Shown: in pieces, positions 1 to 64,000 of the stretch
Layout of the letters: every line of letters begins with the position of its first letter
Numbering within the stretch: position 1 is the stretch's first letter
Virus record (IMG/VR): IMGVR_UViG_3300022746_000001
Origin: a virus
Taxonomy: Duplodnaviria > Heunggongvirae > Uroviricota > Caudoviricetes
Reading direction: 5' to 3' (one strand)
Length of the DNA: 64,000 nt
Notes under the pieces: model-generated
What the model was told of the DNA's origin: nothing
What the model saw: the letters and a program-made list of their open reading frames with translations, nothing else
Database searches by the model: none
Position numbers and translations under genes: made by a program

Positions 1-239
1 TTTTTGTCGGTGATGCGGCCCAGATTAACCACCGGAACTTCGTCGTACCCCAGTGCTTTTGCGGCATCCCAACGGTGTTCACCGCCGATGATTTCAAGGG
101 CGCCGTCCGACTTCTCACGCACGACGATGGGTTTGAACATGCCGAAGCGCTTGACGCTTTCTTCGAGCTTGGATTGGTTCTCTGGCGACACGATGTTGGT
201 GTTCCAGGGGTTTGGACGCAGAGAGGCTGGATTCAGCAT
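1..239 (-). CDS. ParB-like nuclease/NTPase N-terminal domain protein (partial, C-terminus off window)
   Basis: minus-strand translation from ATG at 239: MLNPASLRPNPWNTNIVSPENQSKLEESVKRFGMFKPIVVREKSDGALEIIGGEHRWDAAKALGY; GGEHRW is the ParB/sulfiredoxin motif; absent from ORF track because it runs off the window. Confidence 0.6.
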   Translation of the reverse strand, partial: MLNPASLRPNPWNTNIVSPENQSKLEESVKRFGMFKPIVVREKSDGALEIIGGEHRWDAAKALGYDEVPVVNLGRITDK

Positions 240-299
240 CTCCACTTTGATTTTGCTTGCTTTGTGGTCAGCCACGGGATATTGCCTTATGGGGTGTTA

Positions 300-326
300 A
301 GTCACGACTGACTGAACTATAATCCT
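300..326 (+). promoter_or_regulatory. palindromic motif AGTCAC-GAC-TGACT followed by TATAAT, between divergent ParB-like and helicase genes
   Basis: read directly; member of repeated motif family. Confidence 0.5.
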
Positions 327-365
327 TATACAAAGACTTTGCAAGCCTTACAGAAGAGAAATTGG

Positions 366-1901
366 ATGACACAATCAGTAACCATCGCCTACAACGCAAC
401 CATTGCCAAATTGCATGAACCGACAAGACAAGCAAAACTGGCTGTGCAGCGGCTTGTTTCCTATCGCGTCGAAGGCGCAGAACACACCGGCGCGTTCAAA
501 ACCGGCAACTGGGATGGTCGCTCATCCTTCTTTGACTTCCGAAGCGGCACCTTTCCTGCTGGCTTCGTGAACTTTGTCGCCGCGCACCTCACCCGCGCCG
601 GCTACACCGTTCATCGCGTTCGAAAGCCCCTGCCCTTGCCACAAGGCCCAGAGAACCCAAAGGTCGATGAGTTTCCCGAAGACCCTCGCTACGACTATCA
701 GATGGAGGTAGTCAATCGGCTCTGCAAGCACGGCTCCATGATTGCGCAAGTAGCGACAGGTGGCGGTAAGTCTCGTATCGCGCGCCTGGCGTTCATGCGA
801 ATCAATCGCCCCACTCTGTTTCTGACAACGCGCGGCATTCTGATGTACCAAATGAAGGACACGTTCGAGACAGACCTTGGCGTGGCTTGCTCGGTGCTTG
901 GCGACGGTCAGTTTGGGCATGTCGGCCCCGACGGACGCCAGTACATTAAGAAAATGTCGGTGGGCATGGTGCAGACGCTGGTGTCGCGCCTTCAAGAGCC
1001 AAACCCCGACGATCCTGTGGACGTGCAAAACCGTCAGACCGCCATTCGCAACCAAACCATCGAGCTGCTTGGCAAATTCGAGTTCGTTATCGGCGAAGAG
1101 GCTCACGAAGCGTCGGGCAACAGCTATTACGAGATTCTGCGCCACTGCAAGAACGCTCACTACCGCTTGGCGCTAACTGCCACACCGTTCATGAAGGACG
1201 ACGAAGAGTCCAACATGCGTCTGATGGCTGCGTTCGGCCCTATCGGTATCAAGGTCACGGAGAAGATGTTGATCGACCGTGGCATCTTGGCGCGACCCAT
1301 CTTCAAATACCTGCCTCTGACCGTCAAACCCAACCACCTCATGCGCGGCGCCGGATGGCAAGCGGCGTACCGCCTTGGTATCGTTCAGAACGAGCAGCGT
1401 AACGGCATGATTATTGAAGAAGCCGCCCGCGCCGCGCGTTATGGCTTATCGACAATGATTCTCATCCAGCAAAAGAAGCATGGAGCGATTCTTGAGCAGG
1501 CGCTGAACGCGCGTGGTGTCAAAGCTCGGTTCATTGACGGTGACAGCGACCAAACAGAACGCAAACACGCGCTCAAGCAGCTCGCCAATCGTGAAATTGA
1601 TGTGCTGATAGGTTCGACAATTCTTGACGTTGGTGTAGACGTTCCTGCGGTCGGTATGGTGATCTTGGCCGGCGGCGGCAAAGCAGAGGTTGCCCTGCGT
1701 CAGCGTATCGGTCGCGGTCTGCGCGCCAAGAAGAAAGGCCCGAACATCGCCTTGATTGTGGACTTTGCCGATGACTTCAACATGCACCTGAAGTCTCATG
1801 CGCAGCAGCGCCACCAGATCGTGAAGGACACCGAGGGTTTCGGCGAGAATATCTTGAAGGCTGGCGCAGACTTTGACTACAAGGCTTTGGGGTTGATTTA
1901 A
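366..1901 (+). CDS. superfamily 2 DEAD/DEAH-type helicase
   Basis: VATGGGKS (Walker A), GEEAHEA (motif II), LTATPF (III), QRIGRGLR (VI); start moved to ATG 366 (track ORF begins at a TTG at 339). Confidence 0.8.
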   Translation: MTQSVTIAYNATIAKLHEPTRQAKLAVQRLVSYRVEGAEHTGAFKTGNWDGRSSFFDFRSGTFPAGFVNFVAAHLTRAGYTVHRVRKPLPLPQGPENPKVDEFPEDPRYDYQMEVVNRLCKHGSMIAQVATGGGKSRIARLAFMRINRPTLFLTTRGILMYQMKDTFETDLGVACSVLGDGQFGHVGPDGRQYIKKMSVGMVQTLVSRLQEPNPDDPVDVQNRQTAIRNQTIELLGKFEFVIGEEAHEASGNSYYEILRHCKNAHYRLALTATPFMKDDEESNMRLMAAFGPIGIKVTEKMLIDRGILARPIFKYLPLTVKPNHLMRGAGWQAAYRLGIVQNEQRNGMIIEEAARAARYGLSTMILIQQKKHGAILEQALNARGVKARFIDGDSDQTERKHALKQLANREIDVLIGSTILDVGVDVPAVGMVILAGGGKAEVALRQRIGRGLRAKKKGPNIALIVDFADDFNMHLKSHAQQRHQIVKDTEGFGENILKAGADFDYKALGLI

Positions 1902-2152
1902 TGTTGCAAAAACTGTGGCATGCCTTAGAATGTAAGTCATCAAAGACTTACTCCAAAGGTTCACACATGGGATATGCAATCGCTCTCAACCTTCTCATCA
2001 TCGCCTTCTTGAGTGGAGCGCTCTACCTCACAAGCAATCCGCTGGTGCTGTTCGGTCTGCTGCTCCTGAAAGAACTCCCTTATGGCTTGCTCGTACCGGA
2101 AGATGACGAGGAAGAAGGTAAACCTATGGGTTTCGTACACCCAGAAAAGTAA
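1901..2152 (+). CDS. small membrane protein (possible true start 1967)
   Basis: TAATG overlap with helicase stop; hydrophobic core AIALNLLIIAFLSGALYLTSNPLVLFGLLLL; acidic C-terminus. Confidence 0.4.
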   Translation: MLQKLWHALECKSSKTYSKGSHMGYAIALNLLIIAFLSGALYLTSNPLVLFGLLLLKELPYGLLVPEDDEEEGKPMGFVHPEK

Positions 2153-2261
2153 TACCTTTGAGTTGCAATCAAAACAAGTGCAACAAAAATCGTGCCAATT
2201 CTCAGAAAATAAGCGCGACGACCGTATAATCAAGCTCAGGATCATTTCTGAATACCTCCAT

Positions 2262-2288
2262 GCCCCGACACTCGGGGCTTTTTTTTGA
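2262..2288 (+). terminator. rho-independent terminator
   Basis: GCCCCGA-CACT-CGGGGC followed by T8. Confidence 0.7.
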
Positions 2289-2367
2289 ACTTTTTTGTTT
2301 GTATAAGGTTTGCGACAGTACAATACAACCATTCGCAATCATTTTGAAATTTTCACTGGAGAAAACC

Positions 2368-2646
2368 ATGCAAGAAGCTGAAGAAAAAGGCAAGCGCTAC
2401 GCTATCGTCGTCGAACAATCGGTACAGAACAAGCTGGCCGAGCTTGCCAAGCAGCACAAAATCTCTCAAGGCGCTGTTGTCGAAGAGTTGATGGGCTTGG
2501 TCAACACCGACGCACTGGCAAAAGCACTCGTTGCGCGCCGCGAACACAAGGTCTCAAACCGCAGCGGCAAGAGCGCAATCTTGAAGAAGCTCTCCAAGCT
2601 CAGTCCTGAGCAATTGGAAGCGCTGGCAGCTCAAATGAAGGTCTGA
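2368..2646 (+). CDS. ribbon-helix-helix-like DNA-binding protein (putative regulator)
   Basis: GGAGAAAACC RBS before ATG 2368; N-terminal beta strand KRYAIVVEQSV then helices, RHH-like. Confidence 0.5.
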   Translation: MQEAEEKGKRYAIVVEQSVQNKLAELAKQHKISQGAVVEELMGLVNTDALAKALVARREHKVSNRSGKSAILKKLSKLSPEQLEALAAQMKV

Positions 2647-2647
2647 C

Positions 2648-2812
2648 GTGACCTTAGAGACGTATGCGGGTGGGCCAGACGATCTGCCTACCTGCCCCAT
2701 CGACGGATGGCGGACTCAGACCATCGAGACCGACAAAGATGACGTGAACATCACGATCGAACTCTGTCCTCACTGTGGCAAGAAGTTTCGCTACATAGCG
2801 GAGGAAGAATGA
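2648..2812 (+). CDS. small zinc-ribbon protein (54 aa)
   Basis: GTG start 2 nt after upstream stop, ATGA overlap with next gene; CP...CPHCGKKF; below track size cutoff. Confidence 0.35.
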   Translation: MTLETYAGGPDDLPTCPIDGWRTQTIETDKDDVNITIELCPHCGKKFRYIAEEE

Positions 2813-3108
2813 ACACCCAAGACCAACCTAGCGCCCCCTCTTTTGAGTTTACGGGCGTTGCCAAGCGCAAGCTCGACGGCTTGCTGTCTGAAGGCTATGA
2901 GCTGAACGGCTACTGCTTTCAACAAACCTTAGAAGACGGAACCGTCAAGCGCGGAGCAATCACCGAGGGCGGAATGGTTCTTTGGTGGCACTCTGACCAC
3001 CCGCCTGTCAAGATTCCGTCTCGCATGACAGAAGACCCCTGCCCTGGCTGTCGCCCAGGCGTTGTCTGTCGCACCCCTCGCTGCGGACGACTCAAAACCC
3101 GCACCTAA
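2809..3108 (+). CDS. hypothetical Cys-rich protein
   Basis: ORF track; CPGCRPGVVCRTPRCG motif. Confidence 0.45.
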   Translation: MNTQDQPSAPSFEFTGVAKRKLDGLLSEGYELNGYCFQQTLEDGTVKRGAITEGGMVLWWHSDHPPVKIPSRMTEDPCPGCRPGVVCRTPRCGRLKTRT

Positions 3109-3126
3109 CACCCTCATAGCAGTGCC

Positions 3127-3369
3127 ATGACTGAAGCAGAAGACTGGGGCGAACTGTCCGAAGACGACATTCTGGAGCTTGTCGCGCCTACGCCCATACT
3201 GGTCGAACCCACAATTAACTACATCTGGGTGGCGCTCTACATAACGGAAGGTTGCAGCCTGCCCATGACCATGACTGGCTGCGACCGCAAACAAGTCATA
3301 AGTTGGGTGCGCGGCAGCTCCGCACTCGACCGAACCAAGCCAATTAAGCTGTACCGATTGGAATACTGA
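3127..3369 (+). CDS. hypothetical protein
   Basis: ORF track; same-strand operon context. Confidence 0.4.
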   Translation: MTEAEDWGELSEDDILELVAPTPILVEPTINYIWVALYITEGCSLPMTMTGCDRKQVISWVRGSSALDRTKPIKLYRLEY

Positions 3370-3578
3370 TGCCTGAACAACCACGCTATTGCTGCCACAA
3401 GTGTTTTCACAAAACAGGTGGCTTTCTTGACCGTATGCTGCTGTGCCCCGAGTGTGGCAACAAGCGCTGCCCCAAAGCGACCGATCACGATCTAGCCTGC
3501 ACGGACTCAAACGAGCCAGACCAGCCAGGCTCAATCTATGGTGGACGCCCCGTCGAGGGAGCAACCTCAGATGACTAA
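3369..3578 (+). CDS. hypothetical zinc-finger protein
   Basis: TGATG overlap with upstream; CCHKC...CPECGNKRC. Confidence 0.45.
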   Translation: MPEQPRYCCHKCFHKTGGFLDRMLLCPECGNKRCPKATDHDLACTDSNEPDQPGSIYGGRPVEGATSDD

Positions 3579-4053
3579 GAAGATCATCCTCAACGCCGCA
3601 GGCAAGGTCGAGCTAACCGTATGGCACAGCGGTTCAAACGTGTTCATCCAGCAGCCAGGCGCGGGACAGTCCTCGATGGACGTGCTGCTGCTGCCAGAAC
3701 TCATCAAGCAGCTTCAGAAAATCCAAAAAGAGACCATGCCGCTCCCACCCAGGAAGAACGACTGGAAAGAACTCGAAAAGACCTTCATGGACACCCAAGC
3801 GAGACTTCTGCAATGGGGACTGCAAGAGATACGGCTGCGAAGACAAGACCTGTCAAACCGAACAGAAGGCGGTCTGAAGATCGCGAAGCTGGCTGCAAAA
3901 TCACGACGCGAAGCCGCCGGCCTGACCGAAGCGGAAGCTGTGCTGTGGATGAAAGCTGCCCGTAAAGAGCTGGCAGACAGTCTCGTCAAAGAAGATGAGG
4001 CCCAAGCCACGATCAGCAGAGACGTTCCAGCCACAGACGAGGTGACATGGTGA
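3571..4053 (+). CDS. hypothetical protein
   Basis: GAGGGAG RBS before ATG 3571; ends ...DEVTW. Confidence 0.5.
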   Translation: MTKKIILNAAGKVELTVWHSGSNVFIQQPGAGQSSMDVLLLPELIKQLQKIQKETMPLPPRKNDWKELEKTFMDTQARLLQWGLQEIRLRRQDLSNRTEGGLKIAKLAAKSRREAAGLTEAEAVLWMKAARKELADSLVKEDEAQATISRDVPATDEVTW

Positions 4054-4211
4054 GCGACGCATGGAAACTCGGCAACCAAGCCGCATGGAGCTGGTGGGGA
4101 ACGCCACAACCACAAAACCCATTCACGGAAGGAACGCAAGAAGCAATCGACTGGGAAAAGGGTTTCGATATTGGCTGTGAAGACTATACGAACTGGTGGG
4201 AAAGCGAATGA
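4047..4211 (+). CDS. small Trp-rich protein (54 aa)
   Basis: ATGGTGA overlap with upstream stop; MVSDAWKLGNQAAWSWWG...NWWESE; below track cutoff. Confidence 0.35.
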   Translation: MVSDAWKLGNQAAWSWWGTPQPQNPFTEGTQEAIDWEKGFDIGCEDYTNWWESE

Positions 4212-4579
4212 GGGTTCTTGTCTGTGGCGGTCGCGATTACAGAGATTCTGCTTTCGTTAGTTTCGTTCTGGGCGTAATTCACGCAAAAAAATCAATCAAG
4301 CTGGTCATCCACGGTTGCGCACAAGGGGCAGACACCTTCGCAGAGCAATGGGCGTCTCAAATGAGCGATACGACAGCTTACGGTGTACCCGCAGACTGGA
4401 AGAAGCACGGTACGAGAGCTGGTCCCATCAGAAACAGGCTCATGCTGGAATTGGGCAAGCCAGATTTGGTCATTGCGTTCGAAGGCGGAGCTGGCACAAG
4501 GGACATGACGACTGCGGCGACAGCCGCTGGAGTGAAAGTCCTGTTTGCCGAGAAATTGCGACCACATTTCGAATCTTGA
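4208..4579 (+). CDS. DUF2493/SLOG-family Rossmann-fold protein (DprA/LOG-like)
   Basis: VLVCGGRDYRD...VIHGCAQGADTFAEQWA...GPIRNRLMLE...DLVIAFEGGAGTRDM matches SLOG/DUF2493 pattern. Confidence 0.6.
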   Translation: MRVLVCGGRDYRDSAFVSFVLGVIHAKKSIKLVIHGCAQGADTFAEQWASQMSDTTAYGVPADWKKHGTRAGPIRNRLMLELGKPDLVIAFEGGAGTRDMTTAATAAGVKVLFAEKLRPHFES

Positions 4580-4996
4580 GCCACTCAGCTCGAAATTTTT
4601 TGCTTGTATAAGGATAGACAATGTCCCCATCGGGTCATTTTTCTGTCGATCATGGGGATTTTGGTCAAAAATGTCCTCATCGGGGCATTTTCCATTGGGT
4701 CTTACGGATTCGGAGCCGGCTGTATAAGGACGTGAACTTAGGGTCTGCCTGGCTGTATAAGGGGCGCTAGGGGAGGTGGAAAACGAGGAAGGGGTCGCCT
4801 CCAAACCGAAGCACTTTTTCTAGGACTTCGGTATTATTTCTCCAATGTTTACTTTACGGTAAGCGCGTCATGCACTAACCACAAACAATAAACAAAACCT
4901 ATTGCAACCGCTGCACAATCAATTAAATCAATCATTGTTTAAACCTTGTTTGTTTGGTAAGTGGTGCAAGCTGTAACGCTTGCACCGTGTCACTCA

Positions 4997-5665
4997 TTAA
5001 GCATAGAACGCGATAACCGCGCGCGCTGCGTCATTCTCTCGCATTGTGATTGCATCATTGTTTTTTTGCTTGATAACGTTCGCAAGGTTCAACGCTTTGA
5101 GCATCATACGTGTGCTGCTTGCTTGAGTGCTTGCAGTTGATTCGCTGCAATTGTGCAAGCGTTTGAGCGTTTGCACTTGCTCTGTCTCGCTGTATTCGAT
5201 TGATTTACAAATGCTCATGCGTGATTCTTTGTTATTGATTGTTTGCAGCTTAACCAGATTAAACAAAATCGAGTTAGTGTAACCATCAAAACCAGAACGC
5301 GCATTGTTTGCAATTGCGTAAAGCGCTTTGCGTACTTTTTGCAGTGCATACACTGCGAGAAAATCATTTTTTGATTCTGTCTTCAATACTGCTATTTGAC
5401 GCGCAAGCGCTTGCAAATCAATTTTGAGCGCTTCGCACTTGCTCAGAATTACCGCTGCGTTTGCATCGTCAAAAAAACGATATTCTGCTGTGAGCGTGTC
5501 ACGCTGGTTATCATTGTCTGCGTTTTCAATTCTGCGTTTGATAGCTGCTAAAATTGCGGTTTGTGCTGCTGCTGCTGTGTCTGCTGCTGCTGTAGTTGCA
5601 ACCTTGCTTTGCTTTGCTTTTTTAGCTGCTGTAGTTGCTGCTGTGTTTGCGTTTGCTTTGCTCAT
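4997..5665 (-). CDS. hypothetical protein with Ala/Lys/Thr-rich histone-H1-like N-terminus
   Basis: AAAGGTGAAAAC RBS before ATG 5665; low-GC codon usage unlike neighbours. Confidence 0.5.
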   Translation of the reverse strand: MSKANANTAATTAAKKAKQSKVATTAAADTAAAAQTAILAAIKRRIENADNDNQRDTLTAEYRFFDDANAAVILSKCEALKIDLQALARQIAVLKTESKNDFLAVYALQKVRKALYAIANNARSGFDGYTNSILFNLVKLQTINNKESRMSICKSIEYSETEQVQTLKRLHNCSESTASTQASSTRMMLKALNLANVIKQKNNDAITMRENDAARAVIAFYA

Positions 5666-5859
5666 GTTTTCACCTTTAAAAGTTTGGTTTTTGAAACTCA
5701 ATCAAAATCAATTGAGTGAACGTAGTATAAACCAAAAAACAATCAAAAACCACGCAAGCACAAAAAAAAGTTGATTGTTTTTTTAAATCGCCATCATAGC
5801 TAAAAACAATCACACAAAATGCTTGTTTTGTGGTATACGTGAAAAACAATCAAGTCTCC

Positions 5860-6200
5860 TATAAGACAGGAGACAACTCTCCTAGGAGACAGGACATGGG
5901 TCTCCTATAAGACATAAGACAGGAGACAGGATGCGGACGATTCTCATTTAGGCGCCGATGCGGATGATCCGCATTTGCGATGCCGACTCCAGCTCCGACC
6001 CACGCACTGCCCTCTAACCTCCTAGGCAGCCCCAACCAGAGTCCATGCCGTACTCCATGCTCCTAGGCAAGTCCAACCAAAGCCCCTGCCGTACCCAATG
6101 GCGATGAGTACCAGTGTCCTACCCGTACCCAACCAGTGTTCGACCCGTTCCTAGGCGTCATCACGCTGCATAAAAGGGTGTGAAATCCATTCACACCCCC
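5860..6200. repeat. repeat-dense non-coding block: TCTCCT...AGGAGA palindromes, ATGCGGA-TG-ATCCGCAT palindrome, 33-bp imperfect direct repeats starting CCTAGGCA, CTGCCGTACCCAATGG copies
   Basis: read directly. Confidence 0.7.
6165..6198 (-). terminator. rho-independent terminator
   Basis: GGGTGTGAA-ATCCA-TTCACACCC then TTTTAT on minus strand. Confidence 0.5.
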
Positions 6201-6211
6201 TGCTCTATCCG

Positions 6212-6388
6212 TTAACGCTCGTCGTACAGGCGAGGTGTTCGGCGTACCGAGTGACCCTGACGCAGCATCTCTAGCTCCACGTCTTCTTGCATTTGGTCGT
6301 AGAAGTCTTCCTGGTCGTCGAATCGCTCGACAAATTGGAAGGTGTTGTTCTCTGTTGGCACAGGGTTAGTTTGAGCAATGCGTGACAT
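6212..6388 (-). CDS. small acidic protein (58 aa)
   Basis: AGGAG RBS 7 nt before ATG; MSRIAQTNPVPTENNTFQFVERFDDQEDFYDQMQEDVELEMLRQGHSVRRTPRLYDER; followed by hairpin terminator; below track cutoff. Confidence 0.45.
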   Translation of the reverse strand: MSRIAQTNPVPTENNTFQFVERFDDQEDFYDQMQEDVELEMLRQGHSVRRTPRLYDER

Positions 6389-6406
6389 GAGGTACTCCTG
6401 AAGCGG

Positions 6407-6661
6407 TTATTGCTTTGCGCTTGGTGTGGGGTACTGCATGCCGAACTCATCGGTTCGCTCGTCGTCTAGATCGCTATGCCCAAGAACATGCAAGCAATTG
6501 AGAATGGACGACATAGTGAATCCACCAGCGACATACAGACCGAACAACCACAGAGCGCCACCTCCATGTTGTTCAATTGCTTTGATGCAGGCGTATGCGA
6601 TTGCGGAACAGACCGTGATGGTCATTAAGGTGAGAACATAAACAGTTTGGCGATTGTTCAT
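6407..6661 (-). CDS. small membrane protein (2 TM)
   Basis: ORF track; hydrophobic segments. Confidence 0.5.
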   Translation of the reverse strand: MNNRQTVYVLTLMTITVCSAIAYACIKAIEQHGGGALWLFGLYVAGGFTMSSILNCLHVLGHSDLDDERTDEFGMQYPTPSAKQ

Positions 6662-6868
6662 GATTGTCTTTCATTTGTTGCACTCAAAATCGAGTAAATG
6701 AATTACATCATATAAAACAATCAAAAACCGCATGCCTAGATGATTGCCTGAAAGATCGCCTGCACTGGCCTAGGCGTCTTTTGGCCTACAGGTCAATGCT
6801 TACGGCCTAGGGGAATGTGTGGCCTGTGGCCTGAGAACCGAGCCTATCACTCGCTCGGTTTCTGTGGC

Positions 6869-7087
6869 CTACTCGTCGTCGAGATTCACGTAGTCAGGGG
6901 CATCCTGACGCTCAACCACGCGAATCGTCACACCTTCACAGACCGTTTCCAAGACGCTCTTGGTCGTTCTAACCAGCGCATCGAACGCTTCCTGCTCTAT
7001 GCGCTCGTCACGATTGTTCAAGGTCGCAAGCACTTGGAAGTCACCATCATCGCGGTCAAAGCCTATTGAAACGACTTCATGTGTCAT
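6869..7087 (-). CDS. hypothetical protein
   Basis: GGAG RBS, ATGA overlap with upstream gene. Confidence 0.5.
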   Translation of the reverse strand: MTHEVVSIGFDRDDGDFQVLATLNNRDERIEQEAFDALVRTTKSVLETVCEGVTIRVVERQDAPDYVNLDDE

Positions 7088-7335
7088 TGCGCACTCCAGT
7101 TCTTTTGATGCTCTTCCAACTTGATGGTCAGCGCGTAGATTGCTTCAAGCATTAGGGGAACAATATCAGCGCTTGCTTTCTTCGCTTTTTCCAAGCACTC
7201 AATTGCGTAATTAGGTGTGAAGAAGTAGATGGAGGATTCGTCAGCGTGATGCGAATCTTCGCCAAAACAATTGATAACCACACACAGGAGGTCTGCTTCG
7301 TCGTCGGTAAGGTTGCACTTGTCCAAGATGTTCAT
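7084..7335 (-). CDS. hypothetical protein
   Basis: ORF track; preceded by ACTCgattttGAGT palindrome element. Confidence 0.5.
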   Translation of the reverse strand: MNILDKCNLTDDEADLLCVVINCFGEDSHHADESSIYFFTPNYAIECLEKAKKASADIVPLMLEAIYALTIKLEEHQKNWSAQ

Positions 7336-7389
7336 GATGGTTTTGCGTTGTCACTCAAAATCGAGTGATTGAACTATAAGCGCAAAAAT

Positions 7390-8640
7390 CACTGCCTAAT
7401 CATGCTCGGTTCAATTCCCCTATAAGGTGTCCAATTCATGCTTTTCTCCTAGGGAGTTTCTTTTTAGGGGCAAACCTTATAGGGCAATGCCTAGGCAAAC
7501 TTATAGGAGTAGGCAAGCGAGCCTAGGCGAGCTTATACATTGGCAGAGCTTCCTAGAGTCTCCAATTGGCATTACCAGTGCCGCAGCCGTACCCAGTGGA
7601 TGAAAAGCCATCAAGGACATACCAGTCAGACAGCCGTACCCAATGGGTCAGTCCCTAGGGGTTTTGGATGCTTCGGACGCCGCGACTGGTCACGCTTTCT
7701 AGGCTTGGTCTCCTGTCTGCGAGTAGGCATGACGCCGATCCTGGGCTTTTGCCTAGGGACTTTGATGATGATCGTTTCTTTGGACATGCTCGAATTGTAG
7801 GGCGAAATTTCTTGTATAAGATTCGCCGCCGACTGCGTTAAATGATGAAGGGAATACTTCCCCCCAAACCTTATACATCTTTCCTAATTTTTCTTTTCCT
7901 ACTCTCTATCTACATACCTATACCTGAAGTTCTTCTTCCTAGCTTTTTATCATTCATTCTTCTATTCATCCTATGATTCATCCGTATGGTAGTTGTGGTC
8001 GTAGTCCTAGTCTTTATGCGGGTTCTTCGTTTCCGTGTCCGTCGTTTTGCTATTCATCTATCTATTCATCCTCTTAGCTGTTCCGATGTAGTTTGTGGTT
8101 GATTTTGTGCCTGTTCTTTTCTTAGCTGTTGTCGGTTCGGTTTGCTTTGGATTGTTTGTTCTTAGTTGTTTTGGGTGCCGAGTGTGTAAAGTTTGGGAAA
8201 GTTCTTCTTTACGTTTCTTGGGTTCTTTTTGGGGATGTGGGCAATTTCGGTCTGGCGTATATTTATATTTATTGCTTTTAAGGCTTATAGATTAAATGTC
8301 GCGGGATGGAAGAAAGCCTGACTCTGGCCTACGGGAGTTTGCTTACACTTTTCGGCCTCTGATTGTTCTCGGCCTCGTGTTTGATGCTTACGTGTTTTGG
8401 ACGGTCTCTTTAAACGACTTTTGAGCGCTTTTCCTGTGCTTGCTTAGTCGGTGGTATCAATGCTTGTTTGGCAGCGTTTTTGAGGTCGTTTTGAGTGCTT
8501 GGCCTATGGTCGTTTTTGCTTGCGTTTGTTTACATCAAAAAAGCTCAATTCCTGACAACTCAGGTGTCAGTTAGTGGTTGATGGGTCTTCCTCAAAAGTG
8601 GCGTTTTCCTGTTTAAAATCAATGACTTACGCCAAGGGGA
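7390..8640. repeat. non-coding region with CTTATA(G/C) iterons (7400-7860), CCTAGG-rich repeats, then T/G-rich direct repeats (7860-8640)
   Basis: read directly; no convincing ORFs. Confidence 0.65.
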
Positions 8641-8646
8641 CGAATT

Positions 8647-8682
8647 GTATACAAATAACCCCTAACTCGTAGGGGTTATTGA
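8647..8682. terminator. bidirectional hairpin terminator
   Basis: AACCCCTA-ACTCG-TAGGGGTT then TTTTT on plus; ATTTGTAT on minus. Confidence 0.5.
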
Positions 8683-8701
8683 GTGTTTTTGTACTCGATT
8701 T

Positions 8702-9154
8702 TTAGGCGATTTTTAGGTCGTTTTGAGACGCTGCCAAAGTCGGTGTTTTTTGGCTTTTTTGGAGCTTTTCTAGCTGCTGTTCACAGTAGATTCGGACACC
8801 GTCACGAGCAGCCTGCGGGCTGTGATTTTGAAGTGTGTTGTCGTGGATTTCTTGGATCATCTTCAGCTCCGAGACTTTCATGCCTGTCACGGTTTCGACG
8901 TTACGCTTGCCTAAGAAGTCTTTGGCGACATAGTCGATAGCTGATTCGTTGTAGCCTGCTTCGTCGATTGATTTCAGTTGGGTTTTGCTGAACAGCGAGC
9001 CTACCGCGCAGTTGTTGCCTGAAGCGTATAGGTACTCGCAACCTCCATCTTCCCCTTCTCTCTTAGGGCCAATCTTCTTCAAATTTGCCTGTTGAATGAT
9101 GTGTCGCAGGCTTTCTTCGCGTGTTCGGCATTCGACTCCGTTGATGATTTGCAT
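8702..9154 (-). CDS. hypothetical protein
   Basis: AAGGAG RBS before ATG 9154 (internal M of track ORF). Confidence 0.5.
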   Translation of the reverse strand: MQIINGVECRTREESLRHIIQQANLKKIGPKREGEDGGCEYLYASGNNCAVGSLFSKTQLKSIDEAGYNESAIDYVAKDFLGKRNVETVTGMKVSELKMIQEIHDNTLQNHSPQAARDGVRIYCEQQLEKLQKSQKTPTLAASQNDLKIA

Positions 9155-9177
9155 GATGGGTACTCCTTTGGTGTTAC

Positions 9178-9510
9178 TTAGTTGCCGATTGATTCGTAGT
9201 GCTGGATGAGGTGGTTGAGCCAAGCGTGTCTTGTCGCCTGAATCTTCTTCGGGTCGCGGAAGTTGCCATTTATCATGTAAAGGTCTTCCATACGACAGTG
9301 CTTATTGGCGACTAGCCAATCTTCGAGCGTAGTGTGGCCGTTGAGCAGTTCGGAGATGACATGCTTGGCTGCATAGATTCTGTCGTCATGGAGCGGGTGC
9401 CGAGCGAACAGTCGATTGATGGCGTGACAAACAAACTTTGGCTGATATGGTTGTCCGAAACCATTCCAAAGTTCGTATTTGGCTTCGCGGAAGATTTGAC
9501 TGAGTTTCAT
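9178..9510 (-). CDS. hypothetical protein (paralog of 17391-17729)
   Basis: MKLSQIFR...HAWLNHL...IGN resembles MKLSTIFR...HAWLESL...IGD. Confidence 0.55.
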   Translation of the reverse strand: MKLSQIFREAKYELWNGFGQPYQPKFVCHAINRLFARHPLHDDRIYAAKHVISELLNGHTTLEDWLVANKHCRMEDLYMINGNFRDPKKIQATRHAWLNHLIQHYESIGN

Positions 9511-9968
9511 TCTGCCGCCTCCGTCTTTGCCTTTTGCAGCCAAAAGATCATGGGCTTTGGGTCATACGTTGGCAGCTTCATGCCGTAGGCTATTCGAGTG
9601 AAGCAATGCCAGGGCGACTCCCCTTCATCAGAGCGTTCGGCATCACAGGGGACATTGCCTCGAACCTTATAGAGTGGGCAGGCTTCGCAGAAGACCTCGT
9701 CTCCATCTTCGTTTTCAGTGGTGGCGTCATCCGTATGGTGAAGAAGGCATAGGGCGCAGCTTTCGCTGTAGATGTAGAGATTAGGCGGATCGTATCGGTC
9801 GCCGTCCAAGTCAATTACCATTTGGTCAAGCATCGTGCATCGGTGTTTGGCGAGGTTTTCAGGCAGCAGGCCCAACCACTTCTGTAGGCTGTGGTCGATT
9901 GCGTCCTTTTTGCTTACCTTGCTTGCCTCAATCGGATAGAACTCCGCTTTCCATGTTTCTAAGCTCAT
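9507..9968 (-). CDS. hypothetical Cys-rich protein
   Basis: AAGGAG RBS; CALC...CEAC motifs. Confidence 0.55.
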   Translation of the reverse strand: MSLETWKAEFYPIEASKVSKKDAIDHSLQKWLGLLPENLAKHRCTMLDQMVIDLDGDRYDPPNLYIYSESCALCLLHHTDDATTENEDGDEVFCEACPLYKVRGNVPCDAERSDEGESPWHCFTRIAYGMKLPTYDPKPMIFWLQKAKTEAAE

Positions 9969-9991
9969 GGGGTACTCCTTTGGTATTGCTT

Positions 9992-10210
9992 TTACTCGTC
10001 TGCCGGCGGATTGACGGGGCTACCCATCCAATTCAGCTCTAGCCTGATGTAGTTGTTGAAGTGGGCGCGAACCTCGTCACCCTCCACCCCTGAGAAGAAC
10101 ATGCCTGCAACACCGCCATCCGACACTTCGAGCTTTTGCTGAATTGCGAGACAGGCGGCGTTGAGCGCGTCTTCGGCCAAGTCTTCGATTTCTTTTGCGG
10201 ACAATGTCAT
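9992..10210 (-). CDS. hypothetical protein
   Basis: AGGAG RBS. Confidence 0.45.
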   Translation of the reverse strand: MTLSAKEIEDLAEDALNAACLAIQQKLEVSDGGVAGMFFSGVEGDEVRAHFNNYIRLELNWMGSPVNPPADE

Positions 10211-10213
10211 TCG

Positions 10214-10414
10214 TTACTCCTGTATGTCTTTCACTGATGACTTAGTTTCGCAAGCGAGTGATGGACTTGCAATCGTTCCTATCACTACGCCTGGATATAT
10301 CCCATGACTCTCTGCATGGTGGCGCTTCATGGCGTCCGTGATGAATCCAGGCTGATTGACTTGGTCTGCCCATGATTTGCCATTTCGAATGGCGTTTGGA
10401 TCACACATTCCCAT
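10214..10414 (-). CDS. hypothetical protein
   Basis: GGAGG RBS before internal ATG; overlaps upstream gene stop. Confidence 0.4.
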   Translation of the reverse strand: MGMCDPNAIRNGKSWADQVNQPGFITDAMKRHHAESHGIYPGVVIGTIASPSLACETKSSVKDIQE

Positions 10415-10598
10415 GTCTGCCTCCGCTTGGTGGTAAAGGCACATCGCCTGTCTTCTCACAGTACGTCATGCACGCCTGTTCGCTTTCATGGCGCATGACA
10501 CTCAAATGCCCCTGCGGGTTGTAGCTTGACCACTGAGTTGGATGCGTCAGTGTTGGCAGCGTTTTACCAGCTCGTTCTTGGTGCCAAGTCGTCATCAT
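10401..10598 (-). CDS. hypothetical protein
   Basis: GAGGAGG RBS directly upstream; coupled to flanking genes. Confidence 0.4.
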   Translation of the reverse strand: MMTTWHQERAGKTLPTLTHPTQWSSYNPQGHLSVMRHESEQACMTYCEKTGDVPLPPSGGRHGNV

Positions 10599-10954
10599 CC
10601 CCTCCTCATGCGCGCCATTTCGGTCGCTTCTTCAGTGCTGAACACAGGCACGGCATTGCTCTTGTGGAGTGTGCCAATGCCGATCATCTTGGTTCCTGTG
10701 TAGCGTCGGCCAATCACAGGTTTAGTACCGCCTGTAGCGCCGGTGTCCAATGACTTGAACTCATGTCCTGTACTGCGCCCAGGCGGTGTCGTGAGCTTTG
10801 GCAGTGCGCTTGTAACATTGGCCTTGCATGTAACATCGCCAATGTTAGAACGTGAAAACTTTGGGACACTCGCCCATTTGCGTTGTAAAGCATCGAACGC
10901 TTCCATCGCCTCGCGTTCAGCTTTGGTTGGGTTGCGGCGCTTTTTCATGCTCAA
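10595..10954 (-). CDS. hypothetical protein
   Basis: GGAG RBS. Confidence 0.5.
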   Translation of the reverse strand: MSMKKRRNPTKAEREAMEAFDALQRKWASVPKFSRSNIGDVTCKANVTSALPKLTTPPGRSTGHEFKSLDTGATGGTKPVIGRRYTGTKMIGIGTLHKSNAVPVFSTEEATEMARMRRG

Positions 10955-11295
10955 TACTCCGAAGGCAGAAGCAGCACGGCGTCAATGAGGTAGAAACTCC
11001 AAACGCCTTCTGGACAATCGGTAAAGTCGATTTTCTTTTCCCAAGACGTGTTGCCGTTTCCATCTTCGACCACAATGGTCGCCTTACCGTCTTTGGAGAC
11101 CAGCTTCACTGCTGCGAACTCATGACCTTGAGGCATGACCTCGGTGCCGACAATATCCAGAAACCAGTACGCTCCAGCGTTCTGTGCAAAATACCGCACG
11201 CCATCGGTGTATGTCATGGCGGTGATATTGTGCTTCCACCACTGTTCGGTGCCTGTGAAGTGTGCGAGTCCAGATTTAAGTTCTTGGGTGTTCAT
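10951..11295 (-). CDS. hypothetical protein
   Basis: RBS AAAGGATGAGCA; palindromic motif upstream. Confidence 0.55.
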   Translation of the reverse strand: MNTQELKSGLAHFTGTEQWWKHNITAMTYTDGVRYFAQNAGAYWFLDIVGTEVMPQGHEFAAVKLVSKDGKATIVVEDGNGNTSWEKKIDFTDCPEGVWSFYLIDAVLLLPSEY

Positions 11296-11379
11296 TGCTC
11301 ATCCTTTTGGTTTGTTTGCTGACAATTCAATTGTGACCATCGACTTATGGACAAACCAGCGAATTGGTTGGCGACTTAA

Positions 11380-11577
11380 TCAACTCTGACGAAGTGTCCA
11401 CTCTGGGTAGTCGAGTCGTTGGCGGGTGTGGCCTTGCTTCACCAACTTCCAATCATCGAAGGAGTCACACTCAGCTTCTGAGAGCGGAATGCCGGCCTGC
11501 GCTAAGAATCCACCATAGTCACGGAGTTGATCGGCGCGTTCTTTAAGCGCCTGATTGATTGCGTCTGCGTAACTCAT
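11380..11577 (-). CDS. hypothetical protein
   Basis: GGAG RBS. Confidence 0.45.
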   Translation of the reverse strand: MSYADAINQALKERADQLRDYGGFLAQAGIPLSEAECDSFDDWKLVKQGHTRQRLDYPEWTLRQS

Positions 11578-11580
11578 GGC

Positions 11581-11931
11581 TTACTCCACAATGATGAAGT
11601 GTCCATCTGGGTAGTTGGACATGAAGAAGTTCTCACCCTGAAGCAGCCAGTTGCCATTCTCTTTCTTGGACAGACACAGGTTCTTCTCGCGTCCGGTGTA
11701 CCACTCGCTTTTGAGGCGCTTGGTCACTTGCTCCCTGACGTTCTCAAACGTGACGCCATGCTTATTCATGTAGAAGGGAGCGATCGCCTTAGCGAACTTC
11801 TCAGCCAACTCGTTGAACCGATTGTCCGTAAGGTAGCCCTCGTAGGGCACGATGAAATACTTTTGGTCTTCAGGCTTAATGCCGGTTCGCAGCAGCGTGG
11901 TCAATGCCTTTGGAAAGATGCGCTCAGTCAT
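11581..11931 (-). CDS. hypothetical protein
   Basis: GAGGAGAACGACA RBS. Confidence 0.55.
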   Translation of the reverse strand: MTERIFPKALTTLLRTGIKPEDQKYFIVPYEGYLTDNRFNELAEKFAKAIAPFYMNKHGVTFENVREQVTKRLKSEWYTGREKNLCLSKKENGNWLLQGENFFMSNYPDGHFIIVE

Positions 11932-12103
11932 TGTCGTTCTCCTCGTCGTCCGTTTCGATGAATCCTTCTGTCTCTGCCATGTCTGTCACCTCGTCCTCAC
12001 TCATGTAGTCAAGGCAGCGTTCGGCGAGAGTTTTAGGGTCAAGAGTCCCCTGCTCCATCATGTCGAGCAGCTTGCAAGTGTTGGGTCTGGCTTTGCGTGT
12101 CAT
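11924..12103 (-). CDS. small acidic protein (about 59 aa)
   Basis: GGAGATAGAGGT RBS; ATGA/TGA overlaps with neighbours; below track cutoff. Confidence 0.35.
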   Translation of the reverse strand: MTRKARPNTCKLLDMMEQGTLDPKTLAERCLDYMSEDEVTDMAETEGFIETDDEENDND

Positions 12104-12285
12104 ACCTCTATCTCCTCTTCCACAATGGTGACTTGCGCCGAAGTACCTTGGTTGTCCAATGTGCGCTCAAGGTGGCGCTTGAAGTCTTCCATCCACCCGT
12201 CAGGCGTATCCATCGGATGCGCGCAAAGTGGCATGTCCAGCAAGTCGATTCGGATGTGTTTCACTGTTATCTTTGACATAGTCAC
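12100..12285 (-). CDS. hypothetical protein
   Basis: GAGAGGTG RBS. Confidence 0.45.
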   Translation of the reverse strand: MTMSKITVKHIRIDLLDMPLCAHPMDTPDGWMEDFKRHLERTLDNQGTSAQVTIVEEEIEV

Positions 12286-12288
12286 CTC

Positions 12289-12498
12289 TCAAATAGGGTT
12301 AGCGCTGTCGAGCTTGGCGTAGATTGCTTGGAGGTCAGCGCGGTACGCTTCATCAGCCCTGCGTACAGAACCAGCCATAATTCCGTGAAGCCCTGCGTAA
12401 TCGTTGCCGGCAATGAATTGATCCAGCTCCGTGATACGGTTGGATAGCAAGACTTGCAGGATGCGAATCTCAAATGTCTGTAGGGAGACTTCGTTCAT
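12289..12498 (-). CDS. hypothetical protein
   Basis: internal ATG with GAAAGG RBS; track N-terminal extension covers promoter-like motif. Confidence 0.4.
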   Translation of the reverse strand: MNEVSLQTFEIRILQVLLSNRITELDQFIAGNDYAGLHGIMAGSVRRADEAYRADLQAIYAKLDSANPI

Positions 12499-12574
12499 CT
12501 TTCGCCTTTCGGTGCGTTGTTTCGATATATGTATTGTCACAACTGACTTATGGACAAACAACGCAAAACACAGG

Positions 12575-13279
12575 CTAGTACGCTTCTTCCGGCCACATCT
12601 CCTCAAGCGTTCTGTGGTTGATAGTTGGGATGGCTCTGCCTCTGGAAACCTTCACTCGAATCTGTAGCTCCTCACCCTCTTGCGCGTACTTAGTGAGCTT
12701 CTCCACCTTGTCTCGAATCTGGGTGAAGCAATCAGCCAAGTCATAGACTGAGGCGTCACGATAGCGGCGCTTGGCTCTCCAGTAGCCTTGCCTAATCCAC
12801 TGCTTGATTCGATCCGAGAGATAGACGTTGGCGGCTTTAAATTCGGCATACGACTCCTCTGGGTCGTACTCAAACTCGCTTCCAATCAGCCTCTTGGTTT
12901 CTACGGCGATTTCATGCAGGTCATGCTCCAGCGTCTCGTCAAGATGCCTGGGTCGGCCTTTTACTGGTTTCAGCCCCTCACCATCATTGAGCCAACGCTC
13001 ATAGATGAAGCGCGCCAAATCGGACGCCATGTTCCGAGCAGGTGTACCGTAATTGCCATTCGAGTAAAACCAGCCTGACTCCACTCGAATGTAGAGCATC
13101 GAACCGAACGCGAGGAACTCCTCCTCAAGCGTCCCTGCTGCGATGTTGAAATGCTCCATAGAGTCGTGCGCAACTCCAAGACCACTCATTGCGTCAAACT
13201 CAGGCTGTATCTTAGGAATCCAGCCCTCACTGCCGTTGTTGTCTATGCCGTAGGCGAAATCAAGCTGTACTAGACTCAT
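12575..13279 (-). CDS. hypothetical protein
   Basis: GGAGAAAGCCA RBS before ATG 13279. Confidence 0.55.
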   Translation of the reverse strand: MSLVQLDFAYGIDNNGSEGWIPKIQPEFDAMSGLGVAHDSMEHFNIAAGTLEEEFLAFGSMLYIRVESGWFYSNGNYGTPARNMASDLARFIYERWLNDGEGLKPVKGRPRHLDETLEHDLHEIAVETKRLIGSEFEYDPEESYAEFKAANVYLSDRIKQWIRQGYWRAKRRYRDASVYDLADCFTQIRDKVEKLTKYAQEGEELQIRVKVSRGRAIPTINHRTLEEMWPEEAY

Positions 13280-13676
13280 TGGCTTTCTCCGCTTCCAAAC
13301 GCTTGCGTCTTGCGGTGCGCGTCTGTTCTGCTGTTGCGGCGTCGAGACCTGTGGCACCGAGATACATCGCCAACTCTTTCCGACCTTCATAGATGGCGAC
13401 GTAGTCACCCTGAATCAGAAGCAGGCGCTGCGGTTCACCCTTGATGGCGCGTGGCAGCTCTGGGTTTTTCCGAGCGAAGTTGAGCGCGTCATTCCAAACA
13501 CAGTACGCATCCATGATGGACGTGTACTCGCCCATAGATAGGTTGCCCTCCAACGTCGAGTGGTCTTCGTCGTAGTGCTTCAGGAAGTAGCGGACAGAGT
13601 CGTCGGTGGCGTCGGCAACTGAATTGCCATACGACTGAACGAACGCCTCATCCGATGCGGTGATTTCTCTAGTCAT
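13260..13676 (-). CDS. hypothetical protein
   Basis: AAGAAGGG RBS. Confidence 0.5.
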   Translation of the reverse strand: MTREITASDEAFVQSYGNSVADATDDSVRYFLKHYDEDHSTLEGNLSMGEYTSIMDAYCVWNDALNFARKNPELPRAIKGEPQRLLLIQGDYVAIYEGRKELAMYLGATGLDAATAEQTRTARRKRLEAEKANESSTA

Positions 13677-13933
13677 TGGAATAGCCCTTCTTGGTTCTTA
13701 CCAGCTTGGTCGCCGTTCCTGGCGGCTTTGACCCAATCCGATGCTTCAGGTAGTTCGTCCTCTTCAAAGCTGTCCACGTATGCCGCGAGGCACTTGGGAC
13801 AAACCTTGGCGCGGAACTCTGGGTTGTCTAGTGGCGCGTAAATCATGTGAACGCCTTCATCGTGAGGCTCTTTGACTGCGCCGCAGATGGGTGTGCCTGC
13901 ATAAACGCCTGTCATGGTGAGGTGCATGGTCAT
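13673..13933 (-). CDS. small zinc-finger protein
   Basis: AGGAGG RBS; C...CPKC. Confidence 0.5.
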   Translation of the reverse strand: MTMHLTMTGVYAGTPICGAVKEPHDEGVHMIYAPLDNPEFRAKVCPKCLAAYVDSFEEDELPEASDWVKAARNGDQAGKNQEGLFQ

Positions 13934-14163
13934 ACAAGTGCCTCCTGTTGAAGTTGAACGGTGTTCGTGAAAAGGACTTCGTAGCTCCAGTGGCGGGGCT
14001 GCTGTCGGTTCCAGCGCTCGACTACTCTTGCCACAGCTTTCAGCATCTCCTTGACACTCATGTCGTTGATGCCTGGCACTTGAGTTGAATTGAACTCCTC
14101 CTCATAGGTCTGCCCTGTGCGAAGGTTGCGGCGTCGATACCGAAGGTTCAGAGGATTTGCCAT
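13930..14163 (-). CDS. hypothetical protein
   Basis: AGGAGAG RBS. Confidence 0.45.
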   Translation of the reverse strand: MANPLNLRYRRRNLRTGQTYEEEFNSTQVPGINDMSVKEMLKAVARVVERWNRQQPRHWSYEVLFTNTVQLQQEALV

Positions 14164-14453
14164 TTGGTCTCTCCTGTTTTGCGATACTGAAACTCAGTTG
14201 CGCCCGCTTCGTCGGTTGCCCAATCAAGCGCTTCGAAGGCGGCAAGCTCGTCAGCGATAGCTAAGTCGCCACATTTACCGCCATACAAAAGGTTGTCGTC
14301 GTCGTCCAAAATCTTGAACTCGTAAGGCAATGCGGCCGCCAGCTCGTCAAGCTCTTTGATGCGGGGGAATTTCGTACAGTTGTGGAAACTGCCCTCGTAC
14401 CTGCCTGTGAATTGCTTTTGGTGGTCGGGGTCATTTGTGATGATCCAATCCAT
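14148..14453 (-). CDS. hypothetical protein
   Basis: AAGGAG RBS; palindromic motif upstream. Confidence 0.5.
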   Translation of the reverse strand: MDWIITNDPDHQKQFTGRYEGSFHNCTKFPRIKELDELAAALPYEFKILDDDDNLLYGGKCGDLAIADELAAFEALDWATDEAGATEFQYRKTGETKWQIL

Positions 14454-14547
14454 TGCTCACTCCTTGCCTTGTTGTTTCGATAGTTCTATTGTCACGACCG
14501 AACATTGGATAAACAACGTCAGTCGTGACTTACCCTGCAAGATCGCC

Positions 14548-15240
14548 TTAACGAGCGTCGAGTTCGGCAACAATCGACGCCAGGGCTTCTTGGAGCTTCG
14601 CGATGTTGGCCGCAATCTTGGTGGATTTGGTCTTCACAGCCTTGAGGTCTGCAATCTGCTCCTCAACACGCTTGATGGCGCTGATGAGGGCTTCTTCGGT
14701 CATATTCTTCACATCGTTGCCGAAGATGTAGGACTTGGTTTCGAAGGCAGGTGCCAGTGTCGCGGTTGCGCAGGGGGATTTTGCGTAGTTGTCGTTCATG
14801 GTGTCTTCTCCTAAAGGTTGCAAAGTGCAAGGTTGGGGGTCGCCGAGAACTATCTCGACACACGGATTTGTTTTGGCAGGCTGATATACATTTGCCTTCT
14901 GCACGCCTCGCGGGGTTAGCGCGTAGCCTGCTTCGTTGAGTCGATCCAACTGATAGCCAAACTCAGCCCGATCGTTGCTAGTGGTGAACTGGTAGGGTGT
15001 GCCGAGCAGTCGGTTCCACATTTCAAGGTAAAGGAACGACCATTCAATACCTGAGAGAGCGCCAGCACTTGACTCGCCAAGTAGTAAGCGAATTGGATGG
15101 ATGTGTCTTCCAACCAAGCGCCTGAATTGTGAGAAGTTGCCTCGCTCGACTTCGTGTTTGGCTTTGAGTACGAACGCTTGATCGTTCTCCAAGCCCCACA
15201 CGTACTGAACGGTCATGTGGTCTAGTCTTTCGGGTGTCAT
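14548..15240 (-). CDS. hypothetical protein; possible second product from internal start at 14799 (coiled-coil C-terminal 83 aa)
   Basis: AAGGAG RBS at 5' end; strong AGGAGAAGACACC RBS + in-frame ATG at 14799. Confidence 0.45.
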   Translation of the reverse strand: MTPERLDHMTVQYVWGLENDQAFVLKAKHEVERGNFSQFRRLVGRHIHPIRLLLGESSAGALSGIEWSFLYLEMWNRLLGTPYQFTTSNDRAEFGYQLDRLNEAGYALTPRGVQKANVYQPAKTNPCVEIVLGDPQPCTLQPLGEDTMNDNYAKSPCATATLAPAFETKSYIFGNDVKNMTEEALISAIKRVEEQIADLKAVKTKSTKIAANIAKLQEALASIVAELDAR

Positions 15241-15341
15241 TTCATGGGTACTCCTTTACCGCTTTGCTTGCTGAAGTCTTTATTGTGCAGAGCGAGTACA
15301 GGACAAACCAGCGTTCCAGCCAGTTGCCCTGTAATGTCGCC

Positions 15342-16061
15342 TTAGTCTTCGGAGTCCTCGTCTTCATCGTCGTGGATGAAGGTAATCACCGCCTCGATGA
15401 CTTCACCCAGGCTGTTGCGGCGGAAGTAGCAGTTGTAGCTGCCATCGCCGTAACCCGAACTAGACGCTACGCCAAACTCGACAACGCCAAAGCTCTTGTC
15501 ATCCAGCGTGAGGTCGCACACCCTGCCATAGAAGTCTTCAAACGAAGAGTCCTGCGAGTCTCGTCGTGATCGGCTGTCATCTTTGTCCGAGACTGCCGCT
15601 GCGTACTTGAACACGTCAAAGAAGCCTGCTTGACCTGAGTCCACACCAACATCAATGTCGGACAGTTCCCAGTTGAAGTTCAGAGTCTCGGCGTGGTCGA
15701 ACTCCTTTTCGAAGCCTTGAGCAACGATGTGAATGTAGGCAACGCGACCGATGTACTTGGCGGATTCTGCATCATATCGAGCAATGTCAGAGGCGTGCAT
15801 TGCCGCCCACACTTCATCACCCCTCGCTTTCGCCTGCTCCATCTTGTCAACGTGTTCCTGGCGCCACTTGGCGCTCATCTCCATGTCGAGCGAGTCCTTG
15901 TGATAGCCGACGTGAGCATCCCAAGTGCCATTGCGAACATTGTCTAAGGTGCCTGCGCACCACGTATCCATGCTGTAGCAGGGGTCGGTGACACGCAGAG
16001 CATTGGACGTGACGTTGAATGTCTCAACTGCGGAGACTGAATCAATATTGGCTACTTTCAT
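15342..16061 (-). CDS. hypothetical acidic protein
   Basis: starts 2 nt after upstream stop; C-terminal DDEDEDSED. Confidence 0.55.
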   Translation of the reverse strand: MKVANIDSVSAVETFNVTSNALRVTDPCYSMDTWCAGTLDNVRNGTWDAHVGYHKDSLDMEMSAKWRQEHVDKMEQAKARGDEVWAAMHASDIARYDAESAKYIGRVAYIHIVAQGFEKEFDHAETLNFNWELSDIDVGVDSGQAGFFDVFKYAAAVSDKDDSRSRRDSQDSSFEDFYGRVCDLTLDDKSFGVVEFGVASSSGYGDGSYNCYFRRNSLGEVIEAVITFIHDDEDEDSED

Positions 16062-16063
16062 AC

Positions 16064-16480
16064 TTACCACCATGAATCGTAGGCAACAGCGCCACCATCA
16101 GCGATGACTGCGCGAGACTTGGCGACAAAGTCCAAGATGCACTGTTGATCGTCGGCGTCCAAGATTTCTTCGCTACCGAAGAAGAAGCCGGAGGTGGGTT
16201 CGAGGTTATCTCCCGCTTTCGCGTCACGCTCCAAAGCATCGAGGTCGTCAAGCGTCAGGCGAACCGTGTTGCAGTTGAATTTTTCGTCCCTGCCACCCTT
16301 ATCGGTATACAGGCGAGCCATCCAACCATGCAGGTTGTTGAACTTGCGCCAGTAGGCAAAGTCGGTGTCCACACCCTCGTTAGCTTTGCCGTCAGTGAAT
16401 AGCTTTTCTTGAAAGTCCACCTGATCGTCGTCATTCAAGATGCCTGCTTTCATAGCGTAGGCGTACATATCGAGTCCCAT
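16064..16480 (-). CDS. hypothetical acidic protein
   Basis: GGAGAG RBS; ends DSWW. Confidence 0.55.
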   Translation of the reverse strand: MGLDMYAYAMKAGILNDDDQVDFQEKLFTDGKANEGVDTDFAYWRKFNNLHGWMARLYTDKGGRDEKFNCNTVRLTLDDLDALERDAKAGDNLEPTSGFFFGSEEILDADDQQCILDFVAKSRAVIADGGAVAYDSWW

Positions 16481-16744
16481 ATTTGCTCTCCGTTTGCTGT
16501 CAAAATCGACAATTGAAGTATTTCAAGCCAGTCTAGGACTAGCAAGTCACTTGTGACTTATCCCTACTATATCGCCTGTTTCCTTGTTTGAACGGGGACG
16601 AAGCGATTAGAGCGTGCCTCCGGTGCGGTTGATACCGAGGTAGCACCTTGTCATGGAAACACAAGGCCAACGTGTTTAAAGTGGTCGCAAACCAGCGCCT
16701 GCTGGCTCGTGTATGTGCGTTTGTATAGCGTCAGGAACCACAGA

Positions 16745-16774
16745 ACAAAAAAGGAGAGACGCACAGGTCTCTCC
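16745..16774 (-). terminator. strong rho-independent terminator
   Basis: GGAGAGAC-GCACAG-GTCTCTCC then TTTTTTGTT on minus strand. Confidence 0.7.
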
Positions 16775-16808
16775 AAAGGGGTCTTTCGACCCTGAGCAAA
16801 ATCTTCAA

Positions 16809-17195
16809 TTACCAGGCGTCGTCGCCATAAGCAGCTACAGGCTTGTCGTTCTCGGCCAGCTTCTTAGCATGAGCTTCCTGAGCAGCGCGATTCTTAGCCA
16901 TAGTCCTGAGTTCGTATTCTTTCTCGATGACGGGGTTCAGCGACCCTGGGGAAACCTTCCAACGTGTCGGTAGTTCCGAATAATTGTCGGGGTTCACCTC
17001 TTGTCCACTAATGGTCTTCGGGTTCACGCGCTTGATGCGGATGTATCGCTTGTCACCCTTAGCGTCCAAAAACCACGCAATGCGCCCTGTGAACAAAGCC
17101 CCTGCCGAACGCTTCTTGAGAACTGCCATACACTCATCACGCATCGCCTGAAGCGTCTCGGTACTAAGTGTTTCCAGCTTACTCAAATCCATCAC
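16809..17195 (-). CDS. hypothetical protein
   Basis: AGGAGAGTGAGTG RBS; ends DDAW; followed by strong terminator. Confidence 0.55.
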   Translation of the reverse strand: MMDLSKLETLSTETLQAMRDECMAVLKKRSAGALFTGRIAWFLDAKGDKRYIRIKRVNPKTISGQEVNPDNYSELPTRWKVSPGSLNPVIEKEYELRTMAKNRAAQEAHAKKLAENDKPVAAYGDDAW

Positions 17196-17203
17196 TCACT
17201 CTC

Positions 17204-17389
17204 CTATTCAATGACCCGCATAACGCGCAGCCAGGTTTTAAAATCGTTTTGCTTCCACTGCCCTGTCTTGATCCACTCATAGACCTTCTCTACCGGAATG
17301 CTGGCGATTTGGTCGTCCGTGATAAGCCCTTTGTGCTTGATGTGGCTTGCTTTGATATGAATGATGGCGCCCTGAACGTGTTCACTCAT
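17204..17389 (-). CDS. small hypothetical protein (61 aa)
   Basis: internal ATG after upstream stop (TGATATGA). Confidence 0.35.
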   Translation of the reverse strand: MSEHVQGAIIHIKASHIKHKGLITDDQIASIPVEKVYEWIKTGQWKQNDFKTWLRVMRVIE

Positions 17390-17390
17390 A

Positions 17391-17729
17391 TCAATCCCCA
17401 ATAGCCGCGAACTCAGTCTCCAAAGACTCAAGCCATGCGTGACGGTAGTCTTGGAGCTTCTTCTTGTGCTCCGGTGTGTAGTTGCGAAACTCAAACTCCG
17501 TGATGTGTCCATTGCGCAACAACCAACCCTCCACACTGAACGCGCCCTCAATGCGCGTCTCGATGATGTTCCTGGAACGCTCGGCGTCAGCCTCTTCAAT
17601 CACGTTGTCGAAATTCAACAGCGCCTTGATGTTGTCGCAGATGTAGGGTGAACCTTCCAAGTCAAACTTGGTGCTGCCACCTGCCTGCATACGCTCACGA
17701 GTGAGGCGAAAAATTGTGCTTAACTTCAT
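17391..17729 (-). CDS. hypothetical protein (paralog of 9178-9510)
   Basis: AGGAG RBS; shared N- and C-terminal motifs with 9178-9510. Confidence 0.55.
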   Translation of the reverse strand: MKLSTIFRLTRERMQAGGSTKFDLEGSPYICDNIKALLNFDNVIEEADAERSRNIIETRIEGAFSVEGWLLRNGHITEFEFRNYTPEHKKKLQDYRHAWLESLETEFAAIGD

Positions 17730-17829
17730 TTACTGCTCCTGTGTTGCTTACCACTCACCGGAAGGTTCCATTTAGTGAAACCTTTTGGTGAGTGAAGGGG
17801 CAAAAGCCCCTTCGCTTTCTCACCCATGA

Positions 17830-18594
17830 TTAAGCTGCCAACTTTGCCTTCACAACTTGAAGGATGATGCTGTCTTCGTTAGCTGCCATGCGCCCCTTCT
17901 CGCGCTTGGTGATGTTCAAGAGTGGGAACAGCATGAACATTTGGTTAGCCTGAGACGCTGCGGTGCCTGGGCTGTAGGGCTTACCGAGCAAGTTGGTTTG
18001 CAGGTTGCCATTCTTGCCAGAGGTCAGTTCACCGTCCTTGAGCAACACTTCGAAGGAGCGCTTCATGACTTCATTCATTTCGCCGGCAGACTTGCCGCTA
18101 TTGAGCCAAGTCATGAGCATGATTGCTTTGTCCTTGACCTTGTCAGCGATAACGTCACGAGCGTTCATGTTGGCGATGAACTCGTCGGCCAACTTCTCTT
18201 GTTCTTCAGCAGACAGTTCCTCAGCGCGTTCGAGCGAGAACTGGAGCAGCGACTTGTTGCCACCGATCAGAGCAAGCAAGCGATCGCCTGGCTTGTGAGT
18301 GATTGATGTAACGCGAGGCTCCTTCGGTGCTTTCGGCTCCTTAGCCTTCTTTTCTTTCTTAGCCTTCACAGGTGCGACTTCAGTGTCGGCAGGTTCCGCT
18401 GCACTGGTCTCTGCCACAGCAGCTTCGAGTTCAGTGTCGGGGACTTCCACAATCTCAGCGTCTTGAGCGTGAAGGTCAGCCAGCAAGTCATCTACAAGGC
18501 TTGCTTCCAATGCTGCTGCATCGGCTGCGGAGGGTTGAGTTCCGACCATATCGAATTGAATGTCGGCGGGTTTGGTGGCTTTACGTTTGGTCAT
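17830..18594 (-). CDS. hypothetical protein with acidic N-terminus and KAKKEKKAKEPKAPKEP linker
   Basis: GAAGGAG RBS before ATG 18594. Confidence 0.55.
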   Translation of the reverse strand: MTKRKATKPADIQFDMVGTQPSAADAAALEASLVDDLLADLHAQDAEIVEVPDTELEAAVAETSAAEPADTEVAPVKAKKEKKAKEPKAPKEPRVTSITHKPGDRLLALIGGNKSLLQFSLERAEELSAEEQEKLADEFIANMNARDVIADKVKDKAIMLMTWLNSGKSAGEMNEVMKRSFEVLLKDGELTSGKNGNLQTNLLGKPYSPGTAASQANQMFMLFPLLNITKREKGRMAANEDSIILQVVKAKLAA

Positions 18595-19057
18595 AAGTGA
18601 CTCCTTCAAAAGTTGAATTAAGTGGAACGGCATCGCATTTGCGATAAACAGAATGTAATCAGCGAACATTGGGGTCACAAGCGTTTTGCTTGGGGACTTT
18701 TTACATTGCCTTCGTGATTGCTTTCCGTCTAATCGTTTACTGCAATGATTGAATTTTGAAGTGCCGATATAGGACAAACAAGCGAAAACGCAGGCTATCC
18801 ATTAGGGAACATGAGCCAGTTGGAACTGACTAAAACGCACACGCACACGCGCGCGAAATACACACGAGATATTGGAGAGTCAATGCGTTTCCCAGGCGAT
18901 ATGGCTGGAAATATTTTTCGCCCGAGGAGTCAATGGCGCACAGGAAAACCGCCTACATTGGCGGTTTCCTACGGTGATGCTCGGGTCAATGGAGAAATAG
19001 ACCCCAAATAACCATACCAGCCTGTCTGCCGTACCAAATGGGCGGCAAACTTGCCAA

Positions 19058-19504
19058 CTACCAAGCTCCGAAGTCGTCGGTCAAGCCTTCAATCTTCACG
19101 TCAGCAGGTTTGTTTGGATCAGGTGGTGGCGGTGGTGTGTAAATGTTGTCCACCTCAAAGAACTTGCCATCATCATCGCGATCACAGTCTGTCCAAGTGA
19201 GTAAGAAATCCTCATAGCAGTCGATGGCGTTTTGTTCGTGCGCGAACGTCTGTCCGCTCATGTTGGGGTCTACGCGCAATTGACCGTCGCTGCCATAGTT
19301 CCACACGTTGATGGAGAACAGCGGCCAAGTGTCGCGAAAGGATGATTTCTCAATGCTCGACAACTTGCCTAACCAAACGAGCCGAGCCTTTACGACGCCA
19401 TTGTCGAAGTTGCGAATCAGGCGGTAGTCCTCGTCTTCGCTTTTCAACTTCCACTCAGCGAGTGACATTGGACGACCTGTGCGGTCATAGTAAAAAGATG
19501 CCAT
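19058..19504 (-). CDS. hypothetical protein
   Basis: AGGAAGG RBS; ends DDFGAW. Confidence 0.55.
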   Translation of the reverse strand: MASFYYDRTGRPMSLAEWKLKSEDEDYRLIRNFDNGVVKARLVWLGKLSSIEKSSFRDTWPLFSINVWNYGSDGQLRVDPNMSGQTFAHEQNAIDCYEDFLLTWTDCDRDDDGKFFEVDNIYTPPPPPDPNKPADVKIEGLTDDFGAW

Positions 19505-19515
19505 ACATTTCCTTC

Positions 19516-20004
19516 CTAAACTTCAAGCTCCGGCATCCGGTATTCAAACCACGCCGGCACATCACGGTTAGTCCATTTACAAATCTCTGCCTTAGAACCA
19601 ATGTAGTAGCGACGATAGGCCAACACTGGGTCAATGTCGCGGTACTGATCTGGCATCGCCTGGGCAAATGGTGTCTGTCCAACGACAGGTATTCCTCGTG
19701 GCAGAGCATGTAGCTCGCCGAAGACGTAATACTCCGTCTTGTGTTTGCGGCCGTAGCGCGCCGTGTATTCGCAGCACATGGCCTTCGCATGTGCCAGAAG
19801 CCATGCGTAATTGTGCGCAGAGTTTCCAGCCCAGAGAGTGCATGGATGATGCTCATGGGTGGAGCGATACGTAGCGAGGCTGCCATATCGGTGATGAACG
19901 GTTGCCATGATCTGCGCAGACTCCACGATCATCTTGACGACATGGCGGTCGCAAAGCATTTCAGCGGCTGTCGCTGGATTGGAGTCAAGAACGAAGATGT
20001 TCAC
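19516..20004 (-). CDS. hypothetical His/Cys/Trp-rich protein
   Basis: GTG start overlapping upstream stop; no family recognised. Confidence 0.5.
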   Translation of the reverse strand: MNIFVLDSNPATAAEMLCDRHVVKMIVESAQIMATVHHRYGSLATYRSTHEHHPCTLWAGNSAHNYAWLLAHAKAMCCEYTARYGRKHKTEYYVFGELHALPRGIPVVGQTPFAQAMPDQYRDIDPVLAYRRYYIGSKAEICKWTNRDVPAWFEYRMPELEV

Positions 20005-20162
20005 AGGGAGACCTCCGAAAGCACCTCGTCGCCAAGCGTGAGTTGTACCGTATGGCGATCAACGTAAAGTGGCCCATCCATGCCGCCTGTGTACTCGCTT
20101 GTGGTCTTCACATCGAGGCGCAAGTTCTCGCGCAGGAAAGCAATCAGTTCTTCTTGGCTCAT
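20001..20162 (-). CDS. small hypothetical protein (53 aa)
   Basis: GGAG RBS 5 nt before ATG; ATGA and GTGA overlaps with neighbours. Confidence 0.35.
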   Translation of the reverse strand: MSQEELIAFLRENLRLDVKTTSEYTGGMDGPLYVDRHTVQLTLGDEVLSEVSL

Positions 20163-20524
20163 AACGACTCCACAATGTCGAAGCAGGAGTGGTAGATCAA
20201 GAAGCAGTTAATCTCGGGGTTGTCCACCTCGACGACATAGGTCTTCTCTGGAGCCGTCATGGATTGGGTGTCCACGAATGTAATTTTCATTCGTAGGCTT
20301 TTCATGTGCGCCAGACCGAGCGTCTTGCCAAAGCAAATTTCTAAGCCTTCGTCATTGAGGACAACAGTGTCTCCAACTTTAGGCACTGGATGTGACTTCA
20401 TTACTTCTTCCTTCAAATCGTTTGCGGCTGGCTGAATATCGCAGACATGAATCCACTGAAAGCCAGGCATGAAGCCGCGCTCGTCTAATGACAGAAGGCG
20501 CTTGCCGCAGGTGTTGCAATTCAC
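20159..20524 (-). CDS. hypothetical zinc-finger protein
   Basis: N-terminal CNTCG. Confidence 0.5.
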   Translation of the reverse strand: MNCNTCGKRLLSLDERGFMPGFQWIHVCDIQPAANDLKEEVMKSHPVPKVGDTVVLNDEGLEICFGKTLGLAHMKSLRMKITFVDTQSMTAPEKTYVVEVDNPEINCFLIYHSCFDIVESL

Positions 20525-20715
20525 TGCACAATCTCCGCGCTGCCCACCACGTTGCCGTTGGTGTCGCGTAATTGTGGAAAGCTGACATAGCCTTGAGCCA
20601 GCATCTTCACGACAGGCGTCAAGATGCGAGAGACTTCGGCTGCGGCGTCGGACTTGTCGCCAACAGCACCGAAAAAGGCGTCGTTGTCGCAGTCAATCTC
20701 CAGAATGAATTTCAT
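20521..20715 (-). CDS. hypothetical protein
   Basis: internal ATG (MKFILEID) with GGAG RBS. Confidence 0.4.
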   Translation of the reverse strand: MKFILEIDCDNDAFFGAVGDKSDAAAEVSRILTPVVKMLAQGYVSFPQLRDTNGNVVGSAEIVQ

Positions 20716-20912
20716 AGAAAAGCTCCATGTGTTTAGTTGCTGATGACTTAGTGTAGAAACCAGCAACAGGGGTAGCAATACATGCCTACGAAGTCTCCAA
20801 GCACAAAGCAATGCGCCATTAAAGTGACACTATGGTGCTTAGTGCATCTTTAATGGCGCATTACAAGCGCGTTCTAAGCGCTTGCCTGATGTGTCATTAC
20901 TGACTTATGCGG

Positions 20913-21281
20913 TCAAACGCGAGTGTTGGGGTCTTCTTCGCTTTTCTCTACAGGGAAAGGTTCGCCTGCAAAGATAGCTTTCATGTATGCCTGAATCTCT
21001 TCTTCGGTAGGCTCTTCCGCTTGCACATCAATCAAGCGAACACCGCAGGCTTTGCCAGTGATGCCAGCAAAGAAAGAGACCGCGAAGAACAGGACGACCT
21101 TCACGATAGCGTCCCAAAGCGGTCTCACAAACGTGTAAAACAGGATGAAAGGCAGATGAAAGATTGGCGAGAATACGCCGACCACGAGCGACTGCAAGTA
21201 GTTGGGGTTACGCTGAACGCGCAGATTGGCTGGTTCTGGCAACCAAGTGGGGGCGAATGTGTACTTGAATCGTTTAATCAT
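20913..21281 (-). CDS. membrane protein
   Basis: AAGGAG RBS; hydrophobic helices. Confidence 0.5.
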   Translation of the reverse strand: MIKRFKYTFAPTWLPEPANLRVQRNPNYLQSLVVGVFSPIFHLPFILFYTFVRPLWDAIVKVVLFFAVSFFAGITGKACGVRLIDVQAEEPTEEEIQAYMKAIFAGEPFPVEKSEEDPNTRV

Positions 21282-21284
21282 GGG

Positions 21285-21851
21285 TTACTCCTTTGTAGTG
21301 TGGTGATCGACAGTCGTGTGTCCACGACCATCCATGTAAGCTCTAACATCGTCCAATGAGTACGGTGTCAGGTTGTTCGTGTCGCAGCCCACGTCCATGA
21401 GCCGCATACCTTCGTAGGGATGTTTTAACGTGCCATGCGAGTGACCGTGAAGCATCCAAGAGCCGTAGTGCGCTTTGTTCCAAGTCAGCATCGGGTAGTG
21501 GCACATCACGATGCGGTCGTAACCTCCATCGCTGCGCTGCACCTTCAACTCCTTCAGGTCTTGAATAGAAGCGAAGTGTTGCGTCACCAGTGCCGACTGC
21601 CTGGCTTTGTCGTGGTTGCCCTTGATCCAGTGTTTGACGCCATTCAGACGCTTGAGGATGTTGTGGGTGTACTCGGCGTTCTTGAAAGACAGATCGCCCA
21701 AGTGAAAGATGGTGTCTTTCTTGCCTACTACCTCATTCCAACGCTCGACAATGGCTTCGTCAACTTCAGCGGCAGTCTCAAAGCCACGATTGACGTGCTT
21801 GATGATGCCTTCATGACCGAAGTGAGTGTCGGACGTAAAAAAGTAATTCAT
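21285..21851 (-). CDS. calcineurin-like metallophosphoesterase
   Basis: SDTHFGH, GDL, GNHD, GHSHG motifs; GGGGGAG RBS. Confidence 0.7.
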   Translation of the reverse strand: MNYFFTSDTHFGHEGIIKHVNRGFETAAEVDEAIVERWNEVVGKKDTIFHLGDLSFKNAEYTHNILKRLNGVKHWIKGNHDKARQSALVTQHFASIQDLKELKVQRSDGGYDRIVMCHYPMLTWNKAHYGSWMLHGHSHGTLKHPYEGMRLMDVGCDTNNLTPYSLDDVRAYMDGRGHTTVDHHTTKE

Positions 21852-22213
21852 TAGAAACTCCCCCAATTGCCTTCGTACTTTTGTCTCATTACTGCGCGAG
21901 TGAGCGGATAGCTCTCCACAACAACAGGTTCTCCACCGTCGTCCACGTCAACCTTGGCAACCTTCTCAAGTCGAAATGGAACGCAGCGAATGCCTGTATC
22001 AGTTCCAAACTCTTCCGCATCGAGGTGGTAGCGAAAGCCTAAGAAGTCGAACGTGAGGTGGTGATAGAAGCCATTGGTGCTATGACTGACGTAATCAACC
22101 GTGTTCCGCATTACCGCATCGGCAATCGTTTCGATGGCGGCGATGTGCAGACTATTGGCGCATTCGATTACGGACAGATCGTCCGGCCACTCAAGCGACT
22201 GGAGGCGAATCAT
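21851..22213 (-). CDS. hypothetical protein
   Basis: TAATG overlaps at both ends; ends GNWGSF. Confidence 0.45.
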   Translation of the reverse strand: MIRLQSLEWPDDLSVIECANSLHIAAIETIADAVMRNTVDYVSHSTNGFYHHLTFDFLGFRYHLDAEEFGTDTGIRCVPFRLEKVAKVDVDDGGEPVVVESYPLTRAVMRQKYEGNWGSF

Positions 22214-22473
22214 TAGTCCACTCTCTCGTCGTCGATGTAGATGGCGCAACTGCCAGCGCCAGCAATGCAGACCTTGTAGTCGTTCAATCCGAAGATGCCT
22301 GACACCATGAAAATGACGTGCAGAGCGCCGACTACAGCAAGAGCCTTAATCACAGCACTTGCGTACTTTGTACGGCCAATTTTCCTATCACCAGCGTTGT
22401 GATGATTCCCAGAATGGCGATGACAATCAGTAGCTCGATGAGGGTGAAACCCCGTTGTTTGGCTTTCATACAT
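22213..22473 (-). pseudogene. type IV pilin/pseudopilin-like gene interrupted by a frameshift
   Basis: AGGAG RBS + ATG (22469) gives prepilin N-terminus MKAKQRGFTLIELLIVIAILGII that stops after 38 codons; the long frame carries a pilin-like C-terminus with Cys pair CIAGAGSC but a nonsense-looking N-terminus. Confidence 0.45.
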
Positions 22474-22478
22474 GCTCC

Positions 22479-22835
22479 TTAGTCCGCTAAAGTTTCTGGC
22501 ACTTCAACTTCGACACCGAACGCCAAGAACACACGTTGAATCATCCAGCTTGCAATTAGCTTGGAACCATTTGAGAGCGTGTAGCCTATCGGGTTGAAAG
22601 GCTCGATTTGCATAGACTTGCAAAGCTGAAGCCAATTAGCTTCAACAATCGGCCCTGCGACAGACCAATCGTTTGCGTAGTCGGGGATGGGAAACGGTTG
22701 GTCGCCCATGAAAGCGTCTACCGTCTCAAGATAGTGGAGACCGTCTTCAGTGAGCGTTAAGCCCTCTGCTTTAGCCACAGCGTAGTTCAACGCTGCACCA
22801 GTCAGGCGTGAGGTCAATACCTTCTTCATTGTCAT
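22479..22835 (-). CDS. hypothetical protein
   Basis: AAAGGA RBS. Confidence 0.5.
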   Translation of the reverse strand: MTMKKVLTSRLTGAALNYAVAKAEGLTLTEDGLHYLETVDAFMGDQPFPIPDYANDWSVAGPIVEANWLQLCKSMQIEPFNPIGYTLSNGSKLIASWMIQRVFLAFGVEVEVPETLAD

Positions 22836-23374
22836 ACCAGTCCTTTCGGTTTATAAAAGCCACGAGCAACGCCTTTGAAGAAGCAGTTCATCATGACGGA
22901 AGTGTCGTAATCAGCCGAGTGAGCAGCGCCTTCGTCGTAGCTGACGCCAAGCGAGAAGCAAAGCTCACCGAGTTTGGGGAACTTGCCGTTAGGTGTAGCC
23001 CAACGAGCGTTCTCCATCGTGCAAAATATGTTCAGCTCAGGCAGCGTGAGACCAGCGTCCAGCAGCTCTGAAGCGATGAATGGGGCATCGAACCCTGCGT
23101 TATGAATCACAACGAGGTCAGACGACGCCAAAATGCGGTGTACGTCAGATGCTATGTCTGCGAACTTGGCGCACCCTGCAACGTCGGTATAGACGATGCC
23201 GTGAGCGTCAGAAGCGCCTGGGTCGATAGAGCGTTCAGGGTCAACCCGTTTGACGAACTCCTCGATGGGCTTTTTGGTATCACTGTCAAAGCTCAGGAGC
23301 GCAATCTCAATGATGCGGTGGCCTTTAGACAAGTCCAAGCCTGTGGTTTCAAGGTCAAGACCCGTAATTCGCAT
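22832..23374 (-). CDS. DnaQ-like 3'-5' exonuclease (DEDDh)
   Basis: GLDLETTGLD (exo I), HNAGFD (exo II), HSADYD (exo III); AAGGAGG RBS. Confidence 0.7.
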   Translation of the reverse strand: MRITGLDLETTGLDLSKGHRIIEIALLSFDSDTKKPIEEFVKRVDPERSIDPGASDAHGIVYTDVAGCAKFADIASDVHRILASSDLVVIHNAGFDAPFIASELLDAGLTLPELNIFCTMENARWATPNGKFPKLGELCFSLGVSYDEGAAHSADYDTSVMMNCFFKGVARGFYKPKGLV

Positions 23375-23570
23375 TGACTGCCTCCTTTTTAAATTCACGC
23401 AAGCGGTAGCCATCTTTAGGTTCGACGTGCCAGTAGTGAGCGCAACCGCCCTCTTCCACTGGCGCGGTCACGAAAAACGACTGACGGAACTCATTTGGTA
23501 TGGCGCGGTGGCGATAGCAGGTCTCTGCTTGCTCGCACCCTTTACCGTCGCACATGGATATATCTGGCAT
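23355..23570 (-). CDS. hypothetical Cys-containing protein
   Basis: AAAGGAG RBS. Confidence 0.45.
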   Translation of the reverse strand: MPDISMCDGKGCEQAETCYRHRAIPNEFRQSFFVTAPVEEGGCAHYWHVEPKDGYRLREFKKEAVNANYGS

Positions 23571-23663
23571 ATCTGCTCCTTTGAAAACTTACTCTTGCAG
23601 TTAGCCTGTATGTCACTACTGACTAACTGCAATGGTAAGCACTCAGCTCAGGACAAACAAGCG

Positions 23664-24446
23664 TTATCGCTGGATATTGAGCATCTTCCCTGACGATGAC
23701 CCATCGAGAATCACCGTACCGCCTCGTTCCGCGAACTTCATGAGGACTTGGTTGTACTCGTGCTGGAGAAAGCCAGGTGTCAGCGTCAGTGCCGTTTGTT
23801 GCGTAGCTTTAGCGTTGGCTTCAGCGACCGCCACGTTCAGCTTTGCAGCCTCAAGCTCTTTCTCTTTCGCCACGACGTTGCGAATGGATTGCTCGATGGT
23901 TTCGTCCGTCTTAACTTGGCGAACGACGACTCGGGTGACTTTGAATGCGCCAGGGTCTGATGCGTCCAGCTTCTTCTGAATCGCCGCCTGAGATAGACCA
24001 GCCAGCTTCTCGCGTTGGGTGTGGATGACCAAGCTATCCATTGTGGAGACAGCGTCCGCGATTTCACTCTCGGAGATGCTTTTGACCAAGATATACATGG
24101 GCCACCAGATGCCTTTGCCATTATTCAAGGACTGACCCGTGCGCTTGACCGACAGATCACGAATGGCGTTGGGGTCAACCGTGTAGTAGACCGTCATGTC
24201 CAACTCTGCCAAAGACAGGTTGTCGTGCGCTTTGGGCTTCAGGTTGTCCAGCGTGACTGGAATCTCTTTAGCCGAATACTCATCGACATGGCCGAACATG
24301 GCGGTGTAGAAGCCAGGCGACTCGATCTTCTTGTTGACCTCGCCATTGAAGTCGGTGCGAACACCGATATTGCCTGTCTCAATGCGGCCGCAAGCGGTCA
24401 ACATTGTGGCAAAGCAGATTACGAAAAGGGTAAATAGTCGTTTCAT
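23664..24446 (-). CDS. SPFH/band-7 (stomatin/prohibitin-like) lipoprotein
   Basis: signal peptide + lipobox LTAC; SPFH-like core; Ala/Glu-rich coiled coil AKEKELEAAKLNVAVAEANAKA. Confidence 0.55.
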   Translation of the reverse strand: MKRLFTLFVICFATMLTACGRIETGNIGVRTDFNGEVNKKIESPGFYTAMFGHVDEYSAKEIPVTLDNLKPKAHDNLSLAELDMTVYYTVDPNAIRDLSVKRTGQSLNNGKGIWWPMYILVKSISESEIADAVSTMDSLVIHTQREKLAGLSQAAIQKKLDASDPGAFKVTRVVVRQVKTDETIEQSIRNVVAKEKELEAAKLNVAVAEANAKATQQTALTLTPGFLQHEYNQVLMKFAERGGTVILDGSSSGKMLNIQR

Positions 24447-24455
24447 GGACTCTCC

Positions 24456-24656
24456 TTAAATTGCGTGTTCGACCGTGAACAGGAACGAGAAAGCCACCAC
24501 GGTCACGACAATGGCTACCAAGATCAGGAACATCCAATTGCCTACCTTACGAGCGACGGCGATCGCTTGCTTGGGGTTCTTCTTGGAGTACCAAATGAGG
24601 AACAACGAACCGAAGAAAATCGGCAAGATGAAAAAGAAGATGACTCGGAAGATCAT
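24456..24656 (-). CDS. small 2-TM membrane protein (NfeD-like partner of SPFH?)
   Basis: hydrophobic; immediately downstream of SPFH gene. Confidence 0.4.
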   Translation of the reverse strand: MIFRVIFFFILPIFFGSLFLIWYSKKNPKQAIAVARKVGNWMFLILVAIVVTVVAFSFLFTVEHAI

Positions 24657-25843
24657 TGGAACTCCGTTGTCTCGCCTTTGCGCAGCAAGTAAGCGTCCGA
24701 AACGCTCTTTGCAATCTTGCGGCCGTACTGAGGGTGTTGAGCCTCAGATGCCGACTTCACTACAACGCCTTCGCGAATCTGGCTGATATAGTTGCGCGTG
24801 ATGGTTGGCTGCACGAGTGTGTTGCCATTGGTGTGTTCGAGGACGACCTCTTTACTGTAGGGGCCGACAAAAAGAACAGGTACGATTGGCACATCCATCT
24901 CTGTAGCGGCCGCGCAGAACTCGTCCCAATGGAACCACTGCTCATTGCCTCGTGTGCCGCAGACAGCGTCAAACATCCGAAAGCCAAGCTGTTCGCGGTC
25001 ATAGGTCAGGTCTTGGACGCCAGCGCCACTGAGCGTCAGTCCATAGACTTCGCCCACCATGAAGTGCGGCTTGTTGACTTCGTTGGCGGCGTCACCGAAG
25101 TATTTCAGCGCCTTCTCAAACAGGTCATGCTTCTTGGCGCACTGGATGTAGAGGTTGGTTTCGTCAGTAAAGTCCAGAACGAAGCCTTGACGACCCATGC
25201 CTTTGCTGGAGATGGTCACACGCCCTTTGTAGTAGCGCTCATTCGCCATTGATTCAGGCACGACACCGATCTGCATGAGCGTTCCATGAATCTTCTCGGT
25301 GATGACAACTGTCTCGCCATCTTCGAACAGTTCAGGGCGCTTCTTCAGGTTCTCGAAGTCGTAGCCGAGCGTTGCTGCCAAATCGACACCAGCGATCTTG
25401 CCAGCCATGTGCGATGGGATGTGCGGCTCCCACTTTGTAATACCTAAAGCCTCAGAAGCATCTTCACCTTCGGCCAAAAGCGCCATGCCCTGATTGCCTT
25501 CATGCTCTTGCGCGACTACCATGATGGAAGTGTCGTTGTAGGGCGTGCCAGGAACCATCAAGCCTTGCGAGACGATGCCACGCAGCTTGATAGCCTTCAC
25601 ACGGTTGCCCACGCTGCCGGCGAGACCACCCTTGCCACGAGTCGAGTCCCACAGTCCCATTTCTTCGAGCAGCCACTGAGGTACGAGCGCTTGCTCAGGG
25701 ATGTAGACGCCAAGATCGCCGTCTTTGAACTGGCCCTTCTTGACGATTGATTGATAGTCGCCAACCCGAGCTATCTCGATGGCGTCTGCGTTCGGATGCG
25801 GTTCGATTTTGACGCGAACCACTTCACAGGCAAATGTACTCAT
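24653..25843 (-). CDS. putative ATP-dependent RNA ligase with N-terminal tRNA-binding OB domain
   Basis: N-terminal EPHPNADAIEIARVGD resembles CsaA/EMAP tRNA-binding fold; candidate nucleotidyltransferase lysine in VITEKIHGT. Confidence 0.5.
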   Translation of the reverse strand: MSTFACEVVRVKIEPHPNADAIEIARVGDYQSIVKKGQFKDGDLGVYIPEQALVPQWLLEEMGLWDSTRGKGGLAGSVGNRVKAIKLRGIVSQGLMVPGTPYNDTSIMVVAQEHEGNQGMALLAEGEDASEALGITKWEPHIPSHMAGKIAGVDLAATLGYDFENLKKRPELFEDGETVVITEKIHGTLMQIGVVPESMANERYYKGRVTISSKGMGRQGFVLDFTDETNLYIQCAKKHDLFEKALKYFGDAANEVNKPHFMVGEVYGLTLSGAGVQDLTYDREQLGFRMFDAVCGTRGNEQWFHWDEFCAAATEMDVPIVPVLFVGPYSKEVVLEHTNGNTLVQPTITRNYISQIREGVVVKSASEAQHPQYGRKIAKSVSDAYLLRKGETTEFQ

Positions 25844-25989
25844 TGCTTTTTACCTTCCAACTGTTGTTTCTTTTGCTCTAGCTCTTTCATGTGAGCGTCC
25901 AGCTCCTTCCACTTCTTCTCAGTGTGGAGCTGGTGAGCGCGACTGCCAGGCATCAGGGCGATGCCCTGATAGATGATTGCGCCTCTCAT
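25840..25989 (-). CDS. small Lys-rich coiled-coil protein (49 aa)
   Basis: ATGA overlaps with both neighbours; weak RBS. Confidence 0.3.
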   Translation of the reverse strand: MRGAIIYQGIALMPGSRAHQLHTEKKWKELDAHMKELEQKKQQLEGKKQ

Positions 25990-26273
25990 GCTGCTGCGGC
26001 GACAAGCGGCACTACAGATGCTGCAAACATCACCGACTGAGGGCGACCGCTTTCACCCTTGCGAGTGCCAGAACGGTGCATGAGCTTCTTCTTCTCCAGC
26101 GTCGTGTAGCGCGCCGTTACGGATGAATAAGCGAGTGTTGGGAAGTGCGAACGCACCTCGTCGGAAATGCAGCCTCGAACGCCGTAGCTTGCGATGACCT
26201 TCAGGACTTCCGTCTCTAAATGGTTCGTATCTACGGATTTCAGGGCAGCCATTGATGTTGCAACTGAGGGCAT
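25986..26273 (-). CDS. putative winged-helix DNA-binding protein
   Basis: wHTH-like segment LKVIASYGVRGCISDEVRSHF...YTTLEKKKLM. Confidence 0.45.
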   Translation of the reverse strand: MPSVATSMAALKSVDTNHLETEVLKVIASYGVRGCISDEVRSHFPTLAYSSVTARYTTLEKKKLMHRSGTRKGESGRPQSVMFAASVVPLVAAAA

Positions 26274-26302
26274 GGTTTTACCTTTCTGTCAGTGGTGACT
26301 TA

Positions 26303-27223
26303 TTAAATATGGCAATCAACGACTGTCAGGAGCGTGTCGTCAGAGAGACTGGCGATCATTTCGCCAACTTTCGCTGCCCACTCAATGTCAGTCATGTTGT
26401 CTGTGGACATTCCCCACCAGCCCATTTCGCCCTTCTCAAACCATTCACCGCCTTTCAGGACGGCAAAAGTATTGACGGCGGTAGTGTGAGCATCGTTCAT
26501 GAACTGCTCTCGGCTGACGAGGAATTTCGAGGGCGCAGTGAATGGGCCGAAGTGACGGCTGAAATCAATCACCGGAGGCTGGCTGTTGTAGACCTCGCGA
26601 GCCTTATCCCAGTCAGTTTGACCTTCGGCGTTCTTGCAGCTTTCACGAACCTCTTCCCAAGTGCGGAAGGCGCGATCTGCAAACAGTTCGTGAGCTTTGT
26701 CCCAGGCTTCACCAGCGCGGTCAGCAGCTTCTTGACGCATCCCATCAAAGTCGATTGCGCCCTTACGAGCCGAATCACAGACGCCAGCTTGAGCAGGTTT
26801 GCCGCGATCCATCCAGGGACGATCACCGTTCGTGCCGACTGCGCCTTCTTTGAGCTTCAAGAAGCCAGACCAGCGACCGCCGACTACATACCAGTCCCAT
26901 TTGCGGTTGGGGTTTGTGCGGTCGACCGCTTTGATGAGGACACCATCTTTAACAATGGCGTAACCGTATTTGTGGGGACATTCGTCGCCCACCTTCTCGA
27001 CCTTCGATTCATCGTCCACGATCTTGTCTTCAAGGCCGTAGTGGCCAAGAGCTTCTTCGATGGATTCGGGGTCTTCTTTGTCGTCAATGCGAGCCTGAAT
27101 CTCCTCAGTTACATCCTCATCCACGACATACTGGTCGTTGCTGCCAGTACATTCAAACTCATGAAATGGGGCGAGTTGTCCATCAACGTCATCCCCGATA
27201 ACCAAAACGGTAAAGTGGCTCAT
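26303..27223 (-). CDS. hypothetical Trp-rich protein
   Basis: ORF track; palindromic motifs upstream. Confidence 0.55.
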   Translation of the reverse strand: MSHFTVLVIGDDVDGQLAPFHEFECTGSNDQYVVDEDVTEEIQARIDDKEDPESIEEALGHYGLEDKIVDDESKVEKVGDECPHKYGYAIVKDGVLIKAVDRTNPNRKWDWYVVGGRWSGFLKLKEGAVGTNGDRPWMDRGKPAQAGVCDSARKGAIDFDGMRQEAADRAGEAWDKAHELFADRAFRTWEEVRESCKNAEGQTDWDKAREVYNSQPPVIDFSRHFGPFTAPSKFLVSREQFMNDAHTTAVNTFAVLKGGEWFEKGEMGWWGMSTDNMTDIEWAAKVGEMIASLSDDTLLTVVDCHI

Positions 27224-27307
27224 ATCTACTCCTTGTGTCAGTCATTAGCGACTGATTGAATTATTCAAAACGAACAGTGGGCTATCAACCGATAGCGCAG
27301 GGAACCG

Positions 27308-27472
27308 TCACTTCCCGCAAAGGTCTCCTGCTAGACGCTGACACTCGGCGCGAAAGTAGTCCAGCCACAGCAGACCATGTGCAGAGCCTTCGTAATATGG
27401 ACACTCCTCAATAGCGCCGTTACGAGCAGCCACCTCGGTGGCGTGTTTTTGAATTTGGAGAATGTCTAACAT
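27308..27472 (-). CDS. small Cys-containing protein (54 aa)
   Basis: short ORF between two copies of the palindromic motif; weak RBS. Confidence 0.25.
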   Translation of the reverse strand: MLDILQIQKHATEVAARNGAIEECPYYEGSAHGLLWLDYFRAECQRLAGDLCGK

Positions 27473-27538
27473 ACGAAACAATGCCTATTTTGAGAATCAC
27501 TAAGTCAGTGGTGACTTTGATTATAGTGGTCGAAGGCG

Positions 27539-27766
27539 TTAGTTCGCGTTCAGGAACCACCAAATCAAGCCAGAGATGGCGAACAGAACGGCGGTAATCT
27601 CCACGACAAACAAGTCTTTGTCACGGATACCGAAGCCTACAGCCGCCCACATGGATGAACCTGCGGCGCTGAAGACGATGTTGATGGGGTAGATGTTGAA
27701 GGCTGTCAGAAACATGCCGATGATGCACAAAATGGTGCCAATTCGTTTGAGAAAGGCGTACATCAT
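27539..27766 (-). CDS. small membrane protein
   Basis: 2-3 hydrophobic helices. Confidence 0.5.
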   Translation of the reverse strand: MMYAFLKRIGTILCIIGMFLTAFNIYPINIVFSAAGSSMWAAVGFGIRDKDLFVVEITAVLFAISGLIWWFLNAN

Positions 27767-27978
27767 TCGGGTGGCATCCTCACTTGAACGTCCAACGTCA
27801 AGGTTTTAGCGAAGTCGTCATCCACATAGCCTTTAAGCAGTGCGCAACGAGTGCAGCGTGGATACCCTCCCCTGCCTGGAGTTGTGTACCAGTTGCCTGG
27901 GCGATCGTCAGAGCAGCTTGTTCGTCCATGTTCAGGCACCTGTTTCAGCAGCTCATGAAAGAAGGCTTTATTCACCAT
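27763..27978 (-). CDS. hypothetical protein
   Basis: GGAGG RBS. Confidence 0.45.
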   Translation of the reverse strand: MVNKAFFHELLKQVPEHGRTSCSDDRPGNWYTTPGRGGYPRCTRCALLKGYVDDDFAKTLTLDVQVRMPPE

Positions 27979-28355
27979 AAGTCCTCCGAGAACAGCTCTG
28001 GGCCTTGATAGCCGCCAGGATTGCGATTGAGCTGTCCGGTCTGCTCGGCGATCAGAAACGCCTGCTTGCGGTTCAAAAACGTGCCGTTCGCATCCAGAAA
28101 GCCTTGAACGTCTGGGCCGTAGACGCCACCGATCATGCGAATCACGTCATGGTGACGGTTCGGCGCCGGCAGCGAGAACACCTTGTTGGCGTACTTGATG
28201 GCGACGTGCGTGATCTTCTGAGGGTTCTCCAGCGCTTCTTGTACTGGGTCTGGCTTCACCTTCTTGCCCCAAATGCGCTCATGACCTTCCTTGAAGGCTT
28301 CTGTAGTCACTTTGGTGGCGATCAGGTCGCCGGTAATATCGTTCTCTGCAATCAT
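27972..28355 (-). CDS. hypothetical protein (possible small HD-domain phosphohydrolase)
   Basis: AAGGAG RBS; H...HHD pattern; ends EDLW. Confidence 0.45.
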   Translation of the reverse strand: MIAENDITGDLIATKVTTEAFKEGHERIWGKKVKPDPVQEALENPQKITHVAIKYANKVFSLPAPNRHHDVIRMIGGVYGPDVQGFLDANGTFLNRKQAFLIAEQTGQLNRNPGGYQGPELFSEDLW

Positions 28356-28564
28356 GCGTTCTCCTTTACGTTGTTCTCGGTCTCCACGTCATCGACGAAC
28401 ACATACTCCTCACCCACTTCTGCGCGGTGCTGTTCCAATTCGTTTAGGTAGGTATTGAGTTCGTCGTAAAGATACTCAGGCAAACTGTCGTACATGGCTT
28501 CAGTCTTGCCGTCGTCCCATGTGAAAGCGACTTTGACTTGGCAGATGCGTTTTATGTCTGTCAT
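28352..28564 (-). CDS. hypothetical protein
   Basis: AAGGAG RBS before internal ATG (MTDIK). Confidence 0.45.
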   Translation of the reverse strand: MTDIKRICQVKVAFTWDDGKTEAMYDSLPEYLYDELNTYLNELEQHRAEVGEEYVFVDDVETENNVKENA

Positions 28565-28725
28565 TTCCACTCCTTTGGATTCCACAGTGGCGCTACCACT
28601 TGAAAGAATTGCAGAACCGATCGGAACACCAGTTTGATGGCGTCGATCACGAAGTCACCCATCGCAGCGGCGAGAAGTATAAGGGTGGCGAAAATTGAGT
28701 AAAAAAGTTGGCGCGGGATTTTCAT
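28561..28725 (-). CDS. small membrane peptide (54 aa)
   Basis: ATGA overlap with downstream gene; hydrophobic; no clear RBS. Confidence 0.3.
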   Translation of the reverse strand: MKIPRQLFYSIFATLILLAAAMGDFVIDAIKLVFRSVLQFFQVVAPLWNPKEWK

Positions 28726-28734
28726 TTTCTGGGT

Positions 28735-28992
28735 TTACCAAGTTTGAAGGTCTTCCATCACCTCGACGGCTGCCGGCTTGGGTCGTGCTTCGCACAGAGC
28801 TTGAGCCTCACCGATAAGGTGAATGAAGTCCTTGTCGTGGACGAGACCCGAAACAGCCATAAACAAAACGTCAACGCCTGTTGAGAACTGCTGCGGTGTG
28901 ATCTTTTCTTGGGAAACTGCGAGAGTCAGCCAAGTCAATGTCTCAATTGCCTTGCGGTCGATTTCTTCTTGAAGGGTGGGCAACTGAGACAT
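28735..28992 (-). CDS. hypothetical protein
   Basis: GAGGAG RBS; ends LQTW. Confidence 0.45.
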   Translation of the reverse strand: MSQLPTLQEEIDRKAIETLTWLTLAVSQEKITPQQFSTGVDVLFMAVSGLVHDKDFIHLIGEAQALCEARPKPAAVEVMEDLQTW

Positions 28993-29071
28993 AAACTCCT
29001 CGCATATTTGCTGTCGATAATTGATTGTAGAAACAGAATCACGGGCAAGCTAGTCACCCGTGACTGATTCC

Positions 29072-29704
29072 CTAGTGGATAGTTAAAGTCCCCTGAGCTT
29101 TCAATGATTCGTAGTTAGCGAGAACATTGGACTTCGAGCGTGTGACCGCCGAGTGCAGAGCTGAGACACGATCATCCAAGTTGGTCATGTGGCGAGGCAT
29201 GTAAAAGTGAGAACACTTCACACTCTCGTCCACCGACAAGCCAAAGATCAACGAGTTCAGATGCTCGATGTACGCCTCATTCATTGCGGCTTTACCCTCT
29301 GCTTTCACGAGGGCGATGCCTGGCTGAACGAGTAAGATGACTCCAAAACGCTTGTTGGTCGTCTCAAAGCACTTGTTGACGTAGGCTTTGACACGATCTT
29401 GGCAGTTATCGGGGACTCGGTCTCCGATAGCGTCACCAAGAAGGTAGCCAGCCATATCAATCGGCGTTCTATCAGTCACAAACTCTGTGCCAGATATGGC
29501 GCCGTACTTTTGGTCGATGCGCTCAAGAATTTCTTCCTGAATGCCCAAGCGAGTCTCGAAGTCGTACAGTGCGGCGGGGTCGTACCCAAGTTCGCGCCAG
29601 ATGGCACTTACCGAGGTCTCGAAAAAGGGAATGCCATGCCTGTCAGCGTAAGCCTTTGCAAGCGTTGACTTCCCTGTTCGGTGGGCGCCACACAAACCGA
29701 TCAT
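29072..29704 (-). CDS. P-loop NTPase, putative nucleotide/nucleoside kinase
   Basis: Walker A GAHRTGKST at N-terminus. Confidence 0.55.
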   Translation of the reverse strand: MIGLCGAHRTGKSTLAKAYADRHGIPFFETSVSAIWRELGYDPAALYDFETRLGIQEEILERIDQKYGAISGTEFVTDRTPIDMAGYLLGDAIGDRVPDNCQDRVKAYVNKCFETTNKRFGVILLVQPGIALVKAEGKAAMNEAYIEHLNSLIFGLSVDESVKCSHFYMPRHMTNLDDRVSALHSAVTRSKSNVLANYESLKAQGTLTIH

Positions 29705-30318
29705 TCAGTCTTGCCTTCCAAGACAGCACGTTCGGCGTCGAGGTCACGGTTCAAGGTGCCTTCGGCATTAAAGGTTTGACCCTTGTTGCGCAGCTCCAGC
29801 TTCTTGATGTTCTTCTCGCGCTCAACATCCTCGTCGGTGCCGGCAGCATCGTGACCCAGAGCCTGATACCAGCTAATGTCGCCACCGATTTCTTCACCCC
29901 AACCTACCGTGTCGAATGGTTTGCCCTGAAGTTGGTCACGAACCAATTCCAACGCTTCACCTGCTTCTGTGAAGATGCCAATTGCTGAGTGCAGTAAACG
30001 CAGGTTGATGTTCTTAGGATCAACGGTACGTGCGTCTTCGGGGAGCGCGTTGTATTGCTCCTTGTCGTTCTTGTCAGCCAAGTGATCGCTCAACTCGTAG
30101 GTCAACTGGGCGAAGCCACCAATGTCGCTTGCCAGCTTACGAACCAGTTCACCGTCCAACGGCTTGCCGTAAAAGATGGTGCGCTTCACTTGGTTGAGGA
30201 GTTCAGCCATCTGAATCGCGCCTGAGAGAACGATATGCAGGCCGACCTCGCCGAAGTTCAGTTCAGAAGGCTTGCTTTCAGTCAGCAAGGCGCGTTGTTG
30301 GTACTCTTTGAAGTTCAT
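29701..30318 (-). CDS. MazG-like nucleotide pyrophosphohydrolase (tentative)
   Basis: all-alpha; N-terminal EYQQRALLT and GGDISWYQALG segments. Confidence 0.4.
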   Translation of the reverse strand: MNFKEYQQRALLTESKPSELNFGEVGLHIVLSGAIQMAELLNQVKRTIFYGKPLDGELVRKLASDIGGFAQLTYELSDHLADKNDKEQYNALPEDARTVDPKNINLRLLHSAIGIFTEAGEALELVRDQLQGKPFDTVGWGEEIGGDISWYQALGHDAAGTDEDVEREKNIKKLELRNKGQTFNAEGTLNRDLDAERAVLEGKTE

Positions 30319-30330
30319 GAATGTTCTTTC

Positions 30331-30555
30331 TTAGGGGTTGATGATTGCGCTCAACTTGGCGCGAACACTCACGGCGTTCGCAGCTTCGTCTTTGGCATTC
30401 TTTGCCGCAGACAGGGCATCATTCGCGATTGCGGTTTGACGCTCTGCTTCGGCGGTTTGCGCGGTTGCTACGGTCTCCAAGTCAGTGATGGCTTGGGCGA
30501 AAACGCTCATAACGTCAGAGACGGTGCGTTTGGGGTTCAAAATGTTGGACAACAT
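30331..30555 (-). CDS. hypothetical protein
   Basis: ORF track; Ala-rich. Confidence 0.4.
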   Translation of the reverse strand: MLSNILNPKRTVSDVMSVFAQAITDLETVATAQTAEAERQTAIANDALSAAKNAKDEAANAVSVRAKLSAIINP

Positions 30556-30583
30556 GGTGCTGCTTCTTTCTTTCAGTTATGAC

Positions 30584-31423
30584 TTATGACTTTACCGTCA
30601 AGGTCGTGGGGAAAAGCGTAGCCTCGACGATCTTCCGGTACTGTTGCCAGCCCCTGAAGTTGCCAGACCATTGATCGGCTCCGATTGGAGACGCTTGATG
30701 CTCGATAGGCGACGCATGAAGCGGAACGCTACCGACGAGGCGATCGTAGAGAGCAATGTCCTTTTCGATCGTTGGATTCTCACCGTCATGAGTGAGGTAG
30801 GAGACACGAGCGCATCGTGCGGCAGAAGCCTTGAGTAAGGTCTCAATGTCCAATTGCTCTCGCTCTTGATCTTGGACGTAAGGCAGATGCCAAACACCAT
30901 GCTTGAGCGCTTTGGGCGTTGATTGCTCCATTGCGGTCTTCATCACAATGGCAAGCGCTTGAATCTCTGGCTGCGCATCAGGATGTGCGCGCAAGGCAAA
31001 GAAGTTATCCCACTCTGTAGCCGTCACAATCACGCTAATGAATTGAAACGGTTCCAAGATGCGGTTCGCAACTTGCTTGTGCAGTCCGTGCTTCTCCATG
31101 AACTCAGCAGTCGCGGCAGCTTCACGCGCAGCTTGTTGCCAAGCTCGCATCATGGTCTCAAGCTCTTGCCCCTGCATTTCTGCACTCGCCTGCATTCCTG
31201 GCTGATTCTTGCCCCAGTGAACTGGCATCGCAGGGTTAGTGCGAACCTGCTCAATCATCTTGGCAACAGGAATGGCGCGTGACGAGCTGGCGTTACGGCT
31301 AAACACCCGATGCGTCATGAACTCAGCATGGATGAAGCGCGGATAGCGCAACTGAAGTGTGGTCAGACGAACGCCACCAGGGGAAATGGAGTCTTCAATG
31401 ACTCGTGCGGAGATTCCACTCAT
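30584..31423 (-). CDS. thyX: flavin-dependent thymidylate synthase ThyX
   Basis: ThyX signature RHRVFSRNASSSR (RHRX7S). Confidence 0.85.
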   Translation of the reverse strand: MSGISARVIEDSISPGGVRLTTLQLRYPRFIHAEFMTHRVFSRNASSSRAIPVAKMIEQVRTNPAMPVHWGKNQPGMQASAEMQGQELETMMRAWQQAAREAAATAEFMEKHGLHKQVANRILEPFQFISVIVTATEWDNFFALRAHPDAQPEIQALAIVMKTAMEQSTPKALKHGVWHLPYVQDQEREQLDIETLLKASAARCARVSYLTHDGENPTIEKDIALYDRLVGSVPLHASPIEHQASPIGADQWSGNFRGWQQYRKIVEATLFPTTLTVKS

Positions 31424-31905
31424 TAGTTGGCTCGCATAGCTCGGGTCATGGGGCCGCCAGGTGCCTTCACAGACGCCTTGATCGGTGTGACTTTCTTCGC
31501 CTTGACCAGCTTGAGACGGGTCGAGGAGATGAACATGCTCTCTGCCGGAGTTTTCTTCGTGGCGTTCTCAGGCTTAGTCACGTCAAAGTAAACGCAGCCG
31601 TTCATGAAGATGGACTTCATGCTTGCGACACCTTTAAAGCCACTCAAGATGCACTCCACCTCGTCACCGAGACTGATGGACACAGGTTGAGGCTCTTTAG
31701 CGAGTTCGCTGATGCCTTTGCCTTTGACCTTCAAGGTGGCAGCGTCAAAGTTCACTTGTTCGGGGAACTTCTCAGAGCCTTTAGTAACCTTTGGGGTCAC
31801 GGTGTACTGGACGTTGCCGCTAAACAGCTCGATGCGGGCAGTGGCAGTGCCTTCGTAACCTGATTGCAGGTCTGTGACGATTGAGCCTAATTTAATGTCT
31901 TCCAT
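31423..31905 (-). CDS. hypothetical protein
   Basis: ORF track; ATGG overlap with thyX. Confidence 0.5.
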   Translation of the reverse strand: MEDIKLGSIVTDLQSGYEGTATARIELFSGNVQYTVTPKVTKGSEKFPEQVNFDAATLKVKGKGISELAKEPQPVSISLGDEVECILSGFKGVASMKSIFMNGCVYFDVTKPENATKKTPAESMFISSTRLKLVKAKKVTPIKASVKAPGGPMTRAMRAN

Positions 31906-31914
31906 GAAAACTCC

Positions 31915-32163
31915 TTAGTTCGATTGAGGCGTGCGGTTGAACGCGCTCGGAAAAACAATCAGCTTGATGAAGCCAATCAGCACAAGCATCCCAGTCATGT
32001 CCCAGAAGCCCATGTTGAGATACACGGCTGGAACAAAACTGAAGTAGATTGGGCCGAGCCAACTCCAGAGAAAGCTAAGAGGCATGGCAATGAAAATCGC
32101 CATGAGTGCGGAAATGATCCAACCGACGATCGGCAGAATCGTGAGCTTTGCTAGTCCTTGCAT
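31915..32163 (-). CDS. membrane protein (3 TM)
   Basis: hydrophobic. Confidence 0.5.
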   Translation of the reverse strand: MQGLAKLTILPIVGWIISALMAIFIAMPLSFLWSWLGPIYFSFVPAVYLNMGFWDMTGMLVLIGFIKLIVFPSAFNRTPQSN

Positions 32164-32172
32164 GAGAACTCC

Positions 32173-32661
32173 TTATTTACGACCGTAGGACGAGTAGCTC
32201 GTACTGCGGCTTGGGGTGCTTGAATGGCTGTAACCTGTGGTTGCAGGCTTGTACGCAGGCACGGGAGCCGGTGCTGGCTTTGGTGTAGCGACAGGGGCTG
32301 GTGCAGGCGTGGGGACTGGCGCTGGCTTCGGTGCTTCATGGACAATCGTCTTGTTGATGACTGTCTTATTGACCACCGTCTCATGGCGAGTAGCGCTGCC
32401 GCCACCGCTGTTGCCAGAACTACCAATCATGTGACCGATCATTCCACCGATCAGCATGTTTTGCAGGGTGTTGTCGTGCTGCTGTGGCGCTTGCTGGACA
32501 ATCACCTGTTGAGGCTGCGGAGCTACCGCAGGTTGTTGTTGGGCCATCTGCTGCTGTTGCTGTTGCAACTGAACCGGAGATGGGCCAGCGTCGTTCTCAT
32601 GACCGCCACAAGCTGTCAAAGCCATCATGAGAGCTGCCAATGTGGTGTACTTAAATGGCAT
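32173..32661 (-). CDS. lipoprotein with Gln-rich, glycine-zipper and Pro/Ala-rich regions
   Basis: signal peptide + lipobox LTAC; GGMIGHMIGSSGNSGGG; PAPVPTPAPAPVATPKPAPAP. Confidence 0.55.
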   Translation of the reverse strand: MPFKYTTLAALMMALTACGGHENDAGPSPVQLQQQQQQMAQQQPAVAPQPQQVIVQQAPQQHDNTLQNMLIGGMIGHMIGSSGNSGGGSATRHETVVNKTVINKTIVHEAPKPAPVPTPAPAPVATPKPAPAPVPAYKPATTGYSHSSTPSRSTSYSSYGRK

Positions 32662-33056
32662 TACTCAAACGTCGCATAGGAGTTAATTACGAACATTGAT
32701 TCCAACATTCGACGAATCGGTTGCTTGTGATCGTGGCGACGAATCATCACAGTCGAGCCATCAAAGAAGTTGGCTGCTGCATAGGCGCGACCTGCCAGCT
32801 TTGTGGGCTTGTCATCTGGGTGGCTGATGGCTGTCGAGATTTCGATCACGTCTTTGCGCACGACGCGATAGGCGATCGTGGTGCCGTGACCGTGAATGTC
32901 AGCTTGGTAGCCATGACCAGGGGTCAAGCGTCGGATGGGAACGAACACGAAGCGAATGTCTTGCTCGATGGCGTTCGCGACGGTCTCCTTCATAGCCAGG
33001 CGTTCTTCAGCAACTTTCTGTTGCCGCTGAAGTGCCTTCTCTTGTTCAGGGTGCAT
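32661..33056 (-). CDS. hypothetical protein
   Basis: ORF track; first gene downstream of palindromic motif at 33080. Confidence 0.5.
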   Translation of the reverse strand: MHPEQEKALQRQQKVAEERLAMKETVANAIEQDIRFVFVPIRRLTPGHGYQADIHGHGTTIAYRVVRKDVIEISTAISHPDDKPTKLAGRAYAAANFFDGSTVMIRRHDHKQPIRRMLESMFVINSYATFE

Positions 33057-33140
33057 AGATTTCTCCGGTAGTTAAGTCACTAATGACTTTGAGATTATAG
33101 AGAGCGAAAACTTATAGAAGACGGCAATGCGTCAAGTCCC

Positions 33141-33169
33141 CAAATGAAAACACCTGCTAAATGCAGGTG
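33141..33169 (-). terminator. rho-independent terminator at 3' end of tRNA array
   Basis: stem CACCTGC/GCAGGTG with T-runs on both sides. Confidence 0.55.
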
Positions 33170-33175
33170 CTGTTT

Positions 33176-33263
33176 TGGCGGAAGCGGTGAGATTCGAACT
33201 CACGGAACCTTGCGGTTCGACTGGGTTCAAGCCAGTTGCCATAGACCACTCGACCACACTTCC
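33176..33263 (-). tRNA. tRNA-Ser (anticodon UGA), CCA encoded
   Basis: long variable arm; anticodon loop CTTGAAC; T-arm GGTTCGAATCTC. Confidence 0.8.
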
Positions 33264-33270
33264 TAAATCT

Positions 33271-33355
33271 TGGTGCCCAGAGTCGGACTCGAACCGACAC
33301 GCCTCGCGGCGACGGCTTCTGAGGCCGTTGCGTCTACCAATTTCACCACCTGGGC
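33271..33355 (-). tRNA. tRNA-Leu (anticodon CAG), CCA encoded
   Basis: anticodon loop CTCAGAA; long variable arm; T-loop GTTCGAGTC. Confidence 0.8.
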
Positions 33356-33356
33356 T

Positions 33357-33432
<76 letters not shown>

Positions 33433-33535
33433 ATCATGAATGAAGGCTTTCGTCCAGCTCGGGATAGGTCGGTAGTTAGCCGTTTCAGTTTCACCCGTCC
33501 CCTGGGAATCGAACCCAGAAGCCTTCATTCATGAT
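33433..33535 (-). other. about 100-nt element with 15-bp terminal inverted repeats containing a tRNA T-arm-like hairpin (tRNA-like fragment / structured RNA / miniature insertion)
   Basis: ATCATGAATGAAGGC ... GCCTTCATTCATGAT flank CTGGGTTCGATTCCCAG (minus strand) and tandem TGAAAC repeats; no complete cloverleaf found. Confidence 0.35.
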
Positions 33536-33610
33536 GGTGCCGCCTTGAGGAATTGAACCCCAGACCTTCTGCTTACAAGGCAGCTGCTCTACCAACTGAG
33601 CTAAGGCGGC
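33535..33610 (-). tRNA. tRNA-Thr (anticodon UGU), CCA encoded
   Basis: GCCGCCTTAGCTCAGTTGGTAGAGC; anticodon loop CTTGTAA; 7-bp acceptor stem. Confidence 0.75.
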
Positions 33611-33614
33611 TTAA

Positions 33615-33691
33615 TGGTCGGAGATGCAGGATTCGAACCTGCGACCCTCTGCTCCCAAAGCAGATGCGCTACCAGACTGCGCTAATCTCCG
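33615..33691 (-). tRNA. tRNA-Pro (anticodon UGG), CCA encoded
   Basis: CGGAGATTAGCGCAGTCTGGTAGCGC; anticodon loop TTTGGGA. Confidence 0.8.
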
Positions 33692-33695
33692 ATAC

Positions 33696-33770
33696 TGGTA
33701 CTCGGTGCGGGAATCGAACCCGCCTTACCGCCGTGAAAGGGCGGTGTCCTAACCGATAGACGAACCGAGC
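33696..33770 (-). tRNA. tRNA-Glu (anticodon UUC), CCA encoded
   Basis: anticodon stem-loop CCGCC-CTTTCAC-GGCGG; T-arm GCGGGTTCGATTCCCGC. Confidence 0.75.
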
Positions 33771-33861
33771 GTTCCATCAAGTCTGTTCTCTCGTGGGTCA
33801 AGCTACTCCTTTGCCGTCAAGAGGCTTGTTTCACCATTCCTCTTAGAGAGGACAGACTTCA

Positions 33862-33937
33862 TGGCTCCCCAGGGTGGGTTCGAACCACCGACACATGGAT
33901 TAACAGTCCATTGCTCTACCAACTGAGCTACTAGGGA
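33862..33937 (-). tRNA. tRNA-Asn (anticodon GUU), CCA encoded
   Basis: TCCCTAGTAGCTCAGTTGGTAGAGC; anticodon loop CTGTTAA. Confidence 0.8.
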
Positions 33938-34034
33938 ATGACGGTGCGTATGGAGTTGTACCCCAGACGTTTGTCGGCTTTTATAGTCCCCACACCTTTA
34001 GGACTACCGTGTCTCTGTTCTTCTTGCAAGAAAC

Positions 34035-34111
34035 TGGTTGCGGGGGCAGGACTCGAACCTGCGACCTCTGGATTATGAGTCCAGCGCTCTAACCTACTGA
34101 GCTACCCCGCT
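34035..34111 (-). tRNA. tRNA-Met (anticodon CAU; elongator or Ile2-type), CCA encoded
   Basis: anticodon loop CTCATAA; A1xA72 unpaired; no GGG/CCC initiator anticodon stem. Confidence 0.7.
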
Positions 34112-34170
34112 TCAATCTTTCAATGTATGAATCTTATATAAGTTTTCGCGGGTTTGCAAGTCACCACTGA

Positions 34171-34341
34171 CTTATTTTAAAGATCGCCTGATTATTTCTT
34201 CTTGAAAGCTGCCTCATGCTCAGAATAGCGTTCCAATGACTCGCGCAATGTTGTGAACATCGCGATAGCTTGGCGCTCTCTTTGAGCTTCTAAGACGGGG
34301 TCAATCACGTCCTCTTCAGTGTCGGTTTGGTTCTCAGTCAT
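34171..34341 (-). CDS. small acidic protein (56 aa)
   Basis: GGAG RBS 5 nt before ATG; MTENQTDTEEDVIDPVLEAQRERQAIAMFTTLRESLERYSEHEAAFKEEIIRRSLK; below track cutoff. Confidence 0.4.
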
Positions 34342-34351
34342 GGTTACTCCT

Positions 34352-34380
34352 AATGTGAAACTACCGCCCGAAGGCGGTAG
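34352..34380 (-). terminator. rho-independent terminator after RNR gene
   Basis: perfect hairpin CTACCGCC-CGAA-GGCGGTAG then TTTCACATT on minus strand. Confidence 0.55.
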
Positions 34381-34391
34381 CTGGTTGGTGG

Positions 34392-36860
34392 TTAGGCTTT
34401 GTCTTCAGTGAAGTCGATTGGACAGCCACCTGCCCCGCAATCAACGTGTTCAAAGCCAATGTCTTCCTTGACCTCTTCGCTGTCCTTAATGGCGGCGACG
34501 ATCATTTCAAACTCGTGCTTTGTCACGGGTTGCTCAGGCTGGTATTCGTAGGCTGTGGTGTCAGCTTGTGGCATCACCGAGCAGCAGCGAATAGTGGACT
34601 GACCTTCGAACAGAGTGCGCTTGAACTCCTCAAACGACACAGTCTTAGGGTCGTACTTCAGCGTGTAAGACACTTGGTTGCCACGCTCTTCGAGAGGCGT
34701 CACACCGTCTTCTTCCACACCAGTGATCCAATACTTTTCCATCAAGCGCAGGAACTGGTATTGCTCTTCCGGTGTAGCTTCTGCGGCCGTCACGAGTTTG
34801 TCACCCATGCCCAACTTGCAGATTTCAGGGATGGTTGGGAAGCCAACGATGGTCGTGCCGCTGTAGGTCTTGAGCTTCTTCACTGGGTAGCCAAGTTCAC
34901 GGTACTGGTCAATCAATGGATCGTCATTACGGAACTGCACCCAACGCAGGTACTCACGCATTGAAGGCAAGTGAGCGCCTTCTGTCAGACCGAACAGCTT
35001 GGACGTTGTGCCGGCAGGCTTCATGGTCGTGTTGGTGTGAGGTACAGCGACGCCCAAAGCCTCTGAGTAGCTCTTGGCTTCGCTCTGTACGGCGCGCTTG
35101 AAGCGGCTCAGAGTCAGCCAGAAGTCCAGCGACTTAGCTTCGTCAACAATGTCCTTCCAACCATAGCCAAAACGTGCCCAGGCGTACTCGTGCAAGCCGG
35201 TCATGCCAACGCCGATACGGTTTGTGCGGCGCACTTCTTTACCGTACAGACTGTCCATTAGGTTGGTACGAATCAGGGCGCGTGTCGCGGTGCGGAAGGA
35301 GTCTTCAGCATCGTCGTCCCACTCCTCGTTCGTCACTTGATCCAAGCCTGTCGCAGAGCGTTCGCCAGCATGGTACGGAACCACGTCAGCAATCACGCAA
35401 TAGCCACCCAAAGCACCCAGAACGATTTCGCCACAGGGGTTGGTGATAACCTTATAGGGCGAATTGAGCCATGCTTTAGCCAGTGTTGCGGTCAGTTCGA
35501 GGGTTTCGGTATCGAGCTTGTAACGCTCCGACTCCGCGAAGTTACCATCCAGAAGCACTTCCGTACCCTCGTCGCTCCATGTCAATTTATCAACGCTGAT
35601 GATGCCTGGCTCGCCAGTTTGATCGTGGTAAGCAGCGTCACACAGGGCATTGAACACGGCGAAGGCATGCTCTTGCTCCGCATCTTGCATTGGGTCATGG
35701 CTGTGTACGCCACGCATGGCATTATCGACGTGACGCCAGAACTCAGAGTCCACAGTCACGCTATTGTTAGACGACCACAGGAAGCCACCGCGCTTGACTT
35801 GAACAAAGTCCAGCACGTTCTTGTCACGCCAAGTCTTTGTCGCCATACGAGCTGCGCGACGAGCGCCACCCACCAGCACACATTCGGCGATGTAGTGGTC
35901 AGCGTACATGGCGGCGCGCCAGGGAGCCATACCAGCGTCACGCAGTTTGCCGACATTACTCAGAGCAGTCATCATTGGGCCAGGGCCGGACGCAGGACGA
36001 TTCTGCATACCGCCGATCGGTGCGCCGCGAGGACGAACCTTGCTGAAGTCCAAAATCAAAACGGTGTCGCGCTTGTCACCACGGAAGGCGGCATACTCCA
36101 TCTTCTCGATAGCTTTCGCCCAACCTTCGCGGCTGTCTGGCACCTCGAAGATTTCCATTTCACGACCGGCGTACAGATGCTTGGCAGTACGTAAGTCCAA
36201 AGCGTTAATTTCGCCAGACTGACAATCCTTGTGCATCATGTCGATGGTGCAGACAGTCACAGGCAAGTTGTTCAAATCAGCCTTAATCATGGCGTTGTCA
36301 TAGCTGCGGCCGACACCCGAACCATTGAGCAAGAGATAGAAGGTCAGGAAGGTCGTGGCTGCTGTCGAACAGTTGGTGAAGACTTCCATGTTGCGAACCG
36401 CTTGGGTCTCGTCACCATGTTGCAGGTGGCGACCCGACATGAGAATGGACGCTTGGCGCAGGTGGTGGTGCATCTTCTCGTACTCAGCAGTGCGTTGGCG
36501 AGCCAGCTCCGCAAGTTGCGTACCTTCGATCTGAGGATGCAGTGTGGCGTTGCCGTAAGCGACACGAGCTGCAACGTCTGCCCAAGTCTCAACTTCAATG
36601 TGGCCTGTAACGGTCAACTCAATCTTGACAATCAGTTCATCGCCATAAGCAACGTGATAGCCCTGAATGACGATGTTGTTGGACTTGCACCACTCGTCTA
36701 CTTCATGGTCTAGCGCCATGTCATCGCGGCGCGGCAGCTCAATCACCTTCGTGTAGCTCTCCACCTGGCGTACTACTTTACGGTTAATTGTGCGATCCGC
36801 TACGGCGTCACCAATACCTTTGGCGTATTCCCGTGCGGGCGTGTTGATACTTTCGTGCAT
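34392..36860 (-). CDS. ribonucleotide reductase, large monomeric type (class II-like)
   Basis: active-site NPCGEI; 822 aa; C-terminal Cys pair CGAGGCPI. Confidence 0.8.
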   Translation of the reverse strand: MHESINTPAREYAKGIGDAVADRTINRKVVRQVESYTKVIELPRRDDMALDHEVDEWCKSNNIVIQGYHVAYGDELIVKIELTVTGHIEVETWADVAARVAYGNATLHPQIEGTQLAELARQRTAEYEKMHHHLRQASILMSGRHLQHGDETQAVRNMEVFTNCSTAATTFLTFYLLLNGSGVGRSYDNAMIKADLNNLPVTVCTIDMMHKDCQSGEINALDLRTAKHLYAGREMEIFEVPDSREGWAKAIEKMEYAAFRGDKRDTVLILDFSKVRPRGAPIGGMQNRPASGPGPMMTALSNVGKLRDAGMAPWRAAMYADHYIAECVLVGGARRAARMATKTWRDKNVLDFVQVKRGGFLWSSNNSVTVDSEFWRHVDNAMRGVHSHDPMQDAEQEHAFAVFNALCDAAYHDQTGEPGIISVDKLTWSDEGTEVLLDGNFAESERYKLDTETLELTATLAKAWLNSPYKVITNPCGEIVLGALGGYCVIADVVPYHAGERSATGLDQVTNEEWDDDAEDSFRTATRALIRTNLMDSLYGKEVRRTNRIGVGMTGLHEYAWARFGYGWKDIVDEAKSLDFWLTLSRFKRAVQSEAKSYSEALGVAVPHTNTTMKPAGTTSKLFGLTEGAHLPSMREYLRWVQFRNDDPLIDQYRELGYPVKKLKTYSGTTIVGFPTIPEICKLGMGDKLVTAAEATPEEQYQFLRLMEKYWITGVEEDGVTPLEERGNQVSYTLKYDPKTVSFEEFKRTLFEGQSTIRCCSVMPQADTTAYEYQPEQPVTKHEFEMIVAAIKDSEEVKEDIGFEHVDCGAGGCPIDFTEDKA

Positions 36861-36937
36861 AAAACTCCTTGTTGTGTTGTTAATTTGGGGGACGGTGATT
36901 CTATTGCAGTCACGAGTGACTTACCATATAAGGACGA

Positions 36938-37417
36938 CTACCAAGTGTCCGATTCGGTAGTTGGGGTATCTGGACTGCGCGGCACTTCTGACTCCAGTGG
37001 CGCGCTGTCAGTTGGAATGAGGCTCATGAGTTGCATGTCGTCGGTCTTGATGCGGGTGTAGCTGAATACGCCACCTCGTCTGTATAAGGTTTCGTTCTTA
37101 CAGCGAATTTGGACTTGATCTGTCTGTCCGCAAGAGACGCAATACTGCTTGGTCATGCGCTCCAAGTTCTCTTGCTCGTCAACCTTGATGCTCGAACAGC
37201 CCTCACATTCCGGTACGTCTTTTCGGAGCGTATGAGTGATCTTGAGGCGCGCAGATTCCGGAAACTTGGACTGCATCGCTTCAAGGCTGCTTACTTCGAA
37301 GAAGAACTTCTTGTTGCAAAGGCGATTGGGCGTCACCTCTTCCGTCTCGTACTTAATTGTTTCGTAGTCCACAAGCGCGTTGTAGCGCTGCGACATGCCT
37401 ACAGAATGAAACGCCAT
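36938..37417 (-). CDS. hypothetical zinc-finger protein
   Basis: CEGC...CVSCGQ; ends ESDTW. Confidence 0.5.
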   Translation of the reverse strand: MAFHSVGMSQRYNALVDYETIKYETEEVTPNRLCNKKFFFEVSSLEAMQSKFPESARLKITHTLRKDVPECEGCSSIKVDEQENLERMTKQYCVSCGQTDQVQIRCKNETLYRRGGVFSYTRIKTDDMQLMSLIPTDSAPLESEVPRSPDTPTTESDTW

Positions 37418-37418
37418 A

Positions 37419-37979
37419 TCAGGCAGCCGCCTTGAACAGCGCCATCACAGAACGGAACTCGGTGGACTTCAGGCCAGCTTTGATTGCAAAGCAGGCATCT
37501 GCCAAGTGTTCGTTGTCATTGAGGAGTTTGGTTTCACCTTTGACTTTGCGTGTAAGCCATTTGGCTTCAGGAAACTCTTTGACTGCCGCTTCGATCATCT
37601 CCGACTTCTCTGCGGTCTTGTAGCCAGTGGCGGCCAGCTTCACCTCAGAAGGCGTCACTTGAATGATTGGAATTGGGCAAGCAGCCAAGACACCGACGCA
37701 GATGCCATACGACGCCATTGCTCGTGCGCTTTGTGAGCCTACAGGAACTTCAACGAACGCGAAGGCTGCGCTCTTGCACTCTTCCATCATGCCGTCGTAA
37801 AGCAACTTGGCGCGGCGTAGGTCGTCGGAGTTTTTGCGCACCGTCTTTTGCTTCGCCGCATTGTCCTCGGACTCTACAAGTCTCATGCTGTCCACCTTGA
37901 AGGTGAGCGAGTTCGCGTCCAGGGTTGCACTGACGATGCCAAAGTTACGCAGTGATGGGTCGATGCCTATGATTTTCAT
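37419..37979 (-). CDS. RuvC-like Holliday junction resolvase
   Basis: IIGIDPSLRNFGIV (first catalytic Asp), FVEVP, C-terminal acidic residues; RNase H-like fold. Confidence 0.65.
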   Translation of the reverse strand: MKIIGIDPSLRNFGIVSATLDANSLTFKVDSMRLVESEDNAAKQKTVRKNSDDLRRAKLLYDGMMEECKSAAFAFVEVPVGSQSARAMASYGICVGVLAACPIPIIQVTPSEVKLAATGYKTAEKSEMIEAAVKEFPEAKWLTRKVKGETKLLNDNEHLADACFAIKAGLKSTEFRSVMALFKAAA

Positions 37980-38236
37980 TACCAGCTTTCTGTTTCTGTT
38001 GAGGGTTTATCTGTCGTTGGGACAGATACGATTTCAGGGGTCTCTGCGCTTGTTGGCGGTTCGATGTGTATTTGCATCAAGTCTCCTTTGCGGTTGATAA
38101 GCGCGTTCTGGAGCTTGGTGACTTCTGGCACTTCCATGTACGCCTCCACCATTACTCGCACCAAGCCAGGGTTCGTTGAATTGCCTGATGCGAGGTACTC
38201 GTAACTGGCGAGACTGAAGTGACCCTTGATTACCAC
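37979..38236 (-). CDS. hypothetical protein
   Basis: GTG start overlapping upstream TGGTAA; ends TESW. Confidence 0.45.
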   Translation of the reverse strand: MVIKGHFSLASYEYLASGNSTNPGLVRVMVEAYMEVPEVTKLQNALINRKGDLMQIHIEPPTSAETPEIVSVPTTDKPSTETESW

Positions 38237-38676
38237 GAGCCAAACCCCAAGTCTTCGTACTTGTCGTAGCGGTCTTCCAGGGCGGCGCGCTCTGCTTTGT
38301 CTGCAATCTGGCGACGCGCTTCTGCGATGGTGGAGTCAAGACCGGCGGTCGTCTCTTTCAGGAACTCTCTGAATCCCATCAAGCTGCGCTCTGCTTCGTC
38401 TTGCGCCATCTCCATCTCTTTGTAGTCGGCGGTCATGATTGGCTTGAAGACGCAAATCATCTTGCCTCGCTTGCCCATGTAGACGCGCACAGGGCGAAAG
38501 TCTTCAGAGCCAACGTGAGGCGCCTTCGAGTAGCCCTTCTCCTTGAGAACGGTCAGCGTCAAAGGCTCCATCAGCATGAAGGTCTCGTGGGTCGCCTGCA
38601 TTGCTTTGGTGATTGCTTCAACCAGCGGCGCCATCACGTCTTCCGTGATTTGTTCCTTCTGGGTCTTCTCTTCCAT
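38230..38676 (-). CDS. hypothetical protein
   Basis: AGGAG RBS before internal ATG; track N-terminal extension overlaps palindromic motif; ends DLGFGSW. Confidence 0.5.
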   Translation of the reverse strand: MEEKTQKEQITEDVMAPLVEAITKAMQATHETFMLMEPLTLTVLKEKGYSKAPHVGSEDFRPVRVYMGKRGKMICVFKPIMTADYKEMEMAQDEAERSLMGFREFLKETTAGLDSTIAEARRQIADKAERAALEDRYDKYEDLGFGSW

Positions 38677-38713
38677 TACTGCTCCTGCTTGTGTTTCGGT
38701 TTGGTCATTGATT

Positions 38714-38740
38714 GTAGTCACGGGTGACTTATTCTCTCAG
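38714..38740 (-). promoter_or_regulatory. palindromic motif ATAAGTCAC-CCG-TGACTACAAT upstream of 38230-38676
   Basis: read directly; about 30 nt upstream of RBS. Confidence 0.5.
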
Positions 38741-38766
38741 GCGAGACGTAATCACCCTATGAACTA

Positions 38767-40713
38767 TCAAGCGCGTGTGGCGCCAGACAGCGTACCGAAG
38801 CCGCTTTCCTTCTTGACCGTGATGACGTTGTCGATCCAGTCAGCGAGACTGTTGTGGCTGATAACCATGACAGTGCCGCGCTCCTTCGCTTTGTCGTTCA
38901 AGACCGTCATGAGGCGTTCAAGACCCGATTCGTCCAGAGCGTGATCGACCTCGTCTGCCACAAAGATGTTGATAGGCTTGGTAGCGCGAGACGCCACCAT
39001 GTCTTGCAGTGCCATCGCAGTCGCCAGACGAACCTTGCGCTTCTCACCGCCAGACAAGCCGCTGAATGACTCGGCGCCTTTGTCGTTGACCACTTCGATA
39101 TTGAACTTCTCCTTCAGCTCACCCTTCGCGCTCTTTGCCAGAGTGTTCCAGACTGCGTGAATGTTGCCGTCCGCAAGTGCAGACAGGTAATGAGAAGTCC
39201 TATCATTTAGATATGGCGTCACGGTGTCGAGAATGTGTGCGCGAACCCCTGCCGGCCCGAAGACCTTCACTGCCGAGTCCAGCAGCTCATATTCCTCTTC
39301 GAGAGCAACCTTCTCAGCGGTAGCCTTTGTCAGAATGGCATCATTCTGTTCGATCTTGGCTTTTTGCAGCTCGATGATCTTCGTAAAGGGGTTGGGCGCC
39401 TCAAGGTACGACTTCGCTTTCGATTTAATGTCCTCAATGTCGCGCGTCTTTGCGGTGACTTGCTTCTTATACGCTTCAACGGTTGACAGGACAGCGTTCA
39501 ATTCGCTGCGTCGTCGAGCCATTTCGGTCGTGTCAGTCATTGACGCTTTGAACTCAGTGGCGCGCTTCTGCGCTTCTTCAGCGTCGGTCTTGGCTTTCTT
39601 GTAGACAGTGGCAGCGCTGCGCAGCTCTGCTTCCGCCTTCGCTACATCTTCGGTACGCAGCTTCTTCGCTGCCTCAATGTCGTGTTCGCAGTAGTCTTTG
39701 CCGCACTCACCGCATGGCTTGCCCACCTTGTCGTCAACCGTTCGCAGCGCCTCGACTGCGTCGGCATGTTTGCGCTTGGCGGTAGCGGCGGCAGACTGCG
39801 CCAGTGTGAAGGTTCGATCAAATGCGGCAGCGGCGTTCTTGAACTCTTCCAGCGCGTTAGACTCCGCTCGAAGCGAGGAGAACTTGGTGTCGATGACTGC
39901 CAGCTCCGCAAGCACATCAGTCTCCTTCAGCGAGGCGATTTCGTCATTGAGCGTGTCAATCTCTGCCTTGATGGGCACAACCTTAGACAACTCTGCTTTC
40001 GCCAATGGCTTGCGGTTGTCTTCGTGGTGTTTGAATCCAACTTCTGAGCCTTCAAGGTCGTCCTGAAGAACCTTTTTGTTGTTGGCGGCCATGTCGATGC
40101 GCGACTGAGCCACGGTCATTTCACCAGCCTTCAGATTGAACTTCTCACGCGCCTTGAGGTGAGCTTTGGCAAGCACTTCAACGCCGGCAGCTTCCTCGAT
40201 CATCAGCTTGAGCTGCTTGTCGGTCATTGCTGGCAGATCGGGCATCTTCTCCTGACCTGCGTAGACGGCTGCGGTGAAGACTTCGAGGCTACATCCGACC
40301 ACCTTGTCGATCACCTCTTGAGTCTCACGCTCGGTGCCTTTATGAAGTTCGATCGGCGCTTCGCCTGGGTTCTTACTCTTTTGCAGAACGATGGCTTGAT
40401 TCTTATACGTGGCGTGTTTGCGGTAGCGAGTGATTCGATACTCGTCTGCGCCATCGGAGAGCGTCACCTCGACAAAACAGTCCTTCTTCGCCGTCTTGTT
40501 GACGACAGCATCGCTGGCAACGCCTCGCGCTGTGACGCCGTAGAGCGCCCAACAGATCGCGTCAGCTACTGATGACTTACCGGCACCATTGGACTCAGCC
40601 GAGCTATCGTCTTTGTTCTCGCCCTGCACCAGCAGCAAGCCGCGCTCCGACAATTCAATCTCGAACTTCGAGAGGGTCAGAAAGTTTTCCCCTGATACGC
40701 TTACGATATTCAT
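38767..40713 (-). CDS. sbcC: SbcC/Rad50-like recombination ATPase (T4 gp46-like)
   Basis: Walker A GENGAGKSS, coiled coil with CGECGKDYC zinc hook, signature LSGGEKRKV, Walker B IFVADEVD; AGGAGAAGA RBS; TAATG overlap with sbcD. Confidence 0.85.
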   Translation of the reverse strand: MNIVSVSGENFLTLSKFEIELSERGLLLVQGENKDDSSAESNGAGKSSVADAICWALYGVTARGVASDAVVNKTAKKDCFVEVTLSDGADEYRITRYRKHATYKNQAIVLQKSKNPGEAPIELHKGTERETQEVIDKVVGCSLEVFTAAVYAGQEKMPDLPAMTDKQLKLMIEEAAGVEVLAKAHLKAREKFNLKAGEMTVAQSRIDMAANNKKVLQDDLEGSEVGFKHHEDNRKPLAKAELSKVVPIKAEIDTLNDEIASLKETDVLAELAVIDTKFSSLRAESNALEEFKNAAAAFDRTFTLAQSAAATAKRKHADAVEALRTVDDKVGKPCGECGKDYCEHDIEAAKKLRTEDVAKAEAELRSAATVYKKAKTDAEEAQKRATEFKASMTDTTEMARRRSELNAVLSTVEAYKKQVTAKTRDIEDIKSKAKSYLEAPNPFTKIIELQKAKIEQNDAILTKATAEKVALEEEYELLDSAVKVFGPAGVRAHILDTVTPYLNDRTSHYLSALADGNIHAVWNTLAKSAKGELKEKFNIEVVNDKGAESFSGLSGGEKRKVRLATAMALQDMVASRATKPINIFVADEVDHALDESGLERLMTVLNDKAKERGTVMVISHNSLADWIDNVITVKKESGFGTLSGATRA

Positions 40714-41768
40714 TATTCTTCTCCTCGAACTTCGGTCAATATGGAATGGCACAGCGCGTTCAACTTGGCTGTGTTGTCAAAGTCTGCGCCGTTGATGTAA
40801 TCCGAAACACTTACTTCAATGGATGCACCAGCTTTGACTGTGGATGCGGTACGTGTGACGCCAGTGGCGGGTTGCGCAACGATGGTTACGCCACGAGCGC
40901 CGCTGTCGGTGAGAAACTTGCGCAGCGCTTCCAAGTCAGCAGACTTGCCGCTGTAGGTCTTTGCTCTTACGTAGTTGCCATCAACGATCAGTGGAATGTC
41001 TTCAGGTGCAGTCGCGGCGTCAATCTCAACAAAGCTCGGCGCATGTGAGGCATGCCACTTCACTTCGCTGTCTGAGACGACCAAGAAGCCAGCTTTGCTG
41101 CCAACGTCAGACCATGTTTGATGCGTCAGAGCGCCGATGCTGTAGACGCCATCGCCCAAGTCGCGGTGATGGTGGTAGTGACCAGCGAAGACACGGCGAA
41201 AGCCCAGACCAGCCAAGAACTCTTTGCTCAGACCGTGATTGGGCAGACCTTTGATGACGCCGTCGATACCTGCGTGGATGATTAGGTCAACGTCCTTGCT
41301 GTCAGTAACGCTAGAGACGCGCGTCAAGGCATCTTTCAGGTCAGCGACTTGAGGTATCCAGGGAACCATCACCACATCATCACTGGCAGTTGCGCCATCG
41401 TCGATTGAGTTGATGACTTTGCAGCCGACTTCTTGCAGCGCGGTAATGGCGCTACCGATGCTTGTCGCTTCTTTGCCCTCAAGGTCGTGGTTGCCTGAGA
41501 GGATCACAATCTTGAAGCCCATGTCGATCAGCTTCTTGTAGACCTCCAGTGTGGGGTTCAGCACGGACGGAGCAACACTGCCGCGCACATGGAACAAGTC
41601 ACCAGCGTGGTAAATGGTGTCGCCCCCTGCTCTTCCCACTTCGCTTGCGCAGCGAATCGTCTCGTCCAAGATTTGACGCAGCCGACTGTTGACGCCAGAC
41701 GGCAGCGTGGTCGAGAAGGAAGACCAGTTGTGGTTGTGTGTATCTGAGATTAAGCCAAATGGTTTCAT
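40713..41768 (-). CDS. sbcD: SbcD/Mre11-like nuclease (T4 gp47-like)
   Basis: calcineurin-like motifs ISDTHNHNW, HAGDLFH, GNHD, GHYHH. Confidence 0.85.
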   Translation of the reverse strand: MKPFGLISDTHNHNWSSFSTTLPSGVNSRLRQILDETIRCASEVGRAGGDTIYHAGDLFHVRGSVAPSVLNPTLEVYKKLIDMGFKIVILSGNHDLEGKEATSIGSAITALQEVGCKVINSIDDGATASDDVVMVPWIPQVADLKDALTRVSSVTDSKDVDLIIHAGIDGVIKGLPNHGLSKEFLAGLGFRRVFAGHYHHHRDLGDGVYSIGALTHQTWSDVGSKAGFLVVSDSEVKWHASHAPSFVEIDAATAPEDIPLIVDGNYVRAKTYSGKSADLEALRKFLTDSGARGVTIVAQPATGVTRTASTVKAGASIEVSVSDYINGADFDNTAKLNALCHSILTEVRGEE

Positions 41769-41789
41769 ATTTCTCCAGTCAGTTGTGAC

Positions 41790-42203
41790 TTATGCCTTAC
41801 GGTAAAAAATGTGCTTGCCAAGCACAGCGGTCTTAACCAAGTCATGACGCCACACTGGACGCGCATCTTTGGTGTGATAAAAAGTTGCTCCACCATGAGT
41901 GAAGTCGCCGATCTTGCCAGCTAGAACGACCTCTGAAATTCGCACTGCTTTTTTCCATGCGTAGTCATCTTGAGGCAGACCGTTATCTTTCAGATAGAAG
42001 CGGCCATCTTTCTGCTTAACCATCTTCGTTGTCCAAGAGAATTGACGCTTGGCTGTCACAGTCTTGCAGACTTCACTTGGCTTGCCGGCGCGGTTCATTG
42101 TGACTTGCGCGACAGCGTACTGCCCTGGAATCATTTCAGAGCGCGCCTCATGGTAGACGTTCAGTGCGAGGCATAACAGTGCGGATTCGAGAATCATTTT
42201 CAC
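41790..42203 (-). CDS. SleB/CwlJ-family cell wall hydrolase (Hydrolase_2)
   Basis: ALNVYHEARSE...QFSW matches SleB catalytic-domain signature. Confidence 0.65.
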   Translation of the reverse strand: MKMILESALLCLALNVYHEARSEMIPGQYAVAQVTMNRAGKPSEVCKTVTAKRQFSWTTKMVKQKDGRFYLKDNGLPQDDYAWKKAVRISEVVLAGKIGDFTHGGATFYHTKDARPVWRHDLVKTAVLGKHIFYRKA

Positions 42204-42256
42204 CTTTCAGTTATTAGCTTGATGGTATCGAGCGAGGTTTGGAGTAGCTACGCTTT

Positions 42257-42619
42257 TCATCGGAGACGCATAGCGGAATCAACAACTTCCCTGCGCATCG
42301 AGGGAGTGACCCTGAACTTGTTCAGCGGCAAACAGCGCTGCAAAATGTTCTGGGGATTCGTGAATGAATCGGGGCCAAAAAAGTCCTCGACGTTGGTTAG
42401 GTAGAACAGCTTCTTCTTCCCGTCCTTCACGACGACACCAGCGGCTATGTAGCCTTTGGTGATCGTCTCCTCAAGGGCAAGGCGTTCTATGCACCAAGCG
42501 TTGCGCTTGCGATAGATGTGGCTCATCCGACGATGAGCCAAGTACAACCCCCTGCCGTCCTCTAACTCGTACCAGCCGCCGCAGTGTTTGAAATTTACTT
42601 TGTGCGGCTGGATTTTCAT
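42257..42619 (-). CDS. hypothetical protein
   Basis: ORF track. Confidence 0.5.
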   Translation of the reverse strand: MKIQPHKVNFKHCGGWYELEDGRGLYLAHRRMSHIYRKRNAWCIERLALEETITKGYIAAGVVVKDGKKKLFYLTNVEDFFGPDSFTNPQNILQRCLPLNKFRVTPSMRREVVDSAMRLR

Positions 42620-42966
42620 TACTCAACTCTCCTTAGACCGACCACCGTGAAAATCTTTGACGGATTGACAATGTGCGGCCCATAAATTTTCAAAATCGTC
42701 TTGTAGAGGCTCTCTGACGGATTCTCGGACTTAGTCGCAAGCTCCGTGTGATTCTGAGAGGCGTACAAGACACACATTTCACTCAAGGTTCCTGAATCGA
42801 CGTAGGTGACTTTCGCCATGCCGATCACAGCCTTCTTTTTCTCATCCATGAGAAGAACATCTTCACCTTCAGGCAGCTTGCTTAACTTGCGCCCCATGCG
42901 AAAGGTGTTGAACTCTCCATCAATGCCGACAACCGGCGGGATGAAACCAATAACTTGGATTTCCAT
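42619..42966 (-). CDS. hypothetical protein
   Basis: AGGGAG RBS before internal ATG. Confidence 0.5.
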   Translation of the reverse strand: MEIQVIGFIPPVVGIDGEFNTFRMGRKLSKLPEGEDVLLMDEKKKAVIGMAKVTYVDSGTLSEMCVLYASQNHTELATKSENPSESLYKTILKIYGPHIVNPSKIFTVVGLRRVE

Positions 42967-43023
42967 ATAGCTCCCTATAAGTTTTGTTTGCGAGAACAAA
43001 AGTATAGGGAGCCAGTTCTTACC

Positions 43024-44031
43024 TTACGTTGGCAAAAGTTTCAGCAGTTCCGAGTGCGTACCTTCTTTGGTGATCTTCTCTGCCAGGGCTTTCACGAAGT
43101 ATTGCTTACCGTCGATCCAAGTCACGCGCGGTTTGCTGTACGTAATCATCTTGTGGGCGATCAGGTACTCAAGCAGGCTGAACGTGGTATCAAACTGTGC
43201 AGCGCCAAGCTCGTCAAAGCTCATGCGAACCGAACACTCTTGGAATGGTTTGGTCATCTTGGACTTCACGCATTGGATAGAAATGTTCTGTCCCACGAAG
43301 GTCTTTTCGCCGTCTTGTTGCTCCATGATCTTTTGACGACCCAAAGCCAGACGTGCGGTTGCGTAGAACTCCATCGCTTTACCGCCTGGGGTGGTGCGAG
43401 GGTCGCCGTAGACAACGCCAGGCTTCAAACGCATTTGGTTCAGGTACAGGAACGTCGCGTTGTATTCTTCGCAGTGCTGCGCCATCGCTTTGAGTGTTGT
43501 CGAAGTCACGCGAGCCAAAGCCGTTGTGTCGTTCATGGTGTACTCGTCAATCTCCTTCTCAGCTTGCGACTTTGGCAACGCTGCGGCGATGGAGTCAAAC
43601 ACGAACAAGATGGGCGCTTCGTCTGGAATGGCTTTGGACTCACGAATGAGTTTGCAAGCCTTCGCAGCTTTGACGTTACCTTCTTCCCATGTCTTTGGTT
43701 TGAAGTACAGCCAGTGTGGGCGCTCAGACTTCAGTCCGAAACCTTCAGCGAGGCTCACGTCGAACGAGCGCTCCCAGTCGATGAAGCCGGCAACGCCACC
43801 CATTTGTTGAGCGCGAACCATCCACATCGTTGCCAGTGCGGTCTTACCTGTTGAGGATTCACCGAACATTTCAACCATGCGGCCGAACGGCAAGCCACCG
43901 TCATAGCGACCCGACATGATGTGGTTCAGCGGAGGGTAGCCAGTGTCGATGAAGTTTGTAACTTGTTGGCCGTCTGCATTGGCGCCCAACTCTTTGTCCA
44001 TTGCGGAAAGGAGGTCTGTTAAGGCTGACAT
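43024..44031 (-). CDS. RecA/UvsX-family recombinase
   Basis: N-terminal FIDTGYPPLN...GGLPFGRMVEMFGESSTGKTALA (RecA-like Walker A); 335 aa. Confidence 0.75.
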   Translation of the reverse strand: MSALTDLLSAMDKELGANADGQQVTNFIDTGYPPLNHIMSGRYDGGLPFGRMVEMFGESSTGKTALATMWMVRAQQMGGVAGFIDWERSFDVSLAEGFGLKSERPHWLYFKPKTWEEGNVKAAKACKLIRESKAIPDEAPILFVFDSIAAALPKSQAEKEIDEYTMNDTTALARVTSTTLKAMAQHCEEYNATFLYLNQMRLKPGVVYGDPRTTPGGKAMEFYATARLALGRQKIMEQQDGEKTFVGQNISIQCVKSKMTKPFQECSVRMSFDELGAAQFDTTFSLLEYLIAHKMITYSKPRVTWIDGKQYFVKALAEKITKEGTHSELLKLLPT

Positions 44032-44040
44032 TTGTTTCTT

Positions 44041-44940
44041 TCAGTTTGCGAACGGTCTTACGAACACGTCCATGTTTTTTAAGATGCTGTTGAAGGCAAG
44101 CTCTTCGCAGATGGCGGTGAACTTCTCTTGATTGAAGCTATCCGTGCGAATCTCCATGTCTTCTTTGTTCGGCTTGGCAACCTTCATGAGTTGCATCATT
44201 CGCAGATTGCGGCCAAAGATTTGACGCCCTTCTGCGCTTGCAAGTCGAATGTGCGCCTTCTTCTTTGGTACGAATGCGCCACTGTCGCACTGCACCCAGA
44301 AGTTGCGAACGCTACCGAACTCTGCCAAGAACTCAGGTGCGCCCTTCTCACCGATACCGCCGACGCCTGGAACATCGTCAGAGCCATCGCCCTGAAGACA
44401 CTTACCTTCGAGGAAGGCTAGTGGTGTCTTGTATCCAGTCTTATCGTAGAAGTTGCCAGCGTTGATGATCTTGGCGTCATTGCGGTGGTCACGCCAACCT
44501 ACGTTTGGTCGAACCAATTGCAACCAGTCTTCGTCGCCTGTAATGAGCTGAATCTCGTTCTCAGGGTTCTTAGACAGAGTAGCCACCATGTAGCCAGCCA
44601 TGTCGTCAGCTTCTTGGTTTACCGCGCGCATTTGGCGAACACCTAACGCCGCAAGTGCGTCTTTGATGTACGGAGTTTGCTCGGTATAAGCCTTCTTGAT
44701 CGCTGCTTTCTTGGGGTCGTTGTCTCGCGTACTCTTGTACGTTGGAAGCAAGTCAAAACGCCACTGAGCGCGGCCGTCCCAAAGCACAAGAATGGAGTGG
44801 TCACGGTAGGTCTGTCGGAGGTCACGCATTGTCTTCAGAAAGCCAAAGACTGCCTGAGTCTGCATGTCGCCTGACGTGAGCTTGGTTGCGTAGTGAGCAG
44901 CCCAACCGATGCTGTTGCCGTCGATGATTAGGGTCTTCAT
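44041..44940 (-). CDS. 5'-3' exonuclease / flap endonuclease (FEN, RNase H-like)
   Basis: N-terminal LIIDGNSIGWAAHYA and acidic clusters typical of Pol I 5'-3' exo family. Confidence 0.8.
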   Translation of the reverse strand: MKTLIIDGNSIGWAAHYATKLTSGDMQTQAVFGFLKTMRDLRQTYRDHSILVLWDGRAQWRFDLLPTYKSTRDNDPKKAAIKKAYTEQTPYIKDALAALGVRQMRAVNQEADDMAGYMVATLSKNPENEIQLITGDEDWLQLVRPNVGWRDHRNDAKIINAGNFYDKTGYKTPLAFLEGKCLQGDGSDDVPGVGGIGEKGAPEFLAEFGSVRNFWVQCDSGAFVPKKKAHIRLASAEGRQIFGRNLRMMQLMKVAKPNKEDMEIRTDSFNQEKFTAICEELAFNSILKNMDVFVRPFAN

Positions 44941-44998
44941 AATGAAGAAGGCCAGCCAACCAAACCCGAAGGCTTGGTTGAGCTGACCCTCACTCCCT

Positions 44999-45808
44999 TT
45001 AGCTCAAGTCGCTCAACAGGTCGTCGAGTTCCTCATCCAGCTTTGGAGAGGGAGCTGCTGCTGGCGCTGGAGCGCGCGCGGCAGTCTCAATCACTTCTTC
45101 AGCTTCTTGAGCGATAGTGCGAGGCACATCGGGGTTACGACCAGCGGGAGCTGGCAAGAGACCAGCCACCGAAGCGATTGCGCCGAGAGCTTTACGCTTT
45201 TGCTCGTCGCTTTCCTGATGCACGTACTCATCCAGGTTTGCCAGCTTGCCGTAAACAGCGGCGGGGACTGGGTGCTTCTTGGGGCTGACTTGAACCGAAT
45301 ACTTCGTGTTCAAACCCTTGCCTTCGCGAGTGATCGTGAGAACTTGTGCGCCCTCTGGATCAAAGATGGAGGCAGCCCATTCTTCAACTGCTTCAACCAA
45401 CTGTCCGAAAACAGTAGTACGCACTTCGAGAATTTGGGGAGTGGTCGGGTCTTCCGAGTCGAGAGCCAGCACGTTGAGCAAGAAGCTACGGCCTGCTTTG
45501 GCCTTCTTGAGCAATTCGGTCGTTTCGTCGTCCGAAGAGGCGTGCATTGCACGGTTCAAACTGTCGCAGATCGGGCAAGGTTTGCCGTAGATCGCTTCAT
45601 TACATGGGTACACAGCTTGAATTTCATCCGCTGCGTTCTTGATGTAATGCTGGCCGAAGTCGTGATACCAAACGTGTTCTTCACCCTTGCGCCAGCCTGG
45701 GAGCAGAACATAACGATTAGCGCCAGGAGCGGGCTTGATCGTCTTGTCTTTGGTTTTCAGAGCAGCTTTTTTAGCTTTCATGAGTTCGAGGAGTTTCGAG
45801 GTATCCAT
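44999..45808 (-). CDS. gp32-like single-stranded DNA-binding protein
   Basis: His-X15-Cys-X9-Cys-X2-Cys zinc motif (YPCNEAIYGKPCPICD) like T4 gp32; acidic C-terminal tail DEELDDLLSDLS. Confidence 0.55.
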   Translation of the reverse strand: MDTSKLLELMKAKKAALKTKDKTIKPAPGANRYVLLPGWRKGEEHVWYHDFGQHYIKNAADEIQAVYPCNEAIYGKPCPICDSLNRAMHASSDDETTELLKKAKAGRSFLLNVLALDSEDPTTPQILEVRTTVFGQLVEAVEEWAASIFDPEGAQVLTITREGKGLNTKYSVQVSPKKHPVPAAVYGKLANLDEYVHQESDEQKRKALGAIASVAGLLPAPAGRNPDVPRTIAQEAEEVIETAARAPAPAAAPSPKLDEELDDLLSDLS

Positions 45809-45861
45809 TTGTAGTTTCCTTTGAGGTTGAGGTTAATGCGTCCCGAGAGTTACTTCGCGTC

Positions 45862-45892
45862 TGCATTTTCATTATATGTCAGGAGTGACTTA
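45862..45892 (-). promoter_or_regulatory. palindromic motif AATAAGTCAC-TC-CTGACATATAAT upstream of SSB gene
   Basis: read directly; includes a perfect TATAAT. Confidence 0.5.
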
Positions 45893-45914
45893 TTCAATCG
45901 CCCCGTACACACAA

Positions 45915-46721
45915 TCACTGAATGTTCCCTACGGCCGCTCGTGAAGCGCGGTCTTTTAGAGAACTAATGTTGTCCTTTTCGGCGAGAACACGGGCTGCAC
46001 CCTTGTATTCTTCGCGTCGGTCGGCACCGAGTTGGATCATCATGTCGCGGCGATCAGCCAGGGACGCCACCAACGACTTGTTGATGTTGGCAATGGTGTC
46101 AGCTTCGATGACGGCGTTCTTGGCTTGCAACCACTTGGGGTTCATCTTCACGGCGTTCTCAACCATCTTCTCAGTGGTCTTCTCGCCTGCTGCCGCCAGG
46201 GACTTACGAGCGTCGTCGTACAGCTTGGCCTCCAATACCTCGAACCGAGCCTTCAAACGAGCATGTTGGGCTTCTGCGTTCGCTGCCTGGGCACCGTAGA
46301 AGGCGCGCAGACCGGACTGTTCGATCATGCAGTTGTCCAGCGTGGCTTCGGTCAGCTTGGTTTCTTTGTTGAACTCCACCACGTCAATTGAATACTTTAG
46401 CTTTGCCGCAGCCGACGATTGTGGAACGTCTGCACTAATAGCTTCATCTTCAGCGGGTGCAGCCATGTCAATCTCTGGCTCTGGCTTTGGTTTCGCAATC
46501 GCTTTAGGCTTTTCGACCTTCACAGGTGCTGGCTCTGGCAGAGGCTCAGGTGCTGGCTCGGGTTCGGGTTCAGCGACAGGCTGTGGTTCGGGTTCGGGTG
46601 TAGGTTCCGCAGCTTTGGCTGGTACAGCAGCTTGCACGGGGAAGCTGGCGTTCTCACGCTCTAGCTCATCCATCAATGCGGCAAGCTCTGCGTCTTCTAC
46701 GGAAATCTCTGGGTTTGACAT
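45915..46721 (-). CDS. hypothetical protein with Pro/Glu-rich linker
   Basis: PEPEPQPVAEPEPEPAPEPLPEP repeat region. Confidence 0.5.
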   Translation of the reverse strand: MSNPEISVEDAELAALMDELERENASFPVQAAVPAKAAEPTPEPEPQPVAEPEPEPAPEPLPEPAPVKVEKPKAIAKPKPEPEIDMAAPAEDEAISADVPQSSAAAKLKYSIDVVEFNKETKLTEATLDNCMIEQSGLRAFYGAQAANAEAQHARLKARFEVLEAKLYDDARKSLAAAGEKTTEKMVENAVKMNPKWLQAKNAVIEADTIANINKSLVASLADRRDMMIQLGADRREEYKGAARVLAEKDNISSLKDRASRAAVGNIQ

Positions 46722-46805
46722 GGTTACTCCTTGTGTGTCATAAAACTCTGACGCTTGATATTAGCGTCTGAATCGCGGGGTTGTAAGTCACCTTTGACTT
46801 ATCTT

Positions 46806-49800
46806 TTAAGACAAAATCTCGGCGACTTTTCGGAATGCTTCATCCAAAATCAGTTGCTTGTCTGGGTCAAAGCCAATCTGCTGTGCGTTGAGGCCACAAA
46901 CAATGGTCGCGTCCAGCTTGGGGTCGTAGAACGCCTTACCAGCCACTTCTGCTGCCCCACCCTTCAGTCCTGGAACGAACTTCTTGATGGTTGACGAGCC
47001 AAGCGCCACGATGATCGGTGGCTTAATCAGCTCAATCTCACGGTCGATGTAAGCGGAACAGCCATTGATCTGCTCGTTGGTCAGGAACTTGTCTTGCTTC
47101 TTAGCTTTGACCAGTGTGGTGTAATAGCCTTCAGCTACGTTCAATCCTGCATTCTTGATTGCCAGCTTGACGTACTGAGCGGCGTCACCTTCCAGCAGCT
47201 TGTCTTTCTTCTCTTCTTGCCATGTTGGGCAGTCCGAGACAACCATGAAGCGGACGTTCGTCTTGCAGCGTACTGTTGGGTGAGGTTCGCCAGCTAAAGT
47301 GCAGCCTTCGCATTTCTTGTAATCCTGAACCACCTCGATGATCTTGGTGCGCAAAAAGCCAGCACTGAGGTCAGCCGATCGGTCAGCCTTCACCGTGTCG
47401 ATAATCAGTCCTGGCAGCAGTTCCATCTGCGCTTTGCGGCGACTGAAATGCAGGGGCGACAGCTCAGTCTTGTCGATGCTGGCGTAAGCGCCAATCAGCT
47501 TCAAGTTCTCCACCACCCGAGCGTTGACCTTTGAGCCAGGCTGCGAGGCGGCAAGCTCGAACTCTTGAGGCGTATCGAAACGACCCTTGACTGGGGCTGC
47601 CTCATCCATCTCCCACACGTCCTCGACCGTCCCATCGCGCTTCTTCTTGGTCTTGACGACGCCCCAGCTCCGGTTGCGTTCACGCAGCTCCACAATGCGT
47701 AGCGCGGTATTCTCGGAGACGCCCTTCACGGCAGAGAACGGTGCCAAGATCGTGCTGTTGTTGGGGATGGTATACCGATGTGTGGACAGGTTAATGTCTG
47801 GCGGCATGACTTCAATCTTGTACTCACGCGCGTCCGTCACCAGCCCAGGCAGCTTGTCTTCGGCCACGATCGACATACAGGCAGCGAAGTATTCAGCGGG
47901 GTAGCGGCAGCGAACCCACATCGTCCAGTAGCTGATGATGGAGTATTCAACGGCGTGCGAACGGTTGAAACCGTAGCCAGCGAACGCTTCGATCTTGTCA
48001 AAAATGCCACCAGCGGTGCGCTCGTCCATACCGACGTTCTTCAGACAACCGGCATTCCACTGCTCACGCATTTCAGCCATCTTGTCTTTGTCTTTCTTGC
48101 CCATCGCTTTACGCAAGTGGTCAGCTTCAGCTCGTGTGAAGCCTGCAAGATCAACGGCAACCTGCATGACCTGTTCCTGATAGACGATAACGCCATAGGT
48201 CTGACGCAGCGCTGGCTCCATACTTGGATGGTCGTAGTATGGGGAGCGAATACCTTGCTTAATGGCAACGTAGTCATCCATCAGACCGGAGTCCATTGGG
48301 CCTGGACGGTACAGCGCGGTTGCGGCAGTAATGTCTTCGAAGGTCAATGTGCCACCGACAGCCAAGTCGCGCAGCAGCTTCTTCATGCCTGGCGATTCGA
48401 ACTGAAACACGCCGGTAGTGTCGCCACGACCGAATGATTCCATAATGTCAGCTTCTTCAAGAGGCAGATCGAGGTAGTCAATCTCAACGCCATGACGGTC
48501 ATGGATGTATTGACGCGCAATCTCCAGTACGTCGAGCGTGGACAGACCCAAAATATCCATCTTGACCAAGCCCCAGTCTTCAACCACACGCTTGTCCCAA
48601 GACACTGTGGGCGTCGTATCGTCACCGCGCGTCTCCACAACGGCACGATTGACTAACGGCTCACCAGCGACCACTACGCCGGCAGCGTGTCGTCCAAAGG
48701 CTCGCATAGCACCCTCTAAGTGCAGCGCATGCTTCCAAATCCCTGGGCGCTCGTCTTTGAACTTGTCGATTTCAGGAACAGCTTTCGCTGCTTCTGACAG
48801 CGTGAACGATTGACCATGCTCTTTTGGAACGAGCTTAGTAGCGGTTAGCTCAATGCCATTGAGACCATATACGCGACCAGTGTCACGCAGCGCGGAGGCG
48901 CTCGCTAACGTCGAATAGTTTGAGATTCCTGCGACACGATCTGTACCGTATTTGGCTGACAGGTATTCGATAACCATGTGACGCTTGGAAGACATGAAGT
49001 CCAAGTCAGCGTCTGGCAAGTCAAGACGTTCAGGGTTAATGAAACGCTCGAACAGGAGGTTAAATCGAATCGGGTCAACGTCAGTGATGCCAATTAGGTA
49101 AGCGACCAATGAGCCGCCAACCGAACCGCGACCTGGCCCCACGATGATGCCGTTGTTCTTAGCCCAGACCACCAAGTCTTCCACGAGTAAGAAGTAGCCA
49201 GCGAAGCCCATCTTTTTCAGCACACCCAACTCGTATTGCAGGCGCTCTTGGTAGACCTTTATCTCCGTGCTGTCTGGCTTGTGACCGAGAACTTCGCGAC
49301 CAAAGCGGCGCTTCCATCCTTCGAGACACTTCTTACCGAGCGCCATGAACTCGTTGTCTGCCATCTTGGGCAGAGAGACGGGCAACTTTGAGAAGGTGTA
49401 GGCACATTCATTGACCAGTTCTTCGGCATTCTTTAAGCCCTCAACCCACAGGTTTGGAGCCGACACACCATCGAACGTGGCAATGCGCTTTGATGCGCCC
49501 TTGACGCGATCAACGATGTGCTTGGGTTCGTGAATGGAGAAGTCCTGCACGTATTGAATGGGACGGTACGACACATCCATCTTGCTGCTTGATGTGATAG
49601 CCGCCAGTACCTCAAGACTTTCGGCACAGTTATCGTCACGGTAGAAGATGGGGTATGTGACAAGTGGCAGACCGATGCCAGGCTGGTCATCGAGCAACAG
49701 CATGGCTTTTGCGTTCAGGGTATCGAACAGCGGCGTATTGATTGGCGTTAGCTCGATGTAGGTCTTGAACTTGTCAGCCAGCTTGCGAACGATCTCTGCG

Positions 49801-50261
49801 TGGTTTGCCATGTGAAAGACGTTATACATATCGCCAGTGCTGATCGACACGCCCTCAAGCTCAAGCACGTCCTCTAAGCCGACACGGGCGTGATAGTAGA
49901 AGTAGTCTTTGGAGTAACCCTTTGACAGCAGCTTAATGAGCGAGTGAATGCCAGCGTCATTCTGGACGTAGACCTTCAGCGCGTAACTGGGATTAGGCTT
50001 CTCTACTTCGCCCGAAGCCTTTGATGGTTTGCGGTAGGTTGGGTCTTGATAGACGCGAAGACGGCAGCCGATGATAGGCTTGATGCCTGCTTTCTTGCAG
50101 CGGTTGGTAAAGTCAACCATGCCATGCAGGGACATAGTGTCTACCAAAGCCACAGATTCGTAACCTTTCTCTTTAGCCTCAGAGACAAGGTGTTCAATCT
50201 GTAGCATGGACTCGCCAATACTAAAGTCGCTTCTGGCAGACAATGCGTGATTCAAATACAT
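46806..50261 (-). CDS. dnaE: DNA polymerase III alpha subunit (DnaE-type) with C-terminal degenerate family-4 UDG-like domain
   Basis: PHP domain N-terminus; GIIVGPGRGSVGGSLVAYLIGITDVDPIRFNLLFERFINPER; C-terminal about 190 aa aligns to family-4 UDG (CEGC, FMVVSDCPT, IVALGSS) with catalytic motifs altered. Confidence 0.85.
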   Translation of the reverse strand: MYLNHALSARSDFSIGESMLQIEHLVSEAKEKGYESVALVDTMSLHGMVDFTNRCKKAGIKPIIGCRLRVYQDPTYRKPSKASGEVEKPNPSYALKVYVQNDAGIHSLIKLLSKGYSKDYFYYHARVGLEDVLELEGVSISTGDMYNVFHMANHAEIVRKLADKFKTYIELTPINTPLFDTLNAKAMLLLDDQPGIGLPLVTYPIFYRDDNCAESLEVLAAITSSSKMDVSYRPIQYVQDFSIHEPKHIVDRVKGASKRIATFDGVSAPNLWVEGLKNAEELVNECAYTFSKLPVSLPKMADNEFMALGKKCLEGWKRRFGREVLGHKPDSTEIKVYQERLQYELGVLKKMGFAGYFLLVEDLVVWAKNNGIIVGPGRGSVGGSLVAYLIGITDVDPIRFNLLFERFINPERLDLPDADLDFMSSKRHMVIEYLSAKYGTDRVAGISNYSTLASASALRDTGRVYGLNGIELTATKLVPKEHGQSFTLSEAAKAVPEIDKFKDERPGIWKHALHLEGAMRAFGRHAAGVVVAGEPLVNRAVVETRGDDTTPTVSWDKRVVEDWGLVKMDILGLSTLDVLEIARQYIHDRHGVEIDYLDLPLEEADIMESFGRGDTTGVFQFESPGMKKLLRDLAVGGTLTFEDITAATALYRPGPMDSGLMDDYVAIKQGIRSPYYDHPSMEPALRQTYGVIVYQEQVMQVAVDLAGFTRAEADHLRKAMGKKDKDKMAEMREQWNAGCLKNVGMDERTAGGIFDKIEAFAGYGFNRSHAVEYSIISYWTMWVRCRYPAEYFAACMSIVAEDKLPGLVTDAREYKIEVMPPDINLSTHRYTIPNNSTILAPFSAVKGVSENTALRIVELRERNRSWGVVKTKKKRDGTVEDVWEMDEAAPVKGRFDTPQEFELAASQPGSKVNARVVENLKLIGAYASIDKTELSPLHFSRRKAQMELLPGLIIDTVKADRSADLSAGFLRTKIIEVVQDYKKCEGCTLAGEPHPTVRCKTNVRFMVVSDCPTWQEEKKDKLLEGDAAQYVKLAIKNAGLNVAEGYYTTLVKAKKQDKFLTNEQINGCSAYIDREIELIKPPIIVALGSSTIKKFVPGLKGGAAEVAGKAFYDPKLDATIVCGLNAQQIGFDPDKQLILDEAFRKVAEILS

Positions 50262-50284
50262 TCAATACCCTTCTTTTTTGTTGC

Positions 50285-50977
50285 TTATTCATTGTCTGCG
50301 GTGAGTGTTGGGTTCACAACATACATACCGTCTTTCTCCACGATGATTCCCAACGCGACAAACGCTGGCGTGACAATGATGTAATGCGAGGACGCAGTCC
50401 CCTTCTTCCATGACAGCGCGGTCATGAGCGCCATTTCGAGAGACTTCTTTGTGTAGCCGCCACTGAGCAGCTTCTCGCAGGTGACTGACAAGAAGCAGCG
50501 GCGCGCTTGTGATGCGTAGGGGTTGCGACCGTGTGACAGCTCTGTCTTGATGACTTCAAGCATTCCGTTCTTCGCAAGGCGATGCACTAAGGCGGCTGGC
50601 TTTTGGTTCAGATTGTCGATGATCGCCTGAACGTCAGTGCCGATGGTGAAGACTTGTTTCTCCACAATGGTTGCGCGGCGCTTCACTGGTACAGTGGGCT
50701 TCTTCAGTGAAGGCATGAATTTGATATTAGATGCCTTAGTGTTTTCTTCTGGCTGCGCGGCTTCGATCGTTACCTTGCGGGCGTTCTGATGGCGCTTGAG
50801 CAGATGGGAAATGTCAATGCTTTCACGGAGCGCTTGGAGTGTGTTCAAAGATGCGGCAGAACACGAATCGAAGGCGGGGCACGACTGGCAGATTTGCGAA
50901 TCGTGAGCGAATACGCTTGGTGCGGCGAAACATGCTGGTGCTAATGCGGGTGCGGTCAAACCTTGATACAACTCCAT
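50285..50977 (-). CDS. hypothetical protein
   Basis: ORF track; N-terminal CQSCPAFDSC. Confidence 0.5.
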   Translation of the reverse strand: MELYQGLTAPALAPACFAAPSVFAHDSQICQSCPAFDSCSAASLNTLQALRESIDISHLLKRHQNARKVTIEAAQPEENTKASNIKFMPSLKKPTVPVKRRATIVEKQVFTIGTDVQAIIDNLNQKPAALVHRLAKNGMLEVIKTELSHGRNPYASQARRCFLSVTCEKLLSGGYTKKSLEMALMTALSWKKGTASSHYIIVTPAFVALGIIVEKDGMYVVNPTLTADNE

Positions 50978-50989
50978 TTTTCTTTTTCC

Positions 50990-51643
50990 TTAGAAATGAT
51001 TTTCCATTGTGGTGTTCTCCAACTTACGCAGCTCGGCTAATGCACTGCGAACTTGCGCCTCTGTGACACCGCCCAACATCACGATGAATTGCCCTACATA
51101 GCGTGGCGATACATGGTTCATGAAGCGGCGCTCATAACCGAGACTTTTGGCGTACTGAATGTGCGCTTCGGCTTTTGCTAACTCTTCCAAGAACTCCTTC
51201 GGTGGCTCAATGACCCACTCCATAATCAAGAACGCCAGAGGTGAAAGTTGTTCACGAATCTGAGCCACGAACTCGCTACAGGCGTAGATTGCTTCAGGTG
51301 TCGCGTTGTCCTTCATCAGCACTTCTTCGAGATTGAAGTCTTCGCCGTTGGACTTGTTGTTCATCTCCTCGATGCTGACAACGCCATAGCGAAGACGCTC
51401 GTCAATCATCTTTTGCGCCCAAGAGTTAATCTTGTTGAAGGCAGCCATGTAGTAGTAAGTCGTGAATCGGTTGCCCAAACTCGCGTCGAACCCCTCGTAT
51501 GCCTTCAGGAAGACGAGAGACATTTCTTGGAACACATCGTCATAGTCCAAACCAATGCCTGCCGCCTGAAGTCGAGCGTAGCCCTTCTTCGAGACGGCGT
51601 GGACAAGACCTTTGTTCTCCTTGTAGAACTGGTCTACGTTCAT
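50990..51643 (-). CDS. sigma-70 family (ECF-like) RNA polymerase sigma factor
   Basis: region 2 DDVFQEMSLVFLKAYEGFDASLGNRFTTYYYMAAFNKI; C-terminal HTH VMLGGVTEAQVRSAL. Confidence 0.65.
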   Translation of the reverse strand: MNVDQFYKENKGLVHAVSKKGYARLQAAGIGLDYDDVFQEMSLVFLKAYEGFDASLGNRFTTYYYMAAFNKINSWAQKMIDERLRYGVVSIEEMNNKSNGEDFNLEEVLMKDNATPEAIYACSEFVAQIREQLSPLAFLIMEWVIEPPKEFLEELAKAEAHIQYAKSLGYERRFMNHVSPRYVGQFIVMLGGVTEAQVRSALAELRKLENTTMENHF

Positions 51644-51645
51644 GA

Positions 51646-52836
51646 TTAGCTTCCGAAGATGCGTTGAGCCAAGCCGTCTACAACTTCGCGGTCGATCTTG
51701 GACAACTTGTTGATGAACGACAGAGTCAAGCCCTGACGGAACGAACCGCGCTTGACGCCAATCTTGGCTGCGTAGATCAAAGTACGAGGCGAAATCACAT
51801 CGCTGATCTTTGCGCCGTCATACGCATCACGGACGAGACCTGCGAAGTCCACCAGCTTGTCGGCATCTTCTTTGGTCAAGCCAACTTGATTCTGGAGAAT
51901 CTGCGACTCGGAAGCCTTCTTCATGTACTGCTTGTGGATCACCATGCCGAAGCGGTCATAGTTCGCAGAGTTCTGAAGGTTTGTGCCTTGATACAGACCC
52001 GTCTCGTCGCCCGAACCGTTGGTGTTGCCAGTAGCGCAGAAGCGGAAGTTCGGGTGAGGCTTGATAAGACGATTCTCAGCATCGGCTTCTTTAATCATCA
52101 GTGACTTACCTTCGAGGACAGCCTGATAGACCGATAAGACAGAAGGCAACGCGAAGTCGTATTCGTCAGCGACATACATCCAACCATTTTGCATAGCGAG
52201 TGGAAGTGGGCCAAGTTCGAAGACGGTTTGACCGCCCTTCACCGTCCACTGCCCAACGATGTGTGATTCTTCCGTGTTGACTGTGTGCTGGACGCGAATC
52301 GTGGGTCGGTTAGTACGCGCGCCGATTTGTTCATACAGCTCAGTCTTGCCAGAACCTTTGTGACCCCACACGTAAGACGGAATGTTCAACTCAAGTGCCA
52401 GGATGACGTTTTTCAATTCGTCAATGTCGTACACGTAGTTGTCCGAAGGTGTCGGAACCATGTCGCTGAACTCGCCAGCGGCAAGTACGGAAATTGGAAT
52501 GGCTTCGCCCTTAGAACTCAATGCAGACTTGAGTTTGCCGAGATTGAAGGTTTCGTGAAATGCTTTTTTCATCACACCATTTCGGGGAGCAAGAGCGGCC
52601 ACATTCGTGCCAGCCATCTCCACTTTGGTGGTTGCTGCCGCTGCGGGTGCTGCGGTAGGATTTGTCGCGGCATGTTCCGCGATCTTCTTCTGCGCCAGTT
52701 GAGACAGCAGAGGTGCGTCTGGATAATCCATCGCATACTGCTCAACAGTCATTTCTGGGTGTGCATCCTTCAAGTGCAACTTGATGGCGTGAACATGCGC
52801 TCCACAGATGGCACATGCGATCTTTTCGTCTGACAT
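51646..52836 (-). CDS. cobS: CobS-like AAA+ ATPase (MoxR family)
   Basis: Walker A VWGHKGSGKTE; paired with downstream vWA protein as in phage CobS/CobT pairs. Confidence 0.7.
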   Translation of the reverse strand: MSDEKIACAICGAHVHAIKLHLKDAHPEMTVEQYAMDYPDAPLLSQLAQKKIAEHAATNPTAAPAAAATTKVEMAGTNVAALAPRNGVMKKAFHETFNLGKLKSALSSKGEAIPISVLAAGEFSDMVPTPSDNYVYDIDELKNVILALELNIPSYVWGHKGSGKTELYEQIGARTNRPTIRVQHTVNTEESHIVGQWTVKGGQTVFELGPLPLAMQNGWMYVADEYDFALPSVLSVYQAVLEGKSLMIKEADAENRLIKPHPNFRFCATGNTNGSGDETGLYQGTNLQNSANYDRFGMVIHKQYMKKASESQILQNQVGLTKEDADKLVDFAGLVRDAYDGAKISDVISPRTLIYAAKIGVKRGSFRQGLTLSFINKLSKIDREVVDGLAQRIFGS

Positions 52837-52911
52837 AGGTCTCTCCTTAAAACGTCAAAATTGACAAAACTAAATTTCTCGAACAGTTCAAATGTTAATA
52901 CCTAAATTGCG

Positions 52912-52945
52912 GGGATGCAAGTCACTTGTGACTTACCCTGCAACA
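52912..52945 (-). promoter_or_regulatory. palindromic motif GTAAGTCAC-AA-GTGACTTGCAT upstream of CobS-like gene
   Basis: read directly. Confidence 0.5.
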
Positions 52946-52953
52946 TTGCCAAG

Positions 52954-55089
52954 TTACGCTGCAAGCAAAAGCTGGCGCAACTCTTTAATCACAACGCTTG
53001 GCAACTGCTCCACGTTGTTCAACACAAGACTCTTTGGATAGAACTCGCGAACGGCCTCCGATTGAATGCCGATGCCGATGATCTTTACGCCTGAGTTGGC
53101 AATGTCACGCACCTTCTCGCGCAAGTGGCGACGCAGGTCGGCAGAGTTGCCGGCAGCCGCTGGATAACCGTCCGACAGCACCAGCATGATCTTGCCCTCT
53201 TCGCGACGCGCCATTAGACGACGAGCGGCCACCTCGATAGATTCGCCATCGACGTTACTGCGAAGGATGTTTGTGTTGGGAAGCCAACCGAAGCGCTCCT
53301 TCACGTCTGTAGTCATGCGTTCCTCGTAACCCTTGAGAATCGGCATGTAGATGCCTTCCATACGAGAGAAGCCACGACCCATCTTGCTCTGCTGCTCACG
53401 CATATCCTTCTGAGCGCCGCCAATGTCCTTCGTGGTGAAACAGATTACTTCATTCTTAATGCTCAAACGCTCCAACACGGCTGCCAGCGCATACGCAGCC
53501 TGACAAGCGGTGTGAACCTTCTCACCAGCCATCGAGCCAGAGGCGTCAACGACGAGTTCGACTGCCACATCCTTGCTGGTTGATTCCTGCTTGCGGCTAA
53601 AGACACGGTTATCGTTCACTGCCAGGCGAGACAGGTTTGGTGCGTGGAGACGACCGGAGCGGTGTCCGTGTGATCGGGTGGCGAGAGAACGTGCAGCGAT
53701 GGCGCGCTCAAGGTCTTTCTGCAATGGCGCGACCATGTGTTCCGTCTTCTCTATCAGCTTCTTGGTCATGGCTGCGTTGTAGCCGGAGCCGATTGGTAGC
53801 TTCTCCACAACGTCATAATCTTTCGTGAAGATCAGGTAATCGGCATTCTCCGCAACCGCGCTGGTGGCGTCGCTGATGACTTTGCTCATAGCTTCGTCGT
53901 AGCCGTTAGCACTCTCCTTGTCGAGCGCTTCCCATACTGGCGCAGAGTCGCCAAGCTCAACATCTTCTTCGTCTGAGGCGGTCGCACTTGGGGACGATTC
54001 GTCATCTACAGGGTCGGGTTCAGAAGGCTCCTCTTCCTCTTGCTCTGCGATCTCAGGCTCTGGCTCCGATTCGTCTTCTGATTCTTCAGGTGCTGGCTCT
54101 GGCTCTGATTCGTCTTCAGATTCTTTTTCTTCTGGCTCTTTCTCAGGTTCAGACTTCTCAGGCTTGGACTCTTTTTCTTTCTCGTCTTCTTTCTCGCCAG
54201 GCGCCTCTTCTTCTTTTTCTTCTTTCTCTTTTTCGCCCTTGCCCTTGCCTTTACCCTTTGAAGGAGTCTTTTCTTCTTCGCTTTTTTCTTCTGGCTCTTT
54301 CTCAGGTTTGGTCTTGCCGCTGCCAGAAGACTTGTCTTTTTTGCCAGAGGTTGTCTTGGTGCCGATACCGCCCGACTTGCTAGAACCACCCTTCTCGCTC
54401 TTCTCCTCACCCTTGTCGCCACCTGACGAGCCTTCGCTCATGCGCTTACCAATCTCGGCAGCCAGCTCAAAACATTCTTCGGTAGAGGCGGCAGCTTCGA
54501 TCTTCGGGGCCAAGTCTTTAATGCGTTCATACACAGGGGCGACCGTTGTCCAGTGGTCTTTCATGAACTCTTGGAAGACCATCTGACCCGACATAGCGCG
54601 AATCATTGGAACCATTAGCGATTCGATAACGCCGTTCACGTCACCGGCAGCAGCTTTCTCTTGCAAGCGTGGCTTGACGAACTTGTCCAGGTAGAACTGT
54701 CCAGTAACAGACAGGTTGTGCGCAGAGCCTTGAAAGCGCTTTGCCATGCACTTCTCGATGCGAGGGTCTTCAAGTGCATTAAGCAAGTAACCGATGCGCT
54801 TACCTTGCGCCATCGCCTTGCTCATGACGGTGAACTCGGTAAAGAGGATGTGAGCAACCTCGTGATCCAAGAAGCCTTGAATGGCGTTGCACAGGTCTTC
54901 ACCAGCGTTGTCTGGCAGATATGGCAAGTTGACAACCAGCGGCACACCGCGATGGTCGGCACGAACGTATGCGCTAACACCCTGTTGGGTGACTTTGATG
55001 CCCTTACCGGAGAGCATCTGTGTGATCTTCACGACGGACTCGCGAAGGATAAAAACTCGATCATTCTTCATTGTCGCTCCTTTAGTCAT
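52954..55089 (-). CDS. cobT: CobT-like von Willebrand factor A domain protein with long acidic/Lys-rich low-complexity region
   Basis: vWA MIDAS DASGSMAG; long low-complexity stretch KGKGKGEKEKEEKEEEAPGEKEDEKEKESKPEKSEPEKEPEEKESEDESEPEPAPEE. Confidence 0.7.
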   Translation of the reverse strand: MTKGATMKNDRVFILRESVVKITQMLSGKGIKVTQQGVSAYVRADHRGVPLVVNLPYLPDNAGEDLCNAIQGFLDHEVAHILFTEFTVMSKAMAQGKRIGYLLNALEDPRIEKCMAKRFQGSAHNLSVTGQFYLDKFVKPRLQEKAAAGDVNGVIESLMVPMIRAMSGQMVFQEFMKDHWTTVAPVYERIKDLAPKIEAAASTEECFELAAEIGKRMSEGSSGGDKGEEKSEKGGSSKSGGIGTKTTSGKKDKSSGSGKTKPEKEPEEKSEEEKTPSKGKGKGKGEKEKEEKEEEAPGEKEDEKEKESKPEKSEPEKEPEEKESEDESEPEPAPEESEDESEPEPEIAEQEEEEPSEPDPVDDESSPSATASDEEDVELGDSAPVWEALDKESANGYDEAMSKVISDATSAVAENADYLIFTKDYDVVEKLPIGSGYNAAMTKKLIEKTEHMVAPLQKDLERAIAARSLATRSHGHRSGRLHAPNLSRLAVNDNRVFSRKQESTSKDVAVELVVDASGSMAGEKVHTACQAAYALAAVLERLSIKNEVICFTTKDIGGAQKDMREQQSKMGRGFSRMEGIYMPILKGYEERMTTDVKERFGWLPNTNILRSNVDGESIEVAARRLMARREEGKIMLVLSDGYPAAAGNSADLRRHLREKVRDIANSGVKIIGIGIQSEAVREFYPKSLVLNNVEQLPSVVIKELRQLLLAA

Positions 55090-55171
55090 TAGTGACTGAC
55101 AGACGTAATGTAAGCAATGACTTCAGGAGGTGCAATGCTATTGACGAAATCCCCTGAGACGTTCCCAAGGT

Positions 55172-55195
55172 AAGAAAAAGGGGCCGAAGCCCCTT
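55172..55195 (-). terminator. rho-independent terminator
   Basis: AAGGGGC-CGAA-GCCCCTT then TTTCTTACC on minus strand. Confidence 0.5.
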
Positions 55196-55200
55196 GATAG

Positions 55201-55389
55201 TCAGGCAAAGATGATGGCTGACCGGCCTATGATTGTCGAAACGATATGTAGAGCGCCCAATGAGGGGTGGTCGCCAAACTGGATAACAGAGACGCCCAGG
55301 TCTATCGTGGACTGGATGGTCATGGATTCAAGAATTTCGGCACATTGCTCTAAAGACAACTCCTGAGATTTGGTTTCTTGCACTAGCAT
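55201..55389 (-). CDS. hypothetical protein
   Basis: strong AAGGAGAGG RBS. Confidence 0.45.
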   Translation of the reverse strand: MLVQETKSQELSLEQCAEILESMTIQSTIDLGVSVIQFGDHPSLGALHIVSTIIGRSAIIFA

Positions 55390-55569
55390 TACCTCTCCTT
55401 TTTGATGAGAACGCCCGTAATTATAGTCACTGACCGCTTAGTTATTGCTAACTGCAAAAAATAGAAATGTGTGATAAATTGCCAGTAAAACAAACTCACT
55501 ACTTATTTAACCCGCGTTTATAATTTAGAAGTCAGCTCGACGTTTGAGCTAAATTTTTGGGAGAAAGCT

Positions 55570-56016
55570 ATGGCTATCACTAAAGCTGTGCGAGTCACTC
55601 CACCGACCGCAAGTAAGCCGAAGAATGTTGCCGAATACATATCGTGGCAGATCAACCTGTGTGGCAAGAAGCAAATCGAAATCGCTGAAGAAGTCGGCTT
55701 TGATAAGCCGAACGTCATCACAATGATTAAGCAGGGAAAGACCAAGGTTCCGATCAACAAGATTGGAAAAATGGCGAAAGCACTCAATGTTGACCCCATC
55801 TTCTTCTTGAGGATGTGCATCAATGAGTACATGCCAGACATGATGGAAGCCATTACCGCCATCATAAACCAACCCGTTTTTACGGCCAATGAAATTGATT
55901 TCATTGAGGAAATGAGAGCTTCGAAGATAGTTAACCCGAAGCTGGAGACCAAAGATGATCGCGCCAGATTCAGGGAGTTCTTGAAGACACTGAAAAGCGA
56001 CAATGGCGGAAACTGA
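55570..56016 (+). CDS. XRE-family helix-turn-helix transcriptional regulator (repressor-like)
   Basis: HTH QIEIAEEVGFDKPNVITMIKQGKT; GGGAGAAAG RBS; AT-rich divergent promoter region upstream. Confidence 0.7.
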   Translation: MAITKAVRVTPPTASKPKNVAEYISWQINLCGKKQIEIAEEVGFDKPNVITMIKQGKTKVPINKIGKMAKALNVDPIFFLRMCINEYMPDMMEAITAIINQPVFTANEIDFIEEMRASKIVNPKLETKDDRARFREFLKTLKSDNGGN

Positions 56017-56050
56017 GCAAAGTTTCGTCACTACTGAATAAGGCACCTTC

Positions 56051-56076
56051 GGGTGCCTTTTTTTTCAACTAAGGAT
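56051..56076 (+). terminator. rho-independent terminator
   Basis: AGGCACC-TTCG-GGTGCCT followed by T8. Confidence 0.7.
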
Positions 56077-56122
56077 TTAGTGACTATCATATAAATTCAC
56101 TCGTGACTTATCAACAAGCCAA

Positions 56123-56380
56123 ATGATGATGCGTTTTATAAAGATTGCCGAAGTCGAACAGATTTCAGGATTCAAGAAATCCAAGATTTATTCCATGATC
56201 CAACAGGGCGAGTTTCCTCAACCCGTCAAGATCGGTCGCTCGTCTAATTGGCTACTCTCGGAGCTTGAGGGATGGATAGCCTTGCGCGCCATGCAGCGAA
56301 CCACTCCCACGGTTGAATGGAGTAGTTACAGTTCCCAGAGCGCAGGTCATCCAGATAGTCAGCCCACCCCTGCACCATGA
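56123..56380 (+). CDS. alpA: AlpA-family excisionase-like DNA-binding protein
   Basis: MRFIKIAEVEQISGFKKSKIYSMIQQGEFPQPVKIGRSSNWLLSELEGWI matches AlpA pattern; 3' end overlaps integrase by about 137 nt. Confidence 0.65.
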   Translation: MMMRFIKIAEVEQISGFKKSKIYSMIQQGEFPQPVKIGRSSNWLLSELEGWIALRAMQRTTPTVEWSSYSSQSAGHPDSQPTPAP

Positions 56381-57518
56381 TGCAGCGCTCTTGCCAATAC
56401 TCAGCGCGGTTGTAGGCGCGTTCAACCTTACTCTCCAGCTCGTGCGCTAATTGCTTTTCGACAACTTTGGAATCGAAGCCGCCCTCTTCCAACAAGGTCT
56501 TGGCAGTAGTTCTAAAGCCGTGTGTGGAGTGAATTTCTTTGTAGCCCAGGCGATGCAAGTTCTTCATGAAGGTGGTGTCGCCATAGACGCCACCTCGCGG
56601 ACTTGGGAATACAAGACCTTCCGAGCCTGTGACTGTTTTCAGGTTTTCAAGCATTTCAACTGCTTGCTTGGACAGAGGGCACAGAAAGTCTTTTCTTGCT
56701 TTCATCTGATGCGCCGGTAATGTCCAAGTCGCATTCGGAAGATCAAACTGTTCCCATGATGCGTATCGTAAGTTTTGCGGACGAACGAAGACCAACGCAT
56801 TCAGGCGCAACGCAATCACAGGCAATGTCTGCTCGTCGTTGTCCAGCTTTCGCAATAACTCCCCAAGTTGTTCAGGGACAATGAGTGCAGGAAAGTGACG
56901 CTCTTTATGCTGCGCAAATCCATCGCGCTTTACTCTTGCAATTGGATTGCCTGGAAGTTCGCCGCGATCATAAGCGGCTTCAAATGCTCGATTTAGGAGT
57001 GATCGTACTCGGGTTAGCTTGTAATTCGCACCGCGCTTTTCTACTCTTTCAAGCAAGCTCCGAATGTCATCAGGTGTGATACCGATCGCCTCGCGTTTAC
57101 CGATGAACGGTAGAACGTCTCGCTTCATGGCAATCTCATAGTCGTCGTAGTGAGTGTCGCTCCAATCTTTCTTGTTGCGCTCCATCCACCCGTACAAAAG
57201 TTCCGAGACCGTTTGGTGCTTGGTCACGATCCTCTCGACACGACGAGCCTCGACAGGGTCTTTCCCCAACTGTACTTTTTCCCTAGCTTGCTGTGCCAGG
57301 GTACGAGCCGTACTTAGCGAGACTGCGGGATAGGTTCCGATGGAATAGGTCTTACGTTTTCCATACAGGGAGTAGTTCAAAGTCCAGCTTGCAGAGCCGT
57401 TGGGTCGAACGACTAGGTACAGGTTTTCGCCGTCCGCTATCTTCGTTACTCCACCCTTGTCTCTTGCTTGCTTGAGCCTTGATTCTAAAGACTTTTGGGA
57501 CAACTCATGTAACGCCAT
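56244..57518 (-). CDS. int: tyrosine integrase (P4-type, N-terminal arm-binding domain)
   Basis: GGAGG RBS before ATG 57518; catalytic-region HGFRTT...HEL...RAYNRAEY. Confidence 0.8.
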   Translation of the reverse strand: MALHELSQKSLESRLKQARDKGGVTKIADGENLYLVVRPNGSASWTLNYSLYGKRKTYSIGTYPAVSLSTARTLAQQAREKVQLGKDPVEARRVERIVTKHQTVSELLYGWMERNKKDWSDTHYDDYEIAMKRDVLPFIGKREAIGITPDDIRSLLERVEKRGANYKLTRVRSLLNRAFEAAYDRGELPGNPIARVKRDGFAQHKERHFPALIVPEQLGELLRKLDNDEQTLPVIALRLNALVFVRPQNLRYASWEQFDLPNATWTLPAHQMKARKDFLCPLSKQAVEMLENLKTVTGSEGLVFPSPRGGVYGDTTFMKNLHRLGYKEIHSTHGFRTTAKTLLEEGGFDSKVVEKQLAHELESKVERAYNRAEYWQERCIMVQGWADYLDDLRSGNCNYSIQPWEWFAAWRARLSIPQAPRVAN

Positions 57519-57519
57519 G

Positions 57520-57830
57520 TGGTAACGCCTCCAAACAAATGTGGTAACGGTCTTGAGTGTAGTGACCGATTTCTTAGTTACCACCGGCGTTACCACTTTA
57601 TTTTCTGGAAGTCAGGGGATTGGCATGGAGAGTGGTGGAAAAGAAAAACCCCCAGAACCTAGTGGTGGTGGGGGTTTCGCTTTTGCTGAACACTCTGGCG
57701 GAGGTCAGCGGACTACCAGTTTCAAGCAGGTGCCAAATATTTGGCGGAGACGGAGGGATTCGTACTTCTAGTCTCTATGAGGCTTTCGGGAGGATTCCAA
57801 ATTCGTTACCACCGCCGTTACCACTTGAGT
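57520..57830. repeat. candidate att region with direct GTTACCAC arm-type repeats
   Basis: GTTACCACCGGCGTTACCACTT and GTTACCACCGCCGTTACCACTTGAGTG plus further GTTACCAC/GTGGTAAC copies beside integrase start. Confidence 0.5.
57640..57676 (-). terminator. rho-independent terminator
   Basis: CCCCCA...TGGGGG stem then TTTTTCTTTTCC on minus strand. Confidence 0.55.
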
Positions 57831-58452
57831 GAGCCGGCGAATAAACCGTCCGAATCAACTCATCTACCACCGTGTCAATGTTGTCCTCATTGAACCACAA
57901 CAGGTTTACATCTGCCAGAGAGCGGCATTGCTCAAACCAGTGCGTCTCTTCGCCCATCATAACACTGAGGCGCTTCGAGTAGGTATCCAAGACTTTCTCA
58001 GCCCCTTCTGGATTTCCGATGCCGCCCACGATGAAGTCCTGGATCATGCGCTCCAAGAATCGTTTGGCAATTACGCTGTACGGATTGTTCACAAAAACGG
58101 AGACGATTCGAATCCCCTTTTGCAATCCATATTCGCGAACTTGGCGAAGACCTTCAGGCTCAACAACGACGACAACAGGCTTGCTTTTCGCAAACACTCG
58201 TTCCACTTCGCAAGCACTGACGCCGTACAGGTTTCCATTAAATTCAACCTGCTCAATGTATGCACCTTCGGCTGCATTCTTTTTAAATGCTTCAGGCGAC
58301 ACGAAGTAATATGATTGCCCATCTACTTCGCCTTTTCGCATGGGTCGAGTGGTCGTGGAAATTACGTTCTCAAAGCCTGCTTGTTTTAGCCTTGCTTCAA
58401 GTGTTGATTTGCCAGAGCATGATGGGCCGGTGAGGGTTAGGATTGTTTTCAT
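57775..58452 (-). CDS. guanylate kinase-like nucleoside monophosphate kinase
   Basis: LTGPSCSGKSTL, TTRPMRKGEVDGQSYYFVS. Confidence 0.7.
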   Translation of the reverse strand: MKTILTLTGPSCSGKSTLEARLKQAGFENVISTTTRPMRKGEVDGQSYYFVSPEAFKKNAAEGAYIEQVEFNGNLYGVSACEVERVFAKSKPVVVVVEPEGLRQVREYGLQKGIRIVSVFVNNPYSVIAKRFLERMIQDFIVGGIGNPEGAEKVLDTYSKRLSVMMGEETHWFEQCRSLADVNLLWFNEDNIDTVVDELIRTVYSPAHSSGNGGGNEFGILPKAS

Positions 58453-58910
58453 TCTGCAATCTCCTTGAATGTTGTGTAGTACGTGTTGATCTTCAAGGCG
58501 TTATTGCCGTTGTATATGATTGAACCTTGAGAGCCGAGATATGTATCCAAACTCCAACCTTCGCGTTGAAACATTTTGTCTGGGTCTTCTTTCAACAATT
58601 GGCGAATTTTTTCCTTGTTGTATGTCTCTATGCCTTTTGACTCCAGGTACTCCTTAGACAGCTCAAAAGTCACCGACTCCACAATTCGACGTTTACCTAT
58701 CTTGTCAAGACTGCGGACAACCATGTTTGCCTCTACATTTGAAAGGCCAGTTAGTGCTTCTGCAAAACTAGCCAGAGGCACTTCAAGTTCGACAAATTCA
58801 ATTCGACTTGCCTCATCTTGAATGGCTATTCTGATAAACGGGTTGTCGTCAGATCGAAAGCCGTATGGCCTGCTGATCGTTAGCTTTCCTTTAAGGGTTT
58901 GCTTGCTCAT
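58449..58910 (-). CDS. hypothetical protein
   Basis: AAAGGAGAAAG RBS. Confidence 0.5.
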   Translation of the reverse strand: MSKQTLKGKLTISRPYGFRSDDNPFIRIAIQDEASRIEFVELEVPLASFAEALTGLSNVEANMVVRSLDKIGKRRIVESVTFELSKEYLESKGIETYNKEKIRQLLKEDPDKMFQREGWSLDTYLGSQGSIIYNGNNALKINTYYTTFKEIAE

Positions 58911-59091
58911 TTACTTTCTCCTTTGGCGTTAGCTTTTTGGTAATGAGCATCAGGAAAGCCGTCATTACAAAAATGGGGACTTCCTCCCCGTTCTTGTCGA
59001 TGACTTGAACCAACCCACCTAACCCTGTTGGAGTTACTTTCTCTGTCCAGGGAAAGGTGTTTTGTAACGCCTTGAACTGCTCATCATTCAC
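58891..59091 (-). CDS. hypothetical protein
   Basis: ORF track. Confidence 0.4.
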   Translation of the reverse strand: MNDEQFKALQNTFPWTEKVTPTGLGGLVQVIDKNGEEVPIFVMTAFLMLITKKLTPKEKVNEQANP

Positions 59092-60453
59092 TTATGCTGC
59101 CTCCATCGCCGCTTCTTGCTGAGTGATGATTCGCGCTAAGTCATCGGCGACTGACTTGTCTTTGCGCTCCTCAACAAAGCGAGGCAGAAATAGTGAGTGA
59201 AGTGAATTACTTTCGGATGGGCGCATGATGCTGTTGGCGCGAACCGTGATGATCTTTCCACCGCCACTCCACTCGTCTCGCGCTTCGTGAATCTCCTTGC
59301 GCTTGCCGTCTGTGAATCCAGAGACCGACACTTGAAGTTCGCCGCATGAGGATTTGCAGATCATGGAACCGAAGGTGTCTGCGTTCTTGCCGTTACCAGC
59401 TTCAAAGCCGATAACCTCAAGCTCAACCTCAAACTCCAGCTTCAGCTTGACCTGCTCTTTACTTGTCCCATCACGCCAGATAGCGTGAGGGTTCTTGATG
59501 ATCGTGCCTTCCTTACCTTGCTTGAGAAGGTCGCGGTAGTGACCATAGGCATCGCTCAGTGAGTGATAAATGCGTGTCTCGATCAAAGCCACAACTTCAC
59601 CTTGCGTTGTCTTTAATTGACGGTTTAGCGAGGCCAAGCGTCTGATGTACGGCACTTCATACTTGCCCTTTGTAACTACCGCAGACAAGGGAATTTGGTC
59701 CCAAATGAGGAAGATGGGGCGCTCATTGGCTGCGAATGAACCGCCGCTCAAGATGCTGTTCAGAATGCCGTTACCAATCTCACGCGCACAAACCACGCCG
59801 TCACGCATCACTAACAGTTCGCCATGACTTTGAGTGTTGGGAGTTAAGCGGTCTGCAATCTCGATAGCCAGCTCTTCGAACGCCTCGATAGGGAATGGTG
59901 AACCTTGACGACTTGTAATTCGAACAATGCCGCCCTCTTCCAAATCGACGTTAGCAAACATACCATCCGCTTTCTCTTGCGAGAACACGCCGAGAGTCCA
60001 GTCAAACTCGTTGAGCTTGGCATCTTTGGGCAGTGTGCAGCGCATGTAAGGAAAGTCGGGGATGAGACCCTTCCAGACCTTGTTGCAGGTGGATTCGCTG
60101 AAGCCGGCGCGCATGTCTTTTGAAACGATGCGCCAAAGCAGCTCGGCCGATTCTTTGTTCAGCGCTGTCAACTCGCCACGAAGGTATTCGATAGCGTTGT
60201 TGCCAGTTACTTTGCGGCTGATTAAGTCGTCCAGGAGTTCGAACGTGCCTTCGTCAAACTCATTGTCGCAATGCTCACCAATCGTATCTGGACGCTTTGC
60301 AATGCCGTAGGTCTTGAACGGGTTGTAGGCGTACTCAAGCACCTTCTTGAGCATGTCGTCGTCCTTATGGGCCGACAGGTGTGCGATCTTGTCGTTCTTG
60401 CCAGACGTTTTGGCGACGTAATCAATTACGTCAAAGGCTTGGCTGGAGTTCAT
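59092..60453 (-). CDS. ATP-dependent DNA ligase
   Basis: motif I SQEKADGMF (KxDG), motif IV EGTIIKNP, motif VI LFLPRFVEERKDK. Confidence 0.8.
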   Translation of the reverse strand: MNSSQAFDVIDYVAKTSGKNDKIAHLSAHKDDDMLKKVLEYAYNPFKTYGIAKRPDTIGEHCDNEFDEGTFELLDDLISRKVTGNNAIEYLRGELTALNKESAELLWRIVSKDMRAGFSESTCNKVWKGLIPDFPYMRCTLPKDAKLNEFDWTLGVFSQEKADGMFANVDLEEGGIVRITSRQGSPFPIEAFEELAIEIADRLTPNTQSHGELLVMRDGVVCAREIGNGILNSILSGGSFAANERPIFLIWDQIPLSAVVTKGKYEVPYIRRLASLNRQLKTTQGEVVALIETRIYHSLSDAYGHYRDLLKQGKEGTIIKNPHAIWRDGTSKEQVKLKLEFEVELEVIGFEAGNGKNADTFGSMICKSSCGELQVSVSGFTDGKRKEIHEARDEWSGGGKIITVRANSIMRPSESNSLHSLFLPRFVEERKDKSVADDLARIITQQEAAMEAA

Positions 60454-60767
60454 GCAGCGCTCTTTTCTTTCTCGTCAGCCAGCGTCTTGTCGATAGACTG
60501 ATACAGGCCGTCGATATGAGGAACCAACTCCTCCGCTGCGGTCATGAACATGGCTTTAGCGTCTTCGGCTGTCTTGCCGCTTTCGTATGCGCCGGCAGCC
60601 ACTAGTTGAATCAAGCAAGTCATACAGCCAGAAACAACGGCGGGAAACTCGATGCCGTCGTCTTGCAGCTTGTCGGCGGTAATACCGAATTGCTTGATGG
60701 CGTCCATGATCTGACCCTGCATGTACGCAGTGATGATTACAGGCTGTTCGTTTTGTTGGTCACTCAT
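60450..60767 (-). CDS. hypothetical protein
   Basis: ORF track. Confidence 0.45.
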   Translation of the reverse strand: MSDQQNEQPVIITAYMQGQIMDAIKQFGITADKLQDDGIEFPAVVSGCMTCLIQLVAAGAYESGKTAEDAKAMFMTAAEELVPHIDGLYQSIDKTLADEKEKSAA

Positions 60768-60770
60768 GAC

Positions 60771-61382
60771 TTACTCCTTTGGGTGTGAATTTTTCATGTG
60801 CAGCTTGGCGATTTCCAAGAGGCTCATGCCAGGTTTTTGAACTACGGGTTCGGGTGTCTCGACAGGTTCGGGTGTCGCAGCTTGCGCTTGCGTTTCCTTG
60901 ATTGCCGCATTGATTGCTGCGGCGTAACCATCTTCTTCATTAGAAGTTGATTGTATTGATTTCGCTGCTATTTTCGGTTGGGGAGTTGAAGCTGCCGTAG
61001 GCGATGTTGTCCCGTGCGCTGGCTTCTTCACAGGTGGGCGTTGTGCTGCGTAGGCTTCGCGTTGTGCTTGCGCTTGTTTGTCCAGTTCTTCAAGCATGAG
61101 CCTGCGATCAACGTAGTACATGGCTTTGCCAGCAAGCTGCTCTTGCTCACGCATCGGCATTGCGGGGCATGACTTACCCTTGATAGCGGTTTCACATACC
61201 GTATAGGCAGACAAGCTGCGGTCACGCTCGAATGCCGCGATCTTATTCAGACACACTGCGTAGCCTGCGCGAAAGCCAGCTTCTTTGCAGCCCACCGTGT
61301 AGGTGTTGGTTCCACTCATTGATTGCGCTGCGGGATAGATGGGTTGTCTCGCCAGTACCGCTTCGTTGATTGCATCACTCAT
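60771..61382 (-). CDS. hypothetical protein
   Basis: AGGAGAAAGT RBS before internal ATG. Confidence 0.5.
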   Translation of the reverse strand: MSDAINEAVLARQPIYPAAQSMSGTNTYTVGCKEAGFRAGYAVCLNKIAAFERDRSLSAYTVCETAIKGKSCPAMPMREQEQLAGKAMYYVDRRLMLEELDKQAQAQREAYAAQRPPVKKPAHGTTSPTAASTPQPKIAAKSIQSTSNEEDGYAAAINAAIKETQAQAATPEPVETPEPVVQKPGMSLLEIAKLHMKNSHPKE

Positions 61383-61390
61383 ACTTTCTC

Positions 61391-61666
61391 CTACCATGTG
61401 CCCCACTCAGGGCGTTCGATTAAAAACTGTTTTTGGGCCGCGACATTACTCAGCACTGACGTAAGTCTACTGCGCGCATTAAGGAGTTTGGTTGCTTCCT
61501 GCGAAGTCTCCAGCATCTTGAGTGCAGCTTTCCCAATTGCTTGGCTCTCTTCAGTGTTTTTCACTAGAGCCTCCGCGACTTCATCAATCCAGACGCTAGT
61601 TAGTTCTGTGCCCACGATCTTGTGAAACGTGGCTAATTGATCGGCGGTAAAGCTAATGGAAGGCAT
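61391..61666 (-). CDS. hypothetical protein
   Basis: TAATG overlap with upstream gene; ends PEWGTW. Confidence 0.45.
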   Translation of the reverse strand: MPSISFTADQLATFHKIVGTELTSVWIDEVAEALVKNTEESQAIGKAALKMLETSQEATKLLNARSRLTSVLSNVAAQKQFLIERPEWGTW

Positions 61667-62121
61667 TACCAGCTACCCCACTCTTCGCCGCGCTCCGGTT
61701 CAGGTTCTGGCTCCTCGCTGATAATGTCCGCTTCTGTTACGTCATCTGCCGGTAGCAGAATTTCAAACAGACCTAGCGCCTCCCAAATTTCGTCAGTTGA
61801 GCCGTAGTGGTTCTGAATTGCGCGTCCTAGATCGCCGTTCTCTACCGACAGCTCAGATACGCCAAGACCATGCAGCCCATACGACGATGATGTAATGTTG
61901 TAGCCACGATTGACTTTGCTTGAGACTGTCCGATCTGCCACCTGCTGCGCTTTTCTCAGAACGGGAAAACCCTCAACGGACTTTTGTCCGACTGAACCAT
62001 TTGCGCCCCACCGTTTAACCACAACATACTTGCCTTGTTCAGAGTTCCAAAACTCCACTAACTCGTAGAATTTTGTACCTCCCTCGTGAGCCAAGAATTT
62101 TGACTCGATATGAATTTTCAT
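61666..62121 (-). CDS. WGR-domain-like protein (tentative)
   Basis: GAGAGGAGAG RBS; KFYELVEFWNSEQGKYVVVKRWGANGSVGQ; acidic tail ending EEWGSW. Confidence 0.45.
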   Translation of the reverse strand: MKIHIESKFLAHEGGTKFYELVEFWNSEQGKYVVVKRWGANGSVGQKSVEGFPVLRKAQQVADRTVSSKVNRGYNITSSSYGLHGLGVSELSVENGDLGRAIQNHYGSTDEIWEALGLFEILLPADDVTEADIISEEPEPEPERGEEWGSW

Positions 62122-62193
62122 AGCTCTCCTCTCAAACTGATATTTCAATTCAAACTATAGAGTTCAAATCGCGGGGTAAACAGACTGGCTCAC

Positions 62194-63282
62194 TTATTCC
62201 CCGCTGTATTGAATCTTTAGCCTGGCCGCAACGCTTGGGGAAATCGCTTGGGCCTTCCAGTAGGCTTGACGCACGACGCTTGCCGGCACTTCGTTCGGGT
62301 CTTTACCCTTCGGCAAAATGGCAACCTTGGCGATTAGTCCGATCTTCTTAATCTCCAGAGCTGCATCTACGGCGTCGCAGATTGCTCGGGACTCACCGTC
62401 CCACATCAGCGTAACCACCTTCAGCCCCTTTTCCTTGAGCTGTAAAAGTTTTGCCATCTGACTGACTTCGTCACCGGAAGACAGATGCTTGCCAAATGTG
62501 CCAACAGGAATGACATTGCGCAACGCCATCTCCTGATCGAACGCGATCTTGACTGCCGCCACGTCGAACACGCCCTCATTCAGCACGATGCTTTCTGCGC
62601 CAACTGCGTTGTGTCCGTTGTAGAGGTATGCGCCTGTCGAGGCGTAGCCAGGCGGGAAGAGGTACTTCTGTTTGGCTGTGCCGCTAATGTCGCGACCTTG
62701 GAAACTGACTAGCTTTCCTTCGAGGTCAAAGATGGGGATGATGACCCGACCCGAGTAGTCTTGGACGATCTTGTCGCCATCAACACCCAAGTAGGAAAAC
62801 CCGCCGTTCTTGCAGAAGCGCAGGTGGAAGTAATCTGCGATCGCGCCAGTGATGCCACGATTGTCGAGATACTTGAGGTTGCGCCCTTGATGTGGCAGCG
62901 CGATGGATTCGGGTATTACCAACTCTGAAGCCATTTGTACTGGCGCAGATTTCTTGCGAGGTGGTTGCCAGCCAAATTCAGCCGCGACTGCCTTCACATG
63001 CTCAACCGCTTCTCTATCTGAGATTCGTCCGAGCGATGCCTTGATAAACTTCCAGCGATTGAATTTGGTTTCGCAATCGCCTGAGAAGCAGTTGCCCAAG
63101 CCGTTGTCGGCGTTGAGGTAGACCTTCCACTTTGAGTTGCCACAGCAGGGGCACTCTTTCACATTTAACTGAACGCCTCTCGAACCACGGGTAACTCGGT
63201 AGTCAATCCCCTGGCGGTCGAGCCAGCCTTCCATGTCAATCTGTTCTAGAGCCTCCTGAAGTTCGTCACTGCGGGTACTCAT
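62194..63282 (-). CDS. DnaG-like DNA primase (zinc ribbon + TOPRIM)
   Basis: CPCCGNSKWKVYLNADNGLGNCFSGDC zinc finger; TOPRIM SIVLNEGVFD...DGE; ATGA overlap with upstream small ORF. Confidence 0.8.
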   Translation of the reverse strand: MSTRSDELQEALEQIDMEGWLDRQGIDYRVTRGSRGVQLNVKECPCCGNSKWKVYLNADNGLGNCFSGDCETKFNRWKFIKASLGRISDREAVEHVKAVAAEFGWQPPRKKSAPVQMASELVIPESIALPHQGRNLKYLDNRGITGAIADYFHLRFCKNGGFSYLGVDGDKIVQDYSGRVIIPIFDLEGKLVSFQGRDISGTAKQKYLFPPGYASTGAYLYNGHNAVGAESIVLNEGVFDVAAVKIAFDQEMALRNVIPVGTFGKHLSSGDEVSQMAKLLQLKEKGLKVVTLMWDGESRAICDAVDAALEIKKIGLIAKVAILPKGKDPNEVPASVVRQAYWKAQAISPSVAARLKIQYSGE

Positions 63283-63416
63283 TTGGCAAGCTCTTGCTGG
63301 ATGAGCGCCCATGCCGCTGATGCTTCTCGAACAGCCTGTGCGTAATTGAATTGCGCATCCACTATCGCTCTTGCGCGAGCCAGCACAAATGCCTTAATAA
63401 ATTCAGCCTTGTGCAT
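63279..63416 (-). CDS. small hypothetical protein (45 aa) coupled between helicase and primase
   Basis: TAATG overlap with helicase stop and ATGA overlap with primase start. Confidence 0.3.
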   Translation of the reverse strand: MHKAEFIKAFVLARARAIVDAQFNYAQAVREASAAWALIQQELAK

Positions 63417-64000
63417 TACTCGACCCTCAACACCGATTCCATAAACTTCATCTTGGCAAGGTTCTGCTTAATAAAGAGCGTGAAGCCTGATTCTTGGTTT
63501 CGTGATGCGGCAAAATACAAACGTGCTTCACCTTTGCTGCGCTCCTCATCCGTGATGTTGATGGAAATCATCAAGTCAACGGTACGCACCTTGTTAAAGT
63601 CTTCAGCAACGTGTTCCGCTTTCGCGACTGTCGCCTTGTAACCCTCACGGTTTGTTTGTGTCGCGGTGAGCATCGCAACATCCTCTTCGGATGCAATGGC
63701 GCGAAGGTCAACGTAGACGCTCTTGGAGTTTTCAATCGGGTCGTTGTAGCGAAAGTTGGGCGCCATAATGTCAGCGTAGTCCACAACCACTAAGTCGAAC
63801 TTCATGCCTTGCGCGGCGTAGCGATGAATCAGTCCGCGCAGCATGTTTGGAGAGAACGTACCGCTTGGGAACTCATGAATCTTCAGGGCGCCGGCCTTCG
63901 CTGCGAGAGCCTCAATCTTGGCTTTTACGTCATGAATATGGCTGCCGAGCTGTTTGACTTCCGTGTCCGACAATGAGGCGTCAAGACGCTCTGCAATAAT
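63416..64000 (-). CDS. DnaB-like replicative helicase, C-terminal RecA-like domain (partial, N-terminus off window)
   Basis: FDLVVVDYADIM, MLTATQTNREG, RTVDLMISIN...ARLYFAASRNQESG; reading frame stays open to window edge. Confidence 0.75.
   Translation of the reverse strand: MIAERLDASLSDTEVKQLGSHIHDVKAKIEALAAKAGALKIHEFPSGTFSPNMLRGLIHRYAAQGMKFDLVVVDYADIMAPNFRYNDPIENSKSVYVDLRAIASEEDVAMLTATQTNREGYKATVAKAEHVAEDFNKVRTVDLMISINITDEERSKGEARLYFAASRNQESGFTLFIKQNLAKMKFMESVLRVE

What the first reader, a model, noticed from the sequence alone, without database searches (positions are those of the whole stretch)
33433..33535. Odd 100-nt element with 15-bp terminal inverted repeats and a tRNA T-arm inside the tRNA array
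Between tRNA-Trp and tRNA-Thr, where every other spacer is 0-90 nt of simple sequence, there is an element bounded by the perfect inverted repeat ATCATGAATGAAGGC / GCCTTCATTCATGAT. On the tRNA strand it contains a canonical T-arm hairpin (CTGGG-TTCGATT-CCCAG) immediately after the 5' arm plus tandem TGAAAC repeats, but no complete cloverleaf could be folded by eye. It could be a degenerate or permuted tRNA, a tRNA-like decoy, a small structured RNA, or a miniature inverted-repeat insertion that targeted the array.
Basis: seen in the sequence. Interest (0 to 1): 0.65.

Follow-up and report, generated by a model that had tools for sequence, protein, structure and literature searches.

The report
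New phage tRNA-mimic RNA family
The odd 100-nt spacer in this phage's tRNA operon is a real, conserved structured RNA: a long hairpin carrying a rearranged tRNA "elbow". It belongs to an uncatalogued family found in about a dozen otherwise unrelated uncultivated phages, and its function is still unknown.

Summary
The inverted repeat is 19 bp and perfect, the longest in the window. It shares its outer bases with the CCA of tRNA-Thr and G1G2 of tRNA-Trp.

On the tRNA strand the element folds as a three-way junction:
- a 17-19 bp helix, P1;
- a canonical T arm;
- a closed 9-bp acceptor-like stem (AS) with an A-rich bulge and a small hairpin;
- an 11-nt D-loop-like strand containing CUGG.

This is the part order of a circularly permuted tRNA. 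YrlA Y RNAs and two-piece tmRNA tRNA-like domains have the same order. ARAGORN and all 4227 Rfam models fail to recognise the element, and there is no Ro60, tag ORF, G3·U70 or encoded CCA.

Pattern scans found four sequence variants in sister phages and nine more members in unrelated IMG/VR contigs, near terminase genes or tRNAs. Covariation is strong: 11 compensatory pairs in an independent RNAalifold prediction. A family model scores members 77-93 bits and true tRNAs or tmRNA 18 bits or less.

Best reading: a stable ncRNA excised by tRNA processing that presents a tRNA-elbow mimic to a tRNA-recognising, probably host, factor. The function is inferred, not shown. A MITE, a pseudogene and a true tRNA or tmRNA are disfavoured.

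The parts
33519..33537 (-). P1 5' strand, CCAUCAUGAAUGAAGGCUU. Bases 33535-33537 are also the encoded CCA of tRNA-Thr. The processed RNA would start at 33534.
   Evidence: 19-nt perfect inverted-repeat arm. Family P1 alignment: 96.8% of cells paired and 7 compensatory pairs. RNAalifold predicts P1 independently.
33502..33518 (-). T arm: CUGGG / UUCGAUU / CCCAG. There is no linker nucleotide on either side.
   Evidence: Read from the sequence. The T loop is invariant in 13 members. Three of the five stem pairs covary, with up to 4 pair types.
33461..33501 (-). Closed acceptor-like stem (AS).
- A 9-bp stem, GGGACGGGU/ACCUAUCCC, with an invariant G·U and a mostly conserved C·A.
- A 10-nt A-rich bulge, GAAACUGAAA.
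- A 3-bp hairpin with loop CUAACUA.
   Evidence: MFE fold. 4 compensatory pairs in the AS across 11 members. G·U present in 11 of 11. The C·A becomes U-A or C-G in 3 members.
33450..33460 (-). J3/1, an 11-nt single strand, GAGCUGGACGA. It is a D-loop analogue whose conserved C(U/A)GG is a candidate G18G19 mimic.
   Evidence: C(U/A)GG is present in 12 of the 13 aligned members; the exception is L188. The alternative 3-bp D stem drawn by ARAGORN is not supported by covariation.
33431..33449 (-). P1 3' strand, AAGCCUUCAUUCAUGAUGG. Bases 33431-33432 are also G1G2 of tRNA-Trp. The processed RNA would end at 33433, at the RNase P site.
   Evidence: tRNA-Trp coordinates are.
33535..33610 (-). tRNA-Thr(UGU), immediately upstream. 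Its 3' maturation would create the 5' end of the element.
   Evidence: ARAGORN. Rfam tRNA, 69.1 bits.
33357..33432 (-). tRNA-Trp(CCA), immediately downstream. RNase P cleavage at its 5' end would create the 3' end of the element.
   Evidence: ARAGORN. Rfam tRNA, 63.1 bits.
33149..34172 (-). The transcription unit that carries the element.
- A phage promoter/operator-like palindrome, AGTCAC-N3-GTGACT, at 34159-34172.
- Eight tRNAs: Met, Asn, Glu, Pro, Thr, Trp, Leu, Ser.
- An intrinsic terminator at 33171-33149.
   Evidence: tRNAs. Terminator. The palindrome gives 32 strand-hits in the window against 0.73 expected, most of them just upstream of minus-strand ORFs where I compared them with the ORF lists.
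33771..33861 (-). E2, a sister module. It has a P1-like hairpin with the same basal sequence (CCAUSAAG / CUUGAUGG), a conserved junction UAAGAGG...CCCAC(C)A and a variable top, but no tRNA-like core.
   Evidence: Fold z = -3.6. Homologues in 5 related arrays. 5 covarying P1 pairs.

Best explanation
The element is a gene for a small, stable non-coding RNA of about 102 nt. It belongs to a previously uncurated phage RNA family.

Shown:
- It lies inside a promoter-to-terminator tRNA operon, flush against the CCA of tRNA-Thr and the +1 base of tRNA-Trp.
- It folds as a three-way junction. The parts are a 17-19 bp helix P1, a canonical T arm stacked end-to-end on a closed 9-bp acceptor-like stem, and an 11-nt strand carrying a conserved CUGG.
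- This fold and many unpaired nucleotides are conserved, with compensatory changes, in 13 phage sequences.

Inferred:
- RNase P cleavage at tRNA-Trp and 3' maturation of tRNA-Thr release the RNA with its ends locked in P1.
- The GG of the linker docks on the T loop as G18/G19 do in tRNA. This would make a tRNA 'elbow' plus acceptor/T minihelix mimic without an anticodon or an aminoacylatable end.
- The mimic acts in trans by occupying or recruiting a factor that recognises the top half of tRNA. No phage gene is a constant neighbour, so the factor is probably host-encoded. Candidates are RNase P, T-loop modification enzymes, CCA-adding enzyme, SmpB or the ribosome, or a tRNA-targeting defence nuclease.
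- P1 serves as the excision and stability handle, and possibly as a second binding site.

It works like YrlA or the tmRNA tRNA-like domain but is a member of neither.
For: Structure:
- MFE -43.1 kcal/mol, z = -5.6.
- Among four clade variants, 96.5% of cells are paired and 5 pairs are compensatory, against 0-1 in slid controls.
- In the family core (11 sequences), 92.4% of cells are paired, with 8 compensatory pairs in 21 cells. 0 of 500 shuffles reach this, and slid controls give 46-59% paired.
- In P1 across 13 sequences, 96.8% of cells are paired and 7 pairs are compensatory.
- RNAalifold, given no structure, predicts the same fold: 33 pairs, 11 of them compensatory.

Family:
- Model R2 scores 12 members at 77-93 bits and gives one hit in the window (33450-33518, minus strand, 87.3 bits).
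- True tRNA and tmRNA T arms score 18 bits or less.

Strand:
- The T loop UUCGAUU is canonical only on the tRNA strand.
- There are 35 G·U cells, including one G·U invariant in 11 of 11. These would be A·C mismatches on the other strand.

Selection:
- E1 is 94% identical to L007 and 85% to L176. The flanking tRNAs are 75-100% identical, the RNR gene 78% and ORF131 75%.

Expression context:
- Exact abutment to CCA and to +1 of a tRNA.
- A phage promoter-type palindrome 49 nt upstream of the first tRNA and a terminator after the last.

Precedent:
- YrlA RNAs have the same part order, are modified by TruB and DusA and cut by RNase P, and occur in phages (PMC4201824).
- T4 RNAC and RNAD are small RNAs of unknown role made from the tRNA cluster (PMC3014915).
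Against: - There are no expression, processing or binding data of any kind.
- No partner protein is identified. No Ro60/TROVE, SmpB or other tRNA-binding protein was seen among the 50 window ORFs scanned, and about 40% of the genome lies outside the window.
- Family members have no common neighbouring gene.
- The acceptor-like stem is closed and C-rich on its 5'-equivalent strand, so it is a poor RNase P or aaRS substrate.
- Several A·C mismatches are tolerated in the stems.
- P1 (8 bp, a 2x2 loop, 9 bp in most members) looks like a phage RNase III processing site. P1-only modules (E2) sit in the same operon. A purely cis processing role therefore remains possible.
- The ARAGORN 're-permutation' test did not discriminate. 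27-81% of controls with a shuffled or random linker were also called tRNA.
Confidence: 0.5

Rival explanations
1. A cis-acting RNA processing or 'punctuation' module. P1 would be an RNase III site, or the tRNA-like core an RNase P entry site. Its only job would be to separate and stabilise the flanking transcripts (tRNAs here, terminase-region mRNAs elsewhere). The excised piece would be a by-product.
For: - In most members P1 is 8 bp, then a 2x2 internal loop, then 9 bp. That is the shape of T7-type RNase III sites (my own knowledge).
- Members sit in intergenic regions next to terS/terL or between gene modules.
- P1-only modules (E2) occupy other spacers of the same operons.
- In long forms the P1 base competes with a second conserved helix, UGUUGGUG/CACCAACA, which suggests a conformational or processing role.
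Against: - A processing hairpin does not need an invariant T loop, an invariant G·U, or the conserved GAAA/AAACGG/UAAC and C(U/A)GG nucleotides.
- Related arrays mature the same Thr-Trp junction with a 7-nt spacer and no element.
- The acceptor-like stem is closed, and its bases at the expected RNase P site are C(-1)/C(+1).
Confidence: 0.2
2. A reduced, circularly permuted tmRNA that keeps only the tRNA-like domain, as in jakobid mitochondria. It would be cut in the AS loop, receive CCA, and engage SmpB and the ribosome, or act as an SmpB decoy.
For: - A sister phage clade carries a genuine permuted tmRNA at the syntenic locus downstream of RNR. L006 scores 137 bits on tmRNA_permuted and 124.8 bits on beta_tmRNA. 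L182 carries the same one.
- The part order is the same. The junction strand is 11 nt against 12 nt, with U-GG...CGA in both. L185 has CUGGUUUAC against the tmRNA consensus UGGUUUCGAC.
- The L006 tmRNA does not encode CCA either.
- tmRNAs that are permuted and consist only of the tRNA-like domain exist (PMC3590771).
Against: - No Rfam tmRNA family hits E1 at E<=10 in a 121-nt search.
- E1 model R1 lists no match to the L006 or L182 tmRNA. Family model R2 gives only 14.7 bits there.
- Position 3:70 is A·C or A-U, not G·U.
- The discriminator-equivalent base is G and is paired.
- The stem is 9 bp and closed.
- The 5'-equivalent strand starts with C.
- There is no tag ORF (ARAGORN).
Confidence: 0.07
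3. A YrlA-type Y RNA that tethers a Ro60 (Rsr) protein.
For: - The layout is the same: a helix formed by the two ends, a T arm, a closed acceptor-like stem and a D region (PMC4201824).
- The window copy contains GACGAAAG, which matches the Ro60-contact motif GNCGAAN0-1G.
- YrlA is known in phages.
Against: - YrlA RF02553 does not hit the element. The only hits were 24-25 bits on tRNA junctions, against a gathering score of 69.
- The motif lies on the 3' side. It is lost in L176 (GCCGACAG) and in the other family members.
- There is no D stem-loop.
- No TROVE or Ro60 ORF lies within about 30 kb on either side: all seven ORFs of 400 aa or more are identified as other proteins.
- No Ro60 was seen in the ORFs scanned around other members.
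Confidence: 0.05
4. A DNA-level element that merely landed in the array: a miniature inverted-repeat transposable element, a recombination site or a packaging site.
For: - Terminal inverted repeats.
- Presence/absence polymorphism between closely related arrays. L003 and L009 have Thr-GTTTCAT-Trp.
- The palindromic TCATGA at both ends could mimic a target duplication.
- Several members lie near terminase genes or contig ends.
Against: - A single copy in 64 kb.
- Always on the sense strand of the operon.
- E2 ends are not direct repeats.
- A canonical T loop, and wobble pairs that work only on one strand.
- Loop-nucleotide conservation across unrelated phages.
- No transposase is associated with it.
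Confidence: 0.05
5. A decaying, rearranged tRNA pseudogene with no function.
For: It contains a T arm and an acceptor-like stem but no anticodon arm.
Against: - Five of the changes among the four clade variants are compensatory pairs.
- The element is conserved at the same rate as functional tRNAs.
- Homologues occur in unrelated phages outside tRNA arrays.
Confidence: 0.03

Closest known systems
YrlA (Y RNA-like, Rfam RF02553; Chen et al. 2014, PMC4201824)
   Same: - The 5' and 3' ends pair in a long helix.
- The rest is a circularly permuted tRNA-like domain: a T arm, then a closed acceptor-like stem-loop, then a D region.
- It is also found in phages.
- It is thought to present a tRNA mimic to tRNA enzymes.
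   Different: - There is no Rfam match.
- There is no D stem-loop, only an 11-nt strand.
- The acceptor-like stem is far longer (41 nt against about 13) and has its own conserved bulge and hairpin.
- There is no conserved GNCGAA motif.
- There is no Ro60 gene nearby.
tRNA-like domain of two-piece (circularly permuted) tmRNA, including the jakobid mitochondrial tmRNA that consists only of that domain (Rfam RF04321, RF01850, RF02544; PMC3590771, PMC9004378)
   Same: - The gene order of parts is identical: helix strand, T arm, acceptor 3' strand, loop, acceptor 5' strand, unpaired D-loop analogue with GG, helix strand.
- There is no D stem.
- A real permuted tmRNA sits at the same locus in a sister phage clade.
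   Different: - There is no G3·U70, no A73 and no CCA.
- There is no mRNA-like domain.
- The acceptor-like stem is closed and 9 bp long.
- No tmRNA model detects it.
T4 RNAC and RNAD (small stable RNAs of the T4 tRNA gene cluster; PMC3014915)
   Same: They are small non-tRNA RNAs co-transcribed and co-processed with phage tRNAs. Their function has been unknown for decades.
   Different: - E1 has no significant blastn match in 50,697 GenBank phage records.
- Any structural relationship was not tested.
Circularly permuted tRNA genes of Cyanidioschyzon merolae (my own knowledge)
   Same: The 3' half (T arm and acceptor 3' strand) is encoded upstream of the 5' half, and the two ends pair in a helix.
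   Different: - Those genes yield real tRNAs through a circular intermediate and carry an anticodon loop at the junction.
- Here the helix is a 17-19 bp perfect stem with no anticodon.
- Bacteria lack the splicing endonuclease.
Phage RNase III processing hairpins, e.g. T7 R sites (my own knowledge)
   Same: P1 is a ~20-bp intergenic helix, with a small internal loop in most family members.
   Different: RNase III sites do not carry a conserved tRNA-like three-way junction at the top.

Membership tests
Canonical tRNA | A cloverleaf with an anticodon arm, detected by tRNA models | tested here: not met
   ARAGORN calls the 8 neighbouring tRNAs but not the element. Rfam tRNA RF00005 gives no hit at E<=10 in a 121-nt search.
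Canonical tRNA | A T arm with a G53-C61 pair and loop T54-Psi55-C56-R57-A58 | tested here: met
   CUGGG-UUCGAUU-CCCAG at 33518-33502. The loop is invariant in 13 members.
YrlA (RF02553) | Scores at or above the Rfam gathering threshold of 69 bits | tested here: not met
   There is no YrlA hit on the element at E<=10. The only hits were 24-25 bits on tRNA-tRNA junctions.
YrlA (RF02553) | Encoded within about 4 kb of a Ro60/Rsr (TROVE) gene on the same strand | tested here: not met
   All ORFs of 400 aa or more in the 64-kb window are other proteins: helicase, RNR, SbcC, PolIII alpha, CobT, integrase and DNA ligase. Neighbours within about 9 kb are nucleotide-metabolism genes.
YrlA (RF02553) | A conserved GNCGAAN0-1G motif near the 5' end | tested here: not met
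   GACGAAAG is present only at the 3' side of the window, L007 and L033 copies. It is lost in L176 and absent from the other members.
YrlA (RF02553) | Part order: helix, (V), T stem-loop, closed AS stem-loop, D stem-loop, helix | tested here: inconclusive
   The order of helix, T and AS matches. The D element is an unpaired 11-nt strand, not a stem-loop, and the candidate 3-bp D stem is contradicted by L176.
tmRNA (one-piece, two-piece, mitochondrial) | Detected by the tmRNA covariance models or by ARAGORN | tested here: not met
   No tmRNA-family hit at E<=10. ARAGORN finds none. As a positive control, L006 scores 137 and 125 bits.
tmRNA (one-piece, two-piece, mitochondrial) | tRNA-Ala identity: G3·U70, discriminator A73, and a CCA end (encoded or added) | tested here: not met
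   Position 3:70 is A·C (A-U in L176). The 73-equivalent base is G and is paired. There is no CCA after the stem. Whether CCA is added cannot be tested here.
tmRNA (one-piece, two-piece, mitochondrial) | Permuted gene order with an unpaired D-loop analogue that contains GG | tested here: met
   The order of parts, and the 11-nt strand GAGCUGGACGA, compare with the consensus aAaUGGuUUCGA.
Permuted tRNA gene (C. merolae type) | The joined ends reconstitute an anticodon stem-loop | tested here: not met
   The ends form a perfect 17-19 bp helix with no loop. The in-silico re-permuted constructs needed an artificial anticodon loop, and the controls were also called tRNA.
MITE / mobile DNA element | Multiple dispersed copies in either orientation, with target-site duplications | tested here: not met
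   One core in the window. Always on the sense strand. The empty site in L003 gives no clear duplication.
New family defined here (model R2) | The core: a T arm, then the closed stem GGGRCGRGK...CCNCCYURYCC with an invariant G·U, then a GAAA..AAACGG.UAA bulge and hairpin, then a C(U/A)GG strand | tested here: met
   Window 33450-33518 (minus strand) scores 87.3 bits, E = 9e-19. The other members score 77-93 bits.

The most novel reading that the evidence does not exclude
E1 and its P1-only sister modules (E2) would be a modular phage toolkit of tRNA-part mimics.
- E1 would be an elbow and minihelix mimic.
- E2 would be an acceptor-end mimic, because its junction reads G...C-A-CCA.
- Both are mounted on a common sequence-conserved helix whose base is itself a CCA·UGG pairing.
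- Phages would deploy them as decoys or sensors against host factors that read tRNA ends and elbows. One example would be blunting tRNA-targeting anti-phage nucleases or nucleotidyltransferase toxins. Another would be sensing uncharged tRNA CCA ends through the competing CCA-containing helices seen in the long forms.
Probability: 0.15. Interest if true: 0.85.

Novelty: new variant of a known kind. Interest (0 to 1): 0.62.

Why it matters
- Phage tRNA arrays are now seen as counter-defence and translation-tuning devices. The non-tRNA RNAs embedded in them have been unexplained since T4 RNAC and RNAD.
- This work defines a concrete, covariation-supported family with a calibrated model. It is absent from Rfam 15, from 50,697 GenBank phage records and from PLSDB plasmids. 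Two exact-pattern scans of 185,579 prokaryotic species genomes also found no member.
- The family reuses the circularly permuted tRNA-top-half design of YrlA and two-piece tmRNA, but without Ro60 or trans-translation features.
- If it binds a host tRNA-handling factor, it would be a third, independent solution to tRNA mimicry in bacteria and phages. It would also give a handle on which tRNA-recognising step phages need to manipulate.
- It shows as well that 'spacers' in phage tRNA operons can be genes.

Tried and rejected
1. Rfam, all 4227 families, on 2.5 kb, on 121 nt and on the whole window. Only the 8 tRNAs reached threshold. The miRNA-precursor hits (15-17 bits) merely reflect the hairpin.
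2. In-silico re-permutation followed by ARAGORN. tRNA was called in 4 of 9 window constructs and 2 of 9 L176 constructs. However, 27-81% of controls with a shuffled or random linker were also called, so the test is uninformative.
3. An alternative cloverleaf-like conformer with a GCU/AGC D stem. Rejected: L176 gives A·C there, while the competing P1 pairs covary.
4. The Ro60 motif GNCGAAN0-1G. It is not conserved.
5. Origin from a host tRNA, a host tmRNA or an attP site. The 22-mer spanning the T arm and AS has 0 hits in the genome collection. A 21-mer gave one chance hit inside an Acidithiobacillus coding region. The integrase gene is 23 kb away.
6. The first pattern searches, anchored on GCTGGACGAA(AG), returned almost only chance matches, because that strand is variable.
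7. Coding potential. A 13-codon ORF (AUG at 33531) exists. It has no Shine-Dalgarno sequence, and its start lies inside P1. Its 4 nonsynonymous and 3 synonymous differences from L176 track stem compensation. Rejected by reading the sequence.
8. L186/L187 and L198 matched patterns but are not members (no R2 hit, or 14.7 bits).
9. Look-ups meant to extend the genome beyond the window ends failed: no gene with exactly those products is on record, possibly because the ORF starts I used were wrong. About 40% of the genome therefore remains unscreened for a partner protein.
10. blastn of long-form members against GenBank phages and plasmids: no match.
Full report
**1. The observation**

The window carries a minus-strand tRNA operon: Met, Asn, Glu, Pro, Thr, Trp, Leu, Ser at 34111-33176. 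Every tRNA encodes its CCA. The flagged stretch fills the whole gap between tRNA-Thr and tRNA-Trp.

The inverted repeat is 19 nt, not 15. It is perfect (33431-33449 / 33519-33537) and is the longest perfect inverted repeat within 200 nt in the 64 kb. Its outer three pairs are the CCA of tRNA-Thr against U(-1)G1G2 at tRNA-Trp.

The T arm CUGGG-UUCGAUU-CCCAG is present on the tRNA strand. The TGAAAC duplication is also present. The RNA folds to -43.1 kcal/mol, z = -5.6.

ARAGORN does not recognise it. None of the 4227 Rfam families gives a meaningful match at E<=10; the few hits of 8.7-17 bits reflect only the hairpin or the T arm. This holds even when only 121 nt are searched.

**2. Anatomy on the minus strand**

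- P1: 17 bp inside the processed RNA, or 19 bp with CCA/UGG.
- T arm at 33518-33502, joined to P1 with no linker.
- AS at 33501-33461, joined to the T arm with no linker. It is a 9-bp stem (GGGACGGGU/ACCUAUCCC) containing a C·A mismatch next to a G·U, closed by a 10-nt A-rich bulge and a 3-bp hairpin.
- An 11-nt single strand, GAGCUGGACGA, at 33460-33450.
- The P1 3' strand.

The T-stem 3' strand runs straight into the first AS strand, exactly as tRNA positions 65 to 66 do. AS therefore occupies the place of the acceptor stem, and the 11-nt strand occupies the place of the D region.

The gene order is that of a circularly permuted tRNA top half. There is no anticodon arm and no free acceptor end.

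**3. Homologues in sister phages**

The window comes from an uncultivated phage of about 106-112 kb. It encodes PolIII alpha, class II RNR, ThyX, CobS/CobT, RecA, SbcCD, an RNA ligase and an integrase. Its closest cultured relatives are Rhizobium RHEph10-like and Pseudomonas nickie-like phages, at about 44% PolIII identity.

Related contigs have the tRNA operon in the same place, but with shuffled content. The element is present, always directly after tRNA-Thr, in:
- L007/L036;
- L033;
- L177 (identical to the window copy);
- L176, which is more diverged and where the next tRNA is Arg.

It is absent from L003 and L009, where Thr and Trp are 7 nt apart.

Among the four distinct sequences, 18 columns vary. 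Ten of them form 5 compensatory pairs, four in P1 and one in the T stem. One change makes a G·U, and one repairs the AS C·A to U-A. Overall 96.5% of cells are paired, against 36-50% in slid controls.

The element diverges like its neighbouring tRNAs: 94% and 85% identity, against 75-100% for the tRNAs and 75-85% for most neighbouring genes.

**4. A wider family**

A pattern combining the P1 ends with the T loop, and then two patterns from the conserved core, recovered nine further members in unrelated IMG/VR contigs (with 89, 97, 98, 110). These are L185, L188, L189=L192, L190, L191, L193, L194, L195, L196, L197 and L199.

None is recognised by Rfam or by ARAGORN.

Family statistics:
- Core alignment: 92.4% of cells paired, 8 compensatory pairs in 21 cells. 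0 of 500 shuffles reach this, and slid controls give 46-59%.
- The T loop is invariant.
- The G·U is present in 11 of 11. The C·A is present in 8 of 11, and becomes C-G or U-A in the rest.
- GAAA, AAACGG and UAA are invariant or nearly so.
- The linker carries C(U/A)GG in all members but one.
- P1, from hand-joined strands: 96.8% of cells paired and 7 compensatory pairs. The consensus is CCAACACG-CA-UGGGGAUUG / CAGUCCCCA-GC-CGUGUUGG.
- The basal CC...GG is conserved whether or not a tRNA is adjacent. In the window the family's own basal CCA·UGG is simply shared with the two tRNAs.
- RNAalifold, given no structure, returns the same fold for nine full-length members: 33 pairs, 11 of them compensatory.
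- Covariance model R2 scores members at 77-93 bits, finds exactly one core in the window (87.3 bits), and gives real tRNA and tmRNA T arms 18 bits or less.

There are three arrangements:
- a short nested form, as in the window;
- a long nested form, with a second domain closed by UGUUGGUG...CACCAACA, a helix that competes with the P1 base;
- a tandem form, in which P1 carries a variable top and the core sits in that second slot.

Genomic contexts differ:
- upstream of terS/terL (L185);
- next to terL (L190; L197 has the same downstream flank, but its ORFs were not scanned);
- about 500 nt from terL (L192, L193);
- between a nuclease and a helicase (L191);
- near an ERF recombinase (L194);
- directly upstream of three tRNAs (L195).

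No match was found in:
- 50,697 GenBank phage records;
- PLSDB plasmids;
- 185,579 species genomes, searched with two exact window-derived patterns; the single hit was a chance match.

**5. How it most likely works**

Shown:
- The operon context. A phage-typical palindrome, AGTCAC-N3-GTGACT, occurs as 32 strand-hits against 0.73 expected. One copy lies 49 nt upstream of tRNA-Met, and a terminator follows tRNA-Ser.
- The exact abutment to tRNA ends.
- The conserved fold.
- The tRNA-like T arm and acceptor stack.
- Strand-specific wobble pairs: 35 G·U cells.

Inferred:
- RNase P at tRNA-Trp and 3' maturation of tRNA-Thr release a ~102-nt RNA whose ends are locked in P1.
- The linker GG docks on the T loop like G18/G19.
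- The resulting elbow and minihelix mimic engages a factor that reads the top half of tRNA.

Members share no neighbouring gene, so the partner is probably a host factor. I put about 0.9 on 'a conserved structured RNA of a new family with a tRNA-like core' and about 0.5 on the trans-acting mimic mechanism.

The main rival (0.2) is a purely cis processing module. P1 has the shape of an RNase III site, and P1-only modules sit in the same operons.

**6. Comparison with known families**

*YrlA.* The layout is the same and there are phage precedents (PMC4201824). However:
- there is no Rfam hit;
- there is no Ro60 gene within about 30 kb;
- there is no D stem-loop;
- the GNCGAA-type motif seen in the window copy lies on the wrong side and is not conserved.

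*tmRNA.* A sister clade (L006, L182) has a bona fide permuted tmRNA at the syntenic locus, scoring 137 and 125 bits. This suggests a betaproteobacterial-type host. It also shows that the permuted tRNA-like-domain design circulates in these phages. The junction strands resemble each other. Jakobid mitochondria show that permuted tmRNAs consisting only of the tRNA-like domain exist (PMC3590771). Against membership:
- E1 lacks G3·U70, A73, CCA and a tag;
- its stem is closed;
- no tmRNA model sees it;
- models R1 and R2 do not recognise the L006 tmRNA (R1: no listed match; R2: 14.7 bits).

*Others.* It is not a canonical tRNA, not a C. merolae-type permuted tRNA gene, and not a MITE. In context it recalls T4 RNAC and RNAD (PMC3014915).

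A bulk catalogue of about 8,500 IMG/VR candidate RNAs exists (PMC10690425). I could not check whether it contains this motif.

**7. The operon's other spacers**

The 91-nt Asn-Glu spacer (E2, 33771-33861) is a hairpin-bounded module. Its basal sequence is nearly the same as E1's (CCAUSAAG/CUUGAUGG), it has a conserved junction UAAGAGG...CCCACCA, and its top is hypervariable. It recurs at different positions in five related arrays, with 5 covarying P1 pairs. E1 and E2 therefore look like two cargo versions of one scaffold.

**8. Verdict**

The finding is real and non-random, and is best described as a new variant of the tRNA-mimic ncRNA theme. Its function is unknown and its distribution is rare but phylogenetically broad. 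Interest is moderate to high.

Noticed in passing
window 33771-33861 (-); L007 8904-8998 and 9154-9243; L002 8653-8742; L004 8961-9057; L003 8691 to about 8830: E2 is a second family of ~90-140-nt hairpin-bounded RNAs in the spacers of these tRNA operons.
- Each starts directly after a tRNA CCA and ends in ..GAUGG.
- It has a 14-17 bp stem with 5 covarying pairs and a hypervariable top.
- Its conserved junction reads like a tRNA acceptor end: G...C-A-CCA. The window copy has ACGA instead.
- It has no Rfam hit.
   Followed up: partly
L006 9634-10043 (+); L182 5108-5550 (+): A sister phage clade carries a bona fide circularly permuted two-piece tmRNA at the locus where the window clade has its tRNA operon, downstream of RNR.
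- It scores 137 bits on tmRNA_permuted and 124.8 bits on beta_tmRNA.
- The tag is AGKPGCPPHSFGCA*.
- CCA is not encoded (the sequence reads ACAA).
- This suggests a betaproteobacterial-type host.
   Followed up: partly
window, about 20 sites, e.g. 34159-34172, 33075-33088, 36908-36921, 38716-38729, 41777-41790, 46786-46799, 52920-52933: The palindrome AGTCAC-N3-GTGACT gives 32 strand-hits against 0.73 expected. In the cases I compared with the ORF lists it lies just upstream of minus-strand genes, often after a TAnAAT-like hexamer. It is conserved upstream of the homologous genes in L002-L011. It is probably a phage promoter/operator motif, and the phage encodes a protein with a sigma-70 region 2 domain at 50990-51643.
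   Followed up: partly
window 33938-34034 (-): A third long spacer, 97 nt, lies between tRNA-Met and tRNA-Asn. It folds weakly (z = -1.3) and has no homologue in any fetched locus. In L007, Met and Asn are adjacent. Its origin is unknown.
   Followed up: partly
L189 about 700-880, L191, L196, L199 (long forms); L190, L194, L195, L197 (tandem forms): Outside the window clade the family has a conserved 3' sequence, CCACCAACAAC. It can pair with UGUUGGUG(G), which is the 3' strand of the P1 base. This helix and the P1 base are mutually exclusive. The tRNA-like core sits either inside P1 or inside this second helix, which amounts to a natural domain permutation or a possible conformational switch.
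   Followed up: partly
L188 about 455-498; L185 about 7020-7061: In two members that are not next to a tRNA, P1 is preceded by a short hairpin that runs into N(N)CCA (GCCGGC...GCCGGC-A-CCA and CCGGG...CCCGG-UG-CCA). This minihelix with a CCA end stands where the window has tRNA-Thr.
   Followed up: no
window 24653-25843 (-) and 22832-23413 (-): The phage encodes an RNA ligase with an N-terminal PHA02142 OB domain (PF09414; PHROG 968) and an RNase T/DnaQ-family exonuclease, 8-10 kb downstream of the tRNA operon. They could be RNA repair or processing functions, or the exonuclease could be the PolIII proofreading subunit. No link to the element was tested.
   Followed up: no
L177 1-1171; L178-L180: A 106-kb ENA contig has an identical element and an identical downstream gene. 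Its upstream array differs: ARAGORN calls Met, Tyr, Thr, and the 176-nt Met-Tyr gap contains an uncalled tRNA-like stretch ending in CCA followed by an E2 module. Several Logan contigs break 147 nt upstream of the downstream gene. The tRNA operon therefore looks like a recombination and assembly hotspot.
   Followed up: no
L014 about 930-1000 (+): An IMG/VR contig has two adjacent T-arm-like hairpins followed by GCTGGACGAAAG, and an ARAGORN 'tRNA-???' nearby. It scores only 17.7 bits on R2 and is probably unrelated, but it is odd.
   Followed up: no

What the first reader, a model, noticed from the sequence alone, without database searches (positions are those of the whole stretch)
46806..47420. 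DnaE polymerase fused to a C-terminal degenerate uracil-DNA-glycosylase-like domain
The last roughly 190 residues of the Pol III alpha-type protein align by eye to family-4 UDG: CEGC (Fe-S-type Cys pair), FMVVSDCPT in place of the catalytic GEGPG motif, LLEGDAAQYVKLAIKNAGL in place of PFVGKAGQLLNRILEAAGI, YYTTLVKAK in place of ITNIVKC, ELIKPPIIVALGSS in place of ELIAPQIIVPLGA, with the C-terminal HPS motif lost. The fold appears retained but the catalytic residues changed, suggesting a DNA-binding or uracil-sensing accessory domain rather than an active glycosylase, fused to the replicative polymerase.
Basis: partly seen in the sequence, partly recalled or inferred. Interest (0 to 1): 0.6.

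Follow-up and report, generated by a model that had tools for sequence, protein, structure and literature searches.

The report
Phage DnaE polymerase with UDG-like tail
The phage's Pol III alpha-type replicative polymerase really does end in a uracil-DNA-glycosylase-fold domain whose uracil-contact residues have been replaced, but this domain layout was described in 2014 and occurs in hundreds of phages and phage-plasmids, so this is a new member of a known kind whose function is still untested.

Summary

The uracil-pocket residues are replaced: GEGPG→SDCPT, F54→L, N80→T, H155→N. In 196 homologous DnaE-linked domains (22-79% identity) the replacement Asp and Asn/Ser/Thr are themselves conserved. 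Three of the four Fe-S cysteines survive. A clade-specific His accompanies them in 130 of 131 cases, which suggests a 3Cys+His metal site.

The architecture is not new. Timinskas et al. (2014) described DnaE with OB and CTD replaced by a UDG domain. It occurs in RHEph10-, nickie- and SSU5-like phages and in 901 plasmid records.

Best reading: a non-uracil-excising DNA- or template-handling module that substitutes for the OB fold and CTD. This is inferred, not shown. Interest is low to moderate.

The parts
46806..50261 (-). dnaE ORF, 1151 aa plus stop: C-family (Pol III alpha-type) DNA polymerase with a UDG-like C-terminal domain
   Evidence: TIGR00594 scores 701 bits, above its 434 cut-off. 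It falls below the equivalog cut-off of cellular DnaE1 (750 against 1002).
49767..50234 (-). PHP domain (aa 10-165). The N-terminal HxH motif is degenerate: NHALSARS against E. coli HLRVHS.
   Evidence: Pfam PF02811, E 5e-21; alignment with E. coli DnaE
48546..49340 (-). Polymerase core, palm and thumb (aa 308-572), with catalytic D417 and D419. The third catalytic Asp, D569, lies in this span.
   Evidence: Pfam PF07733, E 2e-78. All three Asp align with E. coli D401/D403/D555 and are invariant in 14 aligned sequences.
48036..48539 (-). Fingers domain (aa 575-742). Around aa 718-745 is the site where the closest relatives carry a homing-endonuclease ORF that splits the gene. The gene is uninterrupted here.
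   Evidence: Pfam PF17657, E 6e-53
47472..47819 (-). (HhH)2 region of the beta-binding domain (aa 815 to about 930). It contains a window-specific insertion of about 29 aa (aa about 866-894).
   Evidence: Pfam HHH_6 at aa 815-865. Alignment with E. coli DnaE 820-897 extends the homology to about aa 930.
47379..47450 (-). Conserved linker motif HFSRRKAQMELLPGLIIDTVKADR (aa 938-961). Conservation: R941 98%, Q945 88%, L948 86%, M/L949 87%, P950 86%, R961 91%.
   Evidence: pLDDT is low (about 55) in the model. The role is unknown. QxEL[LM] resembles a clamp-binding motif, but this is a lead recalled from memory, not a test.
46809..47360 (-). UDG-fold domain (aa 968-1151). It derives from the family-4/UdgX branch and occupies the position of the OB fold and tau-binding CTD of cellular DnaE.
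47280..47312 (-). C984-E-G-C987 ... H994: the first two Fe-S cysteines plus a clade-specific His that co-varies with the Cys triad
   Evidence: The pattern Cys1-Cys2-His-x-Cys4 is present in 130 of 196 sequences. All four are absent together in 40.
47223..47237 (-). Motif A equivalent, S1009-D-C-P-T1013, in place of GE(A/G)PG
47058..47060 (-). C1068, the fourth Fe-S cysteine (retained). The third, C85 of Tth UDGa, is A1053 here.
46878..46895 (-). Motif B equivalent, G1123-L-N-A-Q-Q1128, in place of xxHPS(S/A). H155 has become N1125.

Best explanation
The gene encodes the phage's replicative C-family polymerase. [quoted passage not shown]

That domain keeps the UDG alpha/beta fold and, in this lineage, a metal site (3 Cys + His). 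It has lost the residues that recognise and excise uracil. It most likely no longer removes uracil. Instead it probably works as a built-in DNA-handling module, gripping the template strand or the duplex next to the polymerase. That would take over the ssDNA-binding and anchoring role of the missing OB fold and CTD, and possibly add processivity.

Shown here by computation:
- the domain layout
- the fold
- the residue replacements and their conservation
- the Cys/His co-variation
- the wide distribution of the fusion

Inferred:
- loss of uracil excision
- DNA binding
- the position of the domain at the template entry
- the contribution to processivity
For: - Layout: homology to DnaE ends at about aa 930. 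The UDG fold starts at about aa 968, which leaves no room for an OB fold.
- Pocket residues: E41→D1010, G42→C1011, F54→L1023, N80→T1049, H155→N1125. In Tth UDGa, H155S costs more than three orders of magnitude in k2/Km, and E41Q, N80A and F54A cost 17- to 900-fold (PMC5387724).
- Conservation: across 196 DnaE-linked domains of 22-79% identity, His at the H155 position survives in only 2 sequences (1%) and Asn at N80 in about 2%. Asp at E41 (93%), T79, K84 and the LG and G-x-N-P elements stay conserved. This points to purifying selection for a non-UDG role.
- Precedents: UDG domains sit at the template entry of phage PolA (phiLo, YerA41) and of the mpox replicase (bioRxiv 10.1101/2025.03.26.645540). 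N4-like PolA carries a family-4 UDG domain with unconserved catalytic residues, proposed as a processivity module (PMC10201439; PMC3201878).
- No DnaN homolog was found among the window's ORFs.
- From established knowledge: the OB domain of E. coli Pol III alpha binds the ssDNA template, and the CTD binds tau.
Against: - Nothing here measures DNA binding, processivity or glycosylase activity.
- The invariant Asp in motif A and the Asn in motif B could support catalysis on another substrate. From memory, family-2 MUG also has Asn at the motif-B position.
- The position of the domain relative to the polymerase active site was not modelled.
- A conserved Q-x-E-L-[LM] motif in the linker could be a beta-clamp-binding motif. 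If so, processivity would come from the host clamp and not from the UDG-like domain.
- Only 64 kb of a genome of about 110 kb was searched for a clamp, and only with one E. coli query and with Pfam on part of the ORFs.
Confidence: 0.5

Rival explanations
1. The domain is still a DNA glycosylase, with changed specificity or low turnover. It would use the conserved Asp1010, Asp/Glu1057 and Asn1125, and act on template or nascent DNA at the fork. This would resemble the active UDG domains of SP15-like and SPO1-like PolA.
For: - Asp at the E41 position is present in 93% of sequences, and Asn/Ser/Thr at the H155 position in 95%.
- The N89 position, which positions the water in Tth UDGa, is mostly Asp or Glu.
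- UDG families 2, 3, 5 and 6 use varied motif A and B residues and remain active (from memory; also PMC5387724).
- Active polymerase-fused UDGs exist.
Against: - Every residue shown to matter for uracil binding or leaving-group stabilisation in family 4 is changed at once.
- The N80 position is variable (T/S/A/G). That is not expected for a base-specific pocket.
- The aromatic stacking residue F54 is L/M/G/A.
- No base-modification genes were seen nearby. ThyX is present, which suggests ordinary T-DNA.
- NCBIfam scores lie far below the family cut-offs.
Confidence: 0.12
2. The domain is a non-excising read-ahead sensor. It would flip out and bind uracil or a damaged base in the template ahead of the active site and stall synthesis, like the uracil pocket of archaeal family-B polymerases or the tight uracil binding of UdgX.
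For: - The UDG fold is a base-flipping scaffold.
- The domain replaces the template-binding OB fold.
- The UDG domain of phiLo PolA scans the template about 5 nt ahead of the active site.
Against: - The uracil-specific contacts N80, F54 and H155 are gone.
- NCBIfam aligns only positions 43-175 of the 231-position UdgX model to aa 972-1094, at 38.9 bits on the whole protein and 42.2 on the C-terminal piece against a cut-off of 190. Whether a KRRIH-type loop is present was not inspected directly.
Confidence: 0.13
3. The domain is mainly a protein-protein adaptor. It would replace the tau-binding CTD and tether the polymerase to the phage helicase, primase, gp32-like SSB or the CobS/CobT-like pair encoded next to it.
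For: - The tau-binding CTD is missing.
- The gene sits in a conserved block with CobT/CobS-like, sigma-like, gp32-like, FEN and RecA genes in the window, in nickie and in metagenomic relatives.
- From memory, archaeal family-4 UDGs bind PCNA, and vaccinia D4 binds A20.
Against: - There is no direct evidence.
- The conserved positions cluster on the former active-site and DNA-binding elements (motif A, T79/K84, LG, G-x-N-P), not on a new surface. Without coordinates this is only a sequence-level argument.
Confidence: 0.2
4. The domain is a vestigial remnant with no function.
For: The catalytic residues are lost.
Against: - The domain is kept full-length at the extreme C-terminus in about 200 sequence clusters down to 22% identity.
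- It has many invariant positions.
- It models with confidence.
- It is retained even where the gene is split by a homing endonuclease.
Confidence: 0.03

Closest known systems
DnaE variant with OB and CTD replaced by an archaeal-type UDG domain (Timinskas et al. 2014, NAR, PMC3919608). Examples are the dnaE of SSU5, pHCM2 and pMT1-type phage-plasmids and of Rhizobium phage RHEph10 and Pseudomonas phage nickie.
   Same: - Same layout: PHP, Pol3, (HhH)2, UDG.
- Homologous along the whole length: 35-44% identity at 97-100% coverage.
- The C-terminal domain alone matches at 23-42% identity.
- Same gene neighbourhood.
- The same replacements at E41, N80 and H155.
   Different: - This gene is at most 44% identical to any deposited phage DnaE, and no DNA-level match exists.
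- It belongs to a betaproteobacterial/Acinetobacter-related subclade that keeps the CxxC...H...C site. SSU5, RHEph10 and ANB28 have lost that site.
- Unlike its closest relatives, it is not split by a homing endonuclease.
Family-4 uracil-DNA glycosylases (Tth UDGa 1ui0, TM0511 1l9g/1vk2, S. tokodaii 4zbx) and UdgX
   Same: - Shared core elements: CxxC, T-x-x-V-K, ALG, G-x-x-P.
- 20-24% identity.
   Different: - Motif A is SDCPT, not GE(A/G)PG.
- Motif B is N-A-Q, not HPS.
- F54→L, N80→T, third Fe-S Cys→Ala.
- Scores are far below the curated family cut-offs.
- The domain is fused to a polymerase.
[quoted passage not shown] N4-like enzymes have unconserved catalytic residues. SPO1-like and SP15-like enzymes (phiLo, YerA41) are active and read ahead on the template.
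   Same: - A replicative phage polymerase carries a family-4-type UDG domain.
- The N4-like group likewise lacks the catalytic residues and is proposed to use the domain for processivity (PMC10201439).
   Different: - A different, unrelated polymerase family (C, not A).
- The domain is at the C-terminus instead of the N-terminus.
- It replaces an OB fold rather than being added.
- It is an independent fusion event.
Poxvirus D4/E4 UDG as a subunit of the polymerase holoenzyme (with A20/A22)
   Different: D4 is a family-1-like, catalytically active, separate subunit bound through A20. Here the domain is covalently fused, family-4-derived and has altered pocket residues.

Membership tests
Family-4 UDG (UDGa) | UDG alpha/beta fold | tested here: met
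   [not shown]
Family-4 UDG (UDGa) | Motif A GE(A/G)PG | tested here: not met
   SDCPT at aa 1009-1013. Across 196 homologs the pattern is x-D-[CASG]-P-[TSN].
Family-4 UDG (UDGa) | Motif B HPS with the catalytic His (H155 of Tth UDGa) | tested here: not met
   N1125-A-Q. His is kept in only 2 of 196 homologs.
Family-4 UDG (UDGa) | Uracil contacts F54 (stacking) and N80 (N3/O4 hydrogen bonds) | tested here: not met
   L1023 and T1049. The clade has L/M/G/A and T/S/A/G at these positions. Roles of the residues come from PMC5387724.
Family-4 UDG (UDGa) | Four-Cys [4Fe-4S] site | tested here: inconclusive
   C984, C987 and C1068 are kept. The third Cys is A1053. H994 accompanies the Cys triad in 130 of 131 cases. 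The identity of the metal is not testable here.
Family-4 UDG (UDGa) | Score above the curated family cut-offs (NF040953, TIGR00758) | tested here: not met
   For NF040953: 47.5 bits on the whole protein and 50.9 on the C-terminal piece, against a cut-off of 250. For TIGR00758: 42.4 and 46.1 bits, against 125.3. Pfam superfamily model PF03167 is passed: 28.6 against 24.3.
Family-4 UDG (UDGa) | Uracil excision activity | not testable with these tools
   Needs a glycosylase assay.
C-family DNA polymerase (DnaE type) | PHP, Pol3 core, fingers and (HhH)2, with the three catalytic Asp | tested here: met
   (TIGR00594 scores 701 against 434). D417, D419 and D569 align with E. coli D401, D403 and D555.
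Cellular replicative DnaE1 (equivalog PRK05673) | OB fold and tau-binding C-terminal domain; score above the equivalog cut-off | tested here: not met
   The match ends at model position 850 of 1146. It scores 749.9 bits against a cut-off of 1002. No OB or CTD is detected.
DnaE-UDG architecture of Timinskas et al. 2014 | OB and CTD replaced by a PF03167 domain directly after (HhH)2 | tested here: met
   There is full-length homology to SSU5 dnaE, and the C-terminal domain matches inside the annotated dnaE of Yersinia pestis and Salmonella plasmids.
UdgX (covalent uracil-DNA binding) | GEQPG motif A, KRRIH loop with H109, HPS motif B | tested here: not met
   Motifs A and B differ as above. TIGR03914 scores 38.9 bits on the whole protein and 42.2 on the C-terminal piece, against a cut-off of 190. 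The R-loop was not inspected separately.

The most novel reading that the evidence does not exclude
The DnaE-fused UDG-like domain is a repurposed base-flipping 'reader'. It would have a conserved Asp/Asn pocket and a 3Cys+His metal site, and would scan the template strand ahead of a C-family polymerase without cutting it. That would make it a bacterial-virus counterpart of the archaeal PolB uracil read-ahead pocket and a non-catalytic sister of the phiLo/YerA41 PolA-UDG system. Alternatively, it could be a glycosylase with a new specificity coupled to a Pol III-type replicase.
Probability: 0.15. Interest if true: 0.6.

Novelty: new member of a known kind. Interest (0 to 1): 0.3.

Why it matters
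Two unrelated phage polymerase families (A and C), and poxvirus family-B replicases, have each recruited a UDG-fold module. Working out what the altered version does on a Pol III-type enzyme would show how a replicase can manage without the OB fold, the tau link and perhaps the clamp loader.

The same polymerase is carried by hundreds of ~100-120 kb plasmid records, most of them typed non-mobilizable, in Klebsiella, E. coli, Acinetobacter, Salmonella and Yersinia pestis, so the function matters for how those elements replicate.

For this window the practical outcome is modest. The annotation 'DNA polymerase III alpha subunit' should be read as 'DnaE with a C-terminal UDG-like domain whose uracil-contact residues are replaced'. 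The fusion itself is not a discovery.

Tried and rejected
- Megablast of the gene against phage genomes found no match.
- Single-sequence AlphaFold of aa 900-1151 failed (pLDDT 38). The job was redone with a 64-sequence alignment.
- The afdb50 fold library was not available.
- Group I intron as the cause of the split dnaE in relatives: an Rfam E-value scan of L006 7000-8400 found nothing, so intron versus free-standing endonuclease is unresolved.
- Linker motif QMELL as the homolog of the E. coli internal clamp-binding motif QADMF(920): MAFFT aligns the motif with E. coli 897-915 (RAALMNSLGDALKAADQ) instead. This is not settled, and it is kept only as a lead.
- C1011 as the fourth metal ligand: it is present in only 84 of 131 triad-bearing sequences and in 14 of 65 without the triad. 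H994 is present in 130 of 131, so His is favoured.
- Phage-encoded sliding clamp: phmmer with E. coli DnaN against all stop-to-stop ORFs of 60 aa or more in the window gave no hit at E<=10. No DNA_pol3_beta hit appeared among about 53 ORFs scanned with Pfam. Absence from the whole genome cannot be claimed.
- Thymidine-hypermodification context, as in SPO1 and SP15: only ThyX, a class II RNR and a guanylate-kinase-like gene were seen. Nothing suggests hmU-DNA.
- Literature searches for later work on the DnaE-UDG fusion found nothing beyond the 2014 paper in the open library.
Full report
**1. What is at the coordinates**

The interval 46806-47420 is the 3' end of a single minus-strand ORF, 46806-50261, encoding 1151 aa.

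Pfam places four DnaE domains in it: PHP (aa 10-165), the Pol III alpha core (308-572), fingers (575-742) and HHH_6 (815-865). It then places PF03167 UDG at aa 999-1100. On the C-terminal 252 aa alone this scores E 1.7e-6 and 28.6 bits, above the gathering cut-off of 24.3.

NCBIfam matches DnaE models only up to about aa 866. It also hits Arch_udg (1e-13), UDG_fam4 (4e-12) and UdgX (7e-11) in the tail, all far below their curated cut-offs.

phmmer against PDB sequences returns four distinct family-4 UDG sequences as the only significant hits. These are S. tokodaii 4zbx (2.8e-10), T. maritima TM0511 in two constructs, 1vk2 and 1l9g (5e-10), and T. thermophilus 1ui0 (4e-7).

The polymerase itself looks functional. 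D417, D419 and D569 align with the E. coli catalytic D401, D403 and D555. Alignment with E. coli DnaE carries the homology through the second HhH to about aa 930.

After that comes a 24-aa linker motif that is strongly conserved in the family (aa 938-961). The UDG-like fold follows at about aa 968-1151. There is no room for, and no trace of, the OB fold and tau-binding domain of cellular DnaE.

**2. Fold**

A single-sequence AlphaFold run failed (pLDDT 38). With a 64-sequence alignment of relatives (A4) the model of aa 938-1151 reached pLDDT 91.2 and pTM 0.87.

Foldseek against PDB ranks family-4 UDGs first (E 1e-12 to 4e-11, TM 0.77-0.85, rmsd 2.2-2.9 A). UdgX, family 5, TDG and MUG follow.

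- 24.3 to TM0511 (rmsd 2.1 A over 182 residues)
- 22.7 to UdgX
- 19.0 to family-5 UDGb
- 14.8 to the UDG domain of the phiLo family-A polymerase (9qhs)
- 13.7 to TDG and 13.5 to MUG
- 9.1 to vaccinia D4

**3. Active-site and metal-site residues**

Xia et al. define the uracil pocket of Tth UDGa as E41, G42, E47, F54, N80 and H155, with N89 positioning the water. In their measurements H155S costs more than three orders of magnitude, and E41Q, N80A and F54A cost 17- to 900-fold (PMC5387724).

I mapped these residues by profile alignment:

| Tth UDGa | Window DnaE |
|---|---|
| G40-E41-G42-P43-G44 | S1009-D1010-C1011-P1012-T1013 |
| E47 | E1016 |
| F54 | L1023 |
| N80 | T1049 |
| C85 | A1053 |
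| N89 | D1057 |
| H155-P | N1125-A |

I collected 216 domain-bearing proteins from two searches plus four phage sequences. I aligned them to a profile of the clade and tabulated these columns. The 196 strong matches are 22-79% identical to the window. Among them:
- The E41 position is Asp in about 93%.
- The H155 position is Asn, Ser or Thr in about 95%, and His in only 2 sequences.
- The N80 position is T, S, A or G, with Asn in about 2%.
- The F54 position is mostly L, M, G or A.
- T79, K84, the LG of the ALG strand and the G-x-[NST]-P element are nearly invariant.

So the uracil-specific chemistry is gone throughout the family. The site has not drifted, though. It has been re-fixed in a different, conserved state.

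'Degenerate' is also the wrong word for a domain under this much constraint.

Of the four Fe-S cysteines of family 4, three are kept (C984, C987, C1068) and the third is Ala. A His seven residues after the CxxC (H994; Thr in the two family-4 references) accompanies the Cys triad in 130 of 131 sequences. In 40 sequences Cys1, Cys2, Cys4 and H994 are all absent, and when Cys1 is missing the Cys4 position is most often aromatic. SSU5, RHEph10 and ANB28 are in this group.

This co-variation suggests a 3Cys+His metal site in the window's lineage. That is an inference. I could not read coordinates from the model, and the sequences are phylogenetically related, so the counts are not independent events.

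**4. Distribution and prior knowledge**

tblastn against deposited phages shows full-length homologs at 97-100% coverage in these groups:
- Rhizobium phages of the RHEph10 group (43-44% identity)
- Stenotrophomonas phages ANB28 and BUCTxx99
- Pseudomonas phage nickie and relatives (about 41%)
- Xanthomonas JGB6 (a weaker match: 95% coverage in 4 joined pieces)
- SSU5-like phage-plasmids of Salmonella, Klebsiella and Escherichia (about 35%)

The C-terminal domain alone finds the same phages, plus family-A polymerases with UDG domains. Most of the other roughly 1,400 phage records with a DnaE homolog lack the domain.

In the plasmid collection, 901 records carry the domain. They include Klebsiella 266, Escherichia 214, Acinetobacter 154, Enterobacter 90, Salmonella 49 and Yersinia 49. 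The listed records are about 100-120 kb, and 775 of the 901 are typed non-mobilizable. They are annotated as dnaE or 'uracil-DNA glycosylase family protein'.

An exhaustive profile search gives 110 clusters (at 50% identity) with E<=1e-30. Many are 1077-1172 aa with the domain at the very C-terminus. The closest genomic relatives are in Betaproteobacteria (Paraburkholderia, Massilia, Castellaniella) and Acinetobacter.

Gene order around dnaE matches nickie and the metagenomic relatives. The block contains primase, ligase, CobT- and CobS-like genes, a sigma-like gene, dnaE, gp32-like SSB, FEN, RecA, and Mre11 and Rad50.

The architecture has been published. Timinskas et al. [quoted passage not shown] PF03167' (PMC3919608). 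The GenBank note on RHEph10 gp048 already lists 'uracil-DNA glycosylase-like'.

In the open literature I could search, I found no analysis of the catalytic residues of this DnaE-linked domain, and no experiment on it.

**5. How it most likely works**

Known precedents fall into two classes.

The first class is active UDG modules coupled to replicases:
- SP15-like PolA of phiLo and YerA41 excises dU from the template about five nucleotides ahead of the active site. Its UDG domain sits above the fingers at the template entry (bioRxiv 10.1101/2025.03.26.645540).
- Poxvirus D4/E4 is both a UDG and part of the processivity factor.

The second class is inactive modules. N4-like PolA carries a family-4 UDG domain with unconserved catalytic residues, proposed to act 'merely as a processivity module' (PMC10201439). 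The same proposal was made earlier for SPO1 and T5 (PMC3201878).

The window's domain belongs with the second class by residue content. Its placement is informative. It replaces exactly the part of DnaE that, in E. coli, binds the single-stranded template (OB fold) and tau (CTD). That role assignment comes from established knowledge.

My best explanation (confidence about 0.5) is a non-uracil-excising DNA- or template-handling module that substitutes for the OB fold and CTD.

Rivals:
- a glycosylase with altered specificity (0.12)
- a non-excising lesion or uracil sensor (0.13)
- a protein-interaction adaptor replacing the tau link (0.2)
- a vestige (0.03)

The conserved Asp and Asn keep the catalytic and sensor readings alive. 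The simultaneous loss of H155, N80 and F54, and the variability at the N80 position, weigh against anything uracil-specific.

The conserved linker motif R-x-[KR]-D-Q-x-E-L-[ML]-P-G-L looks like a clamp-binding peptide. If it is one, processivity would come from the host clamp and the UDG-like domain would be left with the template-grip or adaptor role. The alignment to E. coli is ambiguous on this point.

**6. Verdict**

The finding is a new, fairly divergent member of an already described class of phage and phage-plasmid polymerases. The modest additions from this work are:
- the family-wide residue census, showing a re-fixed rather than decayed pocket
- the 3Cys+His co-variation
- the conserved linker motif
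- the observation that the nearest relatives have the gene split by a homing endonuclease, whereas this one is intact

Interest is 0.3.

Noticed in passing
window 48036-48110 (about aa 718-742 of DnaE); L006 7297-8016; L008/L009 7771-8011: In the closest relatives dnaE is split into three ORFs: a 785-aa N part, an HNH_3/NUMOD4 homing-endonuclease ORF (177 aa, or a 63-aa remnant) and a 421-423-aa C part (HHH_6 + UDG). These relatives are a 110-kb metagenome contig and Acinetobacter baumannii contigs of 98 and 101 kb. The N part has an extra 45-aa tail and the C part an extra N-terminal extension. About half of all collected domain-bearing proteins are such C-halves of 360-460 aa. Other relatives carry inteins instead (P0087, P0147). 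The window's gene is uninterrupted. An Rfam scan found no group I intron, so intron versus true gene split is unresolved.
   Followed up: partly
window 47379-47450 (-), aa 938-961: There is a strongly conserved linker motif, HFSRRKAQMELLPGLIIDTVKADR, between (HhH)2 and the UDG-like domain (R941 98%, Q945 88%, L948 86%, P950 86%, R961 91% of 181 sequences). The core Q-x-E-L-[LM] resembles beta-clamp-binding peptides. MAFFT aligns it with E. coli DnaE 897-915, not with QADMF(920).
   Followed up: partly
window 47280-47312 and 47058-47060 (-): The third Fe-S cysteine of family-4 UDG is replaced by Ala. A clade-specific His (H994) co-occurs with the remaining Cys triad in 130 of 131 sequences. Lineages that lost the cysteines (SSU5, RHEph10, ANB28) also lack the His and most often have an aromatic residue at the Cys4 position. 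This suggests a switch to a 3Cys+His metal site.
   Followed up: partly
window 56244-57596 (-): A tyrosine integrase (Arm-DNA-bind_3, Phage_int_M and Phage_integrase domains) sits inside the replication module, between the CobT-like gene and a guanylate-kinase-like gene. Phage nickie has no integrase annotated in the replication block I fetched (record 41996-69382). It may mark a temperate lifestyle or an inserted element.
   Followed up: no
window 22832-23413 (-): This is an RNase_T/DnaQ-family exonuclease (E 1e-26) and a candidate trans-acting proofreader. The PHP domain of the DnaE has a degenerate N-terminal HxH motif (NHALSARS).
   Followed up: no
window 50990-51643, 51646-52836, 52954-55089 (-): A Sigma70_r2-like protein and a CobS-like AAA_5 / CobT-like VWA pair lie immediately upstream of dnaE. 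The arrangement is conserved in nickie, SSU5 and the metagenomic relatives. Their role in replication is unknown.
   Followed up: no
L008/L009 12550-14748: The RecA of the Acinetobacter baumannii relatives carries an intein (RecA_N, Intein_splicing, RecA_N). The window's RecA (43024-44031) does not.
   Followed up: no
window 30584-31423 (-), 34392-36860 (-), 57775-58452 (-): Nucleotide-metabolism genes are present: ThyX, a class II (B12-type) ribonucleotide reductase and a guanylate-kinase-like protein. A Pyr_excise (pyrimidine-dimer glycosylase) hit occurs somewhere among the ORFs of alignment A3; I did not locate which ORF. No dUMP-hydroxymethylase-type or other base-modification genes were seen.
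   Followed up: no

What the first reader, a model, noticed from the sequence alone, without database searches (positions are those of the whole stretch)
55390..57830. Complete lysogeny module embedded among replication genes, with GTTACCAC arm-type repeats
A divergent AT-rich promoter region, XRE-type repressor, terminator, AlpA-like excisionase and P4-type integrase (the two genes converge and overlap by about 137 nt) are followed by a 300-bp region dense in GTTACCAC/GTGGTAAC direct and inverted repeats (GTTACCACCGGCGTTACCACTT, GTTACCACCGCCGTTACCACTTGAGTG) and a terminator. Phage genes continue on both sides, so this looks like an internal attP with integrase arm-binding sites rather than a prophage boundary.
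Basis: partly seen in the sequence, partly recalled or inferred. Interest (0 to 1): 0.5.

Follow-up and report, generated by a model that had tools for sequence, protein, structure and literature searches.

The report
Phage lysogeny module with tRNA-Ser attP

Summary
All six GTTACCAC copies in the 64-kb window lie in 57519-57824 (0.9 expected).

- Between the two groups of arm repeats, on the minus strand, lies CGAATCCCTCCGTCTCCGCCA (57742-57762). This is the 3' end of a tRNA-Ser gene, followed by a strong terminator. It is the likely crossover core.
- Uncultivated relatives (103-114 kb contigs) keep the same order in the same slot: gmk, arm pair, tRNA piece, terminator, arm sites, int, alpA, xre, cobT.
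- Some relatives carry a second tRNA-Ser allele. Others carry unrelated tyrosine integrases with tRNA-Cys or tRNA-Val pieces.
- Related bacterial integrases sit 150-250 nt downstream of a complete tRNA or tmRNA gene, which matches the 223-nt spacing here.
- Phage replication genes continue on both sides of the module.

No integrated copy and no host were found, so integration is inferred and not shown.

Verdict: a new member of a known kind, of low to moderate interest. The convergent alpA/int overlap, conserved in this family, is its least ordinary feature.

The parts
55201..55389 (-). Small conserved ORF (62 aa), divergent from xre and followed by a - strand terminator at 55178-55195. It sits in the position of a Cro-like early gene. 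Its function is unknown.
   Evidence: ORF list. tblastn finds a 29-43% identical ORF at the same position in most relatives. No Pfam or PHROG family. Terminator.
55390..55569 (.). AT-rich divergent control region between orf62 and xre.
   Evidence: GC is 37% in the 180-nt window 55360-55539, against about 52% for the window as a whole. It contains one candidate operator.
55089..55099 (.). Candidate operator TTAGTGACTGA, a near-palindrome just upstream of the cobT ribosome-binding site.
   Evidence: The pattern TNAGTSACTNW has 5 sites in the window, and 0 of 100 shuffles reach that count. The pattern was derived from three of those sites. AGTSACT recurs just upstream of cobT in L002, L004, L005, L007 and L127.
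55423..55433 (.). Candidate operator in the orf62/xre divergent region.
   Evidence: There is a matching site in the same region of L004, L005 and L127.
55570..56016 (+). XRE-like helix-turn-helix regulator (148 aa), the presumed prophage repressor.
   Evidence: HTH_3 at 21.6 bits, below the cut-off of 23. PHROG 8 'transcriptional regulator', E = 2e-9. It is conserved (33-70% identity) at this position in nearly all relatives, whatever integrase they carry.
56040..56067 (+). Intrinsic terminator after xre. It insulates alpA from xre transcription.
   Evidence: 8-bp stem followed by a T8 run. Folding gives -14.3 kcal/mol, z = -3.4.
56077..56087 (.). Candidate operator TTAGTGACTAT upstream of alpA.
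   Evidence: L004 has a matching site between alpA and xre.
56123..56380 (+). AlpA-family DNA-binding protein (85 aa), the presumed excisionase (recombination directionality factor). It is convergent with int, and its last 45 codons overlap the 3' end of int.
   Evidence: PF05930 at 53.2 bits, cut-off 21. PHROG 'excisionase and transcriptional regulator'. The overlap of 107-188 nt is kept in all 8 family members examined.
56244..57518 (-). P4-type tyrosine integrase, 424 aa.
   Evidence: Arm-DNA-bind_3 (77 bits), Phage_int_M (54 bits) and Phage_integrase (57 bits). R246, K273, H333, R336, H359 and Y369 are invariant in the family alignment. The exact protein is on 8 other contigs.
57519..57548 (-). 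Two arm-type sites GTTACCAC on the - strand (57519-57526 and 57541-57548). They bracket the int Shine-Dalgarno sequence (CCTCC at 57528-57532), and the first abuts the ATG.
   Evidence: Conserved in relatives as GTTACCAC...GTTACCAC-(A)TG.
57577..57596 (+). Pair of arm-type sites spaced 12 nt start to start (GTTACCAC on the + strand, GTGGTAAC in the int direction).
   Evidence: Conserved as a pair in relatives.
57637..57681 (-). Strong terminator hairpin with a TTTTTCTTTT tail, downstream of the tRNA-like core. It ends gmk transcription in the phage and would terminate the rebuilt tRNA-Ser gene in a lysogen.
   Evidence: -29.9 kcal/mol, z = -6.3. The hairpin and the CTTTTTCTTTTCCA tail are near-invariant in 7 relatives.
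57695..57713 (-). TCCRC repeats phased about 10 nt apart next to the core. They are candidate sites for an accessory protein or the excisionase.
   Evidence: Invariant TCC blocks in the attP alignment. Sequences. The function is inferred only.
57742..57762 (-). attP core: CGAATCCCTCCGTCTCCGCCA, which is the 3' end of a tRNA-Ser gene from the T loop to CCA.
   Evidence: Read. Unique in the window. The corresponding complete allele, GGGTTCGAATCCCTCCGTCTCCGCCA, occurs in more than 120 metagenomic contigs and 48 viral contigs. The 18-nt block is shared by L001-L004. The other allele (L005, L007, L127, L134) is an exact 25-nt match to real tRNA-Ser(CGA) genes that lie next to related integrases.
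57805..57824 (+). Outer pair of arm-type sites on the far side of the core, inside the last 17 codons of the guanylate-kinase ORF.
   Evidence: Conserved as GTGGTAAC-N4-GTGGTAA in relatives.
57775..58452 (-). Phage guanylate kinase, the gene that would lie at the far end of the prophage.
   Evidence: PF00625 at 88.7 bits. It lies in the same place in relatives.

Best explanation
This is the working lysogeny cassette of a temperate siphovirus-like phage of about 108 kb.

Integration (inferred). The integrase binds through its N-terminal arm domain to six GTGGTAAC sites: two on the gmk side of the core and four on the int side, two of those inverted. Its catalytic domain acts at a core that copies the 3' end of a host tRNA-Ser gene. 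Recombination with that gene would insert the phage. The phage-borne 21-nt piece and its terminator would rebuild the tRNA gene. The integrase would then lie about 220 nt downstream of the tRNA at one prophage end, and the guanylate kinase at the other.

Maintenance and excision (inferred). The XRE-like protein is the probable repressor. It would act at near-palindromic TNAGTSACTNW sites in front of cobT (the replication operon), in the orf62/xre divergent region, and in front of alpA. AlpA is the probable excision factor.

Shown: the anatomy, the protein families, conservation across relatives, the identity of the core to real tRNA-Ser 3' ends, and the tRNA-to-int spacing in bacterial homologues.

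Inferred: integration itself, the host, the repressor and excisionase roles, and the operators.
For: Repeats and integrase:
- The repeat clustering is far beyond chance, and the integrase has an arm-binding domain.
- The catalytic residues R, K, H, R, H and Y are invariant in the family.

tRNA-Ser core:
- The core lies between the arm groups.
- Relatives keep the whole layout.
- The core allele changes together with the integrase subgroup: CCCTCCGTCTCC with integrases 64-68% identical, CCCACCCTCTCC with integrases 50-54% identical.
- The second allele is an exact 25-nt match to tRNA-Ser(CGA) genes in Bilophila, Desulfovibrio and a Desulfohalobiaceae MAG. Each of those genes lies 190-230 nt upstream of a homologous integrase.
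- In 60 bacterial loci scanned for tRNAs, most integrase homologues have a tRNA or tmRNA gene on the same strand ending 150-250 nt upstream. The spacing here is 223 nt.

Slot comparison:
- Relatives with unrelated tyrosine integrases in the same slot carry tRNA-Cys or tRNA-Val pieces instead.
- The lytic phage nickie has the same backbone with an empty slot.
- The viral records L023 and L024 start exactly at the ATG of their integrase, and L014/L272 ends at an integrase. That would be expected if they were trimmed at a prophage boundary, but I could not check it.

General principle: integration into tRNA genes with restoration of the gene by the element is described in PMC4383910 (abstract, seen).
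Against: - No integrated copy was found. Every place shown from about 49 contigs read that carry this integrase or a close relative has the free phage junction.
- The longest contigs carrying integrases at least 48% identical are 103-110 kb, which is phage-sized.
- No lysogen was found among 80 metagenomic and 128 viral loci that carry the matching tRNA-Ser alleles.
- The host is unknown.
- The HTH hit of the presumed repressor is below Pfam's cut-off.
- The operator pattern was defined from the sites it then counts.
- Some relatives have lost the cassette (L008) or truncated it (L027), so it is dispensable.
Confidence: 0.8

Rival explanations
1. Plasmid prophage. The phage is maintained as an episome, like its distant SSU5-type relatives. 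The tyrosine recombinase would resolve multimers at this site and would not insert the phage into a chromosome.
For: - Escherichia phage Cyrano is a distant relative (35% DnaE identity). Its record annotates an integrase, a putative repressor and a small ORF in the same slot before cobT, cobS and dnaE, together with a RepA replication initiator.
- Rhizobium phage RHEph10 has a 'replication protein C' gene in this slot.
- No integrated copy was seen in any contig.
Against: - A resolution site has no reason to copy a tRNA 3' end, to switch between tRNA-Ser alleles, tRNA-Cys and tRNA-Val along with the integrase, or to carry its own tRNA-style terminator.
- The multi-site arm architecture and the AlpA partner are typical of directional integration and excision.
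- tblastn found no RepA or RepC homologue in the 64-kb window. About 45 kb of the genome is unseen.
Confidence: 0.07
2. Relic. The cassette is an inherited but no longer used remnant, and the phage is effectively lytic.
For: - Lytic relatives lack the cassette (nickie; L008).
- L027 keeps attP but has a truncated int and has lost alpA and xre.
- Only free-phage junctions were seen.
Against: - All three genes are intact.
- The integrase catalytic residues and arm sites are kept over 50-68% protein divergence without frameshifts.
- The tRNA identity block is perfect over 21 nt.
Confidence: 0.08
3. Hitch-hiker. The int-alpA-xre block is a separate small mobile element, such as a satellite or island, that inserted into the phage genome and is not the phage's own module.
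For: - P4-type integrases with AlpA are typical of satellites and islands (one search shows them in bacterial islands).
- GC is slightly lower here, 48-50% against about 52%.
Against: - There is no second copy of the core to mark an inserted element. The only other hit has 3 mismatches, lies 46 kb away and is in inverted orientation.
- The block sits in the same slot across relatives whose DnaE is 71-81% identical and whose Int is 53-68% identical, which fits co-descent.
- xre is kept even where the integrase type differs.
- Candidate operators sit in front of the phage's own cobT operon.
Confidence: 0.05

Closest known systems
P4-type (Arm-DNA-bind_3 / DUF4102) tyrosine integrases of phages, satellites and tRNA-linked genomic islands
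   Same: - The same three-domain architecture and catalytic residues.
- The target is the 3' part of a tRNA gene, and int lies about 200 nt downstream of the rebuilt tRNA.
- An AlpA-family partner protein.
   Different: - Only 34-39% identical to the best bacterial homologues and 37% to the best GenBank phage, Stenotrophomonas S1.
- The clade of integrases at least 48% identical is known only from metagenomic contigs of phage size.
- Here alpA is convergent with int and overlaps it. In 19 of 21 related islands it lies 0.4-1.2 kb downstream on the same strand, apart from one 2.4 kb and one 7.2 kb away. In phage S1 no alpA is annotated next to int.
Lambda-type attP organisation (core flanked by arm-type integrase sites, with accessory and Xis sites)
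   Same: - Repeated arm-type motifs on both sides of a core.
- An integrase with a separate arm-binding domain.
- A small directionality factor encoded next to int.
   Different: - The motif, and the number and orientation of sites, are specific to this family: 2 on one side and 4 on the other, two of them inverted.
- The core is a tRNA 3' end.
- Arm sites overlap the int ribosome-binding site and the end of a neighbouring gene.
- Binding has not been tested.
Nickievirus (Pseudomonas phage nickie), Rhizobium phage RHEph10, and SSU5-like phages such as Escherichia phage Cyrano (SSU5-like from my own knowledge; its record annotates RepA)
   Same: - Shared backbone order: PhoH, DnaB, primase, ligase, then the slot, then CobT, CobS, DnaE, RecA, SbcCD and RNR.
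- Genome size of about 105-115 kb.
   Different: - DnaE is only 35-44% identical.
- The slot is empty in nickie, holds a RepC-like gene in RHEph10, and holds a different integrase plus repressor in Cyrano.
- Here it holds a P4-type integrase, AlpA, an XRE-like gene and a tRNA-Ser attP.

Membership tests
P4-type tyrosine integrase | N-terminal arm-type DNA-binding domain (PF13356) | tested here: met
   76.6 bits against a cut-off of 27, residues 33-119 of the 450-aa ORF.
P4-type tyrosine integrase | Central SAM-like domain and C-terminal catalytic domain with the R, K, H-x-x-R, H and Y residues | tested here: met
   PF22022 at 54.5 bits and PF00589 at 56.7 bits. R246, K273, H333, R336, H359 and Y369 are invariant in 6 family members. 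I assigned these as the catalytic residues by motif, from my own knowledge.
P4-type tyrosine integrase | Targets the 3' part of a tRNA or tmRNA gene, with int next to the rebuilt gene | tested here: met
   There is a 21-nt tRNA-Ser 3' end 223 nt upstream of int. Homologues lie 150-250 nt downstream of tRNA or tmRNA genes. This is met for sequence and geometry only, not for an observed insertion.
P4-type tyrosine integrase | Catalyses site-specific recombination between attP and attB | not testable with these tools
   Needs an in vivo or in vitro recombination assay.
Lambda-type attP | Arm-type repeats on both sides of the core, more frequent than chance | tested here: met
   6 copies against 0.92 expected, and 0 of 100 shuffles reach 6. 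Relatives have 3-6 copies where 0.1-0.2 would be expected.
Lambda-type attP | Core identical to a bacterial attB | tested here: inconclusive
   Real tRNA-Ser genes ending in the same 21 nt exist in more than 120 metagenomic contigs. The actual host and attB were not identified.
Lambda-type attP | attL and attR hybrid junctions in lysogens | tested here: not met
   None was found among 80 metagenomic and 128 viral tRNA-Ser loci, or on any place shown from about 49 contigs read that carry the integrase.
AlpA / Xis-type directionality factor (PF05930) | AlpA winged-helix domain | tested here: met
   53.2 bits against a cut-off of 21, residues 3-52. PHROG 'excisionase and transcriptional regulator'.
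AlpA / Xis-type directionality factor (PF05930) | Stimulates excision or binds attR-side sites | not testable with these tools
   The TCCRC repeats next to the core are only candidate sites.
XRE / CI-type prophage repressor | HTH_3 (XRE) DNA-binding domain | tested here: inconclusive
   21.6 bits, below the cut-off of 23. PHROG 8 'transcriptional regulator', E = 2e-9. The best solved-structure hits are weak, for example an immunity repressor at E = 0.35.
XRE / CI-type prophage repressor | Divergent arrangement with an early gene, and repeated operators | tested here: inconclusive
   The divergent orf62 and the AT-rich spacer are present. The three near-palindromes are partly conserved in position, but the pattern was derived after seeing them.
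SSU5-like phage-plasmid | Plasmid replication initiator and partition genes | tested here: inconclusive
   No RepA (Cyrano) or RepC (RHEph10) homologue in the window. Only 64 kb of about 108 kb is visible.

The most novel reading that the evidence does not exclude
The gap between ligase/gmk and cobT may be a lifestyle slot of a widespread, mostly uncultivated superfamily of ~105-115-kb phages related to Nickievirus and the SSU5-like phages. The same replication backbone would then carry one of several fittings:
- an integrase with its own tRNA-derived attP (tRNA-Ser in two alleles, tRNA-Cys or tRNA-Val);
- a plasmid replication gene;
- nothing at all.

Lineages would therefore switch between integrative, episomal and lytic life by cassette exchange. 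Within the P4-type branch, the conserved 107-188-nt antisense overlap of alpA and int may act as a built-in switch that sets the ratio of integrase to excisionase.
Probability: 0.4. Interest if true: 0.45.

Novelty: new member of a known kind. Interest (0 to 1): 0.27.

Why it matters
It marks an uncultivated group of large phages as temperate. These phages carry their own DnaE polymerase, CobS/CobT, a ribonucleotide reductase and a tRNA cluster. It also predicts their integration target, a tRNA-Ser gene ending ...TTCGAATCCCTCCGTCTCCGCCA. That target gives a direct handle for finding hosts and lysogens.

The comparison across relatives gives a clean natural series: one replication backbone with different integrase and attP cassettes, a plasmid replication gene, or an empty slot. 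Such a series is useful for studying how phages change lifestyle. The module itself works by well-known principles.

Tried and rejected
- Near-identity DNA search against GenBank phages found no match.
- My first look-up of the integrase used a start one codon too far upstream and found nothing. The corrected start worked.
- I suspected a second tRNA-like end at 57695-57713 (GACCTCCGCCA). I rejected this because in relatives the block reads TCCAC or TCCGC repeats and is not a tRNA end.
- The phage's own tRNA-Ser(UGA) at 33176-33263 is not the source of the core. Its 3' end differs.
- Rfam found no family in 55000-58500. The ctRNA and ohsC hits are the terminator hairpin, far below the gathering scores.
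- Host search:
  - Metagenome and viral scans for the full tRNA-Ser alleles returned many tRNA genes but no lysogen.
  - A search for the SRA run numbers in papers found nothing.
- L157 and L215 have TTACCA-type repeats after the same tRNA-Ser but no related integrase. I took them to be unrelated or remnants.
- The sigma-70 promoter scan found no convincing int or xre promoter, so I name no promoters.
Full report
**What is in the sequence**

- GTTACCAC occurs six times in the 64-kb window, and every copy lies between 57519 and 57824. Shuffles give 0.92 copies on average, and none of 100 reaches six.
- The copies form three pairs. One inverted pair (57519, 57541, - strand) sits directly in front of the integrase start. 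One pair is at 57577 and 57589. One pair is at 57805 and 57817. The last two pairs are parts of a 25-nt direct repeat.
- The genes are as described:
  - an XRE-like ORF at 55570-56016 (+);
  - an intrinsic terminator at 56040-56059;
  - an AlpA-family ORF at 56123-56380 (+; PF05930, 53 bits);
  - an integrase on the - strand with Arm-DNA-bind_3, Phage_int_M and Phage_integrase domains.
- The real integrase start is the ATG at 57518, with GGAGG nine bases upstream. The resulting 424-aa protein is found unchanged on eight other public contigs.
- alpA and int overlap by 137 nt (56244-56380).
- The spacer between orf62 (55201-55389, -) and xre is 37% GC in a window that averages about 52%.
The HTH_3 hit is below Pfam's cut-off (21.6 against 23 bits), although PHROGs calls the protein a transcriptional regulator at E = 2e-9.

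Read on the - strand, which is the direction of int, the region runs in this order:
1. the end of the guanylate-kinase gene;
2. GTGGTAAC-GGCG-GTGGTAAC;
3. 43 nt of spacer;
4. CGAATCCCTCCGTCTCCGCCA (57762 down to 57742);
5. a short spacer with TCCGC repeats;
6. a strong hairpin with a TTTTTCTTTT tail (57681 down to 57637; -29.9 kcal/mol, z = -6.3);
7. GTGGTAAC-GCCG-GTGGTAAC;
8. GTTACCAC, the GGAGG ribosome-binding site, GTTACCAC, then the ATG of int.

The 21-nt block has the form of a tRNA 3' end: the second half of the T loop, the 3' strand of the T stem, the 3' acceptor strand, a discriminator G and CCA. ARAGORN and Rfam find no whole tRNA there, so it is a fragment, as expected for an attP. 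The corresponding complete allele, GGGTTCGAATCCCTCCGTCTCCGCCA, exists in more than 120 metagenomic contigs and 48 viral contigs. It is therefore a real and widespread tRNA gene ending.

**Evidence from relatives**

The window belongs to an uncultivated phage group.
- DnaE is at most 44% identical to any GenBank phage. The nearest are the Rhizobium RHEph10 group, Pseudomonas nickie, and the Klebsiella and Escherichia phages of 84-111 kb, which I take to be SSU5-like from my own knowledge.
- IMG/VR holds relatives with 62-83% identical DnaE, on contigs up to 105-114 kb.
- In eleven of these loci, from eight distinct contigs, int, alpA and xre sit in the same slot between gmk and cobT.
- The attP regions of seven relatives align. 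They keep every element: both arm pairs, the inverted pair at the int start, the tRNA piece, the TCC repeats and the terminator with its tail.
- The arm motif is 15- to 40-fold enriched in each of them.

The tRNA piece changes together with the integrase.
- Integrases 64-68% identical to the window's share ATCCCTCCGTCTCCGCCA.
- Integrases 50-54% identical carry GGTTCGAATCCCACCCTCTCCGCCA.
- That second block is an exact 25-nt match to the end of tRNA-Ser(CGA) genes in Bilophila wadsworthia, a Desulfovibrio MAG and a Desulfohalobiaceae MAG. Each of these genes lies 190-230 nt upstream of a homologous integrase.
- More generally, I scanned 60 bacterial loci holding 34-39% identical integrases for tRNAs. 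Most have a tRNA or tmRNA gene on the same strand ending 150-250 nt before the integrase. The tRNA piece in the window ends 223 nt before int.
- This is the arrangement described for tRNA-targeting islands, where the element restores the gene it splits (PMC4383910 abstract).

The slot behaves as a cassette.
- Relatives whose slot holds tyrosine integrases without the arm domain carry other tRNA pieces in front of them. L041 has a complete tRNA-Cys. L022 and L033 have tRNA-Cys 3' parts. L016 has a tRNA-Val 3' part.
- L008 has no cassette. L027 keeps attP and the first 179 codons of int but has lost the rest, together with alpA and xre.
- Among cultured phages with the same backbone order, nickie has an empty slot. 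RHEph10 has a 'replication protein C' gene there. Escherichia phage Cyrano has an annotated integrase, a putative repressor and a small ORF in the same order before cobT, cobS and dnaE.
- Placing a lysogeny module at this point of the replication cluster is therefore an old and already annotated feature of the wider group.

**Is it an attP or a prophage end?**

It is an attP. Four observations support this.
- Phage genes continue on both sides.
- The same junction is seen on every place shown from about 49 contigs read that carry this integrase or one about 50% identical. One short contig stops inside attP.
- Complete-length relatives have the module in mid-contig.
- Only a tRNA fragment is present.

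What lies there is the guanylate kinase, then ligase and primase.

**How it most likely works**

The integrase would bridge arm sites and core, recombine with a tRNA-Ser gene, and leave int at one prophage end and gmk at the other. The phage piece and its terminator would complete the tRNA gene.

The arm sites bracket the int ribosome-binding site and abut its start codon, which would allow the integrase to limit its own synthesis. This is inference.

The XRE-like protein is the likely repressor. A near-palindrome, TNAGTSACTNW, occurs at five sites in the window against 1.5 strand matches expected. Three of these sites lie in the 1-kb control region: in front of cobT, in the divergent spacer, and in front of alpA. 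AGTSACT recurs at the corresponding places in several relatives. I derived the pattern from those three sites, so the count is not an independent test.

AlpA is the likely excision factor. The TCCRC repeats next to the core are candidate sites for it or for another accessory protein.

**The least ordinary feature**

alpA converges on int and overlaps its 3' end by 107-188 nt in all eight family members examined. In 19 of 21 bacterial islands with related integrases, the AlpA-like gene lies on the same strand as int, in 17 of them 0.4-1.2 kb downstream. The best phage homologue, Stenotrophomonas S1, has no annotated alpA next to int. The integrase tail involved (PWxWFxxWR) is conserved and is absent from the bacterial homologues, whose alignments mostly end near residue 395-405. 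Antisense coupling of the two genes is plausible but untested.

**What is missing**

I found no integrated copy and no host.
- Integrases at least 48% identical are known only from metagenomes, and their longest contigs are 103-110 kb.
- Scans for the full tRNA-Ser alleles gave many tRNA genes but no lysogen.
- Weak indirect support for integration at this slot comes from relatives with other integrases. The viral records L023 and L024 begin exactly at the integrase ATG. L014/L272 runs from just before cobT to an integrase at its other end. That would be expected of records trimmed as proviruses, but I could not check the trimming.

The episomal and relic rivals therefore keep some weight.

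**Verdict**

It is improved by identifying a tRNA-Ser-derived core and its terminator. The module is a new member of a well-known kind, of low to moderate interest.

Noticed in passing
window 11962-11979 (+): ATCCTTCTGTCTCTGCCA is a second, degenerate copy of the attP core. It has 3 mismatches, lies in inverted orientation and is 46 kb away. About 0.06 chance matches are expected. All three differences fall at every third base. No arm repeats lie nearby. It may be chance or a relic.
   Followed up: partly
window 33176-34111 (-): A cluster of eight tRNA genes: Ser-UGA, Leu-CAG, Trp, Thr-UGU, Pro-UGG, Glu-UUC, Asn and Met. The phage's own tRNA-Ser has a different 3' end from the attP core.
   Followed up: partly
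window 33073-33083 and 52098-52108: Two further matches to the operator-like near-palindrome TNAGTSACTNW. One lies in the intergenic stretch just after the tRNA cluster and the other inside cobS.
   Followed up: no
window 52954-55089 (-): CobT has a long low-complexity middle rich in acidic residues, Lys and Ser. The long + strand ORFs at 53918-54586 are shadows of it. The likely true start is the ATG at 55071, which has an AGGAG upstream, not 55089.
   Followed up: partly
window 50990-51643 (-): An ORF resembling sigma-70 region 2 lies between cobS and dnaE (PHROG 351). It is annotated as a sigma factor in RHEph10 at the same position.
   Followed up: no
L027:3600-4900 (IMGVR_UViG_3300043447_000415): This relative keeps attP and the first ~179 codons of int but has lost the rest of int, alpA and xre. 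It looks like a natural virulent derivative.
   Followed up: partly
L041:2147-2220: This relative carries a complete tRNA-Cys gene, not just a fragment, in front of a different tyrosine integrase in the same slot.
   Followed up: partly
L344:4092-5096 (Rhizobium phage RHEph10, NC_034248): The equivalent slot holds a gene annotated 'replication protein C', on the opposite strand. This hints at episomal maintenance in that cultured relative.
   Followed up: no
window 57714-57741: Directly after the CCA of the core, the window has about 21-28 nt (AATATTTGGCACCTGCTTGAAACTGGTA on the - strand) that all aligned relatives lack. It could be host-derived sequence picked up next to the tRNA.
   Followed up: no
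window 5700-8700: A 3-kb stretch containing only small ORFs of under 90 aa on both strands, which is unlike the rest of the window.
   Followed up: no
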